Shown: one piece after another, positions 1 to 64,000 of the stretch | Numbering within the stretch: the stretch's first letter is position 1 | Layout of the letters: every line of letters begins with the position of its first letter | NCBI GenBank assembly: GCA_963731735.1 | Contig: CAVSWO010000002.1 | Span: forward strand, 564,257 to 628,256 | Length of the DNA stretch: 64,000 nt | Reading direction: 5' to 3' | Source: Candidatus Kerfeldbacteria bacterium | Lineage (GTDB): Bacteria; Patescibacteriota; Patescibacteriia; SBBC01; CAIJZX01 | Position numbers and translations under genes: made by a program | The notes under the pieces: model-generated | Databases searched by the model: none | What the model saw: only the letters and a program-made list of their open reading frames with translations | What the model was told of the DNA's origin: nothing

Positions 1-317
1 ACCAGACCCTGACCGCCGGTTCCAGTACGATTGCCGACGCCGCGGGCGGCACGATTGGGAACGGTGATGACGAGTATGGCGCTTCGACTGATAGCGGCGG
101 AACGGTGGATCTTGCCTCAACCAGTAACTCGTGTGCCACTGGAACTGGCCCAATGAATGCGACCGGACTTTCGACCACCTTTCAGTCGTTCGCTGCCTCA
201 ACTACCACGGCTTCGGCTGAAGCCACCAAGCTCTGTCTGGTTGCCTCGGCGCCTGGATCAAAAGATGCCGGCCAGTACCAGAGCACACTGACGGTCGTAA
301 CCACTGGAAAATTTTAA
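1..317 (+). CDS. C-terminal fragment of a secreted surface protein, paralog of the 384-1442 and 1446-2510 genes (5' end outside window)
   Basis: Frame 3 is open from position 3. Its C-terminus (...TGTGPMNATGLSTTFQSF...TKLCLVAS...TLTVVTTGKF) aligns with the C-termini of the two downstream paralogs. Confidence 0.6.
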   Translation, partial: QTLTAGSSTIADAAGGTIGNGDDEYGASTDSGGTVDLASTSNSCATGTGPMNATGLSTTFQSFAASTTTASAEATKLCLVASAPGSKDAGQYQSTLTVVTTGKF

Positions 318-383
318 CCTCCGGTTTGCCCCGGATGCGAAATTATGCTATACTGTGGATAGAAATAAATAATCAATATTGTT

Positions 384-1442
384 TTGAAACATATATTTAG
401 CGGGTCCCAACGTTTTCGACCAGCAAAACACGCCATCCCGGCCTTGACCGTGGTTGGGCTTTTAGCGCTAATCTTAGCGCCATTGACCACCATCGCGGCC
501 ACCTTAACAACCCCCCGCGACTATCTCAATCGGCAGAAAGCATCACTAACTTCAGGGGTGCAGCACGAGATTTTCTTTACTCCAGCCACCAATGTGTCCG
601 GTGGTGCGGGAACGAACGTCGTTACCCTGACCTTCCCGGACGGTGATAATTGGTGCGCGACTGCGGGGTCGGATCTGACCGTAACCGGCATTACCGATCC
701 AACCGGCGCGAGCGAATCAGCCACATCCTTACCCGGCACTCTTTCGGGCGCCTGCGCTCAAGCTGCCCAAGATACGCTAACCATTACGGGAGTCGACGAC
801 CTGACGGCCGCGACGAAGTATGGAGTGCAGGTGGCTGACGGCTCAACGGCTAAACTCGGTACCCCGGCGGCTGGAAATGACCTTAAAGTCACCATCACGA
901 CCAACAACGGTTCGAGTGACGTTGATTCGGGGACCTACGCCGTTTCGATTATTTCGGATGATCAAGTTGTTGTCAGTGCGGTGGTAGACGTTACGCTAAG
1001 CGTTTCACTTAACACCAACAGCATCAACCTGGGAACCCTGTCGACGTCGAATGTCAATCAGGGAGGTGTTACCAGTACTGTTTCAACCAGCGCGGCGGGC
1101 GGATATATCTCGCTAGCAAAATATGGCGCGACCCTGACTTCCGGTTCGGATACGATTCCGGATACGACCGGCGGCACCATTGTGGCCGGGACTTCTGAAT
1201 TTGGCGCCTCAAGCTCGGATTCCGGAAATACGATTGGTGTTTGGTCGCCAGCGGCCTGTAGTACGACCGCGACCACCTCGAACGCGACCGCACTCTCGAC
1301 TACCTTTAAGGCCTTTGCCTCAAATACCGTAGCGGTGACGAATGAAGCCACTACGCTTTGCTTCCTAGCCTCTACCAGTGCCACGCAAGCTCCGGGAACC
1401 TATACCAGCACGTCGACCCTCGTGACGACGGCTCGATTTTAA
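384..1442 (+). CDS. Secreted surface protein, paralog A (signal peptide; N-domain shared with the dockerin protein at 3556; Thr/Ser-rich beta C-domain ending ...STLVTTARF)
   Basis: 352-aa ORF with a TTG start and a hydrophobic signal peptide. It is ~60% identical by eye to the next gene, and the LTTPRDYLNRQKAS motif is shared. Confidence 0.7.
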   Translation: MKHIFSGSQRFRPAKHAIPALTVVGLLALILAPLTTIAATLTTPRDYLNRQKASLTSGVQHEIFFTPATNVSGGAGTNVVTLTFPDGDNWCATAGSDLTVTGITDPTGASESATSLPGTLSGACAQAAQDTLTITGVDDLTAATKYGVQVADGSTAKLGTPAAGNDLKVTITTNNGSSDVDSGTYAVSIISDDQVVVSAVVDVTLSVSLNTNSINLGTLSTSNVNQGGVTSTVSTSAAGGYISLAKYGATLTSGSDTIPDTTGGTIVAGTSEFGASSSDSGNTIGVWSPAACSTTATTSNATALSTTFKAFASNTVAVTNEATTLCFLASTSATQAPGTYTSTSTLVTTARF

Positions 1443-1445
1443 TTT

Positions 1446-2510
1446 TTGCAATTTATGAATCATCAAATAACGCCAAACGCCATGCGAAAGTTCGCCCCAC
1501 GTATCATCAGCGTCTTGGCCGTGCTCGGCATGCTCGCGGTCAACGCGCAAATTGCTTCTGCCGGAACGCTAACCACGCCTCGTGATTATTTGAATCGTCA
1601 AAAGGCTTCGCAGACAAGCGGCGTTCAGCACCAAGTTTTCTTTACGACTGCCAATGCGGTGAGCGGTGGAGCGGGGAATAACGTCGTTACGCTAACCTTT
1701 CCTGATGGCGATAACTGGTGTGCGACAGCCGGAACGGATTTAGCGACTTCTGGTATCACCGATCCAACCGGTGGGAGTGAATCGGCTACCTCGCTGCCTG
1801 GCACGCTTTCGGGCGAATGCACCCAGGGTGCCAATGATGCAATTATCATTACCGGGGTGGACGATTTGTCAGCGGCGACCGAATATGGTGTCCAGATTGG
1901 CGATGGGACAACCGGGAAACTCGGTACCTCAGCAGCCGCGAATGACATTAAGGTCACGATTACGACTAATGACGGTTCGAGTGACGTAGATTCCGCTACG
2001 TACGCACTCTCAATTATTTCCGATGACCAGGTGGTTGTCAGTGCGACCATTGATCCCACTCTGACGGTAGTTTTGAGCGCCAACACCGCCAACCTCGGCA
2101 CCCTCTCAACCAGCCAGGTCAACCAAGCCAGCATCACCAGCACCGTTGATACCAACGCGTCTGGCGGATATGTGTCGCTGGTAAAATATGATGCGACGCT
2201 GACCTCCGGATCGAATACTATTCCGGACGAATCCGGCGGCGGGACGATTGTGGCCGGAACCAGCGAGTACGGAGCTTCGACCGATAGCGGAGGAACCGTT
2301 GATTTAACCAGCACCTCGAACTCTTGCGCGACAGGTGCCGGACCGATGAACGCCGACCCGCTTTCAACCACCTTTCAGGTATTTGGCGAAGGGACAGCTG
2401 CGGTTTCAAGCGACGTTACAACGCTCTGTTTCGTCGCGACTACCAGTGCCACCCAAGCTCCGGGCACCTATACCAGTACGTCGACCCTGGTGACCACGGC
2501 TCGATTCTAA
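1446..2510 (+). CDS. Secreted surface protein, paralog B (tandem duplicate of 384-1442)
   Basis: 354 aa. It shares the signal peptide, the N-domain (LTTPRDYLNRQKASQTSGVQH...) and the identical C-terminal 20 aa (ATQAPGTYTSTSTLVTTARF) with paralog A. Confidence 0.75.
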   Translation: MQFMNHQITPNAMRKFAPRIISVLAVLGMLAVNAQIASAGTLTTPRDYLNRQKASQTSGVQHQVFFTTANAVSGGAGNNVVTLTFPDGDNWCATAGTDLATSGITDPTGGSESATSLPGTLSGECTQGANDAIIITGVDDLSAATEYGVQIGDGTTGKLGTSAAANDIKVTITTNDGSSDVDSATYALSIISDDQVVVSATIDPTLTVVLSANTANLGTLSTSQVNQASITSTVDTNASGGYVSLVKYDATLTSGSNTIPDESGGGTIVAGTSEYGASTDSGGTVDLTSTSNSCATGAGPMNADPLSTTFQVFGEGTAAVSSDVTTLCFVATTSATQAPGTYTSTSTLVTTARF

Positions 2511-2544
2511 AACGCCGCTCCATCGAGCGCTTATTCTACAGCCC

Positions 2545-3552
2545 ATGAACCGCCGACTCGTTTCCATCCTAGGACTTCCAGTCTTGCTGGCGGTCGGATT
2601 CTTGTGGCACTCCCATTCCGCGTCCGCCCTAACGCTCGTTCCGCCCAGTCTCGAGTTTTCAGCCCAGCCGGGTGAGACGATTGATACAAAAATTAAGCTA
2701 TTCAACGAGGAATCAGATGCGATTTCGGTGTTTAGTTCAACCTCGAATTTTACCGCCAAAGATGAATCTGGTGATCCGAACTTTGATTTTGCGGACACGC
2801 CGACGGACTTAGCCAGCTGGATCGACGTGGGGGTCGGTCCGTTTACGCTCCAGCCGGGCGATCGTCTGGAAATCCCATTTAGCATCAAAGTTCCGGCTGA
2901 TGCCGAACCGGGCGGTCACTACGCCAGCGTTTTCTTCGGCACTGATCCGTCAATCAAGCCGGAGGGTGGCGGCCAAGTCAATATCCGGTCGCTGATCGGC
3001 ACCTTGGTGATTCTCCGTGTAGCCGGCGATGTACGGGAGCAAGCCGCGGTAGCTTCATTTGGCCCAGCCACAAAAACCCTCAATCGCTTACCGAGCACAC
3101 TGGAACTGCGGATTCAAAATACGGGAAACGTCCATGTTCGACCGCAAGGCACGGTAGTCATCAAGAATTTGTTCGGCGGCGAGTCTGCTCGTATCCCCAT
3201 CAACGAAGTCAACGGGGCGGTTTTGCCGGCCAGCATTCGCAAGTTTGATATACAATGGGCTAAACATGATACCACCGGAACACGGGGTAATTTCTTCCAG
3301 GAGCTCGGTTCCGAATGGAGTAACTTTGCCCTCGGACCCTATACAGCTACTGCCAGTATCACCTACGGTCAATCGAATTTGACGTTAAGCTCGAGCACCA
3401 AGTTCACGGTTATTCCATGGCGGTTGCTCACGGTCATCGTGGTGGTCCTCGGGTTGCTGCTTTGGCTGCTGATCTTCGGTATTCGACGTTATAATTCGGC
3501 CATTATTCACCGCGCGCAAAGTCATTTACCCCCGCCGGGAACCGGCAAGTAG
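2545..3552 (+). CDS. Cell-surface protein with N-terminal signal peptide, beta-rich ectodomain and C-terminal TM anchor plus basic tail (CscA/DUF916-DUF3324-like architecture; family assignment tentative)
   Basis: 335 aa. Signal peptide is LLAVGFLWHSHSASA and the C-terminal TM is LLTVIVVVLGLLLWLLIFGIRRY. The size and topology match anchor proteins found in WxL-type surface clusters. Confidence 0.6.
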   Translation: MNRRLVSILGLPVLLAVGFLWHSHSASALTLVPPSLEFSAQPGETIDTKIKLFNEESDAISVFSSTSNFTAKDESGDPNFDFADTPTDLASWIDVGVGPFTLQPGDRLEIPFSIKVPADAEPGGHYASVFFGTDPSIKPEGGGQVNIRSLIGTLVILRVAGDVREQAAVASFGPATKTLNRLPSTLELRIQNTGNVHVRPQGTVVIKNLFGGESARIPINEVNGAVLPASIRKFDIQWAKHDTTGTRGNFFQELGSEWSNFALGPYTATASITYGQSNLTLSSSTKFTVIPWRLLTVIVVVLGLLLWLLIFGIRRYNSAIIHRAQSHLPPPGTGK

Positions 3553-3555
3553 AAT

Positions 3556-4890
3556 ATGCGCCGGGTGGTGGGGTGGCGCGAGTATGTCCTGGTTACTCTG
3601 ATCGGGCTGTTTGTCTTGTTCAGCGGTTCGCGGTCGGTCCAGGCCGGCGCCTTGACGGGGATGCGAGATTATTTACTGCGTCAACAAGCCAGCTTAACCA
3701 GCGGACAAACCCACCAAGTATTTTTTATCCCGGCTACTTCATTGCCTGGCAGCGGCAACACGCTGGAGCTGGCATTCCCGATCGGGCAAAGTAGTCGCTG
3801 GTGCCGAACGGCTGGATCAGATGCAACCGTTACCGGGATCACGGACCCAATCGGTGCGACCGAGGGCGCCACGGCGTTACCCGGAACGCTAACGGCCAGC
3901 TGTTCACAGGGGGACAACAGCACGACCGGTGATCAACTTGTGGTCAGCGGCGTGGGCCCACTAGTCAGCGGCACGCGGTACGGAGTTTCAATCGCTGACG
4001 GTTCGACCACGAAACTTGGCACGCCACCGGCAGCCAATAATATTCTTGTGAATGTCAAAACCACCAATGGTATCTCTGATGTCGATGCCGGTATTTTTTG
4101 GTTGGCTACAGTCAGCAATGACCATGTCGTTATTTCTGCCACGGTCTCATCAGCACCCGAACCAACCACCAACCCGGTCGTCCAGTTTATCGGACGGGCA
4201 TCGCCGGGAACCGATGTACATATTCATCGCGACACAATTACGGATCCTCCGCTCCAATCTGTTCCGACCGACCCGGCTGCCAAATTCAATGTTACGTTAA
4301 CCGATCAGCCGACCGGTCAGCATACGTATACGATCGAAGCCAATGATACTGATGGGCGGCCGCACACCGCTTTGGTCTTCGCCCTGAATCTTTCGGCTGG
4401 TTCGACGACAGTCATTAGCGGCGTCTTCTTGGGTCCGACGATTGCGGTTGATAAAACGACCGCCACGCTTGGCGAGAATGTAACGGTCTTCGGGAAGACC
4501 GCACCGAGCAGCACCGTGACGGTGACTGTCAGTTCGGATCCGGTTTCCTACAATCTGACGGCGGACGCCAACGGCGATTGGTCAAAAAGCGTGAAAACCA
4601 CCGATATCGGCACCGGTTCCCACGAAGCGGTGGCGAGGGCGGTATCGACGGATAATTCCGTCTCGGAGAACAGTCCAACCGCCACCTTCGCGGTCAATCC
4701 GCTGGATCAATGTGACGGAAAGCAGACGGCAGACATTAACTGCGATGGGGACGTCAATTTAACTGATTTCAGTATTATGCTGTATTTCTGGAAAACCGAT
4801 AATCCGGCCAACGCTCGGGCCGATATCAATGGCGACGGCACCGTCTCGATCGTGGACTTTAGTATCATGCTCTACCAATGGACCGGATAA
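3556..4890 (+). CDS. Secreted protein with paralog-family N-domain and a C-terminal type I dockerin-like duplicated Ca-binding repeat
   Basis: The N-terminus (ALTGMRDYLLRQQASLTSGQTHQVFF...) is homologous to paralogs A/B. The C-terminus has DINCDGDVNLTDFSIMLYFW ... DINGDGTVSIVDFSIMLYQW, two dockerin F-hand repeats. Confidence 0.7.
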   Translation: MRRVVGWREYVLVTLIGLFVLFSGSRSVQAGALTGMRDYLLRQQASLTSGQTHQVFFIPATSLPGSGNTLELAFPIGQSSRWCRTAGSDATVTGITDPIGATEGATALPGTLTASCSQGDNSTTGDQLVVSGVGPLVSGTRYGVSIADGSTTKLGTPPAANNILVNVKTTNGISDVDAGIFWLATVSNDHVVISATVSSAPEPTTNPVVQFIGRASPGTDVHIHRDTITDPPLQSVPTDPAAKFNVTLTDQPTGQHTYTIEANDTDGRPHTALVFALNLSAGSTTVISGVFLGPTIAVDKTTATLGENVTVFGKTAPSSTVTVTVSSDPVSYNLTADANGDWSKSVKTTDIGTGSHEAVARAVSTDNSVSENSPTATFAVNPLDQCDGKQTADINCDGDVNLTDFSIMLYFWKTDNPANARADINGDGTVSIVDFSIMLYQWTG

Positions 4891-6017
4891 AATATTTTCT
4901 GATTCTCGGATTAACCGGCTTGGGACTGTTTGGACCAAGCAGCGCGGCGGCCCAAACACCGCAGCCATCGATTCATTTAGTGACCTCCCAGGGCTTGGTG
5001 CAAACCGGTGATATCCTGACCGCCGAGATCCAACTCAATAGCGGTGGCCAGAACGTCAACGCGGTTGAAGTGGTGCTGCAATATGCGCCGCAACAACTGC
5101 AAGTGGTATCGGTTACGCGTCAGCAATCGGTCCTCACGCTATGGCCGGAAGTGCCGCGGTGGGATGCGCAACTCGGCGAGGTGCATATGACCGGTGGCCG
5201 CCCGGGCGGATTCTATGCCGTCAACGCTAGCCTGGCGACCGTTTACTTCCGGGCACTTACAAGCGGGCCCGTTCAGCTGGGATTTGATCTTGACCAGACG
5301 GCGGCCTACTTGCATGATGGAAAAGGCACCCGCCTGCCGCTCGAGTCGAGCGAGACAGAAATTCAGGTTGGCAGCAACCTCCAACCACGTCTCGAGTTAA
5401 TCTCGACGACGCATCCAACGCCGGAATATTGGTCGCATGGAACCAGCGTGCACGTCGGCTGGGTCGTTGAACCGGACACGGAATATTCATACGAGTTTTC
5501 AACCGATCCATCGGTACTGCCGGATGCAACGCCAGAAAAAAAAGTTGGTTCAGTTGAATATACCGGGCTGACTGATGGCGTCTACTTTTTTACTATCAAG
5601 CAGCGGGCAATAGGACAACCCTGGTCGGCCCTGATCCAGCGACGCTTTTTGATTGATGGGACGCCGCCAGCATCCTTCACGATTCAACGCGTCTCATCCG
5701 GCTTGGCTAACCGAGCCACTTGGCTGATTTGGAACACCACGGATCAAACCTCGGGATTGGTTGGATATCGCCTGGCGGTCGATGGCCGGGATGTTGGGGC
5801 GGTCTCCAGTCCGTTGAATTTTGACGATGCCTGGCGCGGTCACCGATTGACCATTACCGCCACCGACGCGGCCGGGAATATCCGCACGGCGACCTGGCAA
5901 AAATCCGAAGCTGGCGGGTATCATCCGCTCGTACAATGGTGGATTATTCTGATCTTGGGTGTCGGGGCGCTGGTCGTGGCTGTTTGGGTAACGCGACGAT
6001 TGATTGCATCGCGATGA
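4878..6017 (+). CDS. Membrane-anchored cohesin-like domain protein 1 (signal peptide, cohesin-like beta-sandwich, Fn3/Ig-like domain, C-terminal TM)
   Basis: The cohesin-like stretch (PSIHLVTSQGLVQTGDILTAEIQLNSGGQNVNAVEVVLQYAPQQLQVVSV) is followed by the pattern ...G..F......G...F.V. The C-terminal TM is WWIILILGVGALVVAVWV. It is paralogous to the next two genes. Confidence 0.65.
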   Translation: MDRIKYFLILGLTGLGLFGPSSAAAQTPQPSIHLVTSQGLVQTGDILTAEIQLNSGGQNVNAVEVVLQYAPQQLQVVSVTRQQSVLTLWPEVPRWDAQLGEVHMTGGRPGGFYAVNASLATVYFRALTSGPVQLGFDLDQTAAYLHDGKGTRLPLESSETEIQVGSNLQPRLELISTTHPTPEYWSHGTSVHVGWVVEPDTEYSYEFSTDPSVLPDATPEKKVGSVEYTGLTDGVYFFTIKQRAIGQPWSALIQRRFLIDGTPPASFTIQRVSSGLANRATWLIWNTTDQTSGLVGYRLAVDGRDVGAVSSPLNFDDAWRGHRLTITATDAAGNIRTATWQKSEAGGYHPLVQWWIILILGVGALVVAVWVTRRLIASR

Positions 6018-6043
6018 GCAATAATTCCTGATATACTCACCAT

Positions 6044-7477
6044 ATGCTGAATCGGATGATACATAAGCGTCGAGTACTGACAGGGTTGACGAACGTCCTG
6101 GCTGGTGCCGGATTGTTTTTGATACTCGTGCCTGGTGCAACTGCCCAAGCGACAGGTGCCAGCCTCAGCGTTTCGCCCAACTCCGGTGTCTTTGAAGTCG
6201 GCAGTTTAGTCGACGTTTCGTTCTTAGTTGATACCGGTGGCCAAGCGGTGAATGCCGTCAACGCTGAAGTTCAGTTCCCGGCCGACAAACTCCAAGTCGT
6301 AAACCCGGCCGCCAGCACCTCGTTCATCACGATTTGGGTCACCGCGCCGACCTATTCGAACAGCGACGGGACGATGCAATTTCAAGGTGGGTTACCGAAT
6401 CCGGGAATTAAGACGAGCGCGGGCGTAATCAGCACCGTCACTTTCCGCGTCACCGCGGCCGGCAAAGCCGTGATTAAATTTGCTCCCTCTTCCCAAGTGC
6501 TACGCAATGATGGTGAAGGAACGAATATATTGTCGGCCACTGGCAGCGCCGAACTCAGTCTCAAAATTCCCCCGCCGGCCGGACCAATTGTCACCAGCAC
6601 GTCGCATCCCGACAGTAATCAATGGTCGAACAATCCGAATGTGCAGCTGACCTGGGAAGCGCCCGAGGATGCGGTCGGGTATAGCTATAGTTTCGACCAA
6701 AATCCAAAATCCGTTCCCGATGAAACCATTGAGACCACCAAAACGAACGCGGACGTAAAAGCCGCAACGGATGGCGTCTGGTACTTTCATTTACGCGCCA
6801 AGAATGAAAGTTGGGGTGGCACAACGACCTATGCCGTTCGAATTGATACCACGCCGCCGGCCGCATTCACTCCTACCCTCGATCCGAATTTGATTACGGT
6901 CGAGCAAACCGCATTGCTGCGATTTCTGACCACTGACGCAGCCTCCGGCATCGATCACTATGAAGTCAAACAAATCGATGTTTCGGGCACCGGCCAGGGA
7001 GATACCTTGTTTATTGAATCGATCAGTCCGTATACGATTCAACGCCTGTCCGACGGGAGTTACCAATTTGTGGTTCGGGCATTTGATCGGGCTGGGAACG
7101 TGACCGAAGGGACAACCACCCTGACCGTGGTGGCGGCCGGACTACCCTTTTTTGCTCGAGTTCCGTTTCTAAGAAATCCGGCGGTCGCGAATATCGCGTT
7201 AGTAGTGCTGGCCAGTTTAGTACTCCTTTTTATTGGCTGGCTGATCATTCGTCGGGCCCGGCTGCGGAGTACATTCCGGCACGACTTGTCCAAGCTCGAG
7301 CATGATGCGCAAAAGAAAGCTGCCGATCTGCAGCAGGAGATGCAAGAAATCCAAGAAGCGGAAAACATGTTCCATCAGCAAGTCCCGCCCCTAGCCCCGC
7401 CACCGCCGCCTAGCGTGCCTCCGCCACCGCCCCAGCCGCCACCAGCCACCCCGCCCAATCAGCCATCCCGCCAATGA
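6044..7477 (+). CDS. Membrane-anchored cohesin-like domain protein 2 (cohesin-like, Fn3/Ig-like, TM, coiled-coil/Pro-rich cytoplasmic tail)
   Basis: The cohesin-like region is SLSVSPNSGVFEVGSLVDVSFLVDTGGQAVNAVNAEVQFPADKLQVVN...ISTVTFRVTAAGKAVIKF. The TM is ALVVLASLVLLFIGWLII and the tail is PPLAPPPPPSVPPPPPQPPP. Confidence 0.7.
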   Translation: MLNRMIHKRRVLTGLTNVLAGAGLFLILVPGATAQATGASLSVSPNSGVFEVGSLVDVSFLVDTGGQAVNAVNAEVQFPADKLQVVNPAASTSFITIWVTAPTYSNSDGTMQFQGGLPNPGIKTSAGVISTVTFRVTAAGKAVIKFAPSSQVLRNDGEGTNILSATGSAELSLKIPPPAGPIVTSTSHPDSNQWSNNPNVQLTWEAPEDAVGYSYSFDQNPKSVPDETIETTKTNADVKAATDGVWYFHLRAKNESWGGTTTYAVRIDTTPPAAFTPTLDPNLITVEQTALLRFLTTDAASGIDHYEVKQIDVSGTGQGDTLFIESISPYTIQRLSDGSYQFVVRAFDRAGNVTEGTTTLTVVAAGLPFFARVPFLRNPAVANIALVVLASLVLLFIGWLIIRRARLRSTFRHDLSKLEHDAQKKAADLQQEMQEIQEAENMFHQQVPPLAPPPPPSVPPPPPQPPPATPPNQPSRQ

Positions 7478-9126
7478 TCCGCCGCCTGGTTACCATCATC
7501 GGAGTCGGTTTCTTGGCTTGGGCCGTGCCGACGGTATCGCGGGCCGCGACCCTGTACTTATCACCTTCGTCGGGTACCTACTCGACTGGGCAAACGTTTT
7601 CAGCCAGTGTGCGCGTCAATACCGGCGGTCAGGCCATCAATGCGGCGGAAGGCACCCTGGCTTTTCCAACCGACTTGTTGGAAGTTACGAGCCTGAGCAA
7701 GAGCGGATCGGTCTTTTCCCTGTGGCCGAGCGACCCCAGTGCTTCAAACAGCACGGGGAAGATTAGTTATTCCGGCGGGGTGCCCAGTCCTGGATATACT
7801 GGCAGCAGCGGGAAAATATTTACCATTACTTTCAAGGTGAAAAGCACCGGTACGGCGGCGATTGCCGCTAGCAGCGGAAAAATATTGGCCAATGACGGCC
7901 AGGGCACAAATATTTTGACCGGCCAATCAGGCGGCACCTTTACCCTCAGCCAAACCGCCGCTCCCGCTCCGGCCGCGCCAGCCGAACCAGCAAAAACGAC
8001 CCCGACGTTGAGTTCCAGCACGCATCCAAATCAGGATGCCTGGTATCGTGATCTGCAAGCTAGCCTAACCTTTAGTCAGCCGACGGGCTTACTGGGCGTG
8101 AGCTTTGGACTGACCGATCAGCCGGATTCAGTCCCGGATGAAGTACCTGATCCGACGGACGGAACAATTCAAACCACCATACCGAATGAAGGCGTCTGGT
8201 ATTTTCATATTCGTGGCTGGTATAGCAATGGTTGGAGTTCAACCGCGCACTATCGATTCCAGATAGACCGGAGTGCGCCAGATCCATTTTCGATAACCTT
8301 GGATCGGGATCGTGACGTCAAAGACGCGACGCCCACCCTCAAGTTTATGGCCACGGATGCATTGAGTGGGATTGATCATTATACCTTGCGTTTGAATGGC
8401 GACGACCCTGAGCAAGTCGAAAGCCCGGTCACTTTAGCCCTAACCAACGGCGGTCCTCAGACGGTGGTCATCACAGCCTACGATCGGGCCGGTAACACAA
8501 AAACCAGTCAGCTAGATTTTGATTTTGACGGGTACCCGCCGCCGATCATTACCGGCATCAGTCAAAAGCTTATTCTGCTGCAACCCATTACGGTCGACGG
8601 AACAGCCGCCAGCGGTGATACGGTTACCATTTATCTGGATGGGGAGGTCCTCGGCACCGTCCAAGCCGGTCGGCTGACCGATCAGGGGGCAGTTGTGGTT
8701 CGGGTGCCGTGGCATTTTCAAAGCCAACGCTTGCTGGTGCCAGGCAAATACAGTTTGACGGCTACCGCCACCAGCGCCGACGGGATGGTCAGCGTCCCAA
8801 CCGATCCGAAAATTGTTCACGTGTCCGGCACCAGCCTGATTTTTAACGGCTATACCCTGGCCACCATCGCGATCGCTCCCGCCCTGGCCGGGCTGCTGAT
8901 TGTTCTGTTGGTAGCCAATAGCTTGGTCTACGTGCAACTGTTTCGGGCGGTTAAGCAAATGCACAGCCGAGAGTTACAAGCCGACCGAGATGTTCGTGCC
9001 TTAGCCCAACGGTTGGAGTCTCAACGGTTATCTCCCAGCGCCATCAAGAAAAGCCTCCAAGACATTGAACGCGACCTTGAGGAGCCGGCCAAGCCGGTCA
9101 AGAAACCTCGTCGCCGTAAATCATAA
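7474..9126 (+). CDS. Membrane-anchored cohesin-like domain protein 3 (cohesin-like, Fn3/Ig-like domains, TM, basic cytoplasmic tail)
   Basis: The cohesin-like region is ATLYLSPSSGTYSTGQTFSASVRVNTGGQAINAAEGTLAFPTDLLEVTS...IFTITFKVKSTGTAAI. The TM is LAGLLIVLLVANSLVYV and the tail ends KKPRRRKS. Confidence 0.7.
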   Translation: MIRRLVTIIGVGFLAWAVPTVSRAATLYLSPSSGTYSTGQTFSASVRVNTGGQAINAAEGTLAFPTDLLEVTSLSKSGSVFSLWPSDPSASNSTGKISYSGGVPSPGYTGSSGKIFTITFKVKSTGTAAIAASSGKILANDGQGTNILTGQSGGTFTLSQTAAPAPAAPAEPAKTTPTLSSSTHPNQDAWYRDLQASLTFSQPTGLLGVSFGLTDQPDSVPDEVPDPTDGTIQTTIPNEGVWYFHIRGWYSNGWSSTAHYRFQIDRSAPDPFSITLDRDRDVKDATPTLKFMATDALSGIDHYTLRLNGDDPEQVESPVTLALTNGGPQTVVITAYDRAGNTKTSQLDFDFDGYPPPIITGISQKLILLQPITVDGTAASGDTVTIYLDGEVLGTVQAGRLTDQGAVVVRVPWHFQSQRLLVPGKYSLTATATSADGMVSVPTDPKIVHVSGTSLIFNGYTLATIAIAPALAGLLIVLLVANSLVYVQLFRAVKQMHSRELQADRDVRALAQRLESQRLSPSAIKKSLQDIERDLEEPAKPVKKPRRRKS

Positions 9127-9827
9127 TGCCGGACGCGACGGATTGGATAGTAATTCCAACCTTTAATGAACGGGCGAATGTCGGACCGTTGTTGACCGCG
9201 ATTCGTCGGGTGTATACTGGCCAGATTTTATTTGTGGATGACAGTTCACCGGATGGAACGGGCCTAGCGGTTCAGCAACTAGCCGCACATGATCCCGGTA
9301 TCCATTTGTTGACTCGGCCGCGCAAACAGGGATTAGCGGCCGCCTATCGCGAAGGATTGACGCGGGCATTGCAGCAGGGCGCCCAGCGGATTCTCCACAT
9401 GGACGCCGATCGATCACATGACCCGCGAGCAATTCCCGAATTATTGTCCGAGCTCAGTCGCGCCGATGTGGTGGTTGGTTCACGCTACGTCGCCGGCGGG
9501 ACGCTCGATATTCCGTTCCACCGACGCGTCATCAGCGCCATTGGGAATCAATATATTCAGTTACTCCTGGGCCGCAACGTTCATGATTGGAGCTCCGGGT
9601 GTTGTGCCTGGCGAGCCCCAATGCTGGCCCGGGCGCTCACTGCCGCCACCACCACGGTCGGCTATGCTTGGCTGATTGAAATGAAATGGCGAGCCAAACA
9701 AGCCGGTGCGCGAATGGCGGAAGTCCCACTGCGCTTTACGGATCGGACCGAAGGGGAGTCAAAATTTTCGTGGCAAATCATGGCCGAAGATTTACGTACG
9801 GCCTGGCGTTTACACCGGGGGCGCTAG
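9126..9827 (+). CDS. GT2-family glycosyltransferase (polyprenol-phosphate mannose/glucose synthase, Dpm1/GtrB-like)
   Basis: Motifs IVIPTFNERANV, FVDDSSPDGT and HMDADRSHDP (DxD) are present, in a 233-aa ORF. Confidence 0.7.
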   Translation: MPDATDWIVIPTFNERANVGPLLTAIRRVYTGQILFVDDSSPDGTGLAVQQLAAHDPGIHLLTRPRKQGLAAAYREGLTRALQQGAQRILHMDADRSHDPRAIPELLSELSRADVVVGSRYVAGGTLDIPFHRRVISAIGNQYIQLLLGRNVHDWSSGCCAWRAPMLARALTAATTTVGYAWLIEMKWRAKQAGARMAEVPLRFTDRTEGESKFSWQIMAEDLRTAWRLHRGR

Positions 9828-9829
9828 AC

Positions 9830-9858
9830 TTGCCAAGACCGAAAAAAACTGCTAAACT
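9830..9858 (+). promoter_or_regulatory. Sigma70-like promoter TTGCCA-17-TAAACT upstream of tRNA-Val
   Basis: The -35 is TTGCCA at 9830-9835, followed by a 17-nt spacer and TAAACT at 9853-9858. Confidence 0.35.
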
Positions 9859-9902
9859 CCGGCTATTCTGGCGTGTTTTCCGCTGTTTCGGCACGCACTC
9901 GC

Positions 9903-9979
9903 GGCCACTTAGCTCAGTTGGTTAGAGCGCACCGTTCACATCGGTGAGGTCGCTGGTCCGAATCCAGCAGTGGCCACCA
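9903..9979 (+). tRNA. tRNA-Val (anticodon CAC)
   Basis: Manual fold: acceptor GGCCACT/AGTGGCC, D-arm GCTC..GAGC, anticodon stem CACCG/CGGTG with loop TTCACAT, T-arm GCTGG-TCCGAAT-CCAGC, encoded CCA. Confidence 0.8.
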
Positions 9980-9994
9980 GATCAATCTATTTTC

Positions 9995-10708
9995 ATGCCC
10001 CCAGCCTCTTCATCAAAGAAAAACTCCGGCGCTGCCAGTAATCCAATTGGTGACCCCAAGTCCTTTCGCGGCTACAGCACCAATTTCCAGAAGATGGCCA
10101 AACCCGAAAAGAAATCGGATTTTTTACCGAAGTTCAAGAATTCATTCGGAGGCTTTGTAATCGAAGTCGCCAAGATTGTAATCATCGCACTGATCATCAT
10201 CCGACCGGTGCACGCCTTCCTGATCCAGCCGTTTTACGTCAAAGGCGCTTCGATGGAACCGAATTTTCATGATCAAGACTACTTGATCGTCGATCAATTA
10301 TCCTATCGGTTGCATGACCCGCGCCGTGGTGATGTGGTGGTGATTCACAATCCGTTCCAGGCAAATGAATTTTTCATCAAACGGATCATCGGCCTGCCGA
10401 ATGAGACAGTTCGGATTGCCGACAATACAGTGACCATTACCAATACCGAACATCCCAACGGGTTTGTCCTGGATGAGACGCCGTATCTCGAACCGAATGT
10501 CCAAACACCCGGGAATATCGAAGTTGCACTCAGCGCTGATGAGTACTACGTGATGGGCGATAATCGAACCGCCAGCCTAGATTCTCGCAGCTTTGGACCC
10601 ATTACCCGCGAATCGATAGTTGGCCGAACGGCGCTCCGGGCCTGGCCAATCTATCAAGCTCGAACGTTCCAGACGCCGAACTATACTCCAGCCACTAGTA
10701 CCCCGTAA
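9995..10708 (+). CDS. lepB: Signal peptidase I (S26 family)
   Basis: GASMEPN (Ser box), RGDVVVI and KRIIGLPNE boxes, with an N-terminal TM. The track ORF start lies inside the tRNA, so I trimmed to the first ATG after it (9995); 10093 is an alternative. Confidence 0.7.
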   Translation: MPPASSSKKNSGAASNPIGDPKSFRGYSTNFQKMAKPEKKSDFLPKFKNSFGGFVIEVAKIVIIALIIIRPVHAFLIQPFYVKGASMEPNFHDQDYLIVDQLSYRLHDPRRGDVVVIHNPFQANEFFIKRIIGLPNETVRIADNTVTITNTEHPNGFVLDETPYLEPNVQTPGNIEVALSADEYYVMGDNRTASLDSRSFGPITRESIVGRTALRAWPIYQARTFQTPNYTPATSTP

Positions 10709-10710
10709 GT

Positions 10711-12117
10711 ATGCCCAAAGAATCATCCACCCCGCCGCAGCTGCTCCGCGGCATGAAAGACATTCTCCCGGTTGATCAAGAATACTGGGACTGGATTTAC
10801 GGTCAGATACAGCGCCTGGCGGCTGACTTTAGCTTCCAACGAATCGAAACCCCGGTGCTGGAAGCGACCAGCTTGTTTAATCGGTCAGTCGGAGACCAAA
10901 CTGACATCATTCAAAAAGAGATGTACACCTTTACGGATAAGAACGGGGACTCGGTCAGCCTGCGTCCGGAGAATACCGCCGGGGTAGTCCGGGCCTATAT
11001 TGAGCACGGTATGCTGAATCAGCCGCAACCGGTTAAACTCTGGTACTTCGGTCCGTTTTTCCGCCATGACCGGCCCCAAGCCGGCCGCTATCGCCAATTT
11101 TGGCAATACGGGTTCGAGGTCTTTGGGGCTGACCAGCCAATCATCGAAGCCCAACTGATCCTCTTGACCCGCGGTTTGTTTACGGCCCTGGGGATTGAAA
11201 CGACGCTGCAAATCAACAGTATTGGGAACGCCACCACCCGCCAGCATTTCACCAAAGCCCTGCAGGCATTTATGAAAAACAAGAAGTCGGAGTTGAGTGA
11301 TGACCAGCGCCTACTGCTGCAAAAAAACCCACTCCGGCTGCTTGACAGTAAAGATGAAAAAATCCGCTCACTGCTTGAGGGGGCGCCGCAGATGCTGGAT
11401 TACCTGGATGACGAGTCCAAGCAGCACTTTGAAGCGGTGGTCGAGTATTTAGATGAACTCGATATTCCGTTTGTCTTAAATCCTCGGCTGGTGCGCGGCC
11501 TCGATTACTACAATCGGACAGTCTTCGAATTCTGGGCCGCCGGCGACGATACCGGCGCGACCAGTTTAGCCGGTGGCGGACGATATGATCGGTTAGTTGA
11601 ACAACTCGGCGGTCGGCCGACGCCGGCGATTGGCCTGGCTGGCGGCATCGAACGCCTCATCTTGACCCTTAAGGAAAAGCAAATCGCTCCGCCGCCACCC
11701 GAACCCCCGGAACTCTATTTGGCACAACTGGGTGAACCGGCTCGCAAGAAAATGTTACGCTTGTTTGATCAGTTACGCAGCCATGGTTTACGGGTAGCCG
11801 AATCGATGACCAAGGATGGACTCAAGCAACAACTCGAAAACGCCAACAAGGTCGGCGCCCACTACACCCTGATCATTGGGCAAAAGGAATTGATGGATGA
11901 TACGGTGCTGATCCGCGACATGGAAAACGGCATGCAAGAAGTGGTGGCTTATGACAAGACGCCCGAAACCATGCAAAAGCGGTTGGCAAAAAGCCGAGCC
12001 AACGGCGTTAAGCCGGTAACCGGCCAGGTGCAGATTGAACGCTCAACGCTGCGCGATCCGGAACCGAGCGAGGTTGACGGTAATGATGGTGGCGATGGCG
12101 GCGACAGCGATGGTTGA
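10711..12117 (+). CDS. hisS: Histidyl-tRNA synthetase (class II)
   Basis: LRGMKDILP, FRHDRPQAGRYRQF (motif 2) and GGGRYDRL (motif 3). There is an acidic C-terminal tail. Confidence 0.85.
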   Translation: MPKESSTPPQLLRGMKDILPVDQEYWDWIYGQIQRLAADFSFQRIETPVLEATSLFNRSVGDQTDIIQKEMYTFTDKNGDSVSLRPENTAGVVRAYIEHGMLNQPQPVKLWYFGPFFRHDRPQAGRYRQFWQYGFEVFGADQPIIEAQLILLTRGLFTALGIETTLQINSIGNATTRQHFTKALQAFMKNKKSELSDDQRLLLQKNPLRLLDSKDEKIRSLLEGAPQMLDYLDDESKQHFEAVVEYLDELDIPFVLNPRLVRGLDYYNRTVFEFWAAGDDTGATSLAGGGRYDRLVEQLGGRPTPAIGLAGGIERLILTLKEKQIAPPPPEPPELYLAQLGEPARKKMLRLFDQLRSHGLRVAESMTKDGLKQQLENANKVGAHYTLIIGQKELMDDTVLIRDMENGMQEVVAYDKTPETMQKRLAKSRANGVKPVTGQVQIERSTLRDPEPSEVDGNDGGDGGDSDG

Positions 12118-12460
12118 GGCGGATTGCATCTTTTGCAAGATCGCGACCCGGGAATTGCCGAGTACCCCGGTCCATGAAGACCAAGAATTTATGGCCTTTC
12201 CGGACCTGCACCCGAAAGCTCCGGTCCATATTTTGCTGATTCCCAAGCAGCACGTTTTGCGCTCAATTGCAGACATGACGGCCAATCAACAGGCCATGCT
12301 GGGACGGCTGCTGGACGTGGCGCACCAGATTGCCGAGCAACAGGGGATCGCGGATGACGGCTATCGGCTGGTTTTCAACGTTCGCCACCATGGCGGGCAG
12401 GAAGTAGACCATCTGCATCTCCACATCTTGGGCGGCCAACCACTGGGACCGCTCGGGTAG
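12110..12460 (+). CDS. HIT-family (histidine triad) nucleotide hydrolase
   Basis: CIFCKI and the HLHLHILGG triad. The ATG at 12110 overlaps the hisS stop by 8 nt. Confidence 0.75.
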   Translation: MVEADCIFCKIATRELPSTPVHEDQEFMAFPDLHPKAPVHILLIPKQHVLRSIADMTANQQAMLGRLLDVAHQIAEQQGIADDGYRLVFNVRHHGGQEVDHLHLHILGGQPLGPLG

Positions 12461-12481
12461 TCAGAAGAACGAATAAACGAT

Positions 12482-12510
12482 TTGACGCTCGACCCAAAAG
12501 ATGGTAGAGT
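12482..12510 (+). promoter_or_regulatory. Sigma70-like promoter TTGACG-17-TAGAGT upstream of rpsU
   Basis: Consensus-like hexamers with 17-nt spacing. A GAGAGGAGG SD lies before the ATG at 12585. Confidence 0.5.
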
Positions 12511-12584
12511 AGCACCACTCTCCGTCCGGTTGGATTTCTCCGAAAATCTGTTTTCCGGGCCCTTTCGAGAGGAGGTTATGATGC

Positions 12585-12860
12585 ATGATTGAAGTTCGCA
12601 AACGCAATAACGAATCGAACGAAAGCTTGCTTCGGCGTTTTTCAAAGCGCGTGCAGCAAAGCGGCGTTCTCCTCCGCGCCAAGAAGCGGCGTTTTTATGA
12701 AGCGCCAAAAAATAAGCGCGAGATGCGAGTTGATGCACTTCGGCGCAACACGATCCGGCAAGAACGAGAACTCCTACGAAAGATTGGTAAACTCGAAGAA
12801 TACGATCAAAAGAAACGCGGTAATCGGCCAAAACGTTTACCCTCAATTCCAAAAACCTAA
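12585..12860 (+). CDS. rpsU: 30S ribosomal protein S21 (C-terminally extended)
   Basis: N-terminus MIEVRKRNNESNESLLRRFSKRVQQSGVL...RRFYEAP matches the S21 signature. Confidence 0.8.
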   Translation: MIEVRKRNNESNESLLRRFSKRVQQSGVLLRAKKRRFYEAPKNKREMRVDALRRNTIRQERELLRKIGKLEEYDQKKRGNRPKRLPSIPKT

Positions 12861-12869
12861 TCCCTTCGC

Positions 12870-13313
12870 ATGAGTCTCATCGAGACCCTCGAGCACGATT
12901 ACAAAGAGGCTTTTAAAGCGCACCAAGCCGCCAAGGTGGCGGTTTTGCGCATGGTTAAAGCGGCGCTTAAAAACGCTGAAATTGAAGCTCGGCACGAATT
13001 GTCCGACGAGGAGGTGATTGCGGTTATGACCAAAGAAGCCAAACGCCGGCGTGAGGCAATTGCCATGTATCTCCAAGCCGGACGCCAATCCCTGGTTGAT
13101 CAAGAGAATGCTGAATTGCAGGAATTGATGTACTACCTCCCGACCCAATTTAGCGACAGTGAACTTGAAACCGAAGTCAAAAAGGTGATTGACCAACTCC
13201 AAGCCGGACCGAACGATTTCGGTCAGGTGATGGGCATGGTCATGAAGAACATCAAAGGCCAAGCCGACGGCAATCGAGTATCGGCTACCGTCAAACGGCT
13301 GCTGGCCAAATAA
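12870..13313 (+). CDS. yqeY: GatB/YqeY-domain protein
   Basis: Typical YqeY N-terminus (EAFKAHQAAKVAVLRMVKAALKNAE) and a 147-aa size. Confidence 0.75.
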   Translation: MSLIETLEHDYKEAFKAHQAAKVAVLRMVKAALKNAEIEARHELSDEEVIAVMTKEAKRRREAIAMYLQAGRQSLVDQENAELQELMYYLPTQFSDSELETEVKKVIDQLQAGPNDFGQVMGMVMKNIKGQADGNRVSATVKRLLAK

Positions 13314-13336
13314 ATATTTTTTCAAACACATAATTC

Positions 13337-16300
13337 ATGATCCGCGGATTCCGCCAATCCCGTCTACGCTACCTTTTGCCCGCCGTTTTCATCGGTGGTG
13401 CTTGCGCCTGGGCGCTGGTAGCTTGGCATCCAGTGCAAGCCCAAACGGCCAGCACCTTTAGCATCGAATCTGTCGGACAGCAGGTCGGACTTGGCAATGC
13501 CGATTTGCGCCAAGTGGCCATCAATATCATTCGCTGGTTGCTTGGATTTGTGACCCTGATTGCAGTCGCCTACCTGGTGTATGGCGGCTATCTGTGGATG
13601 ACCGCGGCCGGGAATGAACAGCGGGTTGAAAAAGCTAAACAGGTGATTTTGCAGGCGGTGATCGGCCTGGTAATTATTATCCTCGCCTGGGCAATTGTCT
13701 TGTTCGTGGCGCGGACGGTGGCGGAAACTACCAATACCAATAATACCAACGGCGGAGGCGGCGGAGGCTGTATTGGGTTCGAGTGTTTGTCTACGCCAAA
13801 AACCTTTGACCTGACGGGTGTCACGACCTGTTCGGCCCGACCGGATTATGCAAAAAATGTTCCGCGAGCCAGCGCCGTGTCTTTGACCTTCAACCATGAC
13901 ATTGATATTGCAACCGTCCAAGCTGCCGTTACCGATGCGGTGGCCGCGAACCCAAACCTCGTGATTGAAAAGTGTGATGCTGGCGATTGCGCGAATCGAA
14001 CAACCCTCGTCAAACCGCTCCAAAACCAAGTCTATTCGGGCACGACCCCGAAAGGTGCGGCTGGCACGCCGTTATCCGAGTGGGTTACCCATGACAATAC
14101 GGTGACGTTCTACCATACGTCATTTTCAACTGATGAAAACAATTCGGACAACTTGTACTTTGAACCGAATACTACCTACCAACTGACGGTCCCTGCCAAA
14201 GACGCTCCAACCGCCCTCAAAGATACCACCAGTCCCGGGCGAAGTCTGCAAAAGTGTCAGGCCAATTCGGCTAGACAACCGATTGAAGGTGACGGTTTCC
14301 TGGGTGAAAATTGCCGCGAAGTTGGCGATACGATTGTTTGGACTTTCACGACCGGCAGCGACATTGACGGACCGGAACTTACACCTCGCAGTACCACCCC
14401 AACCTCCGGTTACTTGACCGGTAACGGGGTTCCAGACCGGAACGTCAGTCGAACTGGTATTATCGGCATCGATTTCAACAATGCCATCGATCCGGCCTCT
14501 ATCACGACCGACAATTTTATCGTAACCAAGTATACAACCGCCCCAGACGCGACAAACGGAACCGGAGGAACGCTTGATGCGACGGCGCTCCCGGCTAGCG
14601 ACTTTGTGATTCGAGTCAACGGTAGCGGAACTGGCGGCTGGTTACAACTCAAAGCCGGCAATCTATTTGACCCGTTTACCTGGTATCAGGTGCGGGTCAA
14701 AGACGTTCGGAATTTATGTGGTACGGCCCAAAATCCAAATCCGTATGAATGGGTATTTGAAACGAACGATACGGTACCGGGGGTCAAACTAGTCTATCCA
14801 AAAAACGACGCCAAAAACATTTGTCCATCAACCGAGGTCTTTATCAAGTTCTCGACCTCGATGTGGCGAATCGATAGTGGCAGCACTACCTGCCAACCTG
14901 CTTCGGGCGGGAGCTACGTGACGAACGGCACACTGGCACCCAATCCGGGCCGTGGGTTCGTGGTGGAAGACGAACTTGACCCCAACAACCCGAATAACTC
15001 TTGCACGAAATACGCCTTCACACCAACCGAGACTTTACTGACTCCGGACAAACCTCATACCGCTTCGGTTACGACCAGCTTGGTGATTAATCAAGACGGT
15101 AACACGTTAAATCGAAACTGGACTTTCACAACCAGCAAAGCTGACCAGTGTATCCAAGAACCGTATATTGATCGAGTTGAAGCGAACACGGGTACTAACG
15201 GCCAATGTGTCTCGGTGATTGGGAACTACTTTGAAAAACAGCCACCGGGTGGCACACGCGAAACCGATGGCCAAGGATCCGATAAACTTTTCCTCTCGAC
15301 CGTTGACCAAAAGAATGCCAAGTCTTGGAAACAAAATGTGATTGTCAGTACGGTTAATGATGGGACGCCAGATTCGCCGGCTTTAGTGCCCGGACCTCAG
15401 CCATATAAAGTGGTACTCGATTACGGGGGAACAATTGGTCAGCTTGAAAGTAATACGGTCGATTTCAATTTACAAGCTGGTGGCGGTACACTGGGTGTCT
15501 GCTTGGTTGGTGTCACCCCAGATCAAGGTCCAGCCGGTACCAATACCACCCTGAGCGGTGAAGGCTTTGGTGGATTTGGTGCAAACAGCGCCGTAACGTT
15601 TTCGGGTGGACCGAACTGGGGAGTGGCGGCCGGAAACTGGAGTGATGGACGAATTAGTCCAGCCCAGGTGCCAACTACTACCCCTGATGGATCAGGATTG
15701 GTACGTGTACAGACGAATGGTGGTGCACTTTCGAATCCAGTTCCCTTTACCGTCACCGTACCGAATACGGGTGGGGGAGGTGGCGATACGGTTCCCCGAG
15801 TTGAAGAATCGGCGCAGTGTAATATTGCTCAAAACGAGATCCCAAGTCCGAACCCGAAGCGCAATGATAACCAAGCCTGTCTCAATACACAGGTCAGCGC
15901 CCGGTTTACACTCGATATGGATCAGAATTCTTTGAATAGCACCAATATTTTCTTACAAAAATGTGATCCGGTTTGTACGACCGCGGTGGCCAGCAGTGTG
16001 GTCGCAACTGGATTGCGTGGATTTACGCTCACACCAGACGCGAACCTTGAACCGTCAACTCGCTATCAAGTTACGGTCACCACCGGAGTGCAGAGTAATG
16101 CCAGCCCGGCGGTTCCGATGGCTGGGCCGTATACTTGGCAATTCACCACCAAGGCTGATGGAGCAAATTGTGCCCCGGCCGGTGTGACGGTTTCATCGAA
16201 CTCAGCTTTTGGGAATGCGATTCAAAGTTCAGCCACTCGCTATACCTACAGTGACCCAGTTCCTTACGGCGTCAATCTAACTGCCAATGTGGTTGATGCC

Positions 16301-19009
16301 GAGTGCCGTACTCTGATCCCAGGTTCGCTCAGTTTTGCCTGGGGGACGACGGATCAAAGTGTCGCTACCCTGACCCCAAACGATGCGCAAACTATCTTAG
16401 CGCATAGCCCAGCCACACCGGTTGCTGGTTCAAGTAACGTCAATGTCAAGGTTGACCAACTGACTTCGGCGAACGTCCAAATTAATTACGATCCGGTTTC
16501 CTGTCAAACAGACAGCGACTGTGCTTCCAATACATATGGTGCGTGCAGTGGCTCGACCTGTGAAAATAATCGTTGTACGCCGGTCGTGACGGAGCTGACG
16601 CCAACGACGGCGCCGATTGGTGACCTGATGACCATCAAAGGTTGCTGGTTTGGCGACTATGATGACACCATCAGCCAGGTAACCTTCCTCGGACAATCGG
16701 GAACGACCGATGATCAATCCGGAATAATCCCAGACTCGGCAATCTGCGGTCCGGCTTCGAACACCTGGACCAATGAAAGAATAGTTCGGGAAATTCCGAA
16801 CCGCACCACCCCGGATCCAAGCGATGATGCTGTGACGGGACCGGTTGAAGTCACACGCTTTGATAACAAACTTGCCCAAAGTCCGTCGGACTATGTGCCA
16901 ACCAATGACAATTTATCGCCAGGGATTTGCGCGGTCAATCCATCGTCAGGTCTGACGGGAACCGCGGTAACGGTCAAGGGTTTCCGTTTCGGGGCTGACG
17001 AAAGCAATAAGCGGCCAACGAACGACCAAGTCAATATCACCCGCATTGGTGGAAACACCGCGGTTATGTCGGTCTATGGTAACTGGTCAGATACCAGCAT
17101 CGGGACACAGATCCCTCCGTCAGCGGCAGTTGGTGCAAGCAATGTGAAGGTCAAGAATGACGACGTTGACTCTTCTAATGATTGGCCATTTACCGTGACC
17201 GATACGGGCGCGACCACCTGTGCGCAGTATTGTAGTAACGATAACCAATGTGGTGCTGGCCAGGGATGTGGAACAGATTTCTGCTGCAGCGCTCGGCCGA
17301 AAGTCACCGGAACCTCGCCGTCAGCCAATGCCACCAATGTCTGCCGTAACAGTCAACTTGATCTGACGTTTGACCAGCCGCTAGCCGTGCAATCGGGCGC
17401 AGTCGTTTACAGCGATGGGGGAACACCGGTTTCAGGTTCGACCCATCTCCAAAATAGTTCAACCACCGGCACCCTGAGCTATCAACCGGGTTTGTTACAG
17501 CCAGACTCTTCGCAACTCATCACGCTCAATCCGAATGCGATTCGCAGCTTGAAGGGCGTCACGGCCAGCAATACGTTTCCGACCGATTGTACCCTGGTGG
17601 CTCGGCCTCGGACACAGCCGAATCAAATATTGTGTTACCAAACCGGAAAAGATATTTGTCAGATTGATCAAATTCGGGTCCGGACTGAGGATGGATTGAA
17701 TACCCACCGCTTCACCAGTGTCGATGAAGTCATGCAGTATCGGGCCGAAGCCCTTTCGAATCGTGATGGCGGAACCGTAATCGTGCCGGTGCCGGGCACC
17801 TACGCCTGGACGTGGTCGTGGCAAAGCGCAAACTCGACGATCGCCACCGTCGGCTTGACCAGCGGCGCTAGCGCCAATCCGAGTACGAGTGACGTTACGG
17901 CCAAGAGTAACGGACGGACCTTAGCTCAGGCTACCGCTACAATTACCGAAGACACCCAAGGGAATTCTACCGGGACGCAAAAAAACGGTTCGGGCGAAGC
18001 GATTGTGGATGTGTGTGATAACCCCTGGAGTTTTACTGACGCGAATGATAATTGTGATTCGGGAGGGACTTGCAACGACTTTCACTTCACGCTGAGTTAC
18101 TGCCAAGGACAAGATTCTGCCGACCTCCTGCCATATTTCTCTTATACTGGTTCGAATGCCCAATTGGGAGCGATTGAAGGACAAAATTCGGCCGATACAT
18201 CGCGACTGAAGAGCATCTTCTTCAAAGAAACCGCCAGTAGTAAAGACGTGATTGGCATGCTCATATTCGACAACCCCGACCTATTATCTCCGTATGATTG
18301 GTTCAAGCAGCGCTTCCCGCTCGATACCGGCGGTTCGAGTTCAATCATTGCCGGCTATCCGGCCTTCCGAACTGGTACGACCACCTACATTGGGATTACC
18401 GATTTGTCGGGTGGAACGCTCACCGGCCGGATGGTTGTCTTGGATTACAACTCGAATAACGCCTCGACCGAGACCCAAAATATTTATAATCAAATCGTGA
18501 CCAAGGCCGAATTCAATACCAATGTCACGGACATTACCGAGAAACAACAAATCTTGAACGACACCAAGCGGGTGCAGGACCTGGCTTCCCTGAAAACCAA
18601 ACTCGCCGCCTACAAGACGGCTCACGGCAGTTATCCAAGCTTGCAAGCCGGTACCTACATCATCGGACTGAGTGCTTCAACCTGGCCGTCCTGGCAGCAA
18701 ACGCTTGGCAACGAACTTGGGCAATCAGCCCCAACTGATCCGACCAATACGTTTGCGCCGGATTGCAAACAAAATGTTGGCGGGAGTTATGAGAATCAAA
18801 CCTGTTGGTCCGAGTCGCTCAAACAATTCCAATGCCCGGCCGACTCCTATGTCTATCTCTATCGATCCAGCGGAGATAGTTACACCCTGTCCGCGCGGAT
18901 GGAGTACCAGGGAACCGGGAATTTCCAACAAAACGCCGGCTTGTCGGACAGTTGCAGCGGCGTTGCCGGGGCCCAGTGTTCCTGCTTTAATTACCGGGTA
19001 ACACCTTAA
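13337..19009 (+). CDS. Giant (1890 aa) Cys-rich surface protein. N-terminal signal peptide plus VirB2/TrbC-like pilin TM hairpin; long extracellular Ig/IPT-like repeats; C-terminal type IV pilin/GspG-like globular domain
   Basis: N-terminus: signal peptide (..HPVQAQ), TM1 LLGFVTLIAVAYLVYGGYLWM, short loop, TM2 VIGLVIIILAWAIVLFVA, then NTNNTNGGGGGG. C-terminus: LAAYKTAHGSYPSL...DPTN...YVYLYRSSGDSYTLSARMEY resembles the GspG/pilin head. Confidence 0.8.
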   Translation: MIRGFRQSRLRYLLPAVFIGGACAWALVAWHPVQAQTASTFSIESVGQQVGLGNADLRQVAINIIRWLLGFVTLIAVAYLVYGGYLWMTAAGNEQRVEKAKQVILQAVIGLVIIILAWAIVLFVARTVAETTNTNNTNGGGGGGCIGFECLSTPKTFDLTGVTTCSARPDYAKNVPRASAVSLTFNHDIDIATVQAAVTDAVAANPNLVIEKCDAGDCANRTTLVKPLQNQVYSGTTPKGAAGTPLSEWVTHDNTVTFYHTSFSTDENNSDNLYFEPNTTYQLTVPAKDAPTALKDTTSPGRSLQKCQANSARQPIEGDGFLGENCREVGDTIVWTFTTGSDIDGPELTPRSTTPTSGYLTGNGVPDRNVSRTGIIGIDFNNAIDPASITTDNFIVTKYTTAPDATNGTGGTLDATALPASDFVIRVNGSGTGGWLQLKAGNLFDPFTWYQVRVKDVRNLCGTAQNPNPYEWVFETNDTVPGVKLVYPKNDAKNICPSTEVFIKFSTSMWRIDSGSTTCQPASGGSYVTNGTLAPNPGRGFVVEDELDPNNPNNSCTKYAFTPTETLLTPDKPHTASVTTSLVINQDGNTLNRNWTFTTSKADQCIQEPYIDRVEANTGTNGQCVSVIGNYFEKQPPGGTRETDGQGSDKLFLSTVDQKNAKSWKQNVIVSTVNDGTPDSPALVPGPQPYKVVLDYGGTIGQLESNTVDFNLQAGGGTLGVCLVGVTPDQGPAGTNTTLSGEGFGGFGANSAVTFSGGPNWGVAAGNWSDGRISPAQVPTTTPDGSGLVRVQTNGGALSNPVPFTVTVPNTGGGGGDTVPRVEESAQCNIAQNEIPSPNPKRNDNQACLNTQVSARFTLDMDQNSLNSTNIFLQKCDPVCTTAVASSVVATGLRGFTLTPDANLEPSTRYQVTVTTGVQSNASPAVPMAGPYTWQFTTKADGANCAPAGVTVSSNSAFGNAIQSSATRYTYSDPVPYGVNLTANVVDAECRTLIPGSLSFAWGTTDQSVATLTPNDAQTILAHSPATPVAGSSNVNVKVDQLTSANVQINYDPVSCQTDSDCASNTYGACSGSTCENNRCTPVVTELTPTTAPIGDLMTIKGCWFGDYDDTISQVTFLGQSGTTDDQSGIIPDSAICGPASNTWTNERIVREIPNRTTPDPSDDAVTGPVEVTRFDNKLAQSPSDYVPTNDNLSPGICAVNPSSGLTGTAVTVKGFRFGADESNKRPTNDQVNITRIGGNTAVMSVYGNWSDTSIGTQIPPSAAVGASNVKVKNDDVDSSNDWPFTVTDTGATTCAQYCSNDNQCGAGQGCGTDFCCSARPKVTGTSPSANATNVCRNSQLDLTFDQPLAVQSGAVVYSDGGTPVSGSTHLQNSSTTGTLSYQPGLLQPDSSQLITLNPNAIRSLKGVTASNTFPTDCTLVARPRTQPNQILCYQTGKDICQIDQIRVRTEDGLNTHRFTSVDEVMQYRAEALSNRDGGTVIVPVPGTYAWTWSWQSANSTIATVGLTSGASANPSTSDVTAKSNGRTLAQATATITEDTQGNSTGTQKNGSGEAIVDVCDNPWSFTDANDNCDSGGTCNDFHFTLSYCQGQDSADLLPYFSYTGSNAQLGAIEGQNSADTSRLKSIFFKETASSKDVIGMLIFDNPDLLSPYDWFKQRFPLDTGGSSSIIAGYPAFRTGTTTYIGITDLSGGTLTGRMVVLDYNSNNASTETQNIYNQIVTKAEFNTNVTDITEKQQILNDTKRVQDLASLKTKLAAYKTAHGSYPSLQAGTYIIGLSASTWPSWQQTLGNELGQSAPTDPTNTFAPDCKQNVGGSYENQTCWSESLKQFQCPADSYVYLYRSSGDSYTLSARMEYQGTGNFQQNAGLSDSCSGVAGAQCSCFNYRVTP

Positions 19010-19013
19010 AACG

Positions 19014-19514
19014 ATGGTCGAACAACCACTCCCAAACCAACCCTTACCCGATCCAGTCAACCCTTCCTGGTTGGCTCGATGGTGGAAAATTGGTATACTC
19101 ATCGTGCTTGCTTTCGGTCTGATTATCGTCGGTATCTGGATGCTTCGATCGAACACCAATGGTATGAATCAGCCGACGACCAACGGATCTGCGAATACCA
19201 ATACCGCAACCCGCTCAACCTTTGAGCGTTTCCCAACCGATACTCGTCAAGACACGGATGCGGACGGCCTGACCGACCAAGAGGAAGCCAAGTACGGCAC
19301 CAATCCAGAGTTGGCCGATTCGGACGGGGACGGATTGACTGATCGGGAAGAGATCCAGGTCTATCAAACGGATCCGCTCAAAGCCGATACCGATGGTGAT
19401 GGACGAACCGACAGCCAAGAAGTTCAGGCCGGAACAAATCCAAACGGCGACGGCCAATTACGGGACCTCCCGAGCGCCATTCAACAACTTCAATCATCGT
19501 CAACCAACAACTAA
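19014..19514 (+). CDS. Single-TM protein with thrombospondin type-3-like Ca-binding repeats
   Basis: TM is WWKIGILIVLAFGLIIVGIWML. Three DxDxDGxxDxxE repeats (DTDADGLTDQEE, DSDGDGLTDREE, DTDGDGRTDSQE). Confidence 0.7.
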   Translation: MVEQPLPNQPLPDPVNPSWLARWWKIGILIVLAFGLIIVGIWMLRSNTNGMNQPTTNGSANTNTATRSTFERFPTDTRQDTDADGLTDQEEAKYGTNPELADSDGDGLTDREEIQVYQTDPLKADTDGDGRTDSQEVQAGTNPNGDGQLRDLPSAIQQLQSSSTNN

Positions 19515-19523
19515 TTAACGCGT

Positions 19524-20672
19524 ATGTTCGAAAACCAACAGCCAAACTCACCAACACCAGGTACTCCGCCACCGAATATTCCGACGCCGCCGGCCACGCC
19601 GCCGCCCGCAACTCCACCCGCCATGCCACCCAGTCCTTCGACCGGGTCGACCAGTCCGGCGTCAACGCCGCCTCCGGCCGGTGATCCGTCGCCGAAAATT
19701 TATACCATGCCGGAAAAATTTCGGGCCAATAATAACGGCAAGTCACCGTCAGGCGGCGGTACCAAGCGCCTGGTAATCATTTTAGTGGTGGTCTTGGTGG
19801 TTGCTGGGTTAGGAATTGCCGGACTGTATGTCTTCCAGAATGTTTTGAATAAACCGGCCAACGACAACCTGAATGTCAATCTCAATCGGAATACGAACCT
19901 CAACACTAATACGGCCAATCTAAATACCGCGAATACCAACACGGCCAACTTGAACGCGAACACCAACGCTAACCTGAATGAGAACGCCAACACGAACGCG
20001 AACACCAACGGCAACGGCAATGACAATGCCAATAGCAATGCCAATCAGAATACCAATACGACAGTTTCAACTACCCCGCTTCCGTCTTCAGCCGATGCGG
20101 ATGATGACGGGTTGACTGATACGGAAGAACTGGCCTACGGCACTGACGCCAAGAAGCCGGATACGGACGGGGACGGATTTATTGATGGGAAAAAAGTCCA
20201 AACAGACGGATCCATAATCGGCGAAATCTACCTTGGCTTTAATCCCACCGGCACCGGAAAATTGGAAGATTCGACGATCGTCAAGCGCCAGGCTAATTCC
20301 TCAAATACTTACAGCCTATTAATTCCTTCAACCTGGACAGCGGTTCTCGACCAAGGCGGCGGCGTGTTGGTCACCCCATCACAATCAACCGGAGAAACCT
20401 TCCAGGTTCGTGTTAGCGCCAACCCAACAAATTTGACACCCCAGGCCTGGTACCAGCAAACGATTAACGCCAGCGCGAACACGAGCAGTCTGAAAACGGA
20501 AGCGCTGAATGGATTTGAAATCCTTTACAGCGAAAATATGGCCACCGCCTATCTATTTCAGGGCACCAGCGTCTACAGTATCGCCTACGACACCGGATCA
20601 CTCACGCAGGCCAATTACTGGACCACCTTCGATATGATGGTTCGCAGTTTTAAACTCGTTGCCAGCAGCTAG
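19524..20672 (+). CDS. Pro-rich/TM/Asn-rich low-complexity protein with TSP3-like repeat and C-terminal globular domain
   Basis: Pro-rich N-terminus, TM LVIILVVVLVVAGLGIAGLYVF, ~65 aa of NTNANLN-type repeats, and DADDDGLTDTEE...DTDGDGFIDGKK. Confidence 0.7.
   Translation: MFENQQPNSPTPGTPPPNIPTPPATPPPATPPAMPPSPSTGSTSPASTPPPAGDPSPKIYTMPEKFRANNNGKSPSGGGTKRLVIILVVVLVVAGLGIAGLYVFQNVLNKPANDNLNVNLNRNTNLNTNTANLNTANTNTANLNANTNANLNENANTNANTNGNGNDNANSNANQNTNTTVSTTPLPSSADADDDGLTDTEELAYGTDAKKPDTDGDGFIDGKKVQTDGSIIGEIYLGFNPTGTGKLEDSTIVKRQANSSNTYSLLIPSTWTAVLDQGGGVLVTPSQSTGETFQVRVSANPTNLTPQAWYQQTINASANTSSLKTEALNGFEILYSENMATAYLFQGTSVYSIAYDTGSLTQANYWTTFDMMVRSFKLVASS
19860..20058 (+). repeat. Coding low-complexity Asn/Thr/Ala repeat tract (NxN tandem codon repeats)
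   Basis: Imperfect tandem repeats of aa(c/t)acc / aa(c/t)gcg / aacctgaat units encoding NTNTANLNTANTNTANLNANTNANLNENANTNANTNGNGNDNANSNANQNTNT. Confidence 0.7.
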
Positions 20673-21108
20673 ATCCCGCTCCCGTTCCCGCCGAATTACG
20701 ATTCGGCGGGCCGTACCCCCGCGAATCGCTGACCGGACGATTCGGGATTGGGCCATACGCTGGGCCCGCCAAGTCCGGCTGGCTGGTCCGGGCCTGTCGA
20801 TCGTTATTCTCGGCCCGGCGGCTATGCGCCGATTGAACCGAACCTGGCGCGGACGAGATCGAGCAACCAACGTTCTGTCCTTTTTGTATGCCAAGCAGTC
20901 GGCCGTGCCGGACGGGGTAGCCGGTGAGATATTTCTGTGTCCGAGCGTGATTCAACGCGAAGCTCAGGACTTTGACCGGACCTACCGCCAGCATTTTATG
21001 GCCCTGCTCCGCCACGGAATTCTGCATTTGACCGGCCGGGATCACCGGACAGCCGCTCAGCAGCAAAACTGGAATCGCATCGAACGACGTTTGACCTCAT
21101 TTACATGA
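20659..21108 (+). CDS. ybeY: Endoribonuclease YbeY (rRNA maturation factor)
   Basis: HGILHLTGRDH metal-binding motif and NVLSF. The start is uncertain; the track ORF overlaps the upstream gene by 14 nt. Confidence 0.75.
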   Translation: MPAARSRSRSRRITIRRAVPPRIADRTIRDWAIRWARQVRLAGPGLSIVILGPAAMRRLNRTWRGRDRATNVLSFLYAKQSAVPDGVAGEIFLCPSVIQREAQDFDRTYRQHFMALLRHGILHLTGRDHRTAAQQQNWNRIERRLTSFT

Positions 21109-21476
21109 GCACCCTCAAGAAATTTTTCAAAAGTTTCCGCCACGCTTGGCACGGGGTACTTCGCGCCCTGGCCATGGAGAACAGTTTTCGAATTCACGTG
21201 GCTGTCGCGATTGTGGTGCTGCTGCTGATTGTGGCATTGGGTTTGAGTCGCGTTGAGTTGGCGATTATGATTTTCCTGATCAGCTCTATTTTAACGCTGG
21301 AACTGGTCAACACGGTGGTTGAACGGTTCGTTGACCTGTTGGAACCGCGGGTTCACCCTTATGCCGGCATGATTAAGGATATATTAGCGGCGGCGGTGCT
21401 GATTACCTCGCTGGCGGCGGCGGCTATTGGAATTTTGATTCTGTGGCCGTATTTACGAGATTTCTTTCAGGTCTGA
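21105..21476 (+). CDS. dgkA: Diacylglycerol/undecaprenol kinase (DgkA family) membrane protein
   Basis: 3-TM, 123 aa, with a conserved E...N(T)VVE motif (LELVNTVVERFVD). Confidence 0.65.
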   Translation: MSTLKKFFKSFRHAWHGVLRALAMENSFRIHVAVAIVVLLLIVALGLSRVELAIMIFLISSILTLELVNTVVERFVDLLEPRVHPYAGMIKDILAAAVLITSLAAAAIGILILWPYLRDFFQV

Positions 21477-21491
21477 ACACAAAAAGTATTC

Positions 21492-21522
21492 AGGGCTGTT
21501 ATCCACAGCCCTCGCATTTTTA
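21492..21522 (+). terminator. Rho-independent terminator after dgkA
   Basis: Stem AGGGCTGT/ACAGCCCT with loop TATCC, followed by CGCATTTTTA. Confidence 0.6.
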
Positions 21523-21577
21523 GCCAAAATTATGTATACTCACCGTACTATGGAGTTCATGCAAAGGGCAGTTTCGT

Positions 21578-22828
21578 ATGGCGCGAACTGACCTGTTTAC
21601 CGGGCTTGATATTGGATCTTCGGCGATACGGGTAGTAGTGGCGCAATCCCAACCCGGTCAGGAGGGTCTGCACATTCTGGGAGCGGCTGAAGGGCCGGCT
21701 GAAGGAATTGGCAAAGGGACGATCACCAGCATCGAGGATGCGGTGTCTTCGATATCCTCAACCCTGGAAAAAGTCGAGCGGATGACCGGCGTGCCAGTTG
21801 AGCATGCCACGGTCTCGATCAACGGTCCACATGTTGTTTCACAAGAGAGTCACGGAATCGTCGCGGTGGCCAAAGCCGATGGGGAGATTAAGCAGAATGA
21901 CGTGGATCGGGTGATTGAGGCGGCCCAAGCGGTGGCCACCCCACCGAACTATGAAATTTTGCATGTGGTGCCACGAGTCTACACGGTCGATAATCAGCAC
22001 GGCGTCAAAGATCCGGTTGGCATGTCCGGTATGCGGCTGGAAGTTGATACCCAGATAATTCAGGGCCTGACCGCGCAAATTAAAAACCTGCAAAAGGCGG
22101 TTTTTCGGACCGGGGTCAATATTGATGACCTGGTGTTGTCTGTCCTGGCTTCATCCCTGGCCTGTACCTCCAAACGACAAAAGGAACTCGGGGTCGCGGT
22201 TTTGAACCTCGGTTCGACCACGGCCAGCCTGATGGTGTTTGAGGAAGGGGAGGTCATGCATACCAAGATTATTCCGGTCGGGGCCGGCCATATTACGAAT
22301 GATATCGCTATCGGGCTGCGGATCGGGATTGACTTAGCTGAAAAGGTGAAGCTTGAATTTGGATCGGCTTGGCCAGATGATGTACAAAAGCGCGAGGAAT
22401 TTAATCTCCAGGAAGTCGGCGGGGATGAGATGGTGGTGTCACGCCGCCATGTAGCCGAAATTATCGAGGCTCGAGTTGAAGAAATTTTCAAAATGGTTGA
22501 TCGCGAACTTCAGCATATTGATCGTTCAGGGTTATTGCCGGCTGGCGTGGTGGTGACCGGCGGGGGAGCCAAGCTGCCGGGACTGGTTGAAGTCGGGAAA
22601 CGGGAATTTCGGTTACCGGTCTCCGTTGGTTTTCCAGACGGGTATACCAGCGCGATAGATAAAGTCCAAGACCCGGCATTCACGACAGCCCTAGGCTTGG
22701 CGTCATGGAACGCTCAATCAGTCGGCCAAGGTTCAGGCGGCATGTTGGGACGCATTCCGGTCCGCCTGGGAGCGGTCAATGATACTGTCGACCGGATGCG
22801 AAAATGGTTTAAGGGATTCTTGCCATAA
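21578..22828 (+). CDS. ftsA: Cell division protein FtsA
   Basis: Actin-like ATPase motifs (GLDIGSSAIRVVVA, VVVTGGGAKLPGL), 416 aa, immediately upstream of ftsZ. Confidence 0.85.
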   Translation: MARTDLFTGLDIGSSAIRVVVAQSQPGQEGLHILGAAEGPAEGIGKGTITSIEDAVSSISSTLEKVERMTGVPVEHATVSINGPHVVSQESHGIVAVAKADGEIKQNDVDRVIEAAQAVATPPNYEILHVVPRVYTVDNQHGVKDPVGMSGMRLEVDTQIIQGLTAQIKNLQKAVFRTGVNIDDLVLSVLASSLACTSKRQKELGVAVLNLGSTTASLMVFEEGEVMHTKIIPVGAGHITNDIAIGLRIGIDLAEKVKLEFGSAWPDDVQKREEFNLQEVGGDEMVVSRRHVAEIIEARVEEIFKMVDRELQHIDRSGLLPAGVVVTGGGAKLPGLVEVGKREFRLPVSVGFPDGYTSAIDKVQDPAFTTALGLASWNAQSVGQGSGGMLGRIPVRLGAVNDTVDRMRKWFKGFLP

Positions 22829-22895
22829 TCATCAGTGAACACTTTGGGTGTTCAGGCGTTGCCTGCCCCACAGCTATTTGGTAGACTATACGCAC

Positions 22896-24089
22896 ATGCC
22901 ACGCAATCGATTGGAAGTCAAACCCGAGATTGAAACCTTCGCCAAAATCAAAGTAATTGGTGTGGGTGGTTCAGGCGGTTCAGCCGTCAACCGGATGATG
23001 CAGCAGCGGATTCGGGGCATTGAGTTTGTGGCGATTAACACCGACGCCCAGGCTCTCCATCACAACTCGGCACCGGCCAAGATTCACATCGGTAAAACAA
23101 CCACCCGGGGACTCGGCGCGGGCATGGATCCGGAACTGGGTCGACGGGCAGCCGAAGAAGACCAGGAAGAAATCCATGAACTGATCAAGGGAACTGACAT
23201 GGTATTCGTGACCGGTGGCTTGGGTGGCGGAACTGGAACCGGCGCGATGCCCCTAATTGCCGAAATGGCTCGAGACGTCGGCGCTTTGACCGTAGCCGTG
23301 GTCACCAAACCATTCAGTTTCGAAGGCGCGCAGCGCAAACAGATTGCCGAAGAAGGACACCACGATTTAATCGACAAGGTTGATACGATCATCACCATCC
23401 CGAATGATCGGTTGTTACAGATCATCGACAAAAAGACCTCCTTACTGGAATCATTCCAAGTGGTTGACGATATTCTTCGCCAAGGGATTCAAGGTATTGC
23501 TGAATTGATTACCGTCCCGGGCCTGATTAACGTCGACTTCGCTGATGTTAAGGCCATCATGAAAGATCAGGGGACTGCCTTGATGGGAATCGGGAAAGCG
23601 ACCGGCGACAACCGGGCGGTTGACGCGGCTAAAGCGGCAATTGATTCACCGCTACTCGAAATGCCGATTGACGGCGCTCGGGGCATACTGTTTACGATAA
23701 CCGGCGGCAACAGTCTGAGCATGTACGAGGTCAACGAAGCGGCGCGGGTGATTACCCAATCGGCCGATCCGAACGCCAAGATTATCTTTGGAGCCGTGAT
23801 TGATGAGAACTTGAAGGATGATGTCAAAATTACCGTGATCGCAACCGGCTTCGGGAAAGGTAACCGACCAACCAAGAAAGCTTCGAGCGTCAGCACCCCC
23901 AGCCCGTTTGAATCACGCCCAATGCCGGAAAAACCAGCGCCGATCCCAGCCAGCAGCATGCCAGCGCCAGCCGCTCCGAAGCCAGTCGCAACCCCGCCAC
24001 CGGCCCGCCCCACTCCGAAGCCAGCAGAACCGCAGGAATCAGATGATGATTTAGAAGTGCCAGCCTTCATTCGTAAGAAAATGATGTAA
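22896..24089 (+). CDS. ftsZ: Cell division GTPase FtsZ
   Basis: GVGGSGGSAVNRM, GGGTGTG (tubulin signature) and the C-terminal DDLEVPAFIRKK peptide. Start trimmed to the MPRNRLEV Met. Confidence 0.9.
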   Translation: MPRNRLEVKPEIETFAKIKVIGVGGSGGSAVNRMMQQRIRGIEFVAINTDAQALHHNSAPAKIHIGKTTTRGLGAGMDPELGRRAAEEDQEEIHELIKGTDMVFVTGGLGGGTGTGAMPLIAEMARDVGALTVAVVTKPFSFEGAQRKQIAEEGHHDLIDKVDTIITIPNDRLLQIIDKKTSLLESFQVVDDILRQGIQGIAELITVPGLINVDFADVKAIMKDQGTALMGIGKATGDNRAVDAAKAAIDSPLLEMPIDGARGILFTITGGNSLSMYEVNEAARVITQSADPNAKIIFGAVIDENLKDDVKITVIATGFGKGNRPTKKASSVSTPSPFESRPMPEKPAPIPASSMPAPAAPKPVATPPPARPTPKPAEPQESDDDLEVPAFIRKKMM

Positions 24090-24178
24090 CCGGAGGCGAT
24101 CAGCCGGCTTTTTCCACAGGCTATCCGCGCGAAACGAAACTGGTCTCAAAAAAGCCCAGTTTTTTGATAGTTGCTGCA

Positions 24179-24195
24179 CCCTAGATGTAGTGGTA
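24179..24195 (+). promoter_or_regulatory. NrdR box 1 (CCCTAGATGTAGTGGTA)
   Basis: Matches the NrdR-box consensus acaCwAtATaTwGtgt (CTAGATGTAGTG vs CTATATATAGTG). A second copy lies 33 nt downstream, upstream of nrdR-nrdJ. Confidence 0.5.
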
Positions 24196-24211
24196 GAATA
24201 GCCCTACCGCC

Positions 24212-24228
24212 TACTAGATGTAGTGGTA
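24212..24228 (+). promoter_or_regulatory. NrdR box 2 (TACTAGATGTAGTGGTA)
   Basis: Exact repeat of the CTAGATGTAGTGGTA core, ~3 helical turns from box 1. Confidence 0.5.
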
Positions 24229-24361
24229 CAGCTACCGGCGGCAAAAACAAACGTCTAAGAACATTGAAAAAAGCCAGTTGTCTGCCCCATGGACGTCTTC
24301 GTCTTCATGGGACGTCTTATTTCCGCCAACGGCAGGCTGTGGCTTGCCGGGATTTGCTTCT

Positions 24362-24859
24362 ATGAAATGCCCCTCCTGCCATCACGCTGATACCAGCGTT
24401 CTTGATTCCCGCGTAACTGATGAGGGGATGGCTGTCCGTCGACGCCGCGTCTGCGATCATTGCGGATTTCGCTTCTCCAGCGTGGAAGAGGTTGAAATTC
24501 TCAACCTGACCATCGTCAAGCGCGATGGTCGCCGCGAACCCTATCAGCGGGAAAAACTCGAAACCGGACTCCATAAGTCTTTGGAGAAACGCCCAATCAC
24601 CGCCCAAGCACTCAAAAAGCTACTGGGTCAGATTGAACGCGATATTCAAATTCGGAACCGGTCGGAAATAACTTCACAGCAGCTGGGTGAGATCGTAATG
24701 AAGCGATTGCAGAGAATCGACCAGATTGCCTATATTCGCTTTGCTTCCGTCTACCGTCAATTTCAGGACGTGGCCTCTTTCCGCTGGGAGCTCAACCGGC
24801 TGGCCGCCAAGCCACGATCACGACCAGCTCGAAAAAAGCCCAAACGCGCCACCAAGTAA
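24362..24859 (+). CDS. nrdR: Transcriptional repressor NrdR (Zn-ribbon plus ATP-cone)
   Basis: MKCPSCHHADTSVLDSR...CDHCGFRF zinc ribbon, ATP-cone region, 165 aa. Confidence 0.85.
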   Translation: MKCPSCHHADTSVLDSRVTDEGMAVRRRRVCDHCGFRFSSVEEVEILNLTIVKRDGRREPYQREKLETGLHKSLEKRPITAQALKKLLGQIERDIQIRNRSEITSQQLGEIVMKRLQRIDQIAYIRFASVYRQFQDVASFRWELNRLAAKPRSRPARKKPKRATK

Positions 24860-24975
24860 TTTCTATCCACTAACCCTTTTGCGCCATGCCGCACACGCAC
24901 CTCAAGACTGACCGCCTCCGGACCGCTGAGCCAGCTGTTCGTATTGCTGAACCGCCCAAACGTAAAGGACCAGGC

Positions 24976-27900
24976 ATGAAAATCTCCCGCCGTTGGACAA
25001 CGGCCGGACAAGACCCGCTCGAACAGCTGGAATACGCGATGCGACAATCCGTTATTCGCAATCCGGACGGCACGATCGTCAAAGAAATTACTGACGTTGA
25101 AGTTCCGACCAGCTGGAGCCAGGTGGCGACCGACATCATGGCCCAAAAGTATTTCCGCAAAGCTGGTGTCCCGCAATTTGATGGGCAAGGAAAGCCGCGG
25201 GTGGCGGCCGATGGCCAGCCAATTTTGGGTTCGGAAACGAGCGCCAAGCAGGTCGTCCGACGTTTAGCCGGTACCTGGCGCTGGTGGGGTGAACAGCACG
25301 GCTATTTCGCTTCGACCGATGACGCCCAGGCCTATCAAGATGAAATGGAATATACGCTGATCCGACAGTTTGGCGCGCCGAACTCACCCCAATGGTTTAA
25401 CACCGGCCTTAACAGGTCCTACGGCATAACCGGTTCGCCGCAGGGGCACTACTACATTGATCCGGAAACCGCCGAACTTAAGCGATCGGAAGACGCCTAT
25501 ACGCACCCGCAACCGCACGCCTGCTTTATCCAAAAAGTTGATGATGATCTGGTCAACGAGGGCGGGATTTTTGATCTGGTGACGCGGGAAGCCCGCCTAT
25601 TCAAATTTGGATCCGGCACGGGCAGCAACTTCTCCTCGCTGCGGGGGAAAGGCGAACGCCTCTCCGGCGGCGGCCAGAGCTCCGGGCTGATGTCGTTCCT
25701 GAAAATTTTTGACCGTTCGGCCGGTGCGATTCAATCCGGCGGGACGACCCGGCGAGCCGCCAAGATGGTGGTGGTTGATGTTGATCACCCGGACGTCCAG
25801 GATTTCATTCGCTGGAAAGTTGTGGAAGAACAAAAAGTCGCCGACTTGTATGCCGGCAGCCGGATTAACGCCAAGTACCTGAACGAGATTATGCGGGTGG
25901 CGCATGCCGAGAACTCAATCGATTATCATAAGAACCCCGCTTTGAAAGCGGTCGTTGGCGAGGCGCTCAAGCGCAATGTACCGCTGAATTACGTCTTACG
26001 CGTGTTGGCCCTGGTCGAACAAGGCCAAAGCAGCATTGATTTTCCGACCTACAGCACCCACTTTGAAGATGAAGCCTATCAAACCGTTTCCGGGCAAAAC
26101 GCGAACAATACGGTTCGCGTGACTAATGATTTTATGGAGTCGGTTGAGCGCGATGCGAGCTGGGATTTGATCAACCGAACCACCAACGAACCATCGAAGA
26201 CCTTGCCGGCCCGACAACTTTGGGAAGAAATCGCCCAAGCCGCCTGGGCCTCGGCCGATCCGGGACTGCAATTCGATACCACCATCAACGAATGGCATAC
26301 CTGTCCGGCTGATGGACGGATTAACGCCTCCAACCCGTGCTCGGAATATATGTTCCTGGACGATACGGCCTGCAACCTGGCGTCGATCAACCTGGCCCAC
26401 TTCTATGATACTGACAGTGGCCAAATTGATGTCGAAGCCCTCAAGCACACGACGCGGCTTTGGACCATTACCTTGGAAATATCGGTCTTAATGGCACAAT
26501 TCCCAAGTCGGGAGATTGCGCGCCTGTCGTATATTTATCGCACGCTGGGACTCGGCTATGCCAACTTAGGCAGCGTCTTAATGATGATGGGGGTACCTTA
26601 CGATTCGCCCGAAGCCTTGGCCATTGCCGGATCAATCACGGCTATCATGTGCGGCGAGTCATATGCGACCAGTGCCGAACTAGCCAGCCACCTCGGGCCC
26701 TTCCCGGGCTTCGACCAAAACCGCGACCACATGTTGCGCGTGATTCGCAATCATCGCCGGGCGGCTTACAACGCACCGACCGGGGAATATGAAGGCTTGT
26801 CGATTACGCCGATGGGCATCGATCCAAAACAGGCGCCGGACTACTTAGTTAAACATGCACGGGAAACCTGGGACCGGGCGCTGCAGTGGGGGAAAGAACA
26901 TGGATATCGGAACGCGCAGGTGACGGTGATTGCTCCGACCGGAACCATCGGTCTGTTGATGGACTGCGATACGACCGGTGTTGAGCCGGACTTCGCGATC
27001 GTCAAGTTCAAAAAGCTGGCCGGCGGCGGTTATTTCAAAATCGTCAACCAATCGGTGCCGCGCGCCCTCAAGCGGCTGGGGTATGTGGACGAACAAATTG
27101 AAGCGATCAAAAATTACTCAAAAGGTCACGCGACCTTATCGGGCGCGCCGCATATTGATCACGAGACACTCAAGGCCAAAGGCTTGACCGACGAAGATCT
27201 GGCGAAAGTTGAATTGCAACTGGATTCAGCTTTTGATATCCGTTTTGTCATCAATCCAACCACCTTAGGTGAAGCGGCGATGGAGCGACTGGGTCTCGGC
27301 CAGCACGCCGGCGAGCCAAGTTTCAACGTGCTCGAAGCCATTGGCTTTACCAAAGCCCAAATCGAAGCCGCCAATGAATATGTGGTCGGGACAATGACGA
27401 TCGAAGGCGCGCCCTTCCTCAAACCCGAGCATTACCCGATATTTGATTGCGCCAACAAGTGCGGCGTGAAAGGCGAACGGTACATTCCGTACACCGCGCA
27501 CATCAAAATGATGGCCGCCGTCCAGCCCTTTATCTCCGGTGCGATTTCGAAAACCATTAACATGCCGAACGACGCCACGATTGAAGAGGTGAAACAAGTG
27601 CACGATGATTCCTGGAAACTCATGCTTAAGGCCATCGCCCTCTATCGTGATGGATCAAAACTGTCACAACCGCTCAACTCGGTCAATGTGGATGATGAAT
27701 TAGCCGCCTTGGGCGTGGCCGAAGACGATGTGGCCGAACCGACTCCGCAAGTCATGAACGATATCGCAGCCGTTCGCGCGATCAAGGAAAAACTGCCGCC
27801 GAAACGCGTCGGTTGGACGCAGGAAGCGATTGTTGGCGGACACAAAGTTTTCATTAGAACAGGTGAGTACAACGATGGCCGCTTGGGTGAAGTCTTCATT

Positions 27901-28392
27901 GATATGTATAAAGATGGTGCCGCCTATCGTTCACTCATCAACTGCTTCGCCATCCTGGTCTCCAAGAGTCTCCAGTACGGCATGCCGCTTGAGGAACTGG
28001 TCGATACTTTCACCTTTACCCGGTTTGAACCGTCCGGCATGGTTCAGGGGCACTCGAACATACGCTTCTCGACCTCCATCCTGGACTACATTTTCCGCTT
28101 GCTGGGATATGAATATCTGAACCGCGAAGACCTGGTCCAAATCAAACCGGAACACAGCAACGGCGAAGAAAACTCCACCAGTGCCACGCACGACACACCA
28201 CCACCGGCGGTCTCCAAACCGGCCGCCCAGCCGTCTGCCCCCGCCACGTCGATCATAGGCGATGACCGTTCTCAAGCGCGCGCCCAAGGCTTTACCGGCG
28301 ATACTTGCTCCAGCTGCGGCTCGATGAAAATGAAGCGCAACGGATCCTGCATGGTTTGTATTGAGTGTGGGACAACCACGGGGTGTTCCTAA
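24976..28392 (+). CDS. nrdJ: Ribonucleotide reductase, class II (adenosylcobalamin-dependent), large monomeric form with C-terminal Zn ribbon
   Basis: Active-site [16 protein letters not shown], the C-terminal CSSCGS...CMVCIECG motif, ~1138 aa. No intein motifs were seen. Confidence 0.85.
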
Positions 28393-28449
28393 ACACTAAT
28401 CACCATTCGATGGGCGGTACCGAAAGTGAAGGATAACTAAAACAAACGG

Positions 28450-28474
28450 CCCGGCCGAGCTTTGCTCGGCCGGG
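28450..28474. terminator. Perfect 11-bp stem hairpin after nrdJ (CCCGGCCGAGC-ttt-GCTCGGCCGGG)
   Basis: Perfect inverted repeat. The T-run is on the minus side only (AAAACAAACGG upstream), so it may be a bidirectional or island-boundary structure. Confidence 0.4.
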
Positions 28475-28845
28475 TCACAAAACTCAAGCGGTGTCTTCAT
28501 ATGCCAAATCCACAAATTAGTCAGCCACCCCAAAAACCTAGCCAGCCTAAAGACAATTCCATTCTCGGGACCGGCCTGGGTTGTCTCGGGTTGATTATTT
28601 TTGTTATTGTTTTCGTCTTGTGGTTTCAGGCGGGTTGGGCTGGTAAAACCGGTGGTCAAATTCCTTTCTATATTTTTCTACTACTGTTTTTTGCTACCGT
28701 ATTTTGGATGAGTTGGCGGGATATGATTCGCCGTCTTGAACAGGGTAAAGCGAAGTTAGGCACAAACAAACTCTGGATGGTTCTTTCGGCCATCCTATTC
28801 GTGATGACTTTGGTAAATTTCATTTCTCTCATTACCTCGAGTTGA
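28462..28845 (+). CDS. Small polytopic membrane protein (hypothetical)
   Basis: ORF with 3 predicted TM helices, lying in the low-GC block. The start may instead be the MPNPQIS Met at 28501. Confidence 0.5.
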   Translation: MLGRVTKLKRCLHMPNPQISQPPQKPSQPKDNSILGTGLGCLGLIIFVIVFVLWFQAGWAGKTGGQIPFYIFLLLFFATVFWMSWRDMIRRLEQGKAKLGTNKLWMVLSAILFVMTLVNFISLITSS

Positions 28846-28881
28846 GTGGTACTGGACAAGAAATAATGTTATCCTAGAATC

Positions 28882-29229
28882 ATGACTGATACAACTTCAA
28901 AAACCCAAAAAGTAAAGGCCGAAATTAAGAAAGAAGTGGATAAGATTCCGCCTACCTCGGACCAGAACCTGCTGGCCGCGTTATCGTACGCCTGGGTGAT
29001 TAGCTTAGTGATGCTGCTGATTAAGCGTCACGATGAGTACATCCAGTTTCACGCCAAGCAGGGAGTAATTTTATGGATTGCCTCACTTTTCGCGTTTATT
29101 CCGGGCCTGGGCTTTATTATCTGGGCATTGTCAATTGCCGGCATGGTCATCGGATTCATCAACGCCTGGCAGGGCAAGCGCAACAAGTTACCATTCGTCT
29201 ATAACTTGAGCCGGAAGATTAATTTCTAA
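28882..29229 (+). CDS. Small membrane protein (possibly DUF4870-like)
   Basis: 115 aa. LLAALSYAWVISLVMLL...FHAKQGVILWI pattern and 2-3 TM helices. Confidence 0.5.
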   Translation: MTDTTSKTQKVKAEIKKEVDKIPPTSDQNLLAALSYAWVISLVMLLIKRHDEYIQFHAKQGVILWIASLFAFIPGLGFIIWALSIAGMVIGFINAWQGKRNKLPFVYNLSRKINF

Positions 29230-29249
29230 ACAGAGCCGGAGAAGAAAAT

Positions 29250-29639
29250 ATGGCCGGTAATCAGACACGCAGTAACCCATTCAGTCTGGCACAGCTTGTG
29301 CTTTTGATAACACTGACCCTCTTTGTCGTTGCTCTATTCAGCTTTCCGTTTAGTTCGATCAATCCAAACTGGTTTCTGTGGCTATTCTCTCTCACGTTGG
29401 GCTTCGGCATTATTGTTTTAGTGTCGGAGATTATCCGGCATAGAAAAAAGCCAAAGGACGGTGTCGCGGGGACGGGGTATCTGCGCACAATAGGAAATAT
29501 CTGGGGTACGATCCTTTGGATCGGCCTTGGAGTAGTATTTCTTGCTCTAGCTGGGCAATATAGGAATGTCTGGTTCCTTGCCCCGGTTGTGCTTGGAATA
29601 ATTTGGCGTACGATCATTATCCGGCGCCGCAATGCCTGA
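29250..29639 (+). CDS. Small membrane protein (hypothetical)
   Basis: 129 aa, 4 hydrophobic helices, low GC. Confidence 0.5.
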   Translation: MAGNQTRSNPFSLAQLVLLITLTLFVVALFSFPFSSINPNWFLWLFSLTLGFGIIVLVSEIIRHRKKPKDGVAGTGYLRTIGNIWGTILWIGLGVVFLALAGQYRNVWFLAPVVLGIIWRTIIIRRRNA

Positions 29640-29734
29640 ATGGGCCTGGAATAGCGGCAAGACAAAGGCTTTTTCAAGACTAACATATTCAGCAATGGCG
29701 AAGCCTGCTCCCCAAAAACTACGAGTCAATAGTC

Positions 29735-30070
29735 ATGATTGACCCGACCTATAAGAAAATTATTATCCGGGGACTGTGGTACGCCCTGGTAACTATTATA
29801 GTCTACCTCATTGTAGGGAATGTCTGGTTTAAAGATGATCCGTGGGGGGCCTTTGTAGTTGGCCCCTTTCTTCAGTTTGGCGTCGCCATAGCGGTGGTGC
29901 TTGCTGGCGAACTTTGGTGGAACAGAAAAAAATCTCAAGGTAGCATGCCTCAATCGAACGGTGGTACGTACAAGAAGGCCGGCTCTGCGTACTGGCTTCG
30001 AATATGGATTATTATCATTGGCTTGATAGCTCTCTATATCGGATTTTTCTTTCTGATGCCGTATTTATAA
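29735..30070 (+). CDS. Small membrane protein (hypothetical)
   Basis: 111 aa, 3 TM helices, low GC. Confidence 0.5.
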   Translation: MIDPTYKKIIIRGLWYALVTIIVYLIVGNVWFKDDPWGAFVVGPFLQFGVAIAVVLAGELWWNRKKSQGSMPQSNGGTYKKAGSAYWLRIWIIIIGLIALYIGFFFLMPYL

Positions 30071-30090
30071 TATACAAGGATTATTTACTC

Positions 30091-31074
30091 ATGTTTTTGG
30101 AACAGGCATCCAGCAAAATAAATTTTTCACCCCGTGCGGTTGTCACAACCCAGACTTTGCTCATTACTGTGCTCTTTGTTTATTTTGCTTGGGCGGCAGC
30201 GGATTTCGTCGCTGGGTATAATTACATCGGACCGCTCGAACTCATTCCTGCAGAAAACCCAACGCTCGAGGAATTCTATCCACGGGTGATTCCCTACGCG
30301 TTATTCCTTCTGTTGGAACTTGGGGTGTTACGGGGACTGTGGCGTGGAGGGAAAGAGTCTCGATGGTTGATGACAACCACGATTGTGATTGCGGCCTTGG
30401 TCGTCGGACTGTCCGGATTGGCAGGGGCGGTCCTGAGCGGTAGTTACCTGGCCCTGTTATCAGGATTCCTACCCTTGCTCGTGTATTTCGGAATCCGGGT
30501 TTGGCAATTTAACCAATTCAACCAATGGATGGCCCAGCGGGGCGCAGAAAAGCCGCCGCGTCGGGTTTGGCTATCGACCCCCTTTTTTCTTCTCGCGGGG
30601 GTGTTGGTGGTTGTTGGATTTACTGGGCTAACCTATGTTTGGGAAAAACGCATTGCGGCCACGCTCAGTGATGAGTCAGGGTTCGATGACCGGCCGTTTA
30701 CTACCCCAGACCTACAAGCCAAAATTGATTTCTACGATGCCCGTGATGCGATTCCGAAAATTTTTCAAATCGGTGAGGGCGGTGTCGATACGTACCTTTA
30801 TATCAAACGAATCAATGGGGAGCATGTATTTGATGCAATCCTTACTTTTTCCTACCAATTGCCTAATAACTCAACACCTGAAACAGGCAAGGTGTCATTC
30901 AGCTACCTAGACCAAGGAACCAAAATTATTGCCCCGGTTGGAACAATTATCACGCCAACTAATATTGAATCCGACGAAGAGATCGGTGAAATTGAAACAC
31001 AACCTTTCGAGGTGGTCCCTGAAGGAACGTCTCCCCTTTATTATTTCAACGAATTCGAGATCAAGGTTTATTAA
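30091..31074 (+). CDS. Membrane protein with C-terminal soluble domain (hypothetical)
   Basis: 327 aa from the MFLEQASS Met. Multiple TM helices, then a ~150-aa soluble C-terminus. Low GC. Confidence 0.5.
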   Translation: MFLEQASSKINFSPRAVVTTQTLLITVLFVYFAWAAADFVAGYNYIGPLELIPAENPTLEEFYPRVIPYALFLLLELGVLRGLWRGGKESRWLMTTTIVIAALVVGLSGLAGAVLSGSYLALLSGFLPLLVYFGIRVWQFNQFNQWMAQRGAEKPPRRVWLSTPFFLLAGVLVVVGFTGLTYVWEKRIAATLSDESGFDDRPFTTPDLQAKIDFYDARDAIPKIFQIGEGGVDTYLYIKRINGEHVFDAILTFSYQLPNNSTPETGKVSFSYLDQGTKIIAPVGTIITPTNIESDEEIGEIETQPFEVVPEGTSPLYYFNEFEIKVY

Positions 31075-31157
31075 ACATGTACAAACCGGAATAAACCGTG
31101 TTCGATTCCCCGCGCCCGTCACTTCACTCTAGGGGGCAATGATCGTTAACTGTACTT

Positions 31158-31733
31158 ATGAAGAAAAAAGCACCTAAGAAACTTCGCACAGCCGAGAGGG
31201 GACTCACTCATGCGTATATTGGTGATGGGAAAGGCAAAACCACGGCCGCGGTTGGGGTGGCGGTGCGGGCGGCCGGATACGGCTGGAAAGTCTGTTTTTT
31301 GCAATTCATGAAAGAGGCCAAGTGGCCGAGCGGAGAACGCCAAAGCCTGGCGAAACTTGGGATAGAAGTGTTGGTCATGGGTGAAGGATTTTTCAAGATT
31401 CTGAATGACCGGAAACCGGAGGAGCAGCACCAAGCGGCCGCTTTGCGCGCGCTTGAAGTCGTCCATGACAAAGTGTTTTCGGGCGACTATCAACTCGTCG
31501 TGGCGGATGAACTTGGGTCAGCGGTTGAGGAAAAGGTGCTCGAGCGCAAACCGGTTGAAAGCTTTTTGCAGTCCAGGGCCAAAGATACGCGCGCCAAGAT
31601 GGTTCATTTTATCTGGACGGGCCATAAAAAAATTCCGTGGATGTTGAAGTACGCTGATCTCGTGACTGATATGCAAATGGTTAAACACCCGTACTACAAG
31701 GGGATAATAGCGACCAAGGGATTGGATTTCTAG
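31158..31733 (+). CDS. cobO: Cob(I)alamin (corrinoid) adenosyltransferase, CobA/BtuR/CobO type
   Basis: P-loop HAYIGDGKGKTTAAVG plus WKVCFLQFMK, ~190 aa. Confidence 0.75.
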   Translation: MKKKAPKKLRTAERGLTHAYIGDGKGKTTAAVGVAVRAAGYGWKVCFLQFMKEAKWPSGERQSLAKLGIEVLVMGEGFFKILNDRKPEEQHQAAALRALEVVHDKVFSGDYQLVVADELGSAVEEKVLERKPVESFLQSRAKDTRAKMVHFIWTGHKKIPWMLKYADLVTDMQMVKHPYYKGIIATKGLDF

Positions 31734-31745
31734 CAACACTCGCAG

Positions 31746-31794
31746 GCGCGGGTTTCCAGCGAAGCTGGATTGGCTATGCCACATAAACCCGCGC
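31746..31794 (+). other. 10-bp perfect inverted repeat (GCGCGGGTTT...AAACCCGCGC) with nested hairpin, after the cobO stop
   Basis: Seen directly in the sequence. It could be a terminator-like or leader structure. Confidence 0.35.
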
Positions 31795-31839
31795 TTGCGA
31801 AAAAGGGCTTCCACCAAGCTTGACCCATCATCGCAAGGG

Positions 31840-32060
31840 AACTACAATAAAAACCGGTAAGCAGGTGAGTTCCCTCGCACCGCTGGCGCTTCGGGACAAG
31901 TCCTGCAGGGTCCCGCCACCGTACACTCGGACACCTTTCCCAAGAAGTCGCTTGGGATAAAGATAAGACCTTCGTGGAGAGGCAGTATGTCTGCTGTATC
32001 CCTGAGCGTAGCGAGGGGTCTCAGAACCCGAAGGGGTATGGAGATCCTTCACCCAGCGTA
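31840..32060 (+). ncRNA. Candidate cobalamin riboswitch in the 400-nt leader of the DUF4430 operon (tentative)
   Basis: AAGGGAAC, GGTGAGTTCC, GCCACCG (B12-box-like GCCACUG) and CAGAACCCGAAGG occur in the expected order. The context is B12 genes on both sides. Not verified by a covariance model. Confidence 0.3.
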
Positions 32061-32135
32061 GCTGGGTTCAGGAATACACGCCGAATACCTGCTGTTCTAC
32101 GACGGCAGGGGATTTATCATTAGACATTCATACCA

Positions 32136-32516
32136 ATGTCACTCAAAAAGATCCTACTGCCCGTCGCCCTTAGTGCCTTACTGCTCGGCGCCGGTTGCAG
32201 TTTTACTCAGACGGTCAACGTCAATCAGACGACCACCACCAACACGATCAACAGCCAAACGGCTGAAGTTTGCCAACCCTCGGACCGCTGCGTCCAATAT
32301 GCTGGTCAGGACGGTAAAAACGCGTTAGAATTACTCCAGTCAGACCACCAGGTCGACGTCAGCGACCAAGGATTTGTCAACGCGATTGATGGCGTCGAAC
32401 CAGGGGATCGAGAATTTTGGGCCTTATATGTCAACGGTGAACAAGCGCAAGTCGGCGCGAAAGACTACCATACGAAAGACGGTGAAACGATCGAGTGGAC
32501 GCTCGAAAGTTTCTAG
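32136..32516 (+). CDS. Lipoprotein with DUF4430-like (transcobalamin beta-domain-like) B12-binding domain
   Basis: Lipobox LLGAGCSF. C-terminal VNAIDGVEPGDREFWALYVNGEQAQVGAKDYHTKDGETIEW fits the W..YVNG...DGD.I.W DUF4430 signature. Confidence 0.6.
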   Translation: MSLKKILLPVALSALLLGAGCSFTQTVNVNQTTTTNTINSQTAEVCQPSDRCVQYAGQDGKNALELLQSDHQVDVSDQGFVNAIDGVEPGDREFWALYVNGEQAQVGAKDYHTKDGETIEWTLESF

Positions 32517-32610
32517 TCGCCGGATAACCCGGAAACGATCGTCCTTGACGCAAGCCGTTAAGCCGCCGGTCGCGGCGGCGCCGCGACCGGCGGCGATCAA
32601 CGCGCAGTTG

Positions 32611-33138
32611 ATGCACCAATCATCGATTGTTCCAACCGCGGCGCGTGAACCGGTGACGCCGAAGACCTTGCCGCACCGTGCCAAGTTGGCCAACGAACAT
32701 GATTGGGCGGCCAAGTCACTGATCGGTGTCATGGCGGCGGTGCTGGCGGCAATTATCCTGATTCCGGTTTGGCTAAGTCAGCGGCCGGGGCCGACCAGCC
32801 TGCCGGCGGAGGTGCTGGGTGAAAGTCAGACCCGGCCACTGGTCGTCACCGTGAATGTCACCTTGGCCGGAACGACCCAGCGGACGCTGGTTAGTCCGAG
32901 CAGCGGTATGCCGGCCGAAGCTTTGGCCCAGGCGGCTAAAAATTTTCACACCGAATTTACCTATCGCACCAACGCGGGCGCGATCGCGGTCACCTCCTTT
33001 TTCGATCACCCCAACGGATCTGCCGGTTATTGGCAAACATCAATCAACGGCCACATCCTGACCGATCTCCAAAGCCAACCGTTGCGGCAGGCCGACACCT
33101 TACTTCTTGAATGGATACCCACTAACTCCAATGCGTAA
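32611..33138 (+). CDS. Membrane-anchored DUF4430-like protein (second putative corrinoid-binding domain)
   Basis: N-terminal TM (LIGVMAAVLAAIILIPVWL), then ...YWQTSINGHILTDLQSQPLRQADTLLLEWIP. Start chosen at the first ATG after the upstream gene's stop (32611); uncertain. Confidence 0.5.
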   Translation: MHQSSIVPTAAREPVTPKTLPHRAKLANEHDWAAKSLIGVMAAVLAAIILIPVWLSQRPGPTSLPAEVLGESQTRPLVVTVNVTLAGTTQRTLVSPSSGMPAEALAQAAKNFHTEFTYRTNAGAIAVTSFFDHPNGSAGYWQTSINGHILTDLQSQPLRQADTLLLEWIPTNSNA

Positions 33139-33691
33139 TCGTTTTCTTCCAATTTTGATGGCGGTTTTTCTGATTTTGGCCGGCGTTGTCTTACGCATTG
33201 CTCGGCACTACGGATGGATTGATCTGCCGCCGAACGTGGCCCCGGTGGCCGCCATGGCAATGTTTAGTGCGGTGTATTTACCGCGTCGCCTGGCGGTGAT
33301 CGTGCCGCTCGGACTGATGGCGCTGAGCGATCTCGTCATCGGCTGGTATGAGCCGGGCGTGATGGCGGCGGTCTACGCGAGTTTTGGATTGAGCTTGATG
33401 CTGGGGTGGTGGCTCAAACGAAAAGTGACGGTTGGCCGACTGATTGGGGCCAGCCTGTTTGGCTCCATCGCATTTTTTCTGATTACGAACGGCGCCGTGG
33501 CCATCTTCGGCCACGGGTATGGAACCGGATCGGCCGGCTTGCTCCAAGCCTACGTGCAAGGCTTGCCGTTTTTCCGAAACACCGTGCTCGGCGACTTGGC
33601 GTATAGCGGACTGTTCTTTGGGCTCTACAATGCTGTCGTGGTATACTCAACCAAGCGAGTACCAGCCGCGACAACATTGACCCATGGCTGA
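33131..33691 (+). CDS. 6-TM small membrane protein, ECF-transporter S-component-like (possible corrinoid-specific CbrT-like)
   Basis: 186 aa, ~6 TM helices, the typical S-component size, encoded directly after the DUF4430 genes. Confidence 0.45.
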   Translation: MRNRFLPILMAVFLILAGVVLRIARHYGWIDLPPNVAPVAAMAMFSAVYLPRRLAVIVPLGLMALSDLVIGWYEPGVMAAVYASFGLSLMLGWWLKRKVTVGRLIGASLFGSIAFFLITNGAVAIFGHGYGTGSAGLLQAYVQGLPFFRNTVLGDLAYSGLFFGLYNAVVVYSTKRVPAATTLTHG

Positions 33692-34613
33692 TTACCGACG
33701 ATATCAACCCCGGCGTGCCCGGGCGTCACGAAGCTTCCCGTGGAAACGGATAGTTTTTGGCGCGCTCGTGCTGGGCCTCGGGTATTACGTCATCCAAGTT
33801 TTTTTTGGAAACCCCCAGACCCAAATCAGCCAAACCAATCAGTCGACGAATAGCGACGGTGTGCGACTGATAACTGATAACGCCAACGGGACTACCACGA
33901 ACCAAGCGGTACCGACCAACACCAATACGCCAGCCAACGACAACACCAACCTGGAGACCAATACCAACACCGCCGTTGCACCGCCGGACGGTAGCTTGGT
34001 ATCGCTTGAGAACTGCGACCGAGCCATCTCTGCGTATGGGCAAGCCAAGGACGTGGCGCTGACCTTTAACTTGGTGGCGGCTAATGACGCCACCGAAAAA
34101 GTCGCCGATGCTTTACGCGAGCACGGGCTGACCGCTAGCTTTTTCGTGACCGGGGAATTCGCCCAAACCAATGCACAACTCCTCAAAAATCTGTCCCTCG
34201 AAGGTCACGGAATATATAATCGCACGCAGTCCAATGCCCGGCTGACGGAGCTAAGTGCCGACCAGGTCACCAGCCAGTTGGCTGATGCGGATGCCGCTAT
34301 TCAAGCGGCCACCGGAGTCAGCTCAAAACCATTTGTCCGACCGCCGTTCGGCGACAGTAATGACCGCGTTGTATCGACCGCCAAATCCGCCGGGTACTGT
34401 ACGATGCTTTGGACGGTGGATGGATTTGACTGGCAATCGGACGCGACCGCCCAGGCATCATTTCAGCGGATCGCGGCCCAACTTCGCCCGGGCGCAATCA
34501 TACTGTTGAGTGCCGGATATGACGTCACGCCTGAGGTGGTGACCTTGCTGGCGGCGGAACTTGAAAAACAAGGCTATTCCGCGGTATCATTAGTGGACTT
34601 ACTGACGCAATAA
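33684..34613 (+). CDS. Polysaccharide deacetylase (CE4 / NodB-homology domain), membrane-anchored
   Basis: FNLVAANDATEKV..ASFFVTGEF (motifs 1-2) and RPPFGDSN (motif 3). N-terminal TM and an N/T-rich linker. Confidence 0.7.
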   Translation: MADYRRYQPRRARASRSFPWKRIVFGALVLGLGYYVIQVFFGNPQTQISQTNQSTNSDGVRLITDNANGTTTNQAVPTNTNTPANDNTNLETNTNTAVAPPDGSLVSLENCDRAISAYGQAKDVALTFNLVAANDATEKVADALREHGLTASFFVTGEFAQTNAQLLKNLSLEGHGIYNRTQSNARLTELSADQVTSQLADADAAIQAATGVSSKPFVRPPFGDSNDRVVSTAKSAGYCTMLWTVDGFDWQSDATAQASFQRIAAQLRPGAIILLSAGYDVTPEVVTLLAAELEKQGYSAVSLVDLLTQ

Positions 34614-34617
34614 TACT

Positions 34618-35217
34618 ATGGGCACGGTCCTGACAAAGAAAATTAGTTTTTGGTTGGTGGTAGCGCTGTTACTCGGATGGGGAGCGTTGGGGTTGCTTTT
34701 GATTCAGTCCTCAAAAGAGCTGCTCCAGGCGCAACTGACCTATGATGGCAATGCCACCTCGCTGCCGCGCGGCGTCAGCTTGCAACTCCAAGTTGATAAG
34801 AATGTCTACGGAGCGAATGAGACCGTCCTGATCTCCCTGCGGAACGACAGCCGGAAAGACGTCTGGCTGGCGGAACGGGCGAATGGCTGCAATGGCACCT
34901 GGTGGGAATTAGAACAACTAACCAATAGCGAGACTTGGACGCCGGTGGCAATCCAACGCCAGGACTGTGTTGACCTGACCTACGGGCTGAATGCCTTTGC
35001 GCGGCACAGTGTCAAAACCGACAGCTGGAATGGTTTAATTCAAACCGATGCACTCGGGAGCACTTTTGCACCGGCCCCGACCGGTACCTACCGGATCGCC
35101 GTGCCGTTTCTGCATGGCCAAGACCCGTCCGAAAGCGATTGGCTGGCCAGCGACGCGGTGGCGGCCGTTTCATCGGCCTTTACCTATGGGGCGGAAAACC
35201 CCGATACCAGCTCCTGA
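34618..35217 (+). CDS. Secreted/membrane-anchored hypothetical protein
   Basis: 199-aa ORF with an N-terminal hydrophobic segment. Confidence 0.5.
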   Translation: MGTVLTKKISFWLVVALLLGWGALGLLLIQSSKELLQAQLTYDGNATSLPRGVSLQLQVDKNVYGANETVLISLRNDSRKDVWLAERANGCNGTWWELEQLTNSETWTPVAIQRQDCVDLTYGLNAFARHSVKTDSWNGLIQTDALGSTFAPAPTGTYRIAVPFLHGQDPSESDWLASDAVAAVSSAFTYGAENPDTSS

Positions 35218-35257
35218 AACAAACTCCAGGCGTGTGTCGTAATAGTAATGCGTACGT

Positions 35258-36439
35258 ATGGCTGAATTACCTTCCCCTCAACCCAAAATCTCGATTCCAA
35301 CTCTGATTACGCCAATCGTAGCGCTGAGCGTTTTGCTGGGCGCGGCGGCTGGCGGCGTGACCGGGTATGTAGTGGTGCATCAGCAACACCCGACGGGCAA
35401 TGTTAACAGTGGCCAAGCGACCGCCCTGTCGGTCAAGGAAGATTCGGCCACGGTCGACGTGGTCAAAGAGACACTGCCGGCAGTCGTGACGGTAGTGGCC
35501 ACCAAAGACTTGTCGAAAGTCCAACAGCCACTTTCACCATTTGATCAATTTTTCGGTATTCAAACGCCCTCCGGTCCGCAGGAAATCGGCCAAGGCGCCG
35601 GCTTTATTGTTGATGCCAACGGGTTAATTGTAACCAATAAACACGTGATTAGCGACGACCAGGCGCAATATTCAGTGGTCTTGTCGGACGGCCGATCATT
35701 TGATGCCGAGGTTAAAGCCAAAGATCCGTCGAATGATGTCGCGATTTTGAAAATTGACGCAACCGACTTACCGACCCTGACGCTCGGGGATTCTGATCCA
35801 GTCTCAATCGGCCAGACGGTCATCGCGATTGGCAATCCGCTGCGATTTACGAGCACCGTTACGAAAGGTATTATCTCCGGCAAGTCACGAACGATTACCG
35901 CCAGCGACGGCAGCGGCCAGGCTGAAACGTTGGAAGATGTCTTTCAAACTGACGCGGCGATTAATCCGGGAAATTCCGGCGGTCCGTTGATTGATTTAAC
36001 CGGTCACGCGATCGCAGTCAATACGGCGGTCAGCCAACAAGGGCAGTTGATTGGCTTCGCCATCCCGATTAACGTCATCAAGAATGATCTCACGTCGTTT
36101 TCGCAGCAGGGGAAAATCGTTCGTCCGTTGCTGGGCGTACGGTATGTCCCAATCACCAAAGATTTGGCCAGCCAAGAAAAATTGCCGGTCGACCAGGGCG
36201 CCTACATTCAACCCGGGCAAAATAATGAGCCGGCCGTCCTGTCTGATTCGCCGGCATCGCAAGCGGGTATCAAAGAAGGGGACATCATCACCAAGGTCAA
36301 TGGTGATGCAATTACCGAGGAACATTCCCTGGCCGGCTTGCTGACTAAGTATGCACCCGGCGACACGATTACCTTAACGGTCTTGCGGGACGGAAAAACC
36401 AGCGAAATTAAAGTTACGCTGACGCAACGCGATCAGTAA
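35258..36439 (+). CDS. htrA: HtrA/DegP-family serine protease with PDZ domain
   Basis: Catalytic triad context HVISDD, NDVAILKI and GNSGGPLID. C-terminal PDZ (GIKEGDIITKVNG). Confidence 0.8.
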   Translation: MAELPSPQPKISIPTLITPIVALSVLLGAAAGGVTGYVVVHQQHPTGNVNSGQATALSVKEDSATVDVVKETLPAVVTVVATKDLSKVQQPLSPFDQFFGIQTPSGPQEIGQGAGFIVDANGLIVTNKHVISDDQAQYSVVLSDGRSFDAEVKAKDPSNDVAILKIDATDLPTLTLGDSDPVSIGQTVIAIGNPLRFTSTVTKGIISGKSRTITASDGSGQAETLEDVFQTDAAINPGNSGGPLIDLTGHAIAVNTAVSQQGQLIGFAIPINVIKNDLTSFSQQGKIVRPLLGVRYVPITKDLASQEKLPVDQGAYIQPGQNNEPAVLSDSPASQAGIKEGDIITKVNGDAITEEHSLAGLLTKYAPGDTITLTVLRDGKTSEIKVTLTQRDQ

Positions 36440-36443
36440 CAGG

Positions 36444-36472
36444 TTGCCAAACAGCTGAATTTATGCTAGAAT
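36444..36472 (+). promoter_or_regulatory. Sigma70-like promoter TTGCCA-17-(TG)CTAGAAT upstream of the L,D-transpeptidase gene
   Basis: Exact 17-nt spacer and an extended -10 TG. Confidence 0.5.
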
Positions 36473-36490
36473 ACGTCCATACCTGACCGT

Positions 36491-37927
36491 ATGGCTCGTT
36501 CGCGTAACACAAAAGACAAGCAAATATCGCTCAAACCGCCGACGACATTTCCGTCGACCCATCCACATCACTGGGTGCTTTTATCGTTGGCTTTACTGAT
36601 GGTGACCAGTTTGGCCGGATTGGCCAACTATTATGGCCAGCGTATTTTACCGGGGACGCGAATTGGGGTCATCCCGGTGGGCGGCCTGACCGTGGCTGAT
36701 GCTCGTGCTCGGGTGGAAAATATTTTAAGCCAACAAACGGTTACCTTGACGTATGCCACGCAAACCTGGAATCCGACTTGGAAACAATTGGGTGTACTGT
36801 ATGACGTCAGGCCGGCCGTGACCGAGGCCTATAGCCTTGGACGTTGGGCCCCGCTGACCAGCTGGTGGAAACACTTAGTCTTCCGTGAACCGATTGCTTT
36901 GAGTTACGCCTGGTCCAACGATATGCTGACACCGTATTTGGCGAATATCAGCGCCGCCATTGGCGAACCGCCGATGGCGCCGACCGTCAGTTATGCCGAT
37001 GGGACCTTTACGGTTTCAAAAGAACAGGCCGGTGTCGTGATTGATGACGACGATTTCCAAGACGCGTTACGGACTTGGGCCGAAACTGGATCGCATACGA
37101 ACTACAGTCTCCATCCAGCCGTCACCTTTCCGCAGGTCAGCCAAGCCGACTACGCCGATGCGGTTCAGCAGGCCGAAGCCCTGGTAGCGACACCCAAGAC
37201 CGTCACGGCGGCCGATCAAACATTTACGATTGACCAAACAACACTGGCCAGCTGGCTGGACTTTTCGGTCACCGGTCCGCATCAGGTTACGTTGCAAGTC
37301 AATAATTCAGCCGTTGGATCATGGTTGCTTTCGATCGCGAAAGAAGTCAACATCGATCCGATTCCGAAAGAAGTCTTGCTGAGTCAAAATCGGGAAGACG
37401 ATTTATCGAACGGACAAGACGGACGAGCGATTGATATTTCAGCGGCGGTTGCGACGCTTGAACCGGCGGTGCTCGGGGCCAGCACGGCCATCGAGGTACC
37501 GGTCAAGACGGTCCCAGCCGAAGTCGATTATGCGAGCGCGCCGCCGGCGCCGATCAGCCAAGGCAAGGTGATTGCCGTCGATATCACCAAGCAGTGGGAG
37601 TATGTCTATCAAGATAATATCCTCGTCTATTCGTCGGCCGTCTCAACCGGGATTAATGACTGGACGCCGACCGGAACGTTTCATGTGTATGCCAAGACCA
37701 AAAAACAGAAGATGTCGGGCCCGGGGTATTATGTGCCGAACGTACCGAACATCTTGTGGTTCAAAGGGGACTATTCAATTCACGGCGTCTACTGGCACCA
37801 TGACTTTGGCATCCGCCCGCGTTCCCACGGTTGCGTGGGCATGCCGCTCGATCAGGCGGCCTGGCTGTTTGACTGGGCACCCGTCGGCACACCGATTGTC
37901 ATCTACAAATCTTCCCATTCCGCCTAG
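36491..37927 (+). CDS. L,D-transpeptidase (YkuD domain) with N-terminal TM and accessory domains
   Basis: The C-terminal YkuD catalytic region (HGVYWHHDFGIRPRSHGCVGMP) has the His...Ser-His-Gly-Cys motif. Confidence 0.75.
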   Translation: MARSRNTKDKQISLKPPTTFPSTHPHHWVLLSLALLMVTSLAGLANYYGQRILPGTRIGVIPVGGLTVADARARVENILSQQTVTLTYATQTWNPTWKQLGVLYDVRPAVTEAYSLGRWAPLTSWWKHLVFREPIALSYAWSNDMLTPYLANISAAIGEPPMAPTVSYADGTFTVSKEQAGVVIDDDDFQDALRTWAETGSHTNYSLHPAVTFPQVSQADYADAVQQAEALVATPKTVTAADQTFTIDQTTLASWLDFSVTGPHQVTLQVNNSAVGSWLLSIAKEVNIDPIPKEVLLSQNREDDLSNGQDGRAIDISAAVATLEPAVLGASTAIEVPVKTVPAEVDYASAPPAPISQGKVIAVDITKQWEYVYQDNILVYSSAVSTGINDWTPTGTFHVYAKTKKQKMSGPGYYVPNVPNILWFKGDYSIHGVYWHHDFGIRPRSHGCVGMPLDQAAWLFDWAPVGTPIVIYKSSHSA

Positions 37928-37977
37928 AATATGGTAGAATCTAAACGGTCGAAAATTTATACACATACGAAAATACA

Positions 37978-38142
37978 ATGCCAAATCCAATGATGGCCCC
38001 ACAACCAGGGAACGGAATGAAGCCTGGTATGGGCATGAAGAAGTCCGGTCGCAACCCGTTTTTCGGGGTGATGCCGATCGCGATCATGTCACTCTCAGTG
38101 GTGGTTTTTCTGCTGCTGATTTACATCGCAGTCACTCAGTAA
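37978..38142 (+). CDS. Small (54 aa) Met/Gly-rich single-TM membrane protein (hypothetical)
   Basis: ORF below the track's size cutoff: MPNPMMAPQPGNGMKPGMGMKKSGRNPFFGVMPIAIMSLSVVVFLLLIYIAVTQ. An extended -10 TGGTAGAAT sits at 37932-37940. Confidence 0.4.
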   Translation: MPNPMMAPQPGNGMKPGMGMKKSGRNPFFGVMPIAIMSLSVVVFLLLIYIAVTQ

Positions 38143-38161
38143 GTAGTAACGCCTAACGATT

Positions 38162-39235
38162 ATGCGACGACAAGGTACCACGGCCCTGACGCCGGTTTTG
38201 ATTACGTTCATCTCGATTGCCGCTTTTGTGTTGGTGATGTGGTTCGCGTTGGATAAATCCAATACCAACACTAACGCTAATCCGACCAATACGAACGCCG
38301 CTGGAAATAGCCTGACCAATTCCGACACCGCGAATGTGAATGATACACCGGTTGCGAATACCAATGCCGATGGGAATGCCAATACGAACACCGATACATC
38401 CAATTCGAGCTACTTCGAGATTTCGGAATGGGGCGTCGAGTTCCCTGCGCCGGTCGGAACGACTTATGTGTACGCAATGGATCCAGGCAACTCCATTGCG
38501 AAATTTTCGACTTCTAGCCTAGAGTCGCACGACTATTGCACTGCCGATCAAAGCGCAATAGGTACCATCTCGCGTTATTCCTCGCCACCAACCACAGGAC
38601 CACTCAGTTCCCAAACGCCAATTGCCATTGGTGATTGGTATTATTATTATCAATCGCCACAAGCAACGTGTTCTGATGACGCGACGATTACGAGTCAACA
38701 AACCGCGGCCATTTCTATGCTCCGCACAAATTTTTCTAACCTGAAGAGTATTAATGACCCAACCGCTGGATGGCAAACCTTCACTTCGAGCACCTTAAAT
38801 ATTACGATGAAATATCCAGACACCTACTTTGTGCAAAGCAATCAATTTGGTGTCACGGATCCGATGCAGGCGAACGCCCTGTTCTTTCGTAAGACTTCCG
38901 ATGATTATTCTGGTGTTCCAAGTCTAGATATTTCTACGAGCCTAACATTAGCCAGCGGACAAAATCTCCAGCAGCTTGCCCAGTCAATCTACGACAGCAA
39001 CCACGCAAAAGATTATTCAACCACATCGCTGACCACAACTTCTTATGATGGCAACACAGCCTATGAATTTGGTTTGCAAACTGGATACACGGATCCTAAT
39101 GGTGGCCGCTTACTTGACGCGGCTGGAGGTAAGGTAGTGATTTTGCAACAGGCTGGTACGATTTTCACGTTTTTGCAGACTGGCACTGATTCCGTCCTGG
39201 CACAAATTTTGCAAAGTCTTAAGTTTCAATCATAA
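38162..39235 (+). CDS. Signal-anchored secreted protein with N/T-rich linker (hypothetical)
   Basis: N-terminal TM VLITFISIAAFVLVMWFAL, then NTNANPTNTNAAGN... low-complexity sequence. Paralogous N-terminus to the next gene. Confidence 0.6.
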   Translation: MRRQGTTALTPVLITFISIAAFVLVMWFALDKSNTNTNANPTNTNAAGNSLTNSDTANVNDTPVANTNADGNANTNTDTSNSSYFEISEWGVEFPAPVGTTYVYAMDPGNSIAKFSTSSLESHDYCTADQSAIGTISRYSSPPTTGPLSSQTPIAIGDWYYYYQSPQATCSDDATITSQQTAAISMLRTNFSNLKSINDPTAGWQTFTSSTLNITMKYPDTYFVQSNQFGVTDPMQANALFFRKTSDDYSGVPSLDISTSLTLASGQNLQQLAQSIYDSNHAKDYSTTSLTTTSYDGNTAYEFGLQTGYTDPNGGRLLDAAGGKVVILQQAGTIFTFLQTGTDSVLAQILQSLKFQS

Positions 39236-39237
39236 AA

Positions 39238-40560
39238 ATGCATTTGCGCCGCGGCTCAACATCACTCATTCCGGTTCTGGCCACATTTTTCTCCGTGGCC
39301 GCCTTTGTGTTGGTGATGTGGTTCGCGTTGCCGAAGCATGACGCGACGGTAAAAGAAAACGCGAATACGACGGTTATTTCGAACACCAATCTCGCAAACA
39401 CTTCTCCGGCTGAAACGTCGAATGAAAACACCAATCTAGCCGAAGAAATTGCGCCTAGCTATAACTCCCCGACAGGTCCGTTTACCGTCAGTACCGCAAA
39501 AATTTTAGCCACGGCGTTTCGCCGGTCAAATGACCAGCTGGTAACCCATCTATTGAAAGTTGATGTGACGACAGGCAATACGTCAACCGAAGCCTCATTA
39601 CGGACACCAGATATTCAAGCGGCGGCCGGGTTACCGGCTTTGCCAAACAGTCCGAACCTGGTTCGATTCGGCACCGATGGTGACAGCATCGTCTTCGTCG
39701 CCAATGTGAGCAACCCGCCGGCGGTTGGAATTTACCGTACCAGTTTTTCAGATTCTACCAAAATTGAAACGCTGGTGCAGTATGATCAGAACAATCTGTA
39801 CAATGATGACATTCCAACTATCAGCGACTTACGGTTTCATGCCGAGACGAATACCGTCGCGTTTGTTATCGCCGGACAAGCGGATACGGACAACAATGAC
39901 CTCATGGTCATGAATGCCCTAGATAAACATGTCCGTAAACTTACAAGCTATCCGAATGCACCGGCCCTGGTGGGGTTCCCTGGCAATGGCGCGCAAGTTG
40001 AAGTGCTGTGGCAAGATGTCCAAAAGAACAGTGACAGTCCGATCGGAAAATGGCAGATGGACCAGATTCGACTGAGCGATGATCAGGTTGTAAAAACCAC
40101 CCTGGTCATAGATGAAGGCGCCGTCGGACAGGATGTGTATTTAACCGGAGACAATATTTCTCCGAATAATAATTTGGTTGGTACCAGCGTCTACGCCAAA
40201 GATCAGCGGAAAACTTCGTTATGGTTCCGGAACCTGGCTGACGGCCAAGTTACCGCCCTTTTTCCCGATGGCTATTATGGTGGCAATTTCATCTGGGCGC
40301 CTGATTCGGGCAAGATTGTCTATCAGACAAATAGTACGGGAATCCTTTTTGACCTCGCTAAAGCCAAGGTTGGTGAAATAAAAAACTTTGGCTCGGGGGT
40401 ACTGTGGTATCCGGGCCCATACCTCATTTACTCGGATACCAGCGGAGATTTTTACAGTTATTCGATATCTTCGGGTAAGAGCGTGAAACTGGCTGACCTT
40501 AACCCGTCATACGGATATGGCAGCGGGGGTTTACTGGGAAAAGACTGGGTGAATCGATAA
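39238..40560 (+). CDS. Signal-anchored protein with beta-propeller-like (TolB-like?) ectodomain
   Basis: N-terminus IPVLATFFSVAAFVLVMWFAL is a paralog of the 38162 gene's N-terminus. C-terminal repeats resemble WD40-like beta-propeller blades (tentative). Confidence 0.6.
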   Translation: MHLRRGSTSLIPVLATFFSVAAFVLVMWFALPKHDATVKENANTTVISNTNLANTSPAETSNENTNLAEEIAPSYNSPTGPFTVSTAKILATAFRRSNDQLVTHLLKVDVTTGNTSTEASLRTPDIQAAAGLPALPNSPNLVRFGTDGDSIVFVANVSNPPAVGIYRTSFSDSTKIETLVQYDQNNLYNDDIPTISDLRFHAETNTVAFVIAGQADTDNNDLMVMNALDKHVRKLTSYPNAPALVGFPGNGAQVEVLWQDVQKNSDSPIGKWQMDQIRLSDDQVVKTTLVIDEGAVGQDVYLTGDNISPNNNLVGTSVYAKDQRKTSLWFRNLADGQVTALFPDGYYGGNFIWAPDSGKIVYQTNSTGILFDLAKAKVGEIKNFGSGVLWYPGPYLIYSDTSGDFYSYSISSGKSVKLADLNPSYGYGSGGLLGKDWVNR

Positions 40561-40561
40561 C

Positions 40562-41171
40562 ATGCGCCGAGAACCAATCTGGCTGATGCCAATCCTGGTC
40601 GGGATTGGGTTGGTTATCGTCCTCGGCGGTACCTGGGCATTTTTCGGCCGCCAGGCAACGAACCTGACCACGCAGCCGGTGGCCTGTTCGCGTGAAGCAA
40701 AAATTTGTCCGGACGGATCAACGGTTGGGCGAGCCGGACCGGATTGTGCCTTTACCCTCTGTCCGGACGAGATCCAGATTACCAACTTTGCGGAATGCGC
40801 CGCGGCCGGCTATCAAATTACCGAGTCGTCGCCCCGACAATGTAGCGCGAACCACCAGACATTTGTCGAGCAAACGACTAATCGCTAATCTCTCGAAACA
40901 GCCGGTCGCCAAAGACGGCTGCCTGATCACCGGGTGCAGCGGTCAAGTTTGCAGCCGCCAGCCGGTTACCACTGACTGTACCTATACAGCTGCCTACGCC
41001 TGTTACCAAACAGCTTTTGCGGTTTGTGCCCAGCAATCCGACGGCCAATGCGGTTGGACGCAAAATGATGGACTGGTGGCCTGCCTGCAAGCTCACGGCG
41101 GGTACACCACCAACGGGCAAGTCTTAGGCAGCGAAGATATCGGGATACAGTCCGGGACCGTCAAATATTGA
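40562..41171 (+). pseudogene. Cys-rich secreted repeat protein apparently split by a +1 frameshift (ORFs 40562-40888 and ...41171)
   Basis: Two successive Cys-rich modules both begin with QPVA. The second ORF has no start codon or signal peptide of its own, and the first ends at TAA 40886-40888. Confidence 0.4.
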
Positions 41172-41205
41172 ACTTGACCCACAAGTCTGCTAGACTCCGG
41201 GCGTG

Positions 41206-42328
41206 ATGCAAGATCTCGTAAAACGTCTGGACCACCTCCGGGAGCGCCTTGAAGCTTCTCGGAGGTTACTTTGACCTCGGTCAGAAGCAGCAACAGGTAG
41301 GTGAACTTGAGGAGGCGATGAGTCAGCCGGATTTTTGGTCTGATCGAGCGCAAGCGGAAAAACAGAGTAAGCGCCTAAGCGATCTCAAAGCTGAGGTTGA
41401 AGCTTGGGGAACCATCGAGAAAGATTTAACCGCCTGGTCGGAGTTAGCCGCAATCGCGGAAGATTCGCAGCGTTCGGAAGTCGAGCGGCATGTGCAGGAA
41501 CTTGAGGAGCGGTGGTCGCAGCTTGAGCTGTCCGTTTTATTGCATCAGCCGTATGATGACCGCAACGCCATCTTGGCGGTTCACGCGGGAGCGGGCGGAA
41601 CGGATGCGCAGGACTGGACGGCGATGTTGCTCCGGATGTTTTTACGATTCTGCGAACAGCGGGGCTGGCGGACTCGGGTGGTGGACGAATCGCGCGGTGG
41701 TGAGGCTGGCTTGAAAAGCGCGACGGTTGAAGTGCGGGGACGCAATGCCTACGGATATCTCAAAAGCGAAGCGGGTGTCCACCGGTTGGTTCGAATTTCA
41801 CCTTTCGACGCCGAGGGCATGCGCCACACTTCATTTGCTCTGGTGGAAGTCGTGCCGGAACTGGAAGAGGTTGATGAGGAGGTGACGATTGATCCGAAAG
41901 ATCTGCGGATTGATACGTTCCTGGCCTCGGGACACGGCGGGCAGGGCGTCCAGACGACCTACTCGGCTGTCCGAGTGGTTCACCTGCCAACCAAAATTAC
42001 GGTCTCGGTTCAGAATGAACGCAGCCAGCAACAAAACAAAGAAACCGCCCTGAAAATCTTGAAGGCCAAACTGCATCAGATTGAAATCGAAAAACAGGAA
42101 GCTGAAAAATCACAGCTCCGCGGCGAGTATCATGAAGCGGCCTGGGGGAATCAAATTCGTTCTTACGTGATGCAACCGTACCGGCTGGTCAAAGACCATC
42201 GCACCAAGCACGAAACAGCCCAGGTGGAAAAAGTATTGGATGGTGACCTGTTAGGATTTGTTGAAAGTTATTTGCGCTGGAACGCTGAAGGCCGACCGAA
42301 GCGGACGAGTAACGACCAAGACGACTAG
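41206..42328 (+). CDS. prfB: Peptide chain release factor 2 with programmed +1 ribosomal frameshift
   Basis: Frame 0 reads MQDLVKRLDHLRERLEASRRLL then UGA. The shift site AGG TTA CTT TGA C (41263-41275) has an upstream SD-like GGAGG. Downstream frame: DLGQKQ...SPFDAEGMRHTSF...GGQGVQTT (GGQ motif). Confidence 0.85.
41261..41277 (+). other. prfB +1 frameshift site (CUU UGA C with internal SD-like GGAGG)
   Basis: Canonical RF2 autoregulatory motif, seen directly in the sequence. Confidence 0.8.
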
Positions 42329-42372
42329 GAATTGACAATCCCAGAATATTTCGCTATTCTGGTGCCACAAAC

Positions 42373-43794
42373 TTGGTGGCGGAGCAACTTATGCCTCGGT
42401 CGTTTTTATTTGCAGCCCTGATTGGTTTTTGCGGCGGGATTGTCCTGGCCGAATTTTGGCGTGCCTCGACGTTGATGATACTGGCTGCGCTCATGATCGC
42501 AATCGGGCTGTCATGGAGTCGACGCTGGCGGTTCGGCAGCATCTTGATTGTCGCCTGTCTGATTGGCCTGCTGCGATGGCAAGGCTGGATCGTCCCAACC
42601 ACAAACGACCTGACGCAGTTCACCAATCAAACCATTCTCGTCCAAGGCGATGTGCTCGACAGCCCGACTCCGCGGGAGTCGCAACAGGAGTTTGTGCTGA
42701 CACAGATTTGGGTTGACGGTCAACGCCAAACCGGCAGCTTGTCGGTGCGGTTACCGCAGTATCCGGCGGTGTTAATCGGCGACCGGTTGACGCTTGGATG
42801 TACGGTTACACCGTTTAGTGCCGTCAGCGCCTTACGGCAACGGATGCACGGATTGCGGGGGTATTGCCGCAATCCAGAAATTCGGGGTCGCGCCACCGCT
42901 CCGAACAGCCTCCGTTTGATGCTCGGCCGGATCAAGCAATTCGCCATAGACCGTATCGCCCGGACCTTTCCTGAACCGCAATCTTCGTTACTGACCGGAA
43001 TTCTGCTCGGCCGTCAGGTGCCGATGCCGCCGGATATCGATCAAGCGTTTCGTGCCACCGGCACCACGCACATTATCGCGCTGTCCGGTTTCAACGTTAC
43101 CATGATAATCACCGCAATTTCCGCGGCCTGTATTAAGATCATCGGCCGGCGCTGGGCCTGGTTGCCGGCCCTGCTATTCGTAATCGGCTTCGTGATCATG
43201 ACCGGCGCTTCGGCTTCGGTGACGCGGGCGGGGGTGATGTCGAGTTTTGTGGTTGTCGCTCTACGGATTGGCCGGCCAGTCTCGATGGTGCGGCTACTGA
43301 GTTATACCTTACTGGCCATGGTTTGGCATAATCCGCTGGTGCTGGCGCATGATTTGGGATTTCAATTGTCCTTTTTGGCGACCCTGGGCTTGGTGTACGC
43401 CGCGCCAGCCTGGCAAACCTGGTTGGCGCGGCTGCCGGCCGCGCTTGGCATCCGCGAGAATTTCAGCACCACCCTGGGCGCGATTACGCTCACCGACCCG
43501 CTGCTGCTCTGGAATTTTGCACGGGTATCGATGGTTGCGCCGCTGGTCAACGTAATAATTTTACCGCTGATTCCGTTGGCCATGGCAGCCGGATTTATTG
43601 CCCTGGCATTGCCGGTCCTCTGGCCGTTCGCGGACGCCGTTTTGCGATTGGTGCTGGCCTGTATTACCTGGGGCGCGGCCTTGCCAGTGGCTACCCGCCA
43701 AGTCAGCGGCGCCGTGGCGGCTATGGTTGGATTGGGCGTGACTTTGATCGCGACCTTGAGTATCCGAAAAACACATGTCTTGGCGTCGCGCTAG
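42373..43794 (+). CDS. comEC: ComEC/Rec2 competence channel protein (N-terminal DUF4131 plus competence domain)
   Basis: Polytopic membrane protein with a HIIALSGFNVTMI motif, 473 aa. Confidence 0.7.
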   Translation: MVAEQLMPRSFLFAALIGFCGGIVLAEFWRASTLMILAALMIAIGLSWSRRWRFGSILIVACLIGLLRWQGWIVPTTNDLTQFTNQTILVQGDVLDSPTPRESQQEFVLTQIWVDGQRQTGSLSVRLPQYPAVLIGDRLTLGCTVTPFSAVSALRQRMHGLRGYCRNPEIRGRATAPNSLRLMLGRIKQFAIDRIARTFPEPQSSLLTGILLGRQVPMPPDIDQAFRATGTTHIIALSGFNVTMIITAISAACIKIIGRRWAWLPALLFVIGFVIMTGASASVTRAGVMSSFVVVALRIGRPVSMVRLLSYTLLAMVWHNPLVLAHDLGFQLSFLATLGLVYAAPAWQTWLARLPAALGIRENFSTTLGAITLTDPLLLWNFARVSMVAPLVNVIILPLIPLAMAAGFIALALPVLWPFADAVLRLVLACITWGAALPVATRQVSGAVAAMVGLGVTLIATLSIRKTHVLASR

Positions 43795-44650
43795 CCTGAT
43801 AGGGGCAATCCTCCTGGGGTTGTGTGTCGGCGGCTGGTTTGTGTTGGCCAACCATCCGCCAGCCGGTGCACCTGCGTGCAAATTTATCGTCCTTGATGTC
43901 GGCCAGGGAGACGCCCTGCTACTGCAAACGCCCGACGGAAATGACATGTTGGTTGATGGGGGACCGAGCGCACAAGTGGTTGAGTTGCTTCCAAAATATT
44001 TAGGTCCGGGTAATAATGATTTGGAATTGGTAGTCTTAACCCATCCGGATAGCGATCATTTACGCGGCCTGGTATCGGTGATAGAACGCTTCAAAATTAC
44101 CACCCTGCTGGCGAGTGATGTTTCAAATCCGACCGCCCTATATCATGCCTGGCAACAAGGATTGCATACGCAAGGACTCCAACCGCAACTTGTCCATCAG
44201 GGCCAGCAATTTCAATTGGGAAAATATCTGCATCTGACGGTACTATGGCCGCCACCCGGATCAGGTTGGAAAGTGAGTGGGGCGGGCACACCGACCAATG
44301 ACGGATCAGTCAGTCTGCATGTGACTTGTGCCGGCAGCACAATTACCATGACCGGCGATGCTTCGAGCGCGGTGGAAGACCGGATAATCGCCAGCGGCCT
44401 CGACATCCATTCCAGTTTGCTCAAAGTCGGCCATCACGGTTCACGGACTTCCTCGAGTCACGCCTACCTGCAAGCGGTCCATCCCGATTTGGCGGTGATT
44501 TCGGTGGGGGCGGAAAATCGTTACGGTCATCCGCACCCGACTACCCTTCGTCGTTTTGCGTATTTCCACATTCGGGTGCTTCGGACGGACCAACGTGGTA
44601 CGATTGTACTTGTTACTGATGGGCACGGGGGTTGGCGCATCCAACCTTGA
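43775..44650 (+). CDS. Metallo-beta-lactamase-fold domain protein (ComEC C-terminal domain, encoded as a separate overlapping ORF)
   Basis: VLDVGQGDALLL, HPDSDHLRGL (HxHxDH) and KVGHHGS. It overlaps comEC by 20 nt in a different frame. Confidence 0.65.
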   Translation: MSWRRASLIGAILLGLCVGGWFVLANHPPAGAPACKFIVLDVGQGDALLLQTPDGNDMLVDGGPSAQVVELLPKYLGPGNNDLELVVLTHPDSDHLRGLVSVIERFKITTLLASDVSNPTALYHAWQQGLHTQGLQPQLVHQGQQFQLGKYLHLTVLWPPPGSGWKVSGAGTPTNDGSVSLHVTCAGSTITMTGDASSAVEDRIIASGLDIHSSLLKVGHHGSRTSSSHAYLQAVHPDLAVISVGAENRYGHPHPTTLRRFAYFHIRVLRTDQRGTIVLVTDGHGGWRIQP

Positions 44651-44656
44651 CAAAAT

Positions 44657-44679
44657 GAGCAAACTATGGTAGTTTGCTC
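44657..44679. promoter_or_regulatory. Perfect palindrome GAGCAAACTA-tgg-TAGTTTGCTC overlapping a TTGACA -35 hexamer
   Basis: 10-bp perfect inverted repeat directly after the comEC-MBL stop and before the SPFH cassette. It could be an operator or terminator. Confidence 0.4.
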
Positions 44680-44768
44680 GGTCAATGCTACGCACGTTCT
44701 TGTTGAATTCATAGCTATTTGACAACACATAACTCAAGCAACTCTCGCGAAGAGAGGAGGAGAGGTCA

Positions 44769-46253
44769 ATGGCAACAGCGCTGGTGTTTCTTTTCGTGCT
44801 GGCCATTCTGTTTGGTGGGTATTTGGCCCTGAACTGGACCTTGTACGCACTGGCAGATCGAGCTCAGCTAAACGCTCGTGGGCGAACGAACTTTGCCTAC
44901 GTCGTGGTCAAGGGATCGACCGTTCAACGAGTGGTCGTTATCCCGGTCAACGTGCAGCAACGCCAGTTCTATGAGGACATGGCGAAGGACAATTCCAGCT
45001 ACAAGATTCCCAGAGGAAAACCAGGACTGGTATGGGTTGGGTATCCGCCCAATATGTTCCAGCTCGCAAGCTGGGCACCCACGACCTACCATCAATACAC
45101 TCGCGGTGGTATTCGTCACGCCGTTCCGCTGAGCATTCTAAGGATCGACTTCCCGTTTCAGCCGACTGATGAAGAGCTCAAGGCACTGAACGCGAAAGCA
45201 GAAAAGGCGCGCGCCTCTTTTGAGGCGCGTGAGCGAAATCCAGGCCAGGCGCAGTCAATCGAACTGTCTTACCTGACCCCGGATGAAGCAGACAAGTTGC
45301 TGTACATTCCGAACGTTCGATCACAAGATCAGATCGAAATGAAAATCTGGGCCAAGGTCTACGTTATGATTCTTGACCCATACATTACCACTCAGGTCGC
45401 TGCCAACTTCGAAAACGACCTTCACGGTGTCATCGTTCCGCGAATCAGAAGCATTGCGGCCAGTAATGAGTTTATGGTCATTAATGCCACGGAGCAGAAT
45501 GGCAACGGACAGTCGAATTCGAATAAGGATGAATCGGCCGGTACGAATAAGGATGAATCGGCCGGTGTGGCTGAGTCCATCAAGAAGGAAATCGTTCGCT
45601 TCTCACGTGATGCAATGATTCAAACCATTGCTCGCCAGGTTCGTGAAGACGTCGGAGTGATGGAGAAGCAGCCACTCATCACTACCTACAAACAATACAA
45701 GGCCGAGTGCAAAAAGGCTGACACCAAGGGATCGAATGTTCTGAGGCGTGCACTGCGGGACTGGGGCATCTACATCATCGACATCGTGATCGAGGATGTG
45801 GAAGAAGCCAGCGGCGAGCTGAGTCAGGCGGCTGAAAAGTTTGCTAAGACTAAGCTCGAGCAGGCCGGTCGTCTCGTGACAGCCGAAACTACCCGCCGAG
45901 AGAAAATTCTCCTGGCTCAGGGTGATCAGGCAGCCACCGAGCATCGCATTCGTGGATTTGTACTCGGCAAGGATCCGAATCGCGAACTCACTCCTGATGG
46001 TCGAGCAGCATTCCTCGACTGGTTCTACAAGGACGCGTTGCGTGAAGGTATTAGTAAGGACGGCCGGACAATCCTGTATCAATGGCCGAATATGCCGGGG
46101 AACATGCAATCCATGGCCCCGGTCTACAACGATCTCAAGACCATGATTCAGGCGGCCATCGCAGCCGACCCGAGTCTGGCTGATCCCGAGAAGCTCATCA
46201 AGCATATCGAGTCGCTGCTTGGCGGCTCGAAACCGCCGGCAGCCTCCAGCTGA
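44769..46253 (+). CDS. SPFH/band-7 (stomatin/flotillin-like) domain membrane protein
   Basis: N-terminal TM, SPFH-like core (KVYVMILDPYITTQVAANFENDLHGVIVPRIRS) and a C-terminal coiled coil. Strong GAGGAGGAGAGG SD. Confidence 0.6.
   Translation: MATALVFLFVLAILFGGYLALNWTLYALADRAQLNARGRTNFAYVVVKGSTVQRVVVIPVNVQQRQFYEDMAKDNSSYKIPRGKPGLVWVGYPPNMFQLASWAPTTYHQYTRGGIRHAVPLSILRIDFPFQPTDEELKALNAKAEKARASFEARERNPGQAQSIELSYLTPDEADKLLYIPNVRSQDQIEMKIWAKVYVMILDPYITTQVAANFENDLHGVIVPRIRSIAASNEFMVINATEQNGNGQSNSNKDESAGTNKDESAGVAESIKKEIVRFSRDAMIQTIARQVREDVGVMEKQPLITTYKQYKAECKKADTKGSNVLRRALRDWGIYIIDIVIEDVEEASGELSQAAEKFAKTKLEQAGRLVTAETTRREKILLAQGDQAATEHRIRGFVLGKDPNRELTPDGRAAFLDWFYKDALREGISKDGRTILYQWPNMPGNMQSMAPVYNDLKTMIQAAIAADPSLADPEKLIKHIESLLGGSKPPAASS
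45521..45568 (+). repeat. 24-nt tandem duplication (2 copies) inside the SPFH gene encoding NKDESAGT/NKDESAGV
   Basis: gaataaggatgaatcggccggtac / gaataaggatgaatcggccggtgt. Confidence 0.7.
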
Positions 46254-46266
46254 TAGGAGGTTCCCT

Positions 46267-47652
46267 ATGCGGTTGACCTTGAAAGGGTGGCGAGCCGTGC
46301 TCGCCACCCTCCTCATCCCAATCCTTGGAGTCGTGATTCTTACGCTCCTCGGTATATGGGTGTGGTCGATTCCAAACCTGTGGGTTCGATTAGTTGTGGC
46401 AATATCATTGATCGGCTCACTCGTCATTGGTGTTCAGCGGTGGAAACACAGTTCTAGTTTTCACGACATCTCGGACTGGTACCTGAATCAAGCTCGCGAA
46501 GCAGCCCCGCACCTGAAGCGGGGGTGGGAGCAGCGTCCGAACTGGCTTATCCCAGGCGCAGTCATGTTACTTCTGGCTGCGATGATTACGCATGCGGTCA
46601 GAAAAAAGATATCCTTGCCGCATTTCGGCGACGTGGATTTCAAACCGATTGGCTGGGTTCTGTTGGCGATCGGTTCGCTGTGGCTGATTATCTGGGGGAT
46701 ACGAAAGCTGGTCAGGAGAAAGCCTACCCCGAAAAGCGATGATACAGGGTCGAAGACTGGAAATCTAGTCAAGACCAAATCCTGGTCGGGTCCTCCTTGG
46801 CAAGTTCAAATCCTGTTGATCATCCCCTTGGCCACCATGGTCGGTTGGACCATCGTCAGTTGGACTTTCGGCAGCCGAGATTGGTGGATGATTCCGACCT
46901 GCATATTTCTCTTCGTCCTGCTGCTGTTTGCGTACTGGGTCAGGTGGGATGCAGTTGGTGTCCAAACCCGAACCACGAGCGGAGGCGGGAACGCGATAAC
47001 GCCTTGGTTCGTACGCGTAATCGTACTGGTCGTCGTGCTCGGCATGGTGGTTGGTTCCAAGTTGATTTATGACTGGGCCATTCACGACAAGGAGATGACG
47101 ACACGTATCAACCCGGTGGCCGCGGTCACCGCCGTCAAGTTGGGAATTATTCAAGACCGGTATGTGCAAGATCCACAAGATGGTCTTGGTCAAGGGAGGC
47201 CGGACGATATCCAAATCCTCACGGACAGTACGCTCGTTTGGACGATTCGTCCTAGCGCAACGTGGTTAAGTGGCGGGATTGAACTGAATCCGGATGAGGT
47301 GGTTATCAAGGACACCCCTGACAGCGTTTTCACCGCCACAATTCCTGGTCTCGGTCGTCGTGTCTTCACCTTGAGCGGGTTATCTGATGGGCAACGTATC
47401 ATGCCTTCTGATATTCCGGACAAGAACATCAAGGACACCTGTCCGCGGACTTCCCAACCATTAGGAGCTTTGCTCTATCGATGGGATGACACCATGGGCC
47501 ACTTCATGGGTTCGGGCCGCCAAGCCTATGCTCCAGCCGCTCGGAAACACCGAGTATTGCGAGTGACCATCAATCTCCCGACCAACGCGGTAATCGGGAA
47601 TGGCGATGACGATCGTGTTGTCATCACCCTCAAGAAAATGAAACGTCCGTAA
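46267..47652 (+). CDS. Polytopic membrane protein with ~230-aa C-terminal soluble domain (possible NfeD-like SPFH partner; tentative)
   Basis: GGAGG-7-ATG. About 7 TM helices, then a beta-rich C-terminal domain. Operon partner of the SPFH gene. Confidence 0.55.
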   Translation: MRLTLKGWRAVLATLLIPILGVVILTLLGIWVWSIPNLWVRLVVAISLIGSLVIGVQRWKHSSSFHDISDWYLNQAREAAPHLKRGWEQRPNWLIPGAVMLLLAAMITHAVRKKISLPHFGDVDFKPIGWVLLAIGSLWLIIWGIRKLVRRKPTPKSDDTGSKTGNLVKTKSWSGPPWQVQILLIIPLATMVGWTIVSWTFGSRDWWMIPTCIFLFVLLLFAYWVRWDAVGVQTRTTSGGGNAITPWFVRVIVLVVVLGMVVGSKLIYDWAIHDKEMTTRINPVAAVTAVKLGIIQDRYVQDPQDGLGQGRPDDIQILTDSTLVWTIRPSATWLSGGIELNPDEVVIKDTPDSVFTATIPGLGRRVFTLSGLSDGQRIMPSDIPDKNIKDTCPRTSQPLGALLYRWDDTMGHFMGSGRQAYAPAARKHRVLRVTINLPTNAVIGNGDDDRVVITLKKMKRP

Positions 47653-47678
47653 CAGTCGTTTTGCTCATTTCTCAAACC

Positions 47679-47714
47679 GACGGGTTCTCACACAAGTGGG
47701 ACCCGTCTTTTTTT
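47679..47714 (+). terminator. Rho-independent terminator after the SPFH cassette
   Basis: Stem GACGGGT/ACCCGTC followed by TTTTTTT. Confidence 0.65.
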
Positions 47715-47770
47715 ATCCAGCCACAGACTGGACAAGCCGGGCCCGGAATGGTATTCTGCTGCAGTCTTGT

Positions 47771-47848
47771 GGACCCGTGGTGTAGCCCGGTTAACACGTC
47801 TCCCTGTCACGGAGAAGATCGAGGGTTCGAATCCCTTCGGGTCCGCCA
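47771..47848 (+). tRNA. tRNA-Asp (anticodon GUC)
   Basis: Manual fold: acceptor GGACCCG/CGGGTCC, anticodon stem TCTCC/GGAGA with loop CTGTCAC, T-arm GAGGG-TTCGAAT-CCCTT, encoded CCA. Confidence 0.8.
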
Positions 47849-47862
47849 CTCGACTCGTCCAT

Positions 47863-49938
47863 ATGAAATTCCCTGTTTTGTCCCGATCCGCTTGGCTAGC
47901 TCTCGCGGTGGTTTTGGTTATTCCATTGGTTCTGCTCTGGCCGATGCTGCGGGGCGAGGTGCCGGTCCCGGCTAATACGCTGGACGGGATTTTTCATGGG
48001 TCAACGACTCAGCTAGCTCATCCCGATGCTTTTCGTGATGCAATATCCCAGGCCTATCCCTATCATCAATTCGGAGCCGCGGCCGTGCAATCTGGCCGAT
48101 TGCCGATTTGGAATAATTTGATTTTTGCGGGGACGCCGTTTTTTGCCAATGGCCAAGCTGGCCTGCTCTCGCCGCTGCAGGCGGCTTGGTGGTGGTTGCC
48201 GGGCTGGTTGAGTTTTAACTTGAGTCTGTTGATCCAGTTTGTGGTGGCCGGGGTTGGCATGCTCTGCCTCGGGCGACAACTTGGTTGGCGCTGGCCGACG
48301 GCCGCCGCCGCCGCCAGTATTTTTATGCTGAGCGCGCCGTTTGTGTTGCGCGCCAATTTGGTGACGTACGCTGCGACGGCCGCCTGGTTACCCTGGATGG
48401 GCTGGGCGGCAGCTCGATTACATGAACGCTTGAAAGTGGGTCGCGCGGCTACGTACGCGCTGACGATCGCCGCCACGTTCCTGAGCGGCCACATGCAAAT
48501 TGCGACCTTGGTGTTTGGAATCCATGTGGTTTGGGTAGCCGCGCTTTGGCGCCAAGCAGCCAGCCGGCGCCGGTTTGCGTTTTTTGCGGCCGCGATTAGC
48601 TTGGGGCTCGGTATCGCGTCGATACAAATTCTGCCAACCATGGAGACCACCCAGTATGCGTATCGTACGGCGGTTCGCCCGACGGCGGAAGCTTTTCACT
48701 TGACCAACCTCTTCCATCCAGCGACCGCCAATCTTCGCGCGGCAGCCACGCTGATAGATCCCAACTTGCTGGGGAATGTTAGGCAGTATCGTGGTCCAGA
48801 AAACTATATTGAATCAAATCTCTATCTTGGGCTGTTCGCCTTGGGACTCGTGCTACTCGCCCTGGCCGCTAGCCGGAACCGTATTTGGTGGTTTGGTTTT
48901 GGTTCATTGGCGGCGATCGGAATGGTCTGGATATTTCCTGGCCTTTGGAATTTACCGAGTTTTTTGGTACCGGCCCTGGCCCTGACTCCGATTTGGCGAT
49001 TAATCATTCCTTTCGCGTTTGTGGCCGCCTTGATGGCGGGAGTCGGGATGCATCACTGGTTTGATCGACGGCCGATCTGTCTATCCTGGACCGGGTTGGG
49101 TGTGTTAACCATAGTAATGCTCTGGCAGTGGCACGGGATTCTGCCGTTTACGCCGCATCAACAATTGTTCGAACCGAATCCGGTGATTAGTCAACTCCGG
49201 CAGACGCTGCAGCCCGGGGAACGCGTTTGGGTGGTTGATGGGGCACTTGACCAATTTATGGTGGCCGGAATCCCGGTCGTGACTGGTTATGATTCGCTCT
49301 ATCCAAAATCATACCTTGCCCTCTGGCAAGCCAACAGTGACGTTCAAAAACGCAACCAGCTGCATGTGCATCAACCCGATCAAGCCCTACTGGCCGCCAC
49401 CGGGGCGAATGTACTGCTGACCCGGCAACCGGTACCGGCCGGTTGGACGCCGGTATTTTCCGATGCGCCCTGGACAATCGCGCGTCGCGATAATGCGGCC
49501 GCGCCGTTTCATGTGGTGAATCAGCTGGTGGTCAGTCAAGACCCGGCCAAGCTCAAGCAGCTGGATATCAACCGCCAGGCTTTGATTGATCAAGCGGTTT
49601 CGATCGAGCCCACCGCGGTTATGGCGCAAGTCCAGCTTCAAGCAATCACAGCCGAACAAACCCAAGTCGTCGTCACGACAGATCATGACACCGTCTTAGT
49701 CACCAATCTGCAACAGTACCCCGGCTGGACGGTTAGTCTGGATGGGAAACCAGCAGCCACGCGAATCGTGAATGCAACCTTCTTAGGCGCCACCGTTCCG
49801 ACCGGCACCCATCTGGTCCAGTTCGTATATCATCCGCGGAGTTTCCAAATCGGCGGTTGGATCAGTCTGGTCGCCATCCTGATACTTGGGAGTTGGTGGG
49901 GGACGAGTTTACCAAAAAACAAACCCACCCGGGCTTGA
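47863..49938 (+). CDS. YfhO-family polytopic membrane protein (putative glycosyltransferase of cell-envelope polymers/proteins)
   Basis: 691 aa, ~12+ TM helices, N-terminal pattern ...YPYHQFGAAAVQSGRLPIWNNLIFAGTPFFANGQAG. The track start inside the tRNA was trimmed to the MKFPVLS Met. Confidence 0.55.
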   Translation: MKFPVLSRSAWLALAVVLVIPLVLLWPMLRGEVPVPANTLDGIFHGSTTQLAHPDAFRDAISQAYPYHQFGAAAVQSGRLPIWNNLIFAGTPFFANGQAGLLSPLQAAWWWLPGWLSFNLSLLIQFVVAGVGMLCLGRQLGWRWPTAAAAASIFMLSAPFVLRANLVTYAATAAWLPWMGWAAARLHERLKVGRAATYALTIAATFLSGHMQIATLVFGIHVVWVAALWRQAASRRRFAFFAAAISLGLGIASIQILPTMETTQYAYRTAVRPTAEAFHLTNLFHPATANLRAAATLIDPNLLGNVRQYRGPENYIESNLYLGLFALGLVLLALAASRNRIWWFGFGSLAAIGMVWIFPGLWNLPSFLVPALALTPIWRLIIPFAFVAALMAGVGMHHWFDRRPICLSWTGLGVLTIVMLWQWHGILPFTPHQQLFEPNPVISQLRQTLQPGERVWVVDGALDQFMVAGIPVVTGYDSLYPKSYLALWQANSDVQKRNQLHVHQPDQALLAATGANVLLTRQPVPAGWTPVFSDAPWTIARRDNAAAPFHVVNQLVVSQDPAKLKQLDINRQALIDQAVSIEPTAVMAQVQLQAITAEQTQVVVTTDHDTVLVTNLQQYPGWTVSLDGKPAATRIVNATFLGATVPTGTHLVQFVYHPRSFQIGGWISLVAILILGSWWGTSLPKNKPTRA

Positions 49939-49954
49939 CTAAGGCGTCGCGGGA

Positions 49955-50296
49955 TTAACCGAGTTTTGCCAGGATAGCTTCGAAGATTTTCGGCTGTTCG
50001 CCGGCAATTTGCGCCAGCACCTTTCGATCAATTTCGATGTTGGCTTTGCGCAACTTGTTGATCAATGTACTGTAGCTCAATTCATGCTGCTTGGCGGCCG
50101 CTCCAATTTGGATTTGCCACATGGCGCGGTACTGACGCTTTTTTAAGCGTCGGTGCTTGTAGGAATGCTGTCCGGCCCGAATCGTCGCCTGGGTAGCCAA
50201 TCGAATCGAAGACTTTCGGCGCCAGCGGTAGCCCTTGGTTTTACTCAGAAGATTTTTGCGTCGCTTGACGTGCGCGACACCGCGTTTAACTCGCAT
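49955..50296 (-). CDS. rplT: 50S ribosomal protein L20
   Basis: MRVKRGVAHVKRRKNLLSKTKGYRWRRK... is a canonical L20 N-terminus. Confidence 0.9.
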   Translation of the reverse strand: MRVKRGVAHVKRRKNLLSKTKGYRWRRKSSIRLATQATIRAGQHSYKHRRLKKRQYRAMWQIQIGAAAKQHELSYSTLINKLRKANIEIDRKVLAQIAGEQPKIFEAILAKLG

Positions 50297-50305
50297 ACGA
50301 AGAAA

Positions 50306-50503
50306 TTATCGGTAGGGGGTGAGTTTCTTGATGGCCGGAATATCAACCGCACTGACGCGGATATCGCGGCGCTTGCCCATGGTGGTTTTGCCCGATTCGC
50401 GCGAGTTGAAATGGTCTTGACCAGCTTTACGCTTCATCAAGCCTTTCTTGCCCGTGGTTCGGAACCGCTTGGCGGTGGCTTTGTGAGTCTTCAATTTCGG
50501 CAT
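50306..50503 (-). CDS. rpmI: 50S ribosomal protein L35
   Basis: MPKLKTHKATAKRFRTTGKKG..., 65 aa. Start trimmed to the conserved MPK. Confidence 0.85.
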   Translation of the reverse strand: MPKLKTHKATAKRFRTTGKKGLMKRKAGQDHFNSRESGKTTMGKRRDIRVSAVDIPAIKKLTPYR

Positions 50504-50569
50504 AGATAACTCGGCGAGTGTACCCGAAAGCCCAGCCAGTGTCAAGCACCGCCGTTTCGGCCGCTTGGT

Positions 50570-51088
50570 CTACTTCTTCTTGCCGATAATGGCGGTCACT
50601 CGATTGCCCATCACGCCCAAGGGCTGTTCAACCACGATCATATCACCCATTTCTTCCAGGAACTGGGTGACCTGTTTGCGGGCGAAGTCCTTATGGGCGT
50701 TTTCACGGCCGCGGAGACGCATTTCAAGCTGAACCTTGTGTCCTTCATCCAGGAAGCGAGTGGCCAAGGCCTGTTGCCGTTCTTTGTCGGCCTTACCCAT
50801 GCCAAAACCCAGTCGGACGCCTTTGAGTTCAACTTTTTTCTGCTGTGATTTGGCTTTGCGCTGTTGGCGCTCCTGCTGGTAGACGAAGGCGCCGAAATCC
50901 AGAATTTTACAAACCGGCGGGCGCGCCATCGGCGCCACTTCAACCAAATCCAAACCGCGCTCTTGCGCCAATGCCTGGGCCCGAGCGGTTTCCATCTCGC
51001 CGAGATGTTCCCCCTGGTCGTCAATCACGACGACACGTGGGACCCGGATATACTGGTTCGTCCGGTACCGGCGCTGCGGCGTACTAAT
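50570..51088 (-). CDS. infC: Translation initiation factor IF-3 with non-canonical AUU start
   Basis: The conserved N-terminus ...RVPRVVVIDDQGEHLG lies upstream of the first AUG with no in-frame ATG. In-frame ATT at 51088-51086 follows two TGA stops, matching the AUU-start autoregulation conserved in infC. Confidence 0.75.
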   Translation of the reverse strand: MSTPQRRYRTNQYIRVPRVVVIDDQGEHLGEMETARAQALAQERGLDLVEVAPMARPPVCKILDFGAFVYQQERQQRKAKSQQKKVELKGVRLGFGMGKADKERQQALATRFLDEGHKVQLEMRLRGRENAHKDFARKQVTQFLEEMGDMIVVEQPLGVMGNRVTAIIGKKK

Positions 51089-51147
51089 TGTCGTAGAGGT
51101 TACTCATCAATACTGGCGGGAAGTATAGAGGATTATTCCGTGATTGT

Positions 51148-52221
51148 CTAGAGTACCTTGAAGGTTCTCGCCATCCGTTCAAAGTCAGCAATATTCAGAT
51201 CGAGAGACGCATCATCGTGCGCAGATTGTGTCCAAGTTTGGTACCAGAGGTAGTAAACCTTCTGGTAGTCTTTGGTAACCAAGATCACTTTGTTGCGAAT
51301 GTAGAAATTTTGATAGGCACTGGTCTGGACCGTCATGATTGAAGCAGTATGGCCCTGAATGGTAAACCGTTTAACATCGGAGACCTTGAAAGGGAATTTC
51401 GGGTCGCCGTGATTAAAGATTTCGACTCCATCAGAGTTTTTCTGATGAAACCAGTCATCCAAATAACTATTTACGAATCCATCCCAGTCATGCGCTGCCA
51501 GTTTTTCGGTCGTGCGGGTGCTAAACCATGGACCCGGACTATACCGCCAACTCGGTTCCGGACCAGCCATCTCTCCAATGTAAATTACGTTACCACCACC
51601 GTAGGGGAGACTTCGTGAAAATAGTGAATATTCAAACGGCTGAGATTGCGAACCCCAAGGAGTGAAGCTCCAGCTGCCAGTATCACCGTTCCCAATTAGC
51701 CCATAGAAGACAAACGCGTACCCGCCCTCGCTGACATGAAATTGATTTGGGCGGAAAAGTCGGTCGGGTTCAACTTGATTGATACTTTCGTTGTCCGCGC
51801 CCAGTCCGAGATTGCGCATCAGGCTAAAGGCGTCAGCCGGTCGTCCCATATAATAGCGTTTCAAATCCCCAGGATAGACATACCAGGCCTCTCCGTTTTT
51901 TTCGACTTGCAAAACAATCCGACCCGATAACCGCTGACGCAAGGCCAGGTCACCTTGGTCATTGGAACCAGAAGTTGGAATCTTTGCTAAATCAGCATTG
52001 GTGATCCCGAGCCCAAGTTCCCGCATAATTGAAAAAGCATCAGATGGGTTTCCCAGGTAATAACGAAGTTTGTTGGTGGGAAAAATATACCAGGCCTCTC
52101 CATTCCGTTCGACCTGTAAGAGAATTTTTCCTGAATTGGAATCGGCCACCGAACTGGCTGAGGCGAATGATGGCACGAAGAAAAATAAAACGCCCGCAAT
52201 GAGGGCTAGGGTAAATCGCAT
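51148..52221 (-). CDS. Secreted protein with tandem ~50-aa repeats (hypothetical)
   Basis: Signal peptide MRFTLALIAGVLFFFVPSFASA. Repeats GKILLQVERNGEAWYIFPTNKLRYYLGNPSDAFSIMRELGLG and GRIVLQVEKNGEAWYVYPGDLKRYYMGRPADAFSLMRNLGLG. Confidence 0.65.
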   Translation of the reverse strand: MRFTLALIAGVLFFFVPSFASASSVADSNSGKILLQVERNGEAWYIFPTNKLRYYLGNPSDAFSIMRELGLGITNADLAKIPTSGSNDQGDLALRQRLSGRIVLQVEKNGEAWYVYPGDLKRYYMGRPADAFSLMRNLGLGADNESINQVEPDRLFRPNQFHVSEGGYAFVFYGLIGNGDTGSWSFTPWGSQSQPFEYSLFSRSLPYGGGNVIYIGEMAGPEPSWRYSPGPWFSTRTTEKLAAHDWDGFVNSYLDDWFHQKNSDGVEIFNHGDPKFPFKVSDVKRFTIQGHTASIMTVQTSAYQNFYIRNKVILVTKDYQKVYYLWYQTWTQSAHDDASLDLNIADFERMARTFKVL

Positions 52222-52325
52222 GGGCGTATGGCTTAATTGATTGAATTCAATCTCCAAGCCCAGTCTAAAGGATGTCCGGAATTCTGTCCAGTTACAACAA
52301 CAGCCGTCGTAGTGACAGCTGTTCT

Positions 52326-52714
52326 TGGTGGAGATGGCGGGTCTCACACCCGCGTGACGATGGACTACTCTTCAACCCGATCCGTGCGCATTCCGCTCAA
52401 GCATGTCTCCATCAGGGACAGAGCGGACGAGTACCCTGCTGGAGGTGTTCAGAGAATTCGCAGTGATGCATCTGAACGTTTCACCACTGGTCCGACGAAG
52501 GTGACACCCGTGATCGGCCTAGTCGGAGTCGACCGGACGGATGGCATTACGCGATTAGGCGAATGCAGGCGCTAAGGACGGGACGCTGAAAGCATTCCGA
52601 AGCTTAGCGAGAAGGTTTTTGGCACTTCTCAATTTCTCCACATTAACGACGGTGGAAACGTGTCGGCACGAGGCGGAAAAGCTGTCAACGATCGTTCGAC
52701 GTTTGAACATCCCC
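52326..52714 (-). ncRNA. ssrA: tmRNA (SsrA), one-piece, adjacent to smpB
   Basis: Minus strand: 5' GGGGAUGUUCAAACGUCGAACG... (compare GGGGCUGAUUCUGGAUUCGAC). The 3' end is ...GCGGG-UGUGAGA-CCCGC-CAUCUCC-A-CCA. The acceptor pairs GGGGAUG/CAUCUCC with a G3:U70 wobble. The tag ORF resumes at GCC (nt 92): AKNLLAKLRNAFSVPSLAPAFA then stop. The T-loop sequence is atypical. Confidence 0.55.
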
Positions 52715-52850
52715 CGCCCACCATGATTTCGGAAAATCCGCGCCATGATGAGCGGCGGGGTTCAAACGATTGTGCCTGCAGTATAGGTGAAAAACGCGGT
52801 TTTGTCAAGACAGCGGGAAAACTCGTTGTCGAACTGAGAGGTGCCTTTGG

Positions 52851-53297
52851 CTAAACTTTCTGTCGCATCGCTCGGCCAATTTTCCGTTCGGTTTCGCGTT
52901 GCTTGATGGTCGCCCGTTTGTCTTTCTTGCCTTTGCCTCGGCCAAGGCCGAGTTCAACTTTGATTAGGCCGCGTTTGGTATACAGGGTGAGGGGGACCAG
53001 TGTCAGCCCGGCGCTTTTGAGGGTCCCAATCATGCGGTCGATATCGCTCCGTTTAACCAACAACTTTCGTGAACGATCTGGATCGGATTGATTATTGCCG
53101 GCCGGTTTGTAGTGGCCGATGTGGGCATTGATGAGCCACAGCTCCGAACCCTTGATGGTGGCGTAGCTGCCTTTCAACGAAACGTTACCGGCTTTAACGG
53201 ATTTAACCTCCGGTCCGGTTAAACGAATACCCGACTCGAGAGTTTCCAGGATCGAGAATTTGTGGTGGGCATCGCGATTGGTGGCCAAGGTCGGCAT
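52851..53297 (-). CDS. smpB: SsrA-binding protein SmpB
   Basis: FSILETLESGIRLTGPEVKSVK...SLKGSYA, 148 aa from the MPTLATN Met. Confidence 0.85.
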   Translation of the reverse strand: MPTLATNRDAHHKFSILETLESGIRLTGPEVKSVKAGNVSLKGSYATIKGSELWLINAHIGHYKPAGNNQSDPDRSRKLLVKRSDIDRMIGTLKSAGLTLVPLTLYTKRGLIKVELGLGRGKGKKDKRATIKQRETERKIGRAMRQKV

Positions 53298-53325
53298 ATG
53301 AAAAGTGTACCATGCCGGCAAAGCT

Positions 53326-53335
53326 GATGTATAAT
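53326..53335 (+). promoter_or_regulatory. Extended -10 (TGTATAAT) 8 nt upstream of the argS ATG (leaderless-type promoter)
   Basis: TG at 53328-29 and TATAAT at 53330-53335; argS ATG at 53344. Confidence 0.35.
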
Positions 53336-53343
53336 GAAACGGT

Positions 53344-54966
53344 ATGATTCTGCCGATTGCGCAACTCCGGAAACTCCTGGAAAAAGCGATTGCCAAGGCT
53401 TACCCGGATGTAACCGAGCTGGAGATTCCGATTGACCGACCGCATGCCGCCGGGCATGGCGATTATGCCTCTTCGGTCGCCATGAAATTGGCTACCCAGG
53501 TTGGACAACCGCCGCGAGAAGTGGCGCAACATCTGGTGGCGCAAATCGGCCGGTCGCCAATGTTAACCAAGGCCGAAGTGGCTGGCGCTGGATTCATTAA
53601 TTTTTTCGTGGCCGAGAAGTGGTTGCTGGGCTACCTGGCAAAAATATTGGCGGATAAAAACTTCGGCGCCAATGCCAGCGGGCAAGCCAAACGGATGGTG
53701 GTCGAATTTATCTCCGCCAATCCGACCGGGCCGATGACGCTCGGGAATGGGCGCGGGGCGTTTGCCGGCGACACCATGGCCAATGTCTTGGCCCTGGCCG
53801 GCTGGCGCGTGACTCGCGAGTACTATCTGAATGACGTCGGCAACCAGGTCAACATCTTAGCCGAGTCAGTCATCCGACGGTATTTTCAACTCCAGGGAAT
53901 TCCAACCGATTACCCGGAGCATTTATATCAGGGCGAATATATTACCGACTTAGCTAAGACCCTCAAGCTCGACAAGATGAAATTGCAGGACATGCAGACA
54001 TTGCAGGCCCGCATCAAAGTTCGGTTGCTCAACCTGATGATTCGCGACATTCAACGGGTGGTTGAGAAAAAGTTGAAAGTCAAATTCAACACCTGGGTGC
54101 GGGAGAGCGGTTTGTACGATCGCAATTTAGATCAAAAAGTACTCGAGCACCTGCGACGTCACGGTCTGCTGTCGGAAAAAGATGGCGCCACCTGGTTCCG
54201 AACCAGCGCCTTCGGTGACGACAAGGATCGGGTGTTGATCAAACGCGATGGCGAAAAAACCTATTTACTCTCTGATGTGGCCTTACGGTTCAACCGGTTT
54301 GCTCAACGCGGCCTCGATCGGGAATTAATTTTTCTGGGCGCGGATCACCATGGCTATGTCAAACGCTTAGAAGCGATTATGGCCGCCCTCGGTTACGCCG
54401 GACAAATCGACGTCCAACTGGTGCAATTGGTCAGGTTATTGCGTGACGGGAAAGAAGTCAAAATGTCGAAACGAGCGGGAACCTACGTGACGTTGGAAGA
54501 AGTGGTGGATGAGGTTGGCCTGGATGCCGCTCGATTCTTTTTCCTGATGCATGCGCCAAATACCCACATGGATTTCGACATTACCCTGGCCAAAGAGCAA
54601 TCCGATAAAAATCCGGTTTACTATGTCCAGTATGCCAGCGCCCGAATGTTTAGTATCCTGGCTAAAACCAAGAAACTTCCCATCCGGCGCTTGCGAGAAC
54701 CGGCGCATGAGGCTGAATTGGCGCTGATCAAACGCTTTTTGCAATTGCCCGAACTGGTGACTGAACTGGCCGCCTCCCGGGAAGTCCAGCAATTAGCCTT
54801 TTATGCTCAGGATTTGGCTCGAGATTTTCACGATTTCTATACACAGTGCCGGGTGATTGAAGACAACCACGTGTGGGACCGTCGTTTGCAACTGGTCCAA
54901 GCCGCCCGCCTGGTTCTTGGGAAAACGCTGGGCCTGATGGGCATTACCGCCCCGGAACGAATGTAG
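53344..54966 (+). CDS. argS: Arginyl-tRNA synthetase (HIGH motif replaced by TLGN)
   Basis: SANPTGPMTLGNGRGAFAGD, NDVGNQ and MSKRAGT (KMSKS-like), 540 aa. Confidence 0.85.
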   Translation: MILPIAQLRKLLEKAIAKAYPDVTELEIPIDRPHAAGHGDYASSVAMKLATQVGQPPREVAQHLVAQIGRSPMLTKAEVAGAGFINFFVAEKWLLGYLAKILADKNFGANASGQAKRMVVEFISANPTGPMTLGNGRGAFAGDTMANVLALAGWRVTREYYLNDVGNQVNILAESVIRRYFQLQGIPTDYPEHLYQGEYITDLAKTLKLDKMKLQDMQTLQARIKVRLLNLMIRDIQRVVEKKLKVKFNTWVRESGLYDRNLDQKVLEHLRRHGLLSEKDGATWFRTSAFGDDKDRVLIKRDGEKTYLLSDVALRFNRFAQRGLDRELIFLGADHHGYVKRLEAIMAALGYAGQIDVQLVQLVRLLRDGKEVKMSKRAGTYVTLEEVVDEVGLDAARFFFLMHAPNTHMDFDITLAKEQSDKNPVYYVQYASARMFSILAKTKKLPIRRLREPAHEAELALIKRFLQLPELVTELAASREVQQLAFYAQDLARDFHDFYTQCRVIEDNHVWDRRLQLVQAARLVLGKTLGLMGITAPERM

Positions 54967-54985
54967 TTGTTCGGAACCGACGACG

Positions 54986-54994
54986 TGCTATAGT
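54986..54994 (+). promoter_or_regulatory. Extended -10 (TGCTATAGT) 6 nt upstream of the GT4 ATG (leaderless-type)
   Basis: TATAGT at 54989-54994; ATG at 55001. Confidence 0.35.
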
Positions 54995-55000
54995 ACCAAT

Positions 55001-56140
55001 ATGCGAATTGGTATCGATTGTCGCACGATCCTGAACCCCGAATCCGGGGAACGGGCGGGTGTGGGTCACTACACCTATCATTTGGTCAAGGCGCTGTTGG
55101 CAATCGATCCGGACAATCAATACGTCTTGTTTTTTGACGCGCGCATGAAAGCCGAGGGGACCCAGGAATTCGAGCAGTCAAACGTGACGATTCGTTTTTT
55201 CCCGTTTTCCCGATACCGAAAATTTTTACCGTTTGCATATTCGCATATGCTAACCGCGGCCGCTTTGGCTCGCGAGCGATTGGATGTATTTCATGCGCCG
55301 GCCAATGTTATTCCCCTCAGTTATCGCGGCACCAGTGTACTGACCATTCACGACTTAGCGATTTACCGCCATCCGGAATGGTTCCAGACACAGGTCATGT
55401 CGACACACTTGTTAGTTCCGCGTTCGATCCGCAAGGCCAAACAGGTAATTGCCGTCTCGCAAGCCACCAAGCGAGACCTGCGCGAACTCTTTCATCTGGC
55501 CGAGCAAAAGGTTAGCGTGGTTCCCGAAGCGGTGGATGTGCAGCTGTTGCCGCTGGAAGACAGTCAAGACGACGTTAGAACGCTGTACAGATTGCCGGAG
55601 CGCTTCTTGCTCTTTATCGGGACTATTGAACCGCGAAAAAACATTTCACGCTTAATTGAAGCTTGGCAACATTTGCGGTTGCTTGATCCGGAGACGACCA
55701 ATGGCACGAAACTTGTCTTAGCCGGAGGCCTCGGCTACCACGGCCGCGATATTTTAACTCCGGTCCGGGCGATGGATCTCGACATCCAATATTTGGATTA
55801 CGTTAGTCATAATCACAAAATACAATTGCTGCAAGAAGCGACCGCCTTCGTTTTTCCGTCACTCTACGAGGGTTTTGGATTACCGGTTTTGGAAGCCATG
55901 GCCCTCGGTACCCCGGTGATCACCACTAAAACCAGCGCCATACCCGAAGTCACCGGTCAGGCGGCGATCTTAGTTGATCCGGATGATATGGATGGATTGG
56001 CGGCGGCCATGGGACACATTTTACGTGACCCTCGCCGGGCGGCGGAGATGGCCGCGCTGGGCCGCGACCAAGCCCGGAATTTCTCATGGGCACAAACCGC
56101 CGAACAAACGCTGGATGTCTACCGCCGGGCGGCGGCCTAG
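55001..56140 (+). CDS. GT4-family (GT-B fold) glycosyltransferase
   Basis: C-terminal EGFGLPVLEAMALGTPVITT EX7E motif, 379 aa. Confidence 0.8.
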   Translation: MRIGIDCRTILNPESGERAGVGHYTYHLVKALLAIDPDNQYVLFFDARMKAEGTQEFEQSNVTIRFFPFSRYRKFLPFAYSHMLTAAALARERLDVFHAPANVIPLSYRGTSVLTIHDLAIYRHPEWFQTQVMSTHLLVPRSIRKAKQVIAVSQATKRDLRELFHLAEQKVSVVPEAVDVQLLPLEDSQDDVRTLYRLPERFLLFIGTIEPRKNISRLIEAWQHLRLLDPETTNGTKLVLAGGLGYHGRDILTPVRAMDLDIQYLDYVSHNHKIQLLQEATAFVFPSLYEGFGLPVLEAMALGTPVITTKTSAIPEVTGQAAILVDPDDMDGLAAAMGHILRDPRRAAEMAALGRDQARNFSWAQTAEQTLDVYRRAAA

Positions 56141-56150
56141 TTGACCCCGA

Positions 56151-56534
56151 TTGCATATTCAGGTAGGCTCGGTGCAATCGCTTTGTCGTGCTCTCGCCGA
56201 GGAGGAAATCGTGCAGTCGTTCATTCGTTGCATCCGCGTCTACGCGCGTCGTCGAACCAGACAAGCTCGGCCATTCTTACTGGTCTTGCGGTTATTGGGC
56301 ATTCCGATGGCCGCGCTGGCCCTGCAATTCCTGGTGGGTGAAAAAACGCTGACGTTCGTGGTCGATTACCTGTTCGATGTTCTGACTTGGGCTCTGATGA
56401 TTTCGGCCCTGCCGATCATGGTTATCGCCTGGGTCGCCGGCAGCAGTCCCGGTCAAGCCTGGATCAGCCAGCAACAAAAACTCTCGCGGCTAACCGAAGG
56501 CCAAGAAACCGAAGCGTCGAAAATGCCGTCCTAA
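56151..56534 (+). CDS. Small membrane protein (hypothetical)
   Basis: 127-aa ORF with 2 TM helices, followed by a terminator. Confidence 0.45.
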   Translation: MHIQVGSVQSLCRALAEEEIVQSFIRCIRVYARRRTRQARPFLLVLRLLGIPMAALALQFLVGEKTLTFVVDYLFDVLTWALMISALPIMVIAWVAGSSPGQAWISQQQKLSRLTEGQETEASKMPS

Positions 56535-56567
56535 CCCCCAAGCGCCATGCGTGAGGGGGTCTTTTTT
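56535..56567 (+). terminator. Rho-independent terminator (CCCCC...GGGGG + TCTTTTTT)
   Basis: GC stem flanking a 15-nt loop, followed by a T-run. TTGACG-17-CATAGT promoter-like hexamers follow. Confidence 0.5.
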
Positions 56568-56639
56568 GACGGAATTGTATTACAAGCGCATAGTTACCGT
56601 GAAGGGGAGTTAATACCCTAATCATAAATGTAAAAAATC

Positions 56640-57359
56640 ATGACAAAAATTATAGAAAACCCAACACCAAATCAATCCTCAGGTTTAGCACGATCACGTT
56701 CATACAGAGCAGCTTGGTTTGTGGTGGGAGTAATGATGCTTTTCTCTATACCCATCGTCGGAATGCAGCTATCGCTCATGGGGCCGGGCAATGGTGCACT
56801 TACGTTACTTTTGGATATCATTTTCCTTCCAGCCTTGTGGTTATCGAGTGCTGTCATAGCCGCGCTGTTCATACGGGTTTTCCCAATTACAAAACATACA
56901 GTTGGAATCGTCTTGGCTACCATTCTTTCCGGACTTGTTATTTTATTTTTTGGCTGGTCATCGCTTTCAATTTTAAAAACAAGCCATCCCGATACCAGGA
57001 CATGGAGAACATGCGATTTTAAGACTTTATTGTTCCCCTTCGCGGTTCATGACTACTGCAGTGATTTGCCTCCACTTGAGTCAACTCAAGCAGCCAATGT
57101 TTCGGACTGCGCACTCATTAAAGAAAAGGGGTATTGGAATGGATGCATACACAAGTTTATGAAGACAGAATCTGATTTTCAAACGTGTCTCGTGCAAGCT
57201 GAAGAGCGTGCCCAATCAACACTCAATGATCGATCACGAGCAATATGTGGACTAGCCTATGCCTTAGTAACGAAGAATAGTTCCGTTTGCAATGCACTGA
57301 CTGAAGCAGGTGATAAAACATATTGTCTTTCGCAGTACCAATTCAGTGTGCCGGATTAA
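56640..57359 (+). CDS. Low-GC polytopic membrane protein with Cys-rich C-terminal domain (hypothetical)
   Basis: 239 aa, 4-5 TM helices, C-terminus with 8 Cys. GC is visibly lower than in neighbours. Confidence 0.55.
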   Translation: MTKIIENPTPNQSSGLARSRSYRAAWFVVGVMMLFSIPIVGMQLSLMGPGNGALTLLLDIIFLPALWLSSAVIAALFIRVFPITKHTVGIVLATILSGLVILFFGWSSLSILKTSHPDTRTWRTCDFKTLLFPFAVHDYCSDLPPLESTQAANVSDCALIKEKGYWNGCIHKFMKTESDFQTCLVQAEERAQSTLNDRSRAICGLAYALVTKNSSVCNALTEAGDKTYCLSQYQFSVPD

Positions 57360-57386
57360 CACAGAACGGCCTGAAGACAACTTATT

Positions 57387-57415
57387 TTGACGGGGAGGAA
57401 AATTGCTGGTATAGT
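57387..57415 (+). promoter_or_regulatory. Sigma70-like promoter TTGACG-17-TATAGT upstream of ileS
   Basis: Exact spacing; ATG 34 nt downstream. Confidence 0.5.
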
Positions 57416-57449
57416 TTACCGTGCGATCTGATAAATCGCCTTCACGCTT

Positions 57450-60400
57450 ATGGCCGCCCCCAATTTCCCCGAACTCGAAAAGAAGATCCTGCAGGACTGG
57501 CAGGCGAATTCAATTTTCCAAAAAACCCTCGAGCAGACGAGGAACGGGGAACGCTTTGTGTTTTTTGAAGGCCCGCCGACGGCCAACGGCAAGCCGCACA
57601 TGGGCCACGTTGAAACACGGGCGTTTAAAGACGTCGTGCTGCGCTACAAGACCATGCGCGGGTTTTTTGTTGAACGGAAAGCCGGCTGGGACACGCAAGG
57701 TTTGCCGGTCGAACTGGAAGTTGAAAAATCCCTTGGCATCTCCGGCAAGAAAGACATTGAAGCGTACGGGGTAGAAAAATTCAACGCCGAAGCCAAACAG
57801 TCGGTTTGGAAATATAAAGACCTATGGGAGAAAATGACCGACCGGGTTGGGTTCTGGCTCGATACCTCGGATCCGTACATCACGTATAGTAATGACTACA
57901 TTGAAACCCTGTGGTGGATTTTTAAACAGATTTGGGATCAAAAACTGCTGATCCAGGATTACAAAGTCGTGCCGTACTGTCCGCGCTGCGGGACCGCACT
58001 ATCGAGTCATGAAGTTGCGCAGGGCTACGAGTCGGTGACCGAACCGGCGGTGTATGTAAAATTTGAACTGGTGGATGAACCGGGAACCTTTGTCCTGGCT
58101 TGGACCACCACTCCCTGGACCTTGCCGGGGAACGTGGCGCTGGCGGTGGATGAAAAAATTGAATATAGCCAAGTGACGGTCGGCCAGGAAAAACTGCTGC
58201 TAGCCAGCGCGCTGGTCGAGCGAGCAGTTGGTGCGAATGCGACGATAGAAAAATCATTCCCCGGCAAAGAATTACTCGGCAAGAAATACAAACCACTCTT
58301 TGATTTTTTGGACCTTGGAAAAGAATCAGGAAAGAACGCCTACGTCATCGTGCCGGCCGATTTCGTGACAACCGAAGATGGCACGGGTGTCGTTCATACG
58401 GCGGTGATGTACGGGGTTGATGATTTTCAACTCGGTCAAAAACTTGATTTGCCAAAAATCCACACGGTCGATGAAGCCGGTAAATTTACTGCGCTGGTGA
58501 AACCGTGGGACGGCCAAGAAGTGCGGGATCCGGACGGGAAAACGCAAGCCGAAATCATTGCCTGGCTGCAAGCCCACCATAAACTCTACAAGGTTGAAGA
58601 CTATACTCACGACTATCCGTTCTGCTGGCGATGCAAACACCCACTTTTGTATTACGCAAAAACCTCCTGGTTTATTCTGATGTCGAAATTGCTCGATCAG
58701 CTGATAAAAAATAATGAGAAAGTCAACTGGTCTCCCGCCCATATCAAGGACGGCCGGTTTGGCGAATGGCTCCGAGAGGTTAAAGATTGGGCGATTTCCC
58801 GCGAACGCTACTGGGGCACGCCGCTACCGATCTGGGAATGCAACCAGTGTAAGCATCAGGAGTGCCTCGGATCGTATCAGGAGCTCCTGGACCGCCTACC
58901 GGCCAGGAATCGATACATTTTTATCCGACACGGTGAATCGGAAAATAACGTGACGGACACATTAGATACGATGTTGCCGGATGGTTCATCGAATTTAACG
59001 GCCAAGGGGCGGGCGCAATCAGCCACCGCAGCCGAAGCGCTCCAATCGGAAACTGTCGACGCGATTTTCACCTCGCAATTTCCGCGCGCTCGGCAGACCG
59101 CCGCGGTGATTGCCGAAAAGCTGAAGTTGCCGGTCACTGAGGATCAGCGATTGAATGAATTTCAAATCGGACCGAAGTTCGAAGGCAAAACCATCAAGGA
59201 ATTTCATCAACAGTTCGGCGATCGAACCAAACGCTTATCCGAAGCGCCGCCCGGCGGGGAAACATGGCTGCAACTGCGGCAACGGATGATAGACTTTTTA
59301 CACGAATTGGACGCCAAACATACCGGGAAAACATTTGTTATCGTGTCACACGCGGACCCGATTTATGTGGCCGCTTGGGCGGCTTCCCTGCGAGCGGATT
59401 CCCAAATTCCGGATATTGAGTATCCGAAGAATGCCGAACCCTATGAGGTCAAGTTCGTCAGCCAGCTCTTCCAACCAGACGGCAGCTTCGACCCCCATCG
59501 TCCGTACAGCGATACATGGACGTGGCCATGCGCTCATTGCCAGCAGGGGACAATGCGCCGCGTGCCGGAAGTCGCCGATACCTGGTTCGACTCGGGTTCG
59601 ATGCCGTTTGCCCAATGGCACTACCCATTTGAAAATACTGATCGAATAAAAAAAGGGAAGAGTTACCCGGCTGACTATATCACCGAGGCGATTGATCAAA
59701 CGCGCGGTTGGTTTTACACCTTGCTGGCGATTGCAACCCTGTTGCAAAAATCCAAAGCGGTCAAAGCCGGTCCGCCTTATAAAAACGTGGTGGTGCTTGG
59801 CCACGTGCGCGACGCCAAAGGAAAGAAACTTTCGAAGAGCGCCGGGAATTATATTGATCCGCTGGAACTTATCGACCAGCACGGCGCCGATCCGATCCGC
59901 TTCTACTTGATGACCATGAATCAACCGGGCGATCCGAAAAATTTCGACCCGAAGGGTCTGGATGAAGTCATCAAGAAAACTTTTCTGATATTGATGAATG
60001 TGGTCAGCTTCTGGAAACTCTATGCCGGTAAAGCGACGGCGGACGTGACGACCGCCGATCATCCGCTTGACCGCTGGATCTTGGCCAAAACCGCCGAACT
60101 GACCAAGCAGGTGACGGATGGACTGGAAGCCTATGACATAACCGGTGCCGGCCGGTCGATTGCCAGTTGCATCACCGATCTGTCCACCTGGTACGTCCGG
60201 CGCAGTCGCGATCGTATCAAAGGCGATGACCGCCCGATGGTGACGTCGGTCTTGCGGCAGGTGCTGATGACGCTGGCGCAGCTGCTGGCACCCTTCACCC
60301 CGTTCCTAGCCGAACAGGTCTATCGTGAGGTGGGTGGCAGACTGGCTTCGGTTCACCTTGAACCGTGGCCGGCCTCGGCTTCGGTCGACCGTAAAATTTT

Positions 60401-60905
60401 GGAGGAGATGCAGGCCTTACGCCAATGGATTGAGCAAGGGCATGCGCTGCGCGCGCAGGCGGGACTCAAGGTCCGCCAGCCGCTTCAACAATTCGTGGTG
60501 GCGAAATCGGTTCCCAAAGAACTGCATGCCATCTTGCGGGCGGAGCTGAATGTCAAAGAAATCCATGATCAAACGGCGCTGCCGGAGGGACCGGAATGGG
60601 TCAAAACGGATAGGGTGGCCCTCGATACCACGCTGACGGATGAACTCAAAGCCGAAGGAATGTTGCGCGATCTCGTGCGGGAATTTAACGCCCTTCGTAA
60701 AACGGCCCAGCTGCAACCGAGCGACATTATCGTGGCACACGTTCAACCGCAAACCGTCGCTGCCCAAGTGGTTGAACGCTTCGCGCAACAATTCTTAAAA
60801 GAAGTGCGTGCCAAAGCTGCCACGCCTTCGGTGGCCGGCGCGGCCCATACGGCTGCAATTACACTAGACGGACAATCGGTCATGATCGGACTCTCGATCG
60901 GCTAA
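57450..60905 (+). CDS. ileS: Isoleucyl-tRNA synthetase, type 2 (no C-terminal Zn finger), carrying a ~200-aa histidine-phosphatase domain insertion
   Basis: PHMGH (HIGH), editing-domain TTTPWTLPGNVALAV, WGTPLPIW, DTWFDSGS and KKLSKS. 1151 aa. Confidence 0.9.
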   Translation: MAAPNFPELEKKILQDWQANSIFQKTLEQTRNGERFVFFEGPPTANGKPHMGHVETRAFKDVVLRYKTMRGFFVERKAGWDTQGLPVELEVEKSLGISGKKDIEAYGVEKFNAEAKQSVWKYKDLWEKMTDRVGFWLDTSDPYITYSNDYIETLWWIFKQIWDQKLLIQDYKVVPYCPRCGTALSSHEVAQGYESVTEPAVYVKFELVDEPGTFVLAWTTTPWTLPGNVALAVDEKIEYSQVTVGQEKLLLASALVERAVGANATIEKSFPGKELLGKKYKPLFDFLDLGKESGKNAYVIVPADFVTTEDGTGVVHTAVMYGVDDFQLGQKLDLPKIHTVDEAGKFTALVKPWDGQEVRDPDGKTQAEIIAWLQAHHKLYKVEDYTHDYPFCWRCKHPLLYYAKTSWFILMSKLLDQLIKNNEKVNWSPAHIKDGRFGEWLREVKDWAISRERYWGTPLPIWECNQCKHQECLGSYQELLDRLPARNRYIFIRHGESENNVTDTLDTMLPDGSSNLTAKGRAQSATAAEALQSETVDAIFTSQFPRARQTAAVIAEKLKLPVTEDQRLNEFQIGPKFEGKTIKEFHQQFGDRTKRLSEAPPGGETWLQLRQRMIDFLHELDAKHTGKTFVIVSHADPIYVAAWAASLRADSQIPDIEYPKNAEPYEVKFVSQLFQPDGSFDPHRPYSDTWTWPCAHCQQGTMRRVPEVADTWFDSGSMPFAQWHYPFENTDRIKKGKSYPADYITEAIDQTRGWFYTLLAIATLLQKSKAVKAGPPYKNVVVLGHVRDAKGKKLSKSAGNYIDPLELIDQHGADPIRFYLMTMNQPGDPKNFDPKGLDEVIKKTFLILMNVVSFWKLYAGKATADVTTADHPLDRWILAKTAELTKQVTDGLEAYDITGAGRSIASCITDLSTWYVRRSRDRIKGDDRPMVTSVLRQVLMTLAQLLAPFTPFLAEQVYREVGGRLASVHLEPWPASASVDRKILEEMQALRQWIEQGHALRAQAGLKVRQPLQQFVVAKSVPKELHAILRAELNVKEIHDQTALPEGPEWVKTDRVALDTTLTDELKAEGMLRDLVREFNALRKTAQLQPSDIIVAHVQPQTVAAQVVERFAQQFLKEVRAKAATPSVAGAAHTAAITLDGQSVMIGLSIG
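58880..59520 (+). other. Histidine phosphatase (phosphoglycerate-mutase-like, His_Phos_1-type) domain inserted between the IleRS QEL..R and DPHRPY Zn-knuckle elements
   Basis: RYIFIRHGESENN (RHG catalytic His), LTAKGRAQS, RARQTAAVI, RLNEFQIG, PGGETWLQLRQRM and IVSHADPIY (second His). The flanks align to T. thermophilus-type IleRS without a gap-filling sequence. Confidence 0.7.
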
Positions 60906-60906
60906 T

Positions 60907-61662
60907 ATGGCCTCGGTCATCCAAACCCGCGCCCTGATTCTTCATCATAGCGACCACCGGGAGCACGATCGATTGTTGACGGTGCTCAGCCCGGAACTCG
61001 GGAAGATCCAGGTCCGGGCGCGGGGTTCCAAGAAAGGGATCTCGAAACTCGGTGGCTCACTTGAACCGGTGACGGAGGTGGATTTGACGATCGCCAACGG
61101 ACGACAGCTGGACGTCGTGACCGGCAGTATCATTCTGGAACGCTGGCCGCAGTTGCGACAAGATGTAGTCGGTCTGGTGGCGGCGCAGTGGCTACTTGAA
61201 CTGATTGAAAAAGTAACGAAACCCAACCAACCCGAACCGGAACTGTATCAGCAGCTCAAAAATATGCTGAGCGCCATCCAGGCTGAAGCCGGACAGTCGG
61301 AAGGACGACGTTGGATCCAATTACTCCGGCGCGCATGGAACATTTTGCAGCATGAAGGTTTTGTGGCCGAGAGTCGGATTTGTAGCCGCTGTCATCGGAT
61401 GATTGAACCCGGGCAACACGCTTTTGATCCGTTGCACGGGTGGCTGCACCGCCGCGAAGCGGGTCCACACGCGCAATCAGTGTCAGCCGCCGCCGTCGAT
61501 TTTCTGAATGGACAACCCGCTCAGGACGATCCCAAGAAGATATTTCACGTCACGCACCGTTTAGTGCAAAGCGTGATTGAGCAGACGCTTGATCAACCGC
61601 TTCGGAGCGAACGGGTATTACAGAAGGTTATGCGAGTCTCGAAGTTGTCAGCTTCCGAATAA
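60907..61662 (+). CDS. recO: DNA repair protein RecO
   Basis: The N-terminal OB-fold pattern (ALILHHSDHREHDRLLTVLSPELGKIQVRARGS) is followed by a C-terminal Cys cluster (CSRCHR). Confidence 0.7.
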   Translation: MASVIQTRALILHHSDHREHDRLLTVLSPELGKIQVRARGSKKGISKLGGSLEPVTEVDLTIANGRQLDVVTGSIILERWPQLRQDVVGLVAAQWLLELIEKVTKPNQPEPELYQQLKNMLSAIQAEAGQSEGRRWIQLLRRAWNILQHEGFVAESRICSRCHRMIEPGQHAFDPLHGWLHRREAGPHAQSVSAAAVDFLNGQPAQDDPKKIFHVTHRLVQSVIEQTLDQPLRSERVLQKVMRVSKLSASE

Positions 61663-61684
61663 GTCGGTACACTAGAAGTCGCTC

Positions 61685-63796
61685 ATGACTCCGAAAAGCA
61701 AAAAACACAACCCATCGGAAAAGTCACCATTCCGGCCCCAGGATCGGAAGGCTTTTTTAGAGGCGCTGCGCCGTCATCATGATGATCCGGTTGCCGCCCA
61801 GGCCGAGCTCGACCAGCACCAACCAGACGACACCGAATCAGAATTCCCATCCGATCATGTCCAGCCAGAGGCGGCGACGCCCAAAACTCAACCAGTCACC
61901 CCAGCCGCCGGGAAAAAAATTACCGTCACCACCGCCACTGATTCGGCTGAAACCCCGGAGACTGATGGAGCCGGCCTGGAAGCCGTCTTAGAGGATTCCG
62001 CTCAGCCCCCGAAAACGCCGCCGCCAGAAATGGGTAAATTACAACGGAGCAAAAAACGTCGTTCGTGGCCGTGGGGCTGGACCATCGGCGGGTTGCTGGT
62101 GATTGCCGTTGCCACAGTTGGAGGGTTTTTGTGGTTTAATCGAGCCCAGCGTTTTAGCGGGGATCAGGTAAACCTATCGGTCCAAGCCCCCAGTCAGCTG
62201 GCTTCGGGCAGCGACGTAACCATTACCTTTGCTTTTCAAAATTCGGAGCCGGTTGACCTGGTTGGCGCCGAGTTAACGGTTGAATACCCCGAAGGCTTTC
62301 GAATAACCAAGACCAGTCAGCCGAGCGTCAATGATTTTACTAACGCCTTTACGATCGGCACGATCAAGCACGGCCGGGCCGGCACCGTCACGGTGGACGG
62401 AGTCTTATTCGGTTCGGTTGGGGCGAAGCGTGAATTTTCAGCCACCTTGAACTACCGGCCGAAAAACTTCAGTTCAGATTTTCAAGTCACCGCGAAAACC
62501 ACCATCGATATCAATAGTTCATTATTAGAACTTAAAGTTGACGGACCGAAAAAGCTGGCCCCGAATGCTGAAGGCACCTGGACGCTCACTTATACAAATT
62601 CTTCGGATCGTGATTTGTCAGACGTGCAAATCGAAGCGATCTATCCGGATGGCATTGATGTGACCGCCGTCGACCCGGCGGCCGTCGAGCGATCTGCTCT
62701 CTGGCGTTTTGATCAGGTGCCAAAGGGCGAGTCGGGCAAAATTACGATTACCGGACATGCCGTCGGAGAAGTTGGCGATTCGCTTGAAATGATATTCCGA
62801 GCGGGCTTGGTCAATGCTGCGAATACGGTTGACGTTCAGGCGGAGCAAAAAATTCTGGTGGTGCTGATTAGCACCGGCGTCACAACCAGCGTGGCTGCCA
62901 ATGGCGTGGCGGAAAATAGCGTTATTTCCCCGGGGGAGCGCTTGCAGTACGCGGTGAAAGTCGCCAATCAGAGCGAAGCCGAAGTCAGCAACTTGACCGT
63001 CAGCTTGACGGTTGAGGGAACCGGCGCCGATTTTGACCAGTTGGATAATCCAACACGGGCCGATGTTCAGGATCAGACCTTAACCTGGACCAAGCAGCAG
63101 GTGAGCGGCCTGGATGTACTGAAGCCCGGTCAGGATGTGACCCTGCGATTTGGTCTGGGTACAGTTGATGCTTTGCCGGTGGCCCAGGACACGGATATTG
63201 ATCCGCACATTACCGTTTCCGTTAGCGTAACTTCACCGAGCTTACCGGTTGACCCGAACCCAAAACCGGCGGCGGTCTTTACCACCAAGTTTGCGACGGC
63301 CGTCTCACTCACGGCTGAGTCGCGATACTATGATGACGACGGCACCGTGCTGGGTGACGGACCAGTGCCACCCCAGGTTGGGCAAACCACGAAGTATCGC
63401 GTCCGTTGGACCCTGACGAACACCACCAGCGCCGCAAATTCGATGCACGTCACGGCCACCTTACCGACCAGCGTTTTTTGGACCGGTCAGAACATTTCTC
63501 GCGGAGCCGGTGATATTGCGTTTGATCCGTCATCTCGAGTGGTGACCTGGACAATTAATCAAGTTCCAGCCGGAACCGGATCACGCTTACCAGCCCTGGT
63601 AGCTGAATTCGAAGTCTCGATCACTCCGATTGCGAGTCAGGTGGGATCACCCGTCATCCTGACGCAATCCACCGCCGCCACGGCCACCGACGCCTACACT
63701 GACCAGGCGATTGCCTTGACTCAGCCTTCGACCACGACGGATGTACCAACCGATCCAACCGCGGCTGGCCAGGGCTCGGTTGTAGCGGCTCCATAA
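61685..63796 (+). CDS. Membrane-anchored surface protein with repeated beta-sandwich (DUF11/CARDB-like) domains (hypothetical)
   Basis: ~130-aa cytoplasmic N-terminus, TM WTIGGLLVIAVATVGGFLWF, then a ~550-aa extracellular repeat region. Confidence 0.65.
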   Translation: MTPKSKKHNPSEKSPFRPQDRKAFLEALRRHHDDPVAAQAELDQHQPDDTESEFPSDHVQPEAATPKTQPVTPAAGKKITVTTATDSAETPETDGAGLEAVLEDSAQPPKTPPPEMGKLQRSKKRRSWPWGWTIGGLLVIAVATVGGFLWFNRAQRFSGDQVNLSVQAPSQLASGSDVTITFAFQNSEPVDLVGAELTVEYPEGFRITKTSQPSVNDFTNAFTIGTIKHGRAGTVTVDGVLFGSVGAKREFSATLNYRPKNFSSDFQVTAKTTIDINSSLLELKVDGPKKLAPNAEGTWTLTYTNSSDRDLSDVQIEAIYPDGIDVTAVDPAAVERSALWRFDQVPKGESGKITITGHAVGEVGDSLEMIFRAGLVNAANTVDVQAEQKILVVLISTGVTTSVAANGVAENSVISPGERLQYAVKVANQSEAEVSNLTVSLTVEGTGADFDQLDNPTRADVQDQTLTWTKQQVSGLDVLKPGQDVTLRFGLGTVDALPVAQDTDIDPHITVSVSVTSPSLPVDPNPKPAAVFTTKFATAVSLTAESRYYDDDGTVLGDGPVPPQVGQTTKYRVRWTLTNTTSAANSMHVTATLPTSVFWTGQNISRGAGDIAFDPSSRVVTWTINQVPAGTGSRLPALVAEFEVSITPIASQVGSPVILTQSTAATATDAYTDQAIALTQPSTTTDVPTDPTAAGQGSVVAAP

Positions 63797-63822
63797 AAAA
63801 GACTCCCGAGTTGCAGGGAGTC
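63795..63822 (-). terminator. Rho-independent terminator for the minus-strand gene at the window end (GACTCCC-loop-GGGAGTC + T6 on minus)
   Basis: 7-bp stem. The T-run (AAAAAA on plus) lies 5' of the hairpin on the plus strand, i.e. 3' on the minus strand. Confidence 0.55.
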
Positions 63823-64000
63823 ATGAATCGAGCGACTGAGCCTGACGCTCAGCTTTAAGTTGTTTGAAGCGGGCATGCGTTGCCCAGAGACTCTGGCCCT
63901 CAAAAACAATGGCCAGTCCCAGGCAGATTTCTGAACCGAGGACATAGGCCGGGTGATGCGTCGGTATCAGCATCAGCCCGACTCCGACCGCCACGAACGC
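63821..64000 (-). CDS. C-terminal fragment of a membrane protein (5' end outside window)
   Basis: Open frame of 59 codons with a hydrophobic segment, ending ...RQAQSLDS then TGA (63823-63821). Confidence 0.4.
   Translation of the reverse strand, partial: AFVAVGVGLMLIPTHHPAYVLGSEICLGLAIVFEGQSLWATHARFKQLKAERQAQSLDS

Follow-up and report, generated by a model that had tools for sequence, protein, structure and literature searches.

What a dockerin and three cohesins are doing in an ultra-small bacterium is the question raised by the 64,000-nucleotide stretch of DNA analyzed here (the window). The first-pass annotation had read the dockerin gene and the three cohesin genes behind it as a self-contained surface system for protein display or cell-cell attachment in a CPR-like bacterium. 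The host assignment was upheld, as Candidatus Kerfeldbacteria are the nearest relatives with a name and the exact protein is found on a contig of 822,872 bp. The dockerin and cohesin modules are also genuine, as judged from Pfam scores, relatives and profile matches, but the system is not self-contained. The four genes close a densely packed pilus operon (intergenic gaps of at most 34 nt, or overlaps), the first genes of which encode Pam-type pilins and a chaperone. The genes and domains of this cluster described below lie on the + strand. In our proposal, the cohesin-dockerin pair most likely serves to plug a donor-strand pilus, by its base, into the cell membrane. We regard it as probable, with real room for doubt, that these genes form the anchoring end of an operon for a Pam-type donor-strand-exchange pilus in a Kerfeldbacteria-like CPR bacterium, the base being held through the dockerin and transmembrane (TM) cohesins.

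The two dockerin F-hand repeats reported at the end of the 3556 gene (3556..4890) were recovered by Pfam PF00404, with 31.8 bits for the whole protein and 36.0 bits for the module (4708..4887) against a gathering score of 22.9. The same model was matched by 38 of 38 relatives, and the dockerin profile matched the solved dockerins 4fl4_A, 2y3n_B and 1daq. In its sequence this type I dockerin has two tandem F-hand loops with Ca2+ ligands, DINCDGDVNLTD and DINGDGTVSIVD (4732-4767 and 4822-4857), with a putative helix after each. Ligand positions 1, 3, 5 and 12 are invariant or nearly so in both repeats: D393, D404, D423 and D434 are invariant in the dockerin family, and conservation is at least 90% at N395, D397, N425 and D427.

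Judged by its sequence, the protein that carries this module is a pilin derivative without the acceptor C-domain. Its homology to the pilins spans the signal peptide, N-domain and strand, and then ends. The N-domain (residues 31-187; 3646..4116) is about 50% identical to those of pilins 1 and 2 (E=3e-54) and is followed by the donor-strand motif NDHVVISATVSS (residues 188-199; 4117..4152), the equivalent of the pilin linker strand, which aligns with the pilin strand DDQVVVSA(V/T)(V/I)D and whose residues A195 and V197 are conserved to 90% or more across the family. Two Ig-like spacer domains (4171..4707; Big_6/Big_13-like, with weak Pfam matches) stand in place of the pilin C-domain; Big_6 was matched by 31 of 38 relatives, and a profile match linked the spacers to the Ig domains of Bap (7dm0). 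No TM helix was found in the 3556 protein; TM helices sit on the separate cohesin proteins. Most relatives are about 285 aa long and consist only of a signal peptide, the strand (xVxV[ST]AxV), a Pro-rich linker, Ig-Ig and the dockerin. When strands were scored with a motif matrix learned from the pilins, with the 99th percentile of shuffles as threshold, NDHVVISATVSS reached 11.1 against 9.4. The motif was significant in 44 of 83 dockerin proteins (39 of 83 had no significant motif with this pilin-derived matrix) and only rarely in cohesin and chaperone N-termini. Strand similarity was weakly higher within the own locus (13.7) than to other loci (11.9; permutation p about 0.02). The dockerin subunit is encoded in at least 573 species genomes.

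Both complete pilin genes lie upstream. Pam-type pilin 1 (384..1442) has a signal peptide, an N-domain, a linker or donor strand (..DDQVVVSAVVD..) and a strand-accepting C-domain, and it matched NCBIfam CPR_Pam_pilin_C over model positions 2-148 of 148 (E=3e-12, 46.8 bits). Pilin 2 (1446..2510) is a paralog of about 68% identity. Scores of the window pilins with this model of the Pam C-terminal domain (NF058581) were 43-47 bits, under the curated cut-off of 55; the model was matched by 79 of 88 family members (best E=8e-30) and the PamT model by 54 of 88 relatives. A sequence search found no solved structure for the pilin C-domain. At 3..317, cut by the window start, is the C-terminal end of a protein with the Pam-pilin C-domain, either a third pilin or a giant tip protein. 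This fragment matched a pilin-CTD HMM built in this analysis over positions 49-150 of 150 and is 49% identical to residues 250-352 of pilin 1; the window does not extend to this genome's tip gene and shows this fragment only. In relatives, giant upstream proteins of 3,500 to 5,000 aa end in the pilin C-domain with no strand before it (the maximum motif score in 16 of them was 5.5 against the threshold of 9.4), and these are probably tip adhesins.

The gene between the pilins and the dockerin subunit (2545..3552) encodes a two-domain chaperone-like protein with a signal peptide, a TM helix (residues 295-313) and a short cytoplasmic tail. Its AF2 model (pLDDT 92.9, pTM 0.82) has two beta-sandwich domains and a helix at 292-326. 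The top Foldseek match was WxLIP of E. faecium (9i1y/9i25; DUF916-DUF3324-TM; E=1e-11), a protein of the WxL clusters of Firmicutes, followed by the chaperone-usher chaperones CfaA, CsuC and Caf1M (TM-score on target 0.47-0.56). A PapD-like chaperone with a C-terminal TM helix thus stands next to the pilins, as in the Pam pilus. Pfam WxLIP_PGBD was matched weakly by 36 of 70 chaperone relatives (best 1.6e-5) and was not detected in the window chaperone itself, which matched no NCBIfam model either.

Downstream of the dockerin gene, the claim of three membrane-anchored paralogs was confirmed. Cohesin-TM protein 1 (4878..6017; cohesin 4953-5399, TM 5928-5984, 8-residue tail) overlaps the dockerin gene by 13 nt at its start, and in relatives its type is confined to the position right behind the dockerin gene. 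Protein 2 (6044..7477; cohesin 6146-6595, TM 7193-7249) has a long helical, Pro-rich cytoplasmic tail, and protein 3 (7474..9126; cohesin 7534-7980, TM 8857-8913) has three further beta domains and a long helical basic tail; BLAST relates these two with E=1e-61. With the domains scanned alone, Pfam PF00963 recognized coh1 (26.7 bits) and coh3 (33.6 bits) above the gathering score of 24.1, whereas coh2 (23.4 bits, E=7e-5) fell 0.7 bits short, and 67 of 88 relatives matched Cohesin and nothing else. The fold is the nine-stranded jelly-roll beta-sandwich of solved cohesins. That these cohesins may bind a dockerin is supported indirectly by the adjacency of the dockerin and cohesin genes in relatives and by the joint loss of both in loci L118 and L135, described below.

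We compared the locus with the type I pairs of C. thermocellum (CipA-Xyn10B, 1ohz) and C. cellulolyticum (2vn5) and with the non-cellulosomal cohesins of C. perfringens GH84C (Coh-FnIII, 2w1n) and A. fulgidus (2xdh). In contrast to these, it lacks enzymes, a CBM and a scaffoldin with several cohesins. Every cohesin protein carries just one such domain and is anchored through a C-terminal TM helix of its own instead of by SLH or sortase, and the only dockerin in the window sits on a pilin derivative. No glycoside hydrolase or CBM family was found among 30 further window ORFs scanned, and a cellulosome was rejected, in line with the first-pass annotation. As a use of cohesin and dockerin, pilus anchoring would be new, with no earlier description. 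The GT2 gene noted after the cohesin genes is present (9126..9827; polyprenyl-phosphate-sugar-synthase-like) as the last gene of the cluster, but it is a variable neighbor and no core part, occurring in two related loci (L003, L005) and missing from three (L002, L007, L008). A tRNA (9903-9976) lies between it and a signal peptidase gene.

The Pam pilus was first described in Candidatus Mycosynbacter amalyticus from Saccharimonadia/Microgenomatia-type operons only (Troman et al. 2026, bioRxiv 10.64898/2026.03.03.709456), whereas the lineage here is of the Kerfeldbacteria/Parcubacteria group. Shared with our operon are pilins with an N-domain, a linker or donor strand and an open Ig-like C-domain, PapD-like chaperones with a C-terminal TM (PamC/PamD), Sec signal peptides on all parts and the lack of an usher; an acceptor-only tip subunit is shared with relatives of our locus, although the tip there is a giant protein fused to the C-domain and the Pam tip is the small PamT. 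The window proteins differ from Pam also in pilin scores below the NCBIfam cut-off and in a chaperone without a model match. For Pam, a membrane-fixed base terminator inserting an N-terminal strand, PamR, has been proposed, and we propose the same for the 3556 protein. PamR has strand and TM on one polypeptide; here the strand is present and the TM helix absent, and terminator and anchor would be two polypeptides joined by dockerin and cohesin, neither of which is mentioned in the preprint. A natural swap connects the two designs. In loci L135 and L118, a TM segment takes the place of the dockerin at the end of the strand and Ig-Ig protein (E=1e-33 and 3e-36), no cohesin genes lie downstream, and the pilin and chaperone genes are kept. 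This one-piece form, the architecture proposed for PamR, was seen only in these two loci.

The swap also bears on the possibility that the cohesin-TM proteins are an assembly platform, an analogue of the usher in the inner membrane, that recruits the dockerin subunit and starts, gates or times polymerization, or signals through its tails. The three paralogs are ancient, keep their order and have very different cytoplasmic tails, those of coh2 and coh3 being long helices, and no usher-like Pfam or NCBIfam match was found in the operon. However, a plain TM helix substitutes for dockerin and cohesins in L135 and L118, so the cohesin proteins are dispensable for assembly in those lineages, and the Pam operon of M. 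amalyticus is described without cohesin proteins. We therefore consider a platform improbable, if the best of the alternatives.

Gene order across relatives speaks to the stand-alone display or cell-cell attachment first suggested, in which the dockerin protein would be free cargo or an adhesin on three scaffolds, unlinked to the upstream genes. In 77 of 77 assessable loci, taken from different species, the gene immediately behind the dockerin gene encodes a cohesin-TM protein, and the pairing persists in unrelated flanking contexts (L007, L008). The genuine modules are compatible with such a system, as is a minority class of dockerin proteins (433-446 aa, with another N-domain and FnIII) that has cohesin genes downstream and no recognized pilin or chaperone upstream; the pair is thus not tied exclusively to pilins and can serve other cargo. 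Here, however, the cargo is half pilin, with a pilin donor strand, and is encoded in one operon with pilins and a chaperone. Upstream of the dockerin gene, 70 of 79 loci have a chaperone and 44 of 56 have pilins, and loci sampled through the pilin C-domain alone had both dockerin and cohesin in 33 of 36 cases. Since the protein with the dockerin derives from a pilin, the displayed cargo would be the pilus rather than free proteins, and stand-alone display is quite unlikely. We give equally little credence to the idea that the two domains do not bind each other and that each binds something else, for example glycans of the host or of the cell itself, or the cell wall. It draws on the divergence of the cohesin family, whose profile found no sequence match among solved cohesins, and on the glycan targeting guessed for SEML1_0315, an essential dockerin protein of Southlakia (Cell 2023).

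Chaperone-usher pili (Pap/Fim, Csu, CFA/I, Caf1) are built by donor-strand logic, with a tip adhesin that joins a receptor part to an acceptor-only pilin domain and a terminator, PapH, as the last subunit that stops growth. Our system has in common with them the chaperone fold and, in the model proposed here, donor-strand logic, tip-adhesin design and a dedicated last subunit. It differs in having no outer membrane (CPR bacteria, to our knowledge, have none), no usher and a membrane-tethered chaperone; either an internal linker or an N-terminal strand would act as the donor, and the proposed terminator is without any groove and would be anchored through a dockerin. A chaperone-usher pilus proper was rejected, as no usher-like match was found in the operon.

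In the anchoring model, the pilins (384, 1446) would be exported by Sec and kept foldable by the membrane-tethered PapD/WxLIP-like chaperone (2545). An acceptor-only subunit, in relatives the giant C-domain protein, would start the fiber at the tip, and polymerization would follow by donor-strand exchange, as the linker strand of each subunit occupies the open C-domain of the one before it. Because the accepting C-domain is missing, the 3556 protein could be added only once, inserting its strand as the last, cell-proximal subunit and stopping growth; without a groove, it could not be held by the chaperone. The C-terminal dockerin, held out on two Ig spacers, would then bind, in a Ca2+-dependent manner, the cohesin at the membrane-distal end of at least one of the three stalked TM proteins (4878, 6044 and 7474), fixing the finished pilus to the membrane. 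The polarity of the fiber is drawn by analogy from chaperone-usher pili and from AlphaFold models in a preprint. A dockerin at the exposed end of a fiber, or on shed fibers, that binds cohesins of sister cells and so bridges cells or recaptures detached pili would fit the reported easy detachment of M. amalyticus Pam pili and two near-identical dockerin repeats that could in principle engage cohesins in two orientations, but it is very unlikely, as acceptor-only giants would occupy the other end, which would make the dockerin end the last added, beside the membrane-bound chaperone, and as the TM-swap variants tie this end to the cell's own membrane.

Hassan et al. (2023, PMC10599100) describe WxL clusters with a small protein that is only a C-terminal domain, a large protein ending in the same domain, and a TM-helix protein of two Ig domains from which a strand enters the WxL domain; this gene logic is common to WxL clusters and our operon. 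The pilins themselves gave no match to the Pfam WxL domain at E<=1, and no WxL domain with two Trp-x-Leu motifs was recognized in them by that search. WxL proteins are regarded as peptidoglycan-bound and not polymerizing, and we know of no cohesin or dockerin in their clusters. The resemblance of the chaperone to WxLIP nevertheless suggests that the WxL clusters of enterococci, listeriae and lactobacilli may share the strand-complementation logic.

Much of bacterial diversity belongs to the CPR, whose members live attached to host cells, and hardly any description exists of how their surface fibers are built and held. The locus would extend the Pam system to Kerfeldbacteria and Parcubacteria-group lineages, hundreds of species, and offers a concrete, testable answer on how the fiber base is fixed, namely a subunit with only a donor strand that plugs into cohesins of the membrane through its dockerin. 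If true, this would give a module pair familiar from cellulosomes and toxin complexes a new biological role, and would explain dockerin proteins, one of them essential, in organisms without cellulases. More speculatively, and in our view doubtfully, cohesin-dockerin could be the standard plug and socket in a large part of the Patescibacteria for donor-strand pili with giant adhesin tips, the three cohesin paralogs providing distinct stalk lengths and cytoplasmic connections, and Pam, WxL and chaperone-usher systems could be branches of one superfamily of chaperone-assisted, strand-complemented fibers. The pilus would then be fixed to a membrane that has neither usher nor outer membrane, by an attachment that resists force and yet can be released through Ca2+.

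The dockerin gene at 3556 had been taken as the start of a self-contained cohesin-dockerin display or attachment locus reaching to 9126, but this interval begins mid-operon, with pilin and chaperone genes lying upstream. The genes from 384 to 9827 share the + strand and are closely spaced, neighbours being no more than 34 nt apart or overlapping at their start and stop codons, and a promoter and terminator scan found one promoter-like site, at 326-354, and otherwise nothing exceeding background. Two of these genes (384-1442 and 1446-2510, + strand) and a fragment at the left edge of the window (3-317, + strand) encode Pam-type pilin C-domains recognized by the NCBIfam model CPR_Pam_pilin_C. 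The window pilins matched across the whole model (E=3e-12) with 43-47 bits, under the cut-off of 55; among their relatives, 79 of 88 matched the same model (best 8e-30) and 54 matched the PamT model. A PDB search with the pilin C-domain profile found nothing, the PamA and PamB entries (25PZ, 25QA) going undetected. Cryo-EM structures of Pam pili from the CPR bacterium M. amalyticus are described in a 2026 preprint (10.64898/2026.03.03.709456). In Pam pilins, one linker strand joins the N-domain to an open Ig-like C-domain, into which the linker strand of the neighbouring subunit fits; the PapD-like chaperones have their TM helix at the C-terminus; PamT, the tip subunit, is acceptor-only; and PamR, the proposed terminator, combines an N-terminal strand with two FnIII domains and a TM helix (10.64898/2026.03.03.709456). 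Cohesin, dockerin and WxL are not mentioned in that preprint. In the window, the gene at 2545-3552 (+ strand) encodes a chaperone-like protein in which two beta-sandwich domains lie between a signal peptide and a TM helix. Its predicted fold (AF2 pLDDT 92.9, pTM 0.82) gave as best solved matches the WxL-interacting protein (WxLIP) of Enterococcus faecium (9i1y, 9i25; E=1e-11), followed by the chaperone-usher chaperones CfaA, CsuC and Caf1M, and half of its relatives showed weak Pfam WxLIP_PGBD matches.

The product of the dockerin gene (3556-4890) aligned to both pilins from the signal peptide through the N-domain (~50% identity, E=3e-54) and into the beginning of the linker strand, which reads DDQVVVSA(V/T)(V/I)D in the pilins and NDHVVISATVSS in the 3556 protein. 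Two Ig-like domains and a dockerin stand in place of the pilin C-domain; the dockerin protein is a pilin minus its acceptor domain. The four ORFs of the first-pass annotation were found where it had placed them, and the two dockerin repeats that it had recognized at the C-terminus of the 3556 protein were confirmed: the loops DINCDGDVNLTDFSIMLYFW and DINGDGTVSIVDFSIMLYQW are the only two matches to a dockerin loop motif in a six-frame translation of the 64-kb window, and Pfam Dockerin_1 scored 31.8 bits for the whole protein and 36.0 bits for the module by itself (gathering score, 22.9). Dockerin_1 also matched 38 of 38 aligned relatives, and the family profile reached solved type I dockerins (4fl4_A, E=4e-5). 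In both loops, the residues that would bind Ca2+ vary little or not at all across the family.

Homologs of the dockerin protein (n=93) occur in two forms, the long one seen in the window and a commoner one of ~285 aa, where the signal peptide is directly followed by the strand (e.g., ETVSITATVVDE, DVTVTATVVDE or QVTVTATVPE...), a Pro-rich linker, the two Ig-like domains and the dockerin. Where a lineage has short pilins (signal peptide, strand, C-domain; ~210 aa), its dockerin protein carries the same strand N-terminally. A 12-residue strand matrix built from the strand preceding the C-domain in 64 pilins (consensus DDQVNVTATVDP) scored higher than 99% of shuffled controls in 44 of the 83 dockerin proteins; this was rarely the case for cohesin and chaperone N-termini, and for none of 16 giant proteins (described below) in the 60 residues before their C-domain. 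Within a locus, the strands of the pilin and of the dockerin protein covaried weakly because the motif hardly varies.

The three following genes, at 4878, 6044 and 7474 (coh1, coh2 and coh3), had been predicted to encode membrane-anchored, paralogous cohesin proteins, and the analysis agreed on each count. Their N-terminal domains, at 4953-5399, 6146-6595 and 7534-7980, scored 26.7, 23.4 and 33.6 bits, respectively, against Pfam Cohesin, coh2 falling under the gathering score of 24.1, and Cohesin was the sole family matched in 67 of 88 such domains from relatives. Foldseek matched a cohesin protein to the cohesin-FnIII tandem of C. perfringens GH84C (2w1n). A PDB sequence search with the cohesin-protein profile retrieved Ig-repeat adhesins and no solved cohesin, and since no solved cohesin is reached by sequence alone, the family is a divergent branch. 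Beyond the cohesin, each of the three proteins has two or three Ig/FnIII-like domains and then a single TM helix that leads into a cytoplasmic tail, and sequence comparison identified the three as paralogs. These paralogs are old; in relatives' loci, the coh1 type is found solely in the position directly following the dockerin gene, and in loci with three cohesin genes the coh3 type invariably takes third place.

Relatives of the dockerin protein were sought in one genome per species and found in at least 573 genomes; 80 loci were fetched, and HMMs derived from the window's domains were run on their ORFs. The dockerin gene was followed by a cohesin-TM gene in all 77 assessable loci and preceded by a chaperone gene in 70 of 79 and by a pilin C-domain gene in 44 of 56, and the module order was held in unrelated flanks (L007, L008). 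Many public titles of plainly CPR-type contigs (L009, L011, L014, L015, L017 and others) give the source as "uncultured Gammaproteobacteria bacterium" or as "uncultured Candidatus Saccharibacteria"; such titles cannot be used as a guide to taxonomy. Many loci have a very large first gene, with products of 3,526, 3,581 and 5,059 aa where called. The last ~150 residues of the giant protein are a pilin C-domain (48% identity to the window pilin, E=5e-30) that lacks a preceding strand. Giant genes ending in this way, with no donor strand, lie directly upstream of the pilins in L002 (1-7836), L005 (1-7769) and L008 (1-4095), and the same type was found in L019, L026, L030, L036, L038-L041, L046, L078 and L080. 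The giant proteins are probably tip adhesins, and the window's own giant gene, if present, would be left of position 1. Firmicute WxL clusters encode a small WxL protein, a large protein with a C-terminal WxL domain and a WxLIP (DUF916-DUF3324-TM), a gene logic that mirrors the pilin, the giant protein with its C-domain and the chaperone here.

The GT2 gene (9126-9827) does adjoin the cohesin genes downstream, as Pfam confirmed. It was ruled out as a core part, being missing in L002, L007 and L008, as was the signal peptidase I gene, which lies past a tRNA gene and is not beside the module in L007 and L008. The GT2 resembles polyprenyl-phosphate sugar synthases (PpgS, AglJ, dolichyl-P hexose transferase), and a YfhO-like GT-C C-terminus is encoded 38 kb away (47767-49938); it is speculative that the two together glycosylate surface proteins on the outer side of the membrane. 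In M. amalyticus, PamA has a modification on Ser356. Mechanical ORF calls at 9944-10708 and 47767-49938 run over the tRNA genes at 9903-9976 and 47771-47845, respectively, and the real starts of both must come later; the gene call in L001 places that of signal peptidase I at 9995. A tmRNA gene is located at 52326-52714 (- strand). The 1890-aa protein at 13337-19009 starts with a T4SS_pilin domain (PF18895) and contains Big_5 repeats, with a ~2000-aa orthologue at the same position (after HisRS-HIT-S21-YqeY) in L002, L003 and L005, and is directly followed by a small protein (19014-19514) that consists of little else than bacterial thrombospondin type 3 (Ca2+-binding) repeats. In a class I aminoacyl-tRNA synthetase (57450-60905; tRNA-synt_1, Anticodon_1, DUF5915), a histidine-phosphatase domain (His_Phos_1) is inserted at residues 490-669. 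No Pfam match at E<=1e-5 was obtained for the ORFs 19524-20672, 30004-31074, 32374-33138, 38162-39235, 39238-40560, 44769-46253, 46219-47652, 51148-52347 (- strand) and 56640-57359.

In a fibre built by strand donation, an acceptor-only subunit could only start the fibre, subunits with both strand and groove would extend it and a strand-only subunit could do no more than end it. Growth would take place at the cell-proximal end if chaperone-usher pili and the model in the preprint are a guide, with the membrane-bound chaperone capping the last groove. The 3556 protein could not be held by the chaperone because it has no groove; as a strand-only subunit in a fibre growing proximally, it would be the last, proximal subunit and would stop growth. 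Its dockerin would then bind the cohesin that the stalked TM proteins carry at their membrane-distal end. Domain identities, two folds, operon layout, conservation, the shared strand motif and the exchange of dockerin for a TM segment (below) were observed directly; we infer the polarity, the strand insertion, the cohesin-dockerin binding and the partner cohesin, and we consider the whole chain reasonably probable.

Metagenomes were also scanned by the pilin C-domain only, so as not to select on dockerin, and 36 loci had both a pilin and a chaperone together with 2.5 kb or more of downstream sequence. A dockerin gene paired with cohesin gene(s) was present in 33 of them and a one-piece strand-Ig-TM protein in two; none had both. 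In these two loci (L135 2401-3324; L118 2910-4286), the chaperone gene is followed by one for a protein with the same signal peptide, strand (SSIIVSAIVNAS and SSITMSAIVTST, respectively) and Ig-Ig region, matching the window-derived HMM with E=1e-33 and 3e-36, and a hydrophobic TM segment takes the place of the dockerin. No cohesin genes were found downstream, the next genes being gyrB in one and guaB with purA in the other. The dockerin plus cohesin-TM pair is therefore interchangeable with a direct TM anchor, which is the one-piece architecture proposed for PamR of M. amalyticus. The L118 ORF runs on into a NUDIX-like cytoplasmic part, either a real fusion or read-through by the ORF caller. 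That the cohesin proteins serve as a pilus assembly platform is weakened by such lineages, which do without them, and seems unlikely.

A second dockerin class of 433-446 aa combines a different N-domain (motifs like YSSTNFTVEDPV...SSSSxxGLGQS) with FnIII (L048 9407-10708, L057 9380-10699, L081 9371-10711, L085 8525-9826, L058 3552-4859); it has cohesin genes downstream, a giant gene upstream and no recognised chaperone or pilin. In L131 (2420-3559), the N-domain type of this class is fused to a pilin C-domain. The stand-alone display system originally proposed would fit this minority class, given its other N-domain and the lack of a recognised pilin or chaperone upstream, but does not fit the window locus, and we regard it as quite improbable. 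We give about as little credence to the modules binding glycans and not each other, a role guessed at for an essential Southlakia dockerin protein (Cell 2023). Binding of dockerin to cohesin in trans, between cells, appears slightly less probable still. A cellulosome, already dismissed in the first-pass annotation, is rejected for the window, where a scan of 30 further ORFs found no glycoside hydrolase or CBM family and there is no multi-cohesin scaffoldin.

Neither Pam pili nor non-cellulosomal cohesin-dockerin pairs are new, but no report of their combination was found in the literature. The meaning of the locus shifts when the genes upstream are taken into account: it is most likely a Pam-type pilus operon in which the role of terminator and anchor would be divided between a strand donor with a dockerin and membrane proteins with cohesins.

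Follow-up and report, generated by a model that had tools for sequence, protein, structure and literature searches.

A life attached to other cells is assumed for CPR bacteria, yet few of the molecules through which they make contact have been identified. The T4SS_pilin domain, which is among the most abundant CPR lineage-specific domains, has so far been read as a marker of small pilus subunits. T4SSs with VirB2-like pilins are essential to epibiotic growth in one Saccharibacterium (PMC12102498, PMC12857230), and a PrgB-like adhesin was not found for the monoderm CPR T4SS (PMC12102498). The pilins of these systems (PF18895) have a signal peptide, two hydrophobic helices and a short basic loop; they are small and often encoded in tandem arrays near virB4 (PMC12102498). 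We analyzed by computation a 64-kb stretch of DNA (the window, meaning the whole stretch) that encodes a giant protein of the same phylum with the same N-terminal layout and a hairpin that passes the same Pfam cut-off. Unlike in the small pilins, this hairpin carries a predicted 1750-aa extracellular extension, and the gene is flanked by housekeeping genes of the same block, the 64 kb having yielded no T4SS gene. The giant gene and the two genes that follow it form a conserved, previously undescribed gene set, most likely to be read as encoding a cell-surface fiber.

Gene order and conservation of the locus

The three reading frames were found on the plus strand exactly where the original prediction had placed them (Table 1). 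The gaps from yqeY through ORF1, ORF2, ORF3 and ybeY to dgkA are 23, 4, 9, -14 and -4 nt, the start of ybeY overlapping the end of ORF3 by 14 nt. A consensus scan placed the strongest plus-strand terminator-like candidate of the stretch 3' of dgkA and gave only weak plus-strand hairpins within ORF1 (5-7 pairs, 3-4 G-C). The promoter and terminator scans returned counts near shuffle expectation and found no clear internal promoter. Similarly, an Rfam scan of 9-25 kb found no riboswitch or leader, the single match being a tRNA at 9903-9976. The trio is tightly spaced but is no isolated three-gene operon: it is part of a longer same-strand gene string that links yqeY to dgkA.

Table 1. Features of the gene string and of the proteins it encodes (positions in the window)
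Feature	Position	Strand	Basis
yqeY, kept upstream neighbor, 23 nt 5' of ORF1	12870..13313	+	Pfam YqeY
ORF1, predicted giant surface protein, 1890 aa	13337..19009	+	ORF list and translation
Predicted Sec signal peptide, aa 1-34, cleavage after VQA	13337..13438	+	hydrophobic segment aa 10-32; -3/-1 rule
VirB2-type helical hairpin, aa 59-126, two predicted transmembrane helices, loop TAAGNEQRVEKAK	13511..13714	+	Pfam PF18895
Predicted extracellular stalk, Ig-like domains, paired cysteines, aa 160-1556	13814..18004	+	Big_5, TIG matches
C-terminal module, half 1, aa 1557-1725: Cys-rich lead, then PsbP/Mog1/LpqN-like domain	18005..18511	+	
C-terminal module, half 2, aa 1726-1890: predicted type-IV-pilin-head-like domain	18512..19006	+	
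ORF2, 166 aa, predicted single-pass membrane protein, three TSP3 repeats (calcium binding predicted)	19014..19514	+	TSP3_bac; hydrophobic stretch in translation
ORF3, 382 aa, predicted single-pass membrane protein	19524..20672	+	alignment of repeats, TSP3_bac, hhalign
ybeY and dgkA, kept downstream neighbors	20659..21476	+	Pfam YbeY, DAGK_prokar
Terminator-like hairpin, 8-pair stem, 5 G-C pairs	21492..21512	both strands score	consensus scan; pattern match only

In all seven related loci, at identities from 52% down to ~26%, the giant gene comes first, then the genes of a small membrane protein and a mid-size protein, and then ybeY. Upstream, yqeY was retained in six of the seven, and dgkA-ftsA came next in the six loci that extend far enough. 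In most of the seven the trio precedes ybeY-dgkA-ftsA-ftsZ, with lepB-hisS-yqeY also adjoining. Each locus has one copy of the trio and no signs of mobility, and the block, made up of housekeeping genes, is conserved by vertical descent. Gene order is broadly conserved across small CPR genomes and is alone no proof of shared function. We found no T4SS core genes in the seven related loci (17-26 kb each), no T4SS machinery (virB4, virB6, virB3/prgI, virD4) among the 43 ORFs scanned, which are most of the longer ORFs of the window, and no T4P machinery in the window. When genome contigs were searched for related loci with a single protein, one locus was returned, labeled as a Gammaproteobacteria MAG.

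An N-terminal VirB2-type hairpin and an Ig-like stalk

Kyte-Doolittle analysis of ORF1 gave hydrophobic segments at aa 10-32, 59-88 and 97-133 and none past aa 133, as anticipated by the claim of a signal peptide followed by two close transmembrane helices and at odds with a single one. The signal-peptide cleavage site was predicted by the -3/-1 rule, and an A-x-A-like motif is kept across the family alignment. The T4SS_pilin profile (PF18895) matched aa 62-123, with 35.6 bits when full-length ORF1 was scanned and 40 bits for aa 1-160 alone (cut-off 26.6). On the other hand, TrbC/VirB2 (PF04956) reached only 19.8 bits against a cut-off of 27.9. The NCBIfam Mbov_0395 pilin-like family was also under its cut-off on the hairpin (32.7 bits; cut-off 40). 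T4SS_pilin was found in 76 homologues, 74 of which had Big_5 too, and the one relative with an organism name is labeled Candidatus Kerfeldbacteria, in keeping with a CPR source for the window. Most full-length family members examined keep the signal peptide and the two-helix pattern. From the above-threshold T4SS_pilin match and the three hydrophobic segments, we read the hairpin as a probable membrane anchor. The loop between the helices of ORF1 bears R, K and K, as would fit a cytoplasmic position.

The hairpin is the best-conserved region of the giant, with identities of 75% to close and 53% to distant homologues, relative to 37% and 20% for the stalk, and its loop is near-invariant in the family (LWMTAAGNExRVEKAK). 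Such strong conservation is unusual for a passive anchor and suggests a specific partner or self-assembly. It would be expected of a hairpin that has to match the geometry of an assembly machine or of a filament lattice. Together with the match over the T4SS_pilin cut-off, this agrees with a reading of the giant as a minor or tip subunit of a CPR T4SS (VirB2-type) pilus, in which the T4SS would take up the hairpin and insert it like a small VirB2-like pilin, and the 1750-residue extension would protrude from the pilus as its adhesin. T4SSs with VirB2-like pilins are widespread in CPR (PMC12102498, PMC12857230), and VirB4 is listed for two of four Kerfeldbacteria genomes examined in Table S1 of PMC12102498. 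We nevertheless consider this reading unlikely, since virB4, virB6 and virD4 were found neither among the scanned ORFs of the window nor in the related loci and the locus is a housekeeping block inherited vertically; small CPR pilins, in contrast, are usually found near virB4. Nor does ORF1 resemble a small pilin, with 1750 of its 1890 aa C-terminal to the hairpin, and an appendage of this length would be sterically possible only at a tip or at very low copy number. Moreover, shorter hairpin-plus-Big_5 paralogues of 603 and 986 aa stand beside the giant, which suggests that surface proteins more generally use the hairpin as their N-terminal module.

The region after the hairpin had been described as a Cys-rich, Ig/IPT-like middle, and this description held. 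Pfam found Big_5 in six stretches, five of them over the cut-off (111.9 bits in total), at ~aa 170-261 (weak), 352-476, 478-599 and 837-938, and at 1320-1408 as one or two overlapping matches. TIG matched aa 725-805 and 1082-1129 with 31.9 and 21.4 bits on sub-segments, and the entire protein has 49 Cys. Because of these Big_5 and TIG domains and the cysteines, the region is best read as an extracellular stalk. In distant homologues the stalk domains are replaced by VWA, fn3, LamG and malectin, which are typical adhesin content.

The variability of the stalk also bears on whether the trio might be a structural envelope component rather than an adhesin, that is, a spacer, a wall- or S-layer-tethering fiber or a division-linked factor, with the TSP3 proteins cross-linking the outer layer. 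A fixed place by ybeY-dgkA-ftsA-ftsZ and lepB-hisS-yqeY through deep divergence would suit such a role, as would the single trio per locus, the absence of mobility signs and the PsbP/LpqN/DcrB/TiME-like folds, which are typical of envelope-associated proteins. However, a stalk that evolves fast and differs in domain content by lineage (VWA, LamG, fn3, malectin) is more typical of proteins facing a changing partner, and adjacency to ftsA and ftsZ is weak evidence for division when CPR gene order is so broadly conserved. We therefore regard an envelope role of this kind as quite improbable.

The C-terminal module and the downstream proteins

The last ~150 aa of ORF1 had been likened to a GspG/pilin head without its N-terminal helix. 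The pilin-like part was recovered, but the conserved unit is in fact 334 aa long and has two parts, a PsbP-like and a pilin-like domain. Fold matching assigned aa ~1610-1725, and also the C-terminus of ORF3, to the PsbP/Mog1/LpqN/DcrB-like fold. The domain at aa 1726-1890 combines a helix of 31 residues with a beta-sheet, ends in a Cys-rich segment and lacks a hydrophobic stem helix; in the predicted model it shows the pilin globular fold, with an alpha1C helix on an antiparallel sheet. The pilin-head motifs on which the claim was based are present and kept across the family, in the order KRxxDLxxIxxxLxxYxxxxGxYP, then LPxDPxN. The curated cut-offs did not bear the claim out: T2SSG (PF08334) scored 14.6 bits on the ORF1 C-terminus (cut-off 21), and no curated family was above threshold there. 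T2SSG was the sole recurring Pfam family in the module, matching 12 of 27 members, all sub-threshold (best E-value 0.009), with alignments over profile positions 12-69, where the globular domain of pilins begins. By hhalign, the match to a GspG profile had a probability of 55% (P 1.2e-4, 29 columns) and aligned the conserved KRxxDLxxIxxxLxxYxxxxGxYP exactly with the GspG alpha1C helix. On this fold match and these sub-threshold signals, the C-terminus appears to be a pilin-head-like domain without a stem helix.

A helix packed against a small sheet is not a complex fold, and the likeness might be convergent or a modeling artefact, the domain not being derived from a pilin at all. Foldseek of the two-domain model against the PDB did not place a pilin among the top 50, and HMMER against PDB sequences, with the single sequence and two profiles, returned nothing for the module. 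These two results, T2SSG under its cut-off and the modest hhalign probability over few columns speak for such a view. NCBIfam had no family that matched the module. Yet three independent signals, T2SSG and hhalign among them, share one register, no other Pfam family recurs, and the longest conserved motif falls on the alpha1C helix of GspG, so we consider an origin outside the pilins very unlikely.

A prepilin signal and a hydrophobic stem helix are required for any type IV filament. A pattern search for the class III prepilin motif (G-F/M-T-L-I/L-E) found none in six frames of the window and none rightly placed in 203 family proteins. The helix at aa 1733-1763 is amphipathic and preceded by the folded PsbP-like domain, and is not an alpha1N helix. 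The pilin-like head, lacking prepilin signal and stem helix, is a borrowed domain and not a filament subunit. When the C-terminal 334 aa were used as query, a word-indexed search gave no relatives; an exhaustive search gave 1275 or more representatives of clusters formed at 50% identity. The module was also found directly behind plain Sec signal peptides in smaller secreted proteins, indicating that the head is an autonomous extracellular module.

The two downstream proteins had been predicted to be single-TM proteins with TSP3 repeats, and we found this to be the case. ORF2 matched TSP3_bac (PF18884) with 86.9 bits in its three repeats and has a hydrophobic stretch at ~aa 25-44, as seen in the translation. 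All seven related loci have an orthologue after the giant gene, with a TSP3 match in six; the orthologue in locus L002 is truncated (113 aa) and lacks the repeats. ORF3 begins with a Pro-rich stretch and a transmembrane helix; an Asn-rich linker then leads to two TSP3 repeats, and a PsbP-like domain closes the protein. Its TSP3_bac score of 20.4 bits was under the cut-off of 25, and the repeat residues DxDxDGLTDxEE...DxDxDxFxDG were invariant in an alignment of five orthologues. The C-terminal domain of ORF3 is homologous to the PsbP-like domain of the giant (hhalign probability 89%, P 2.3e-6). A search of PHROGs did not link ORF1 or ORF3 to phage proteins and gave a single match for ORF2, driven by the repeats. 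The original prediction had overlooked the PsbP-like domain, its homologous copy in ORF3, the wide distribution of the C-terminal module and the strong conservation of the locus amid housekeeping and cell-division genes, with no T4SS core genes found close by.

A candidate surface complex and its relation to known systems

We propose, with evenly balanced confidence, that the three genes encode the core of a cell-surface complex (a fiber or adhesin) of a Kerfeldbacteria-like CPR bacterium. It is from domain content that we infer a fiber, an adhesin or an attachment structure, and membrane topology, surface display, a three-protein complex and an adhesion function are equally predictions. ORF1 would be exported by Sec and its signal peptide removed, and the VirB2-type two-helix hairpin would then keep the protein in the cytoplasmic membrane; both termini would face outward and the basic loop would face the cytoplasm. 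Some 1400 residues of disulfide-stabilized Ig-like domains would form a stalk through the wall and beyond, presenting at its far end a compact two-domain head, in which the PsbP-like domain packs on the type-IV-pilin-like globular domain and which probably binds the ligand. In the membrane, ORF2 and ORF3 would each have a cytoplasmic N-terminus and an external C-terminus, and their predicted calcium-binding TSP3 repeats, together with the PsbP-like copy in ORF3, probably act with the giant at the surface. The surface-complex reading is supported by the tight gene spacing, by the position of the strongest plus-strand hairpin only past dgkA, by the synteny in seven loci, and by the homology of the ORF3 C-terminus to the giant's PsbP-like domain.

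A bolder and rather doubtful version takes the hairpin as an assembly module and not a passive anchor. Hairpin-bearing giants would be loaded by a CPR T4SS, or would self-assemble by hairpin bundling into a filament, with the 1750-residue stalk on the tip or surface and the pilin-derived binding head at its end. If so, one polypeptide would merge parts of two unrelated pilus lineages, conjugative and type IV, and the giant would supply the adhesin that the monoderm CPR T4SS has lacked so far. Four other candidates were rejected: a true type IV pilin or pseudopilin (prepilin signal and stem helix both missing), a phage tail fiber (no PHROG matches for ORF1, housekeeping-gene context), a mobile-element conjugation pilin (vertically conserved locus) and Pam-type donor-strand pili (different architecture).

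Whichever role the putative surface complex has, the hairpin of the small pilins was found here to head predicted giant surface proteins, where it is the most constrained region, away from any T4SS genes detected. Since these giants are vertically inherited within a housekeeping block, the hairpin may serve more generally as an anchor or assembly module. The two-domain module of a PsbP-like domain and a putative stemless type-IV-pilin head is newly defined and previously undescribed, and would be a case of the globular domain of a filament subunit being reused free-standing. The conserved trio provides concrete candidates for work on enrichment cultures.

The arrangement had been called unlike any described system, and full-text literature searches indeed found no such combination of hairpin, stalk and pilin head. 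The last 165 aa of the giant share the globular layout of type IV pilins and T2SS pseudopilins (GspG/EpsG/PulG, PilA4; PF08334 and PF07963), with a predicted alpha1C-like helix, alpha-beta loop, antiparallel sheet and C-terminal Cys-rich segment, and with both motifs in the same order. Unlike these proteins, the giant has no class III signal peptide, Gly(-1)/Glu5 or hydrophobic alpha1N helix; its helix follows a PsbP-like domain, the pilin-like domain is C-terminal, and the Pfam cut-offs are missed. The modular monoderm type IV pilins PilB and PilC of Streptococcus sanguinis reportedly combine a pilin domain and adhesive modules in one polypeptide, the pilin part being N-terminal, complete with its stem helix and able to polymerize, and the module being grafted C-terminally. 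The giant likewise joins a pilin-type domain to other modules, but in reversed order and with the stem helix missing. Giant Ig-repeat surface adhesins resemble it in that many Ig-like domains follow one another and a binding module stands at the far end. To our knowledge, these adhesins and the TSP3-repeat surface proteins (Myxococcus CglD, MtsC/MtsD) use anchors other than an N-terminal VirB2-type hairpin. ORF2 had weak NCBIfam matches to MtsD (31.8; cut-off 800) and CglD (29.6; cut-off 400), which we attribute to shared TSP3 repeats. Finally, the Pam pili of CPR are also CPR-specific and extracellular, with Ig-like folds, Sec export and housekeeping neighbors (bioRxiv 10.64898/2026.03.03.709456). 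They are, however, polymers in which donor-strand exchange joins small pilins and membrane-anchored chaperones take part, and they occur mainly in Saccharimonadia and Microgenomatia (bioRxiv 10.64898/2026.03.03.709456); a VirB2-type hairpin, a type-IV-pilin-like head and TSP3 partners are all missing from them.

ORF1 from signal peptide to stalk

The ORF list and translation returned the three ORFs of the original prediction, all on the + strand. Their positions are listed together with those of the Ig-like domains in the stalk of ORF1, the giant protein.

Positions of the three ORFs and of the domains matched in the ORF1 stalk
Feature	Position	Strand	Length	Source
ORF1	13337-19009	+	1890 aa	ORF list, translation
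ORF2	19014-19514	+	166 aa	ORF list, translation
ORF3	19524-20672	+	382 aa	ORF list, translation
Big_5	ORF1 about aa 170-261 (weak)			sub-segment scan
Big_5	ORF1 aa 352-476			sub-segment scan
Big_5	ORF1 aa 478-599			sub-segment scan
Big_5	ORF1 aa 837-938			sub-segment scan
Big_5	ORF1 aa 1320-1408			sub-segment scan
TIG	ORF1 aa 725-805			sub-segment scan
TIG	ORF1 aa 1082-1129			sub-segment scan

Hydropathy analysis of ORF1 identified three hydrophobic segments (aa 10-32, 59-88 and 97-133), the first of which closes with a V-Q-A motif that would fit cleavage by signal peptidase I, putatively between A34 and Q35. The second and third are connected by a basic loop, TAAGNEQRVEKAK, and aa 62-123 matched the Pfam family T4SS_pilin (PF18895) at 35.6 bits, rising to 40 bits when aa 1-160 were scanned by themselves (cut-off 26.6). 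Three hydrophobic segments, rather than a single transmembrane helix, and this match bear out the two-helix hairpin that had been proposed. Of the two Pfam families named for it, T4SS_pilin held, while TrbC/VirB2 (PF04956) stayed below its cut-off (19.8 versus 27.9 bits), as did the NCBIfam Mbov_0395 pilin-like family (32.7 versus 40). By the positive-inside rule the loop would be cytoplasmic and everything past aa 126 extracellular.

The whole protein contains 49 cysteines. As a rough estimate from domain sizes, a stalk with about 1400 aa of Ig-like domains could extend over something on the order of 50 nm. Searching with the complete protein yielded 76 homologues, each with T4SS_pilin and 74 also with Big_5; public databases label them solely as "Ig-like domain-containing protein" or "hypothetical protein". 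Two of them come with an organism name, Candidatus Kerfeldbacteria for the closer and Candidatus Parcubacteria for the other. The remoter homologues also bear VWA, fn3, LamG, malectin and DUF4215 domains, a variability typical of surface adhesins. We measured conservation as residues identical to the window protein per region length in the 38 closer and 37 distant homologues, respectively, and obtained 75% and 53% for the hairpin, 37% and 20% for the stalk, 55% and 29% for the PsbP-like domain, and 47% and 34% for the pilin-like domain. ORF1 is constrained at either end, with a middle that can vary freely. Since no other part of the protein is as well conserved as the anchor hairpin, the pattern argues for a hairpin that has a specific partner or self-assembles.

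The trio and its genomic neighborhood

The gaps between yqeY and ORF1, ORF1 and ORF2, and ORF2 and ORF3 are 23, 4 and 9 nt, and ORF3 overlaps ybeY by 14 nt, as ybeY does dgkA by 4 nt. A + strand terminator scan found only weak hairpins inside ORF1 (5-7 pairs, 3-4 of them G-C), and the strongest in the stretch (8 pairs, 21492-21512) lies past dgkA. Given these short gaps and overlaps and the position of that hairpin, the trio probably belongs to a longer transcription unit. In all seven related loci, whose giants share 52% to about 26% identity with ORF1, the giant is followed by a small membrane protein, a mid-size protein and ybeY, in that order. The small membrane protein had a TSP3 match in six; in the seventh (L002) it is truncated to 113 aa and without repeats. 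The run lepB-hisS-...-yqeY precedes the trio in six of the seven, with yqeY not adjacent or on the opposite strand in two of these.

The strong conservation of the hairpin and the known biology of CPR T4SS (PMC12102498, PMC12857230) would suit a giant that is the tip or a minor subunit of a T4SS pilus. We consider this unlikely, since no T4SS core genes were found among the window ORFs scanned or in the seven related loci and the locus is vertically conserved among housekeeping genes. Downstream, dgkA-ftsA continues in all six loci that are long enough, usually followed by ftsZ; that the trio is a structural or division-linked envelope fibre appears somewhat less probable still. One distantly related locus (L007, 22954-26157) carries a prepilin peptidase (Peptidase_A24) directly past ftsZ, then one unrelated gene and a weak N_methyl (pilin) match; these genes lie a few kb from the trio, on its downstream side, and were not seen in the other loci or the window. 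Two loci have a second, shorter T4SS_pilin and Big_5 paralogue upstream of the giant, abutting it in L004 (6193-8004, 603 aa) and separated from it by one small gene in L007 (5427-8387, 986 aa). Both share the loop LWMxxxGNxxxxxKAK with the giant and are without the C-terminal pilin-like module.

With nearly all genes on one strand, dense housekeeping content and a GC of about 0.53, the window looks like that of a small-genome CPR bacterium. Just upstream of the trio locus, a run of secreted proteins with cohesin, dockerin and Ig-like matches (3556-9126, +; Dockerin_1 at 3556-4890, Cohesin at 4878-6017 and 7474-9126) suggests that a CPR genome encodes a surface assembly of the cohesin-dockerin type. 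A tRNA identified by Rfam (9903-9976, +; 67.7 bits) overlaps the GTG listed as the start of the signal peptidase I ORF (9944), so lepB must in fact begin further downstream. The class II ribonucleotide reductase (24886-28392, +; 1168 aa) has its barrel match in two stretches and a weak TACO1_YebC_N match at aa 309-370; the split may reflect an inserted element. GC falls to 0.487-0.494 at 28000-32000, against about 0.54 in the flanks; this low-GC region holds small multi-transmembrane ORFs of unknown function (28462-28845 and 29250-29639), for which the hairpin profile gave no match. At 42373-44650 (+), a ComEC-like competence channel (Competence and DUF4131) precedes a distinct metallo-beta-lactamase ORF, and the DNA-uptake channel thus appears split over two genes. 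The isoleucyl-tRNA synthetase (57450-60905, +; 1151 aa) carries a histidine-phosphatase domain (His_Phos_1, aa 490-669, E 1.2e-37) between two tRNA-synt_1 stretches, which is an unusual insertion or fusion.

The C-terminal module and its counterpart in ORF3

Nothing in Pfam, NCBIfam or the PDB sequences matched the C-terminal module (aa 1557-1890) above threshold. When 1.84 billion representatives were searched exhaustively with HMMER (E 1e-3 or better), 1275 relatives emerged, in which the module occurs either at about position 1500-2000 of giants with a signal peptide and two transmembrane helices, or directly past an ordinary Sec signal peptide in Cys-rich secreted proteins of 500-1100 aa. 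The only match in the species-representative genome collection (L006, 10001-10897, 30% identity) came from a contig that bears the label 'uncultured Gammaproteobacteria' MAG and may be mis-binned.

The second half of the module resembles pilins, matching Thermus PilA4 (5.5; 21%), EpsG (5.3; 20%), CFA/III pilin (5.2; 7%), a Shewanella pilin (5.2; 15%), C. difficile PilA1 (4.9; 11%), PilV (4.6; 12%), TcpA (4.1; 17%) and PulG (4.0; 21%). T2SSG (PF08334) was the sole recurring Pfam family (12 of 27 members, best E 0.009), with 14.6 bits on the window protein against a cut-off of 21. By hhalign, the module's conserved KRxxDLxxIxxxLxxYxxxxGxYP fell on the alpha1C helix of E. coli GspG, with P 5.6e-4 against a single GspG sequence and P 1.2e-4 (probability 55%) against a 117-sequence GspG profile. 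The predicted GspG/pilin-like head stands on these matches, this recurrence and this register, with no family above cut-off. The scores are modest, and the sequence-level support for pilin kinship is weak but consistent; a non-pilin origin of the head is improbable. The predicted absence of the pilin N-terminal helix was upheld: neither a prepilin cleavage motif nor a hydrophobic stem helix before the pilin-like domain was found in the window protein or any of 203 family proteins examined.

TSP3 repeats had been predicted in both downstream single-TM proteins. In ORF2, three TSP3_bac repeats (86.9 bits) accompany a single transmembrane helix. ORF3 begins with a Pro-rich N-terminus and has a conserved TMPEKFR motif, one transmembrane helix and, past an Asn-rich linker, two TSP3 repeats; these score below the Pfam cut-off (20.4 versus 25 bits), yet their Asp and Gly are invariant across five orthologues. 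In profile-profile comparison the C-terminal domain of ORF3 (~140 aa) proved homologous to the PsbP-like half of the head of ORF1 (probability 89%, P 2.3e-6), a link that is new.

A putative surface complex and known systems

The analysis confirms that the feature exists and has the anatomy described, on evidence that is computational throughout; we infer the function of the trio. The giant would be a surface fibre or adhesin made of parts from two unrelated pilus lineages. Our most likely reading, with about an even chance, makes the trio a core complex of the cell surface, in which the hairpin would hold the giant in the membrane, the Ig-like stalk would carry a two-domain binding head outward, and ORF2 and ORF3 would be calcium-repeat partners, the PsbP-like domain being common to ORF3 and the giant.

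The arrangement had been put forward as unlike described systems, and in the searchable literature we found no description of the hairpin-to-giant fusion, the PsbP-plus-stemless-pilin module or this trio. The finding changes the reading of the abundant CPR T4SS_pilin domain, and structural and cell-biological studies gain in the trio a target that is both defined and conserved. The literature searched reports no PrgB-like adhesin in CPR and describes CPR VirB2-like pilins as small proteins, often arrayed near virB4 (PMC12102498). The newly described Pam pili are a donor-strand exchange system unrelated to the trio.

Follow-up and report, generated by a model that had tools for sequence, protein, structure and literature searches.

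The question raised by this locus is what a complete predicted second active site is doing inside the catalytic domain of an essential synthetase. The locus lies in a stretch of 64,000 nucleotides from a Candidatus Kerfeldbacteria genome (the window), in which an initial annotation, made from the sequence alone, had proposed that a loop of isoleucyl-tRNA synthetase (IleRS) is replaced at 58880-59520 by an insert of about 200 aa with the hallmarks of the histidine phosphatases. The gene concerned, ileS::His_Phos, is listed with its features and the neighbours used for comparison in Table 1.

The IleRS Body and the Site of Insertion

The product of ileS::His_Phos is a canonical type-2 IleRS with a small-type phosphatase nested in the zinc-knuckle loop of CP3. 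In the Pfam search of the 1151-aa protein, tRNA-synt_1 is found as two stretches, aa 13-484 and a later one, and the NCBIfam model TIGR00392 (ileS) is likewise matched in two stretches that flank the insert, with 846.7 bits against a cutoff of 621.4, which assigns the protein to IleRS. The C-terminal DUF5915 domain (aa 1056-1147, Pfam) is a trait of the type-2 enzymes and, by both sequence and fold, the best PDB matches of the body are 8C8V and 1ILE, well above the type-1 enzymes 1FFY and 8C9E. The protein is not a member of the MupA/MupB group, its scores of 722.6 and 715.5 bits standing against an NCBIfam cutoff of 1900. The full-protein AlphaFold2 model, a check proposed at the outset, reaches a pLDDT of 92.8 and a pTM of 0.85 with linkers that are also confident, and superposition of its body gives TMt values of 0.91 with 1ILE and 0.82 with 8C8V.

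CP3 is a variable, peripheral subdomain for which a zinc-binding motif was described in the IleRS of T. thermophilus (PMC7191050). In the window protein the four cysteines of this motif (C464, C467, C694, and C697) are kept and constitute, judging from the sequence, the predicted zinc site of type-2 IleRS; the first CxxC pair is 89-100% conserved in proteins with or without the insert. The insert interrupts the knuckle between CNQC and CAHC and is flanked by aa 455-467 on one side and by DPHRPY…CAHC…WFDSG (aa 681-716) on the other. The alignment with insert-less orthologues, also proposed initially, sets its borders at aa 483-679, so that 197 aa stand in place of a loop of about 10 aa, and the position and size given initially are thereby confirmed. 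The columns of the HIGH, KMSKS, and CP1 editing motifs are invariant in the IleRS alignment (A2) and, together with the zinc cysteines, they bear out the earlier statement that both halves of the synthetase are intact.

Table 1. Position of ileS::His_Phos, its parts and motifs, and two neighbouring genes in the window.
Feature	Position (nt)	Strand	Basis or remark
argS (ArgRS)	53344..54966	+	Pfam Arg_tRNA_synt_N, tRNA-synt_1d, and DALR_1
ileS::His_Phos, type-2 IleRS with nested phosphatase domain	57450..60905	+	single uninterrupted ORF, 1151 aa
IleRS N-terminal part, aa 1-482 (Rossmann first half, CP1 editing domain, CP2, CP3 first half)	57450..58895	+	Pfam, NCBIfam, motifs
HIGH motif (HMGH), aa 50-53	57597-57608	+	class-I signature
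CP1 editing motif WTTTPWT, aa 218-224	58101-58121	+	motif match
CP1 editing motif GTGVVHTA, aa 311-318	58380-58403	+	motif match
CP3 zinc knuckle, first CxxC pair (CNQC; C464, C467)	58839..58850	+	motif coordinates, conservation
Nested histidine-phosphatase domain, PhoE/PspA-like, aa 483-679 (197 aa)	58896..59486	+	Pfam PF00300; alignment with insert-less IleRS
RHG motif, R493 and predicted nucleophile H494	58926..58934	+	R and H each 97% in 99 nested copies, the other 3% gaps
R546, second phosphate-binding arginine	59085..59087	+	100% conserved in 99 nested copies
E570 (RLNE), predicted general acid	59157..59159	+	E in 93%, D in 6% of 99 nested copies
H634 (SHADP), second catalytic histidine	59349..59351	+	100% conserved in 99 nested copies
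IleRS C-terminal part, aa 680-1151 (Rossmann second half, anticodon-binding domain, type-2 C-terminal domain)	59487..60902	+	Pfam, NCBIfam, motifs
CP3 zinc knuckle, second CxxC pair (CAHC; C694, C697)	59529..59540	+	motif coordinates, conservation
WFDSG in the C-terminal part	59583-59597	+	motif match
DQTRGWF in the C-terminal part	59694-59714	+	motif match
KMSKS motif (KLSKS), aa 793-797	59826-59840	+	class-I signature
recO, conserved downstream neighbour anchoring the synteny comparison	60907..61662	+	Pfam RecO_N and RecO_C

Reality of the Insertion

The same junctions are shared by 88 or more protein clusters drawn from independent assemblies, some of them on contigs 0.5-1 Mb long; PF00300 is present in 88 of the 120 best IleRS relatives, and the full insert occupies the same site in 11 species-representative genomes, with one further locus truncated. 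The GC content is 0.531 in the insert, 0.539 in the body, and 0.537 in the window, and composition is continuous over the borders. Chimeric assembly and frameshift are ruled out by the single ORF, by this continuity and by an identical protein (P0387) on a contig of 822,872 bp; the proposal of a true domain insertion in a continuous frame, distinct from a gene fusion, is thus upheld. The broader explanation by an artefact, which includes a decaying pseudo-domain, has a negligible probability: the junctions shared among independent assemblies, the uninterrupted frame, the even GC content, the invariant catalytic residues, and a low dN/dS all speak against it, and nothing was found in its favour. 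The sole oddity noted is a slightly high codon-usage distance between insert and body (0.464, against 0.38 ± 0.036 for equally long pieces of the body), a measure that reflects amino-acid composition too.

The Nested Histidine-Phosphatase Domain

The His_Phos_1 profile (PF00300), whose match the initial annotation had expected, covers aa 490-669 with an E value of 1.2e-37 and 129.9 bits against a cutoff of 21.7, over positions 2-181 of the 194 in the profile. Every motif quoted there was found at its place: RHGESENN (aa 493-500), LTAKGR (516-521), RARQTA (546-551), RLNE (567-570), GGETW (602-606), and IVSHADP (631-637). In 99 nested copies R493, H494, R546, E570, and H634, together with E604 and R612, are 93-100% conserved, and the extra copies of the domain that occur in some proteins also retain the catalytic residues. 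In one close pair of proteins (L004/L005) the insert has a dN/dS of 0.03 and the IleRS body one of 0.06, which supports purifying selection on the predicted phosphatase; the domain therefore still looks active, as had been proposed. That the feature is a real, conserved, nested phosphatase of catalytically intact appearance is held with near certainty. Since both the IleRS and the phosphatase parts look functional, the product is probably bifunctional, and a bifunctional enzyme is the most likely prediction for the window protein.

The stand-alone model of the domain (pLDDT 91.6, pTM 0.89) shows the predicted alpha/beta fold of the family, and its best Foldseek matches are 4IJ6, 1H2E, and 4PZ9, with a probability of 1.0 and TM values of 0.73-0.76. 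The closest solved relatives, in sequence and in fold, are PspA, PhoE, GpgP, HFP, and CobC. In particular, PhoE of Geobacillus stearothermophilus (1H2E/1EBB) and the PspA-type phosphoserine phosphatase of Hydrogenobacter thermophilus (4IJ5/4IJ6) match the insert with an E value of about 3e-13 and a TM of about 0.75, and are like it in length (about 200 aa), in their catalytic set, and in having the GGE motif; they are, however, free-standing enzymes with only 24-27% identity to it. The insert also falls below the NCBIfam equivalog cutoffs of PspA (NF045917, 76.4 vs 350) and CobC (TIGR03162, 77.3 vs 162.9), so the substrate specificity of these enzymes is not transferable to it.

The label "PGM-like", used initially, is right at the level of the superfamily, but the domain is PhoE/PspA-like by its scores and by its sequence and fold matches. 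This bears on the idea that the insert might be the cofactor-dependent glycolytic phosphoglycerate mutase (dPGM) of the cell lodged in IleRS. Cofactor-dependent mutases generally carry ERHYG after the acid and HGNS at the second histidine in a chain of 230-250 aa. The insert reads instead RLNEFQIG and SHADP in about 190 aa, lacking by comparison with these references the motifs and length specific to mutases; it lies below the cutoff of all the dPGM equivalogs (NF038349, 90 vs 225; NF002217, 37 vs 320; NF002339, 36 vs 316), and phosphatases outrank mutases in both sequence and fold matches. Membership of the superfamily is shared with the mutases, the best NCBIfam phosphatase-family match, a weak one, is dPGM_arch, and the mutase appears to be absent from some Parcubacteria, perhaps because it is too divergent to be detected (Jaffe et al. 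2020), yet a mutase lodged in IleRS is very improbable. This identity is rejected on the model scores, the motifs, the length of the domain, and the order of its fold matches; from its sequence and its modelled fold, the insert resembles the small phosphatases PhoE and PspA.

Distribution, Gene Order, and Origin

Among the 150 best-matching representatives of 50%-identity clusters, about 100 are class-Ia synthetases with the domain, nearly all of them IleRS; the nested arrangement is old and widespread in Patescibacteria (the candidate phyla radiation, CPR). The presence of the insert switches 10-14 times across the IleRS tree, and domains of this kind are found at three or more sites in IleRS, among them CP3, a position after WFDSG, and one before the anticodon-binding domain. 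ValRS also hosts a nested domain, in an unrelated gene neighbourhood, and an ATP sulfurylase fused to the domain and adjoining a sulfotransferase is found on three independent contigs. In a single cluster the domain stands at the C-terminus of ArgRS, a fusion that could be a read-through of overlapping genes; it is given little weight for coupling because its domain has its nearest relatives exclusively among free-standing forms and because, in relatives, argS and the phosphatase gene overlap. Two to four tandem copies occur in some proteins. In the nearest-neighbour analysis the copies across sites and hosts share 30-46% identity, at which relationships among them are not separable. In current automatic annotation such proteins appear as either "class I tRNA ligase family protein" or "histidine phosphatase family protein", and JGI gives the name "isoleucyl-tRNA synthetase" to two or more of the free-standing phosphatases.

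Five of the six free-standing homologues sampled lie immediately upstream of an insert-less type-2 ileS, and four of these five loci are ordered argS-HP-ileS-x-recO, where HP is the phosphatase gene; one sampled homologue adjoins secA. Five loci with the insert have argS upstream of ileS::HP and no free phosphatase gene in between, and this order suggests that the neighbouring gene moved into ileS. The closest insert-less IleRS genes keep the synteny of the window and have no phosphatase gene beside ileS, which clearly shows that IleRS works without the phosphatase. The alternation of nested and adjacent forms holds in Paceibacteria-type loci, whereas the insert-less relatives of Kerfeldbacteria type have neither form locally and thereby break a strict either/or rule.

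The domain would have come, probably, from a phosphatase gene (about 190 aa) that stands free between argS and ileS in related lineages. It would then have been transferred into surface loops of ileS that tolerate insertions, probably through a tandem duplication and a later deletion, and the insert would since have undergone repeated loss or exchange. One protein (P0127), with the architecture N-HP-N'-HP-HP-HP, looks like an intermediate of such a duplication.

Possible Functions of the Nested Phosphatase

The preferred reading, held tentatively and at a little under an even chance, is that the nested phosphatase is a helper that clears a phosphorylated by-product or inhibitor of adenylate-forming enzymes. 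The domain would be a catalytic unit of its own, in which a phosphomonoester, its phosphate held by Arg493, Arg546, and His634, is attacked by His494 and the leaving group takes a proton from Glu570; tethered beside the host enzyme, it would remove a small-molecule by-product or inhibitor and would take no part in the chemistry of aminoacylation. Candidate substrates are a 3'-phosphoadenosine-type compound (pAp or 3'-nucleotides), AMP, and PPi. In fact, ATP binding and PPi release are common to the IleRS, ValRS, ArgRS, and ATP sulfurylase hosts, and sulfation also yields pAp; the recurrence of the domain at several IleRS sites and in these other hosts supports a functional coupling. PPi is, however, an unusual substrate for branch-1 histidine phosphatases. 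The substrates suggested initially (tRNA 3' ends, Ap4A, ppGpp-type alarmones, or a misacylation product) are speculative, and most of them are neither favoured nor disfavoured by the present evidence; cleavage of Ap4A or ppGpp is not expected of a histidine phosphatase. The frequent switches on the tree also count against the helper, as does the result that no residues tracking the presence of the insert were found among the columns of the IleRS body alignment. The top-scoring body columns are at the N- and C-terminal ends, outside the catalytic motifs, and look lineage-driven.

A wider proposal, regarded as possible and put slightly below the helper in confidence, is that the domain is an unrecognised accessory module of class-Ia synthetases (IleRS, ValRS, and possibly ArgRS) in Patescibacteria, functionally integrated and repeatedly recruited. 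Such a module may relieve product inhibition by hydrolysing PPi, pAp-like nucleotides, or AMP, or may heal 3'-phosphorylated tRNA ends, and it would have been taken up several times over: as a partner in the operon, at more than one site of insertion, and by different synthetases.

The main rival to the helper is a passenger, i.e., an autonomous housekeeping enzyme unrelated to IleRS, for example a broad-specificity phosphomonoesterase of nucleotide or metabolite salvage, which was by chance a neighbour of ileS and was moved by duplication and deletion into tolerant loops, both activities being separately selected; it is a serious possibility, although we consider it doubtful. The free-standing gene sits in a translation-related block (smpB, infC, rpmI, rplT, argS, and ileS), but the conserved block, including the argS-HP-ileS-recO segment, also holds genes of unrelated function such as recO and smpB, and mere proximity is therefore a weak argument for coupling. 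CP3, being variable and peripheral, tolerates other small insertions (L001, L003, and L074), and IleRS also hosts unrelated guest domains, Nudix and the GNAT domain of an NCBIfam model, the latter suggesting a simply permissive host. The many gains and losses, the nearest insert-less IleRS without an adjacent phosphatase gene, the unchanged zinc knuckle and the lack of co-varying host residues, the tandem copies, and the one free-standing homologue in an unrelated context all fit a passenger. Adjacency does not explain, on the other hand, the ValRS insertion in its unrelated neighbourhood, and about five of some seven apparently independent fusions or insertions hit class-I synthetases while a sixth hits another ATP-and-PPi enzyme. 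Moreover, an N-terminal HP-IleRS fusion, mechanistically the easiest product of adjacency, is absent among the best 150 matches, and the confidently modelled linkers and arrangement of the AlphaFold2 prediction suggest that the domain may be packed in a fixed position.

Unlikely, in our estimate, is a role in the healing of tRNA 3' ends, in which the phosphatase would free the terminal adenosine of a damaged tRNA from a 3'-phosphate, or from the product left when a 2',3'-cyclic phosphate is opened, and a class-I synthetase charging the 2'-OH could then make a usable aminoacyl-tRNA. A precedent is the HD domain of the E. coli CCA-adding enzyme, which has phosphatase and 2',3'-cyclic phosphodiesterase activities; the synthetase hosts are all class Ia (IleRS, ValRS, and ArgRS), the location of the free-standing gene in a translation-related block is in agreement, and a tRNA end with a 3'-phosphate is chemically identical in this moiety to pAp, which arises as by-product where the ATP sulfurylase fusion adjoins a sulfotransferase. 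Nevertheless, we know of no histidine phosphatase acting on RNA ends, and the variety of sites (the three in IleRS named above and the ArgRS C-terminus) argues against a precise acceptor-end geometry. A reaction in cis would gain nothing from tandem copies and, on the general topology of the Rossmann fold, CP3 is probably away from the catalytic cleft because it connects to a core strand at that strand's N-terminal end.

Some histidine phosphatases, namely SixA, PGAM5, and Sts-1, are protein phosphatases, and the domain could accordingly be imagined as a regulator of the synthetase or of a partner, for example reversing the action of a HipA/HipT-like toxin kinase directed at class-I synthetases near the KMSKS loop. 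The class-I nature of all the synthetase hosts is compatible with this role, but no kinase was present in any gene neighbourhood examined, the closest relatives of the domain work on small molecules, and the ATP sulfurylase fusion does not fit; the probability of such a regulator is accordingly very slight.

Relation to Known Systems

The initial annotation knew of no described IleRS with such an insertion; this does not hold, since many database proteins carry it and the IleRS of SR1 (Absconditabacteria) was reported to be split by one Nudix and two phosphoglycerate-mutase-family domains, with the same kind of IleRS in the genome ACD80 (Kantor et al. 2013, mBio, PMC3812714). That report gave a single sentence, with no sites, catalytic analysis, distribution, or function, and it is the only prior mention found in a full-text search of the literature. 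Both the SR1 and the window proteins are Patescibacteria IleRS interrupted by histidine-phosphatase domains, but the former has three inserts and four enzyme regions and the latter one insert, in CP3; a regular-expression search for SR1-like three-insert forms found no Nudix box in any collected protein.

The IleRS2 of Priestia megaterium (8C8V) and the IleRS of Thermus thermophilus (1ILE) match the window body in domain order, C-terminal domain, and CP3 zinc knuckle; in contrast, they have nothing inserted in CP3. The ileS_w_GNAT proteins (NCBIfam NF040702) are likewise IleRS with an extra small catalytic domain, which belongs to a different family, and the window protein is not one of them (299.8 bits vs a cutoff of 1999). 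Tethered removal of by-products is known from ATP sulfurylases fused to APS kinase or to a pyrophosphatase. These fusions and the HD domain of the CCA enzyme represent the same concept, in which a hydrolase is attached to an enzyme that uses ATP, releases PPi, or works on tRNA ends; they involve, however, other hydrolase families (inorganic pyrophosphatase and HD) joined end to end, whereas here the predicted domain is nested in a loop. The τ55 subunit of yeast TFIIIC is an example of a histidine-phosphatase domain in essential tRNA-related machinery, but it is part of a eukaryotic transcription factor, its domain is terminal, not nested, and it has no evolutionary link to the insert.

Implications

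The synthetases are among the best-studied enzymes, and their extra domains have repeatedly proved to carry new biology. The nested domain is found in many lineages of Patescibacteria, whose tiny genomes keep little without reason, and nested or free-standing phosphatases that are mislabelled could distort metabolic reconstructions. The comparative pattern, with the domain as operon partner, nested, at several sites, in ValRS, and in ATP sulfurylase, makes the question of the relation between IleRS and the phosphatase directly testable. If the two activities are uncoupled, the gene would be a clean natural case of domain insertion from a neighbouring gene and would mark permissive sites of IleRS (CP3 and two others) that are possibly useful for protein engineering; if they are coupled, the nested phosphatase would represent a new accessory activity for synthetases.

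A histidine phosphatase nested in a type-2 isoleucyl-tRNA synthetase

The ileS::His_Phos gene encodes, in a single reading frame, a canonical type-2 IleRS whose class-I synthetase catalytic domain is matched by Pfam in two stretches with His_Phos_1 (PF00300) between them; the latter match is nearly full-length (aa 490-669, E 1.2e-37, 129.9 bits against a cutoff of 21.7), and the anticodon-binding domain and the type-2 IleRS C-terminal domain DUF5915 are also recognized. The protein scores 846.7 bits with the NCBIfam ileS equivalog model (cutoff 621.4). A loop of ~10 residues in insert-less relatives is replaced by the insert, and the GC content is steady over its borders (0.531 in the insert, 0.539 in the rest of the gene, and 0.537 in the window). 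The initial annotation had proposed a histidine phosphatase inserted as a domain into IleRS; this reading holds, as the insert passes the Pfam profile check, the frame is unbroken, the same junction site recurs in many relatives, and all the motifs quoted are in place.

The HIGH (HMGH, aa 50-53), KMSKS (KLSKS, aa 793-797), and CP1 editing motifs are all present and are invariant over 73 aligned relatives. In the full-length AlphaFold2 model (pLDDT 92.8, pTM 0.85) the linker regions reach pLDDT 92-96, and the synthetase body superposes with a TMt of 0.82-0.91 on the nearest solved structures, those of Priestia megaterium IleRS2 and Thermus thermophilus IleRS. The product is predicted to be a bifunctional polypeptide consisting of an intact synthetase and an intact-looking phosphatase in a defined packing.

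Two CxxC pairs (C464/C467 and C694/C697) flank the insertion point. When the protein is aligned to 1ILE and 6LDK and compared with the domains described in PMC7191050, this place corresponds to the CP3 subdomain, so that the phosphatase is nested in the CP3 zinc-knuckle loop. CP3 forms the connection from CP2 into the second Rossmann-fold half; its topology is different in every solved IleRS, and the Thermus version contains a zinc-binding motif (PMC7191050). The four cysteines are similarly frequent (89-100%) with and without the insert, and no residues elsewhere in IleRS were found to track its presence among the aligned relatives; the insert behaves as a plug-in in an unchanged host. In the alignment of the region of window aa 464-700, CP3 also proves prone to other small insertions: locus L003 has ~22 aa within its first zinc knuckle, L001 has ~28 low-complexity residues in its second, and L074 has ~25 aa at the phosphatase insertion site; the zinc cysteines are lost in L008, L010, and L011.

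Coordinates of the features in the window and in the compared loci
Feature	Locus	Position (nt)	Strand	Remarks
ileS::His_Phos ORF	window	57450-60905	+	1151 aa, uninterrupted
His_Phos_1 insert	window	58896-59486	+	aa 483-679, 197 aa; from alignment to insert-less relatives
Antisense ORF within ileS	window	59346-60062	−	238 aa, almost certainly spurious
argS	window	53344-54966		in the conserved block
Conserved gene block	window	52863-63796
Conserved gene block	L087-L094	e.g. L087 3388-8536
tmRNA	window	52326-52714	−	next to smpB
tRNA-Val(CAC)	window	9903-9979	+
tRNA-Asp(GTC)	window	47771-47848	+
Histidyl-tRNA synthetase	window	10711-12117	+
Dockerin-containing protein	window	3556-4890	+
Cohesin-containing protein	window	7474-9126	+	a few genes from the dockerin gene
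Large protein	window	13337-19009	+	1890 aa
Class II (B12-dependent) ribonucleotide reductase	window	24886-28392	+	1168 aa
ValRS with nested phosphatase in catalytic domain	L098	5001-8225		protein P0186
His_Phos_1 + PUA_2 + ATP-sulfurylase fusion	L099	6001-7707		protein P0239

Identity of the phosphatase domain

Within the histidine phosphatases, the insert belongs to the small phosphatase type and is not a mutase, so that its earlier "PGM-like" label needs correction. Of the solved structures, PspA, a phosphoserine phosphatase (4IJ5), and PhoE, a phosphatase of broad specificity (1EBB/1H2E), match it best in sequence (E ~3e-13), and the model of the domain (pLDDT 91.6, pTM 0.89) finds its best fold matches in PspA, PhoE, glucosyl-3-phosphoglycerate phosphatase, a riboflavin-pathway phosphatase, and CobC (TM ~0.75, 24-27% identity), with the longer phosphoglycerate mutases ranking behind. 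The insert falls far under every cutoff of the NCBIfam dPGM, PspA, and CobC equivalog models and lacks the residues that we take to be mutase-specific; therefore, the substrate cannot be read from homology. A mutase identity is rejected on the fold ranking, the dPGM scores, and these residues, and a nested glycolytic mutase is accordingly very improbable.

Across 99 nested copies, conservation is 93-100% for residues R493, H494, R546, E570, and H634 as well as for E604 and R612, and the core catalytic residues are also kept in extra copies at other sites. In the sole close pair with DNA, loci L004 and L005 (dS ~0.6), dN/dS is 0.03 for the insert versus 0.06 for the IleRS body. The domain looks active as judged from its sequence, and His494 would be the nucleophile in the usual histidine-phosphatase mechanism.

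Distribution, probable origin, and possible exchange

A protein identical to that of the window (P0387) is found on a contig of 822,872 bp, and PF00300 lies at the same place in 88 of the 120 best full-length relatives; ~45 of these 88 are 52-70% identical, and those among them that carry names belong to Candidatus Kerfeldbacteria, in some cases with contigs of 0.5-1 Mb. When a single genome was scanned for each species, 11 loci had the full insert at the same site and one further locus was truncated, the nearest being a Kerfeldbacteria genome (58-60% identity). A chimeric assembly is ruled out by P0387, these relatives and loci, and the steady GC content, leaving an artefact with a negligible probability. 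The insert alone was searched exhaustively and the best 150 cluster representatives at 50% identity were taken: ~100 are class-Ia synthetases with the domain, nearly all IleRS, and 43 are free-standing proteins of ~160-250 aa. Database names are inconsistent (P0005, P0007, P0013, P0328, P0330, P0403, and P0415): at NCBI, IleRS with the insert go by "class I tRNA ligase family protein" or "histidine phosphatase family protein, partial", and at JGI two of the free-standing phosphatases of 189 aa bear the label "isoleucyl-tRNA synthetase".

The free-standing relatives are abundant (~190 aa), and the few with source names are Patescibacteria. In five of the six neighbourhoods examined the free-standing gene is directly upstream of an insert-less type-2 ileS, usually in the order argS, His_Phos, ileS, small ORF, recO, where successive genes overlap or are separated by a few bases; the sixth homologue adjoins secA. 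In five insert-bearing loci that extend upstream, ileS::His_Phos comes after argS and the two are not separated by a free phosphatase gene. This complementary pattern of free and nested forms suggests that a neighbouring phosphatase gene moved into ileS. The block smpB (−), argS, [free-standing His_Phos], ileS, small ORF, recO, CLIPPER/DUF11 surface protein is conserved across Patescibacteria. In the lineage of the window a GT4 glycosyltransferase and a membrane ORF separate argS from ileS, and the block of the window runs smpB (−), argS, these two genes, ileS::His_Phos, recO, and a surface protein of the DUF11/CLIPPER type.

The history since insertion is dynamic. A tree of IleRS bodies, for which the insert was masked, intermingles the enzymes that have the insert with those that lack it, implying 11 state changes (10-14 over 25 bootstrap replicates), and the nearest insert-less relatives have the exact synteny of the window with no phosphatase gene adjoining ileS. 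Insert and body divergence are correlated (r = 0.74), the insert evolving faster, and a few discordant pairs (body 81%/insert 39%; body 62%/insert 80%) suggest occasional domain replacement or exchange.

Other features of the window

The gene content and organisation of the window are compatible with a Patescibacteria genome: the genes lie nearly all on one strand and include FtsA/FtsZ and several large surface proteins. The 1890-aa protein, with an N-terminal type IV secretion system pilin match and Big_5 Ig-like domains, is large and probably either lies at the cell surface or is associated with pili. The dockerin- and cohesin-containing proteins, surrounded by ORFs without Pfam matches, may form a cohesin-dockerin surface assembly. 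The ribonucleotide reductase, with its barrel domain matched in two stretches and a TSCPD domain, is seemingly long for its family and may have an insertion of its own.

Other hosts and possible function

Other IleRS carry the domain at ~aa 730/739, after the WFDSG strand, or at ~aa 860/869, before the anticodon-binding domain (both in the numbering of the window protein), and some have two (often so in the other-site examples P0165, P0191, P0262, P0250, and P0140); six contigs, the longest of 1.06 Mb, share the two-domain architecture of P0165. The domain is also nested in a bona fide ValRS, which scores 873-948 bits with valS models and thereby exceeds their cutoffs, and neither argS nor ileS is found in the neighbourhood of this gene in L098; therefore, adjacency cannot explain the ValRS insertion. 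P0127, a ValRS fragment with four copies (order N-HP-N'-HP-HP-HP), looks like a product of tandem duplication. One cluster alone has the domain fused C-terminally to ArgRS, perhaps through read-through of overlapping genes. An N-terminal fusion to ATP sulfurylase is found on three independent contigs (a cluster of three members); the gene belongs to a glycan-synthesis cluster, in which a sulfotransferase gene follows it immediately downstream. In the ATP-sulfurylase fusion P0239 a Gln is aligned with the general-acid Glu position, and the 1343-aa protein P0241, with a DUF7178 region, has a mid-protein His_Phos_1 of the same group (aa 506-653).

Because independent fusions and insertions are heavily enriched in ATP-using, PPi-releasing enzymes (IleRS, ValRS, ArgRS, and ATP sulfurylase), we tentatively favour, at a little under even confidence, a phosphatase that would act as a tethered helper of adenylate-forming enzymes, clearing a phosphorylated small molecule that they release as a by-product or that inhibits them. 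In the sulfation setting there is an obvious by-product-clearing task for a phosphatase, with either PPi or pAp as the target. Of these, pAp, as a 3'-phosphomonoester, would suit histidine-phosphatase chemistry better than PPi. The frequent losses, the close relatives without the domain, the absence of host adaptation, the tandem copies, and the GNAT and Nudix domains also hosted by IleRS fit instead an unrelated housekeeping phosphatase moved into a tolerant loop of a neighbour gene, the main alternative and a serious possibility that we hold with some doubt. Healing of tRNA 3' ends would agree with synthetase hosts that are all class Ia, but the varying insertion sites and multiple copies argue against its action in cis and make it unlikely; a role as a regulatory protein phosphatase seems remote.

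The claim that nothing similar had been described has to be withdrawn, since Kantor et al. 2013 (PMC3812714) mention in one sentence an SR1 IleRS split by a Nudix and two phosphoglycerate-mutase-family domains, the sole mention found in the literature. The substrates suggested in the initial annotation (tRNA 3' ends, Ap4A, ppGpp-type alarmones, or a misacylation product) are speculative. The arrangement is widespread, yet it has been noted merely in passing, and the nested phosphatase represents a new, essentially uncharacterised variant of the theme of synthetases with extra domains.
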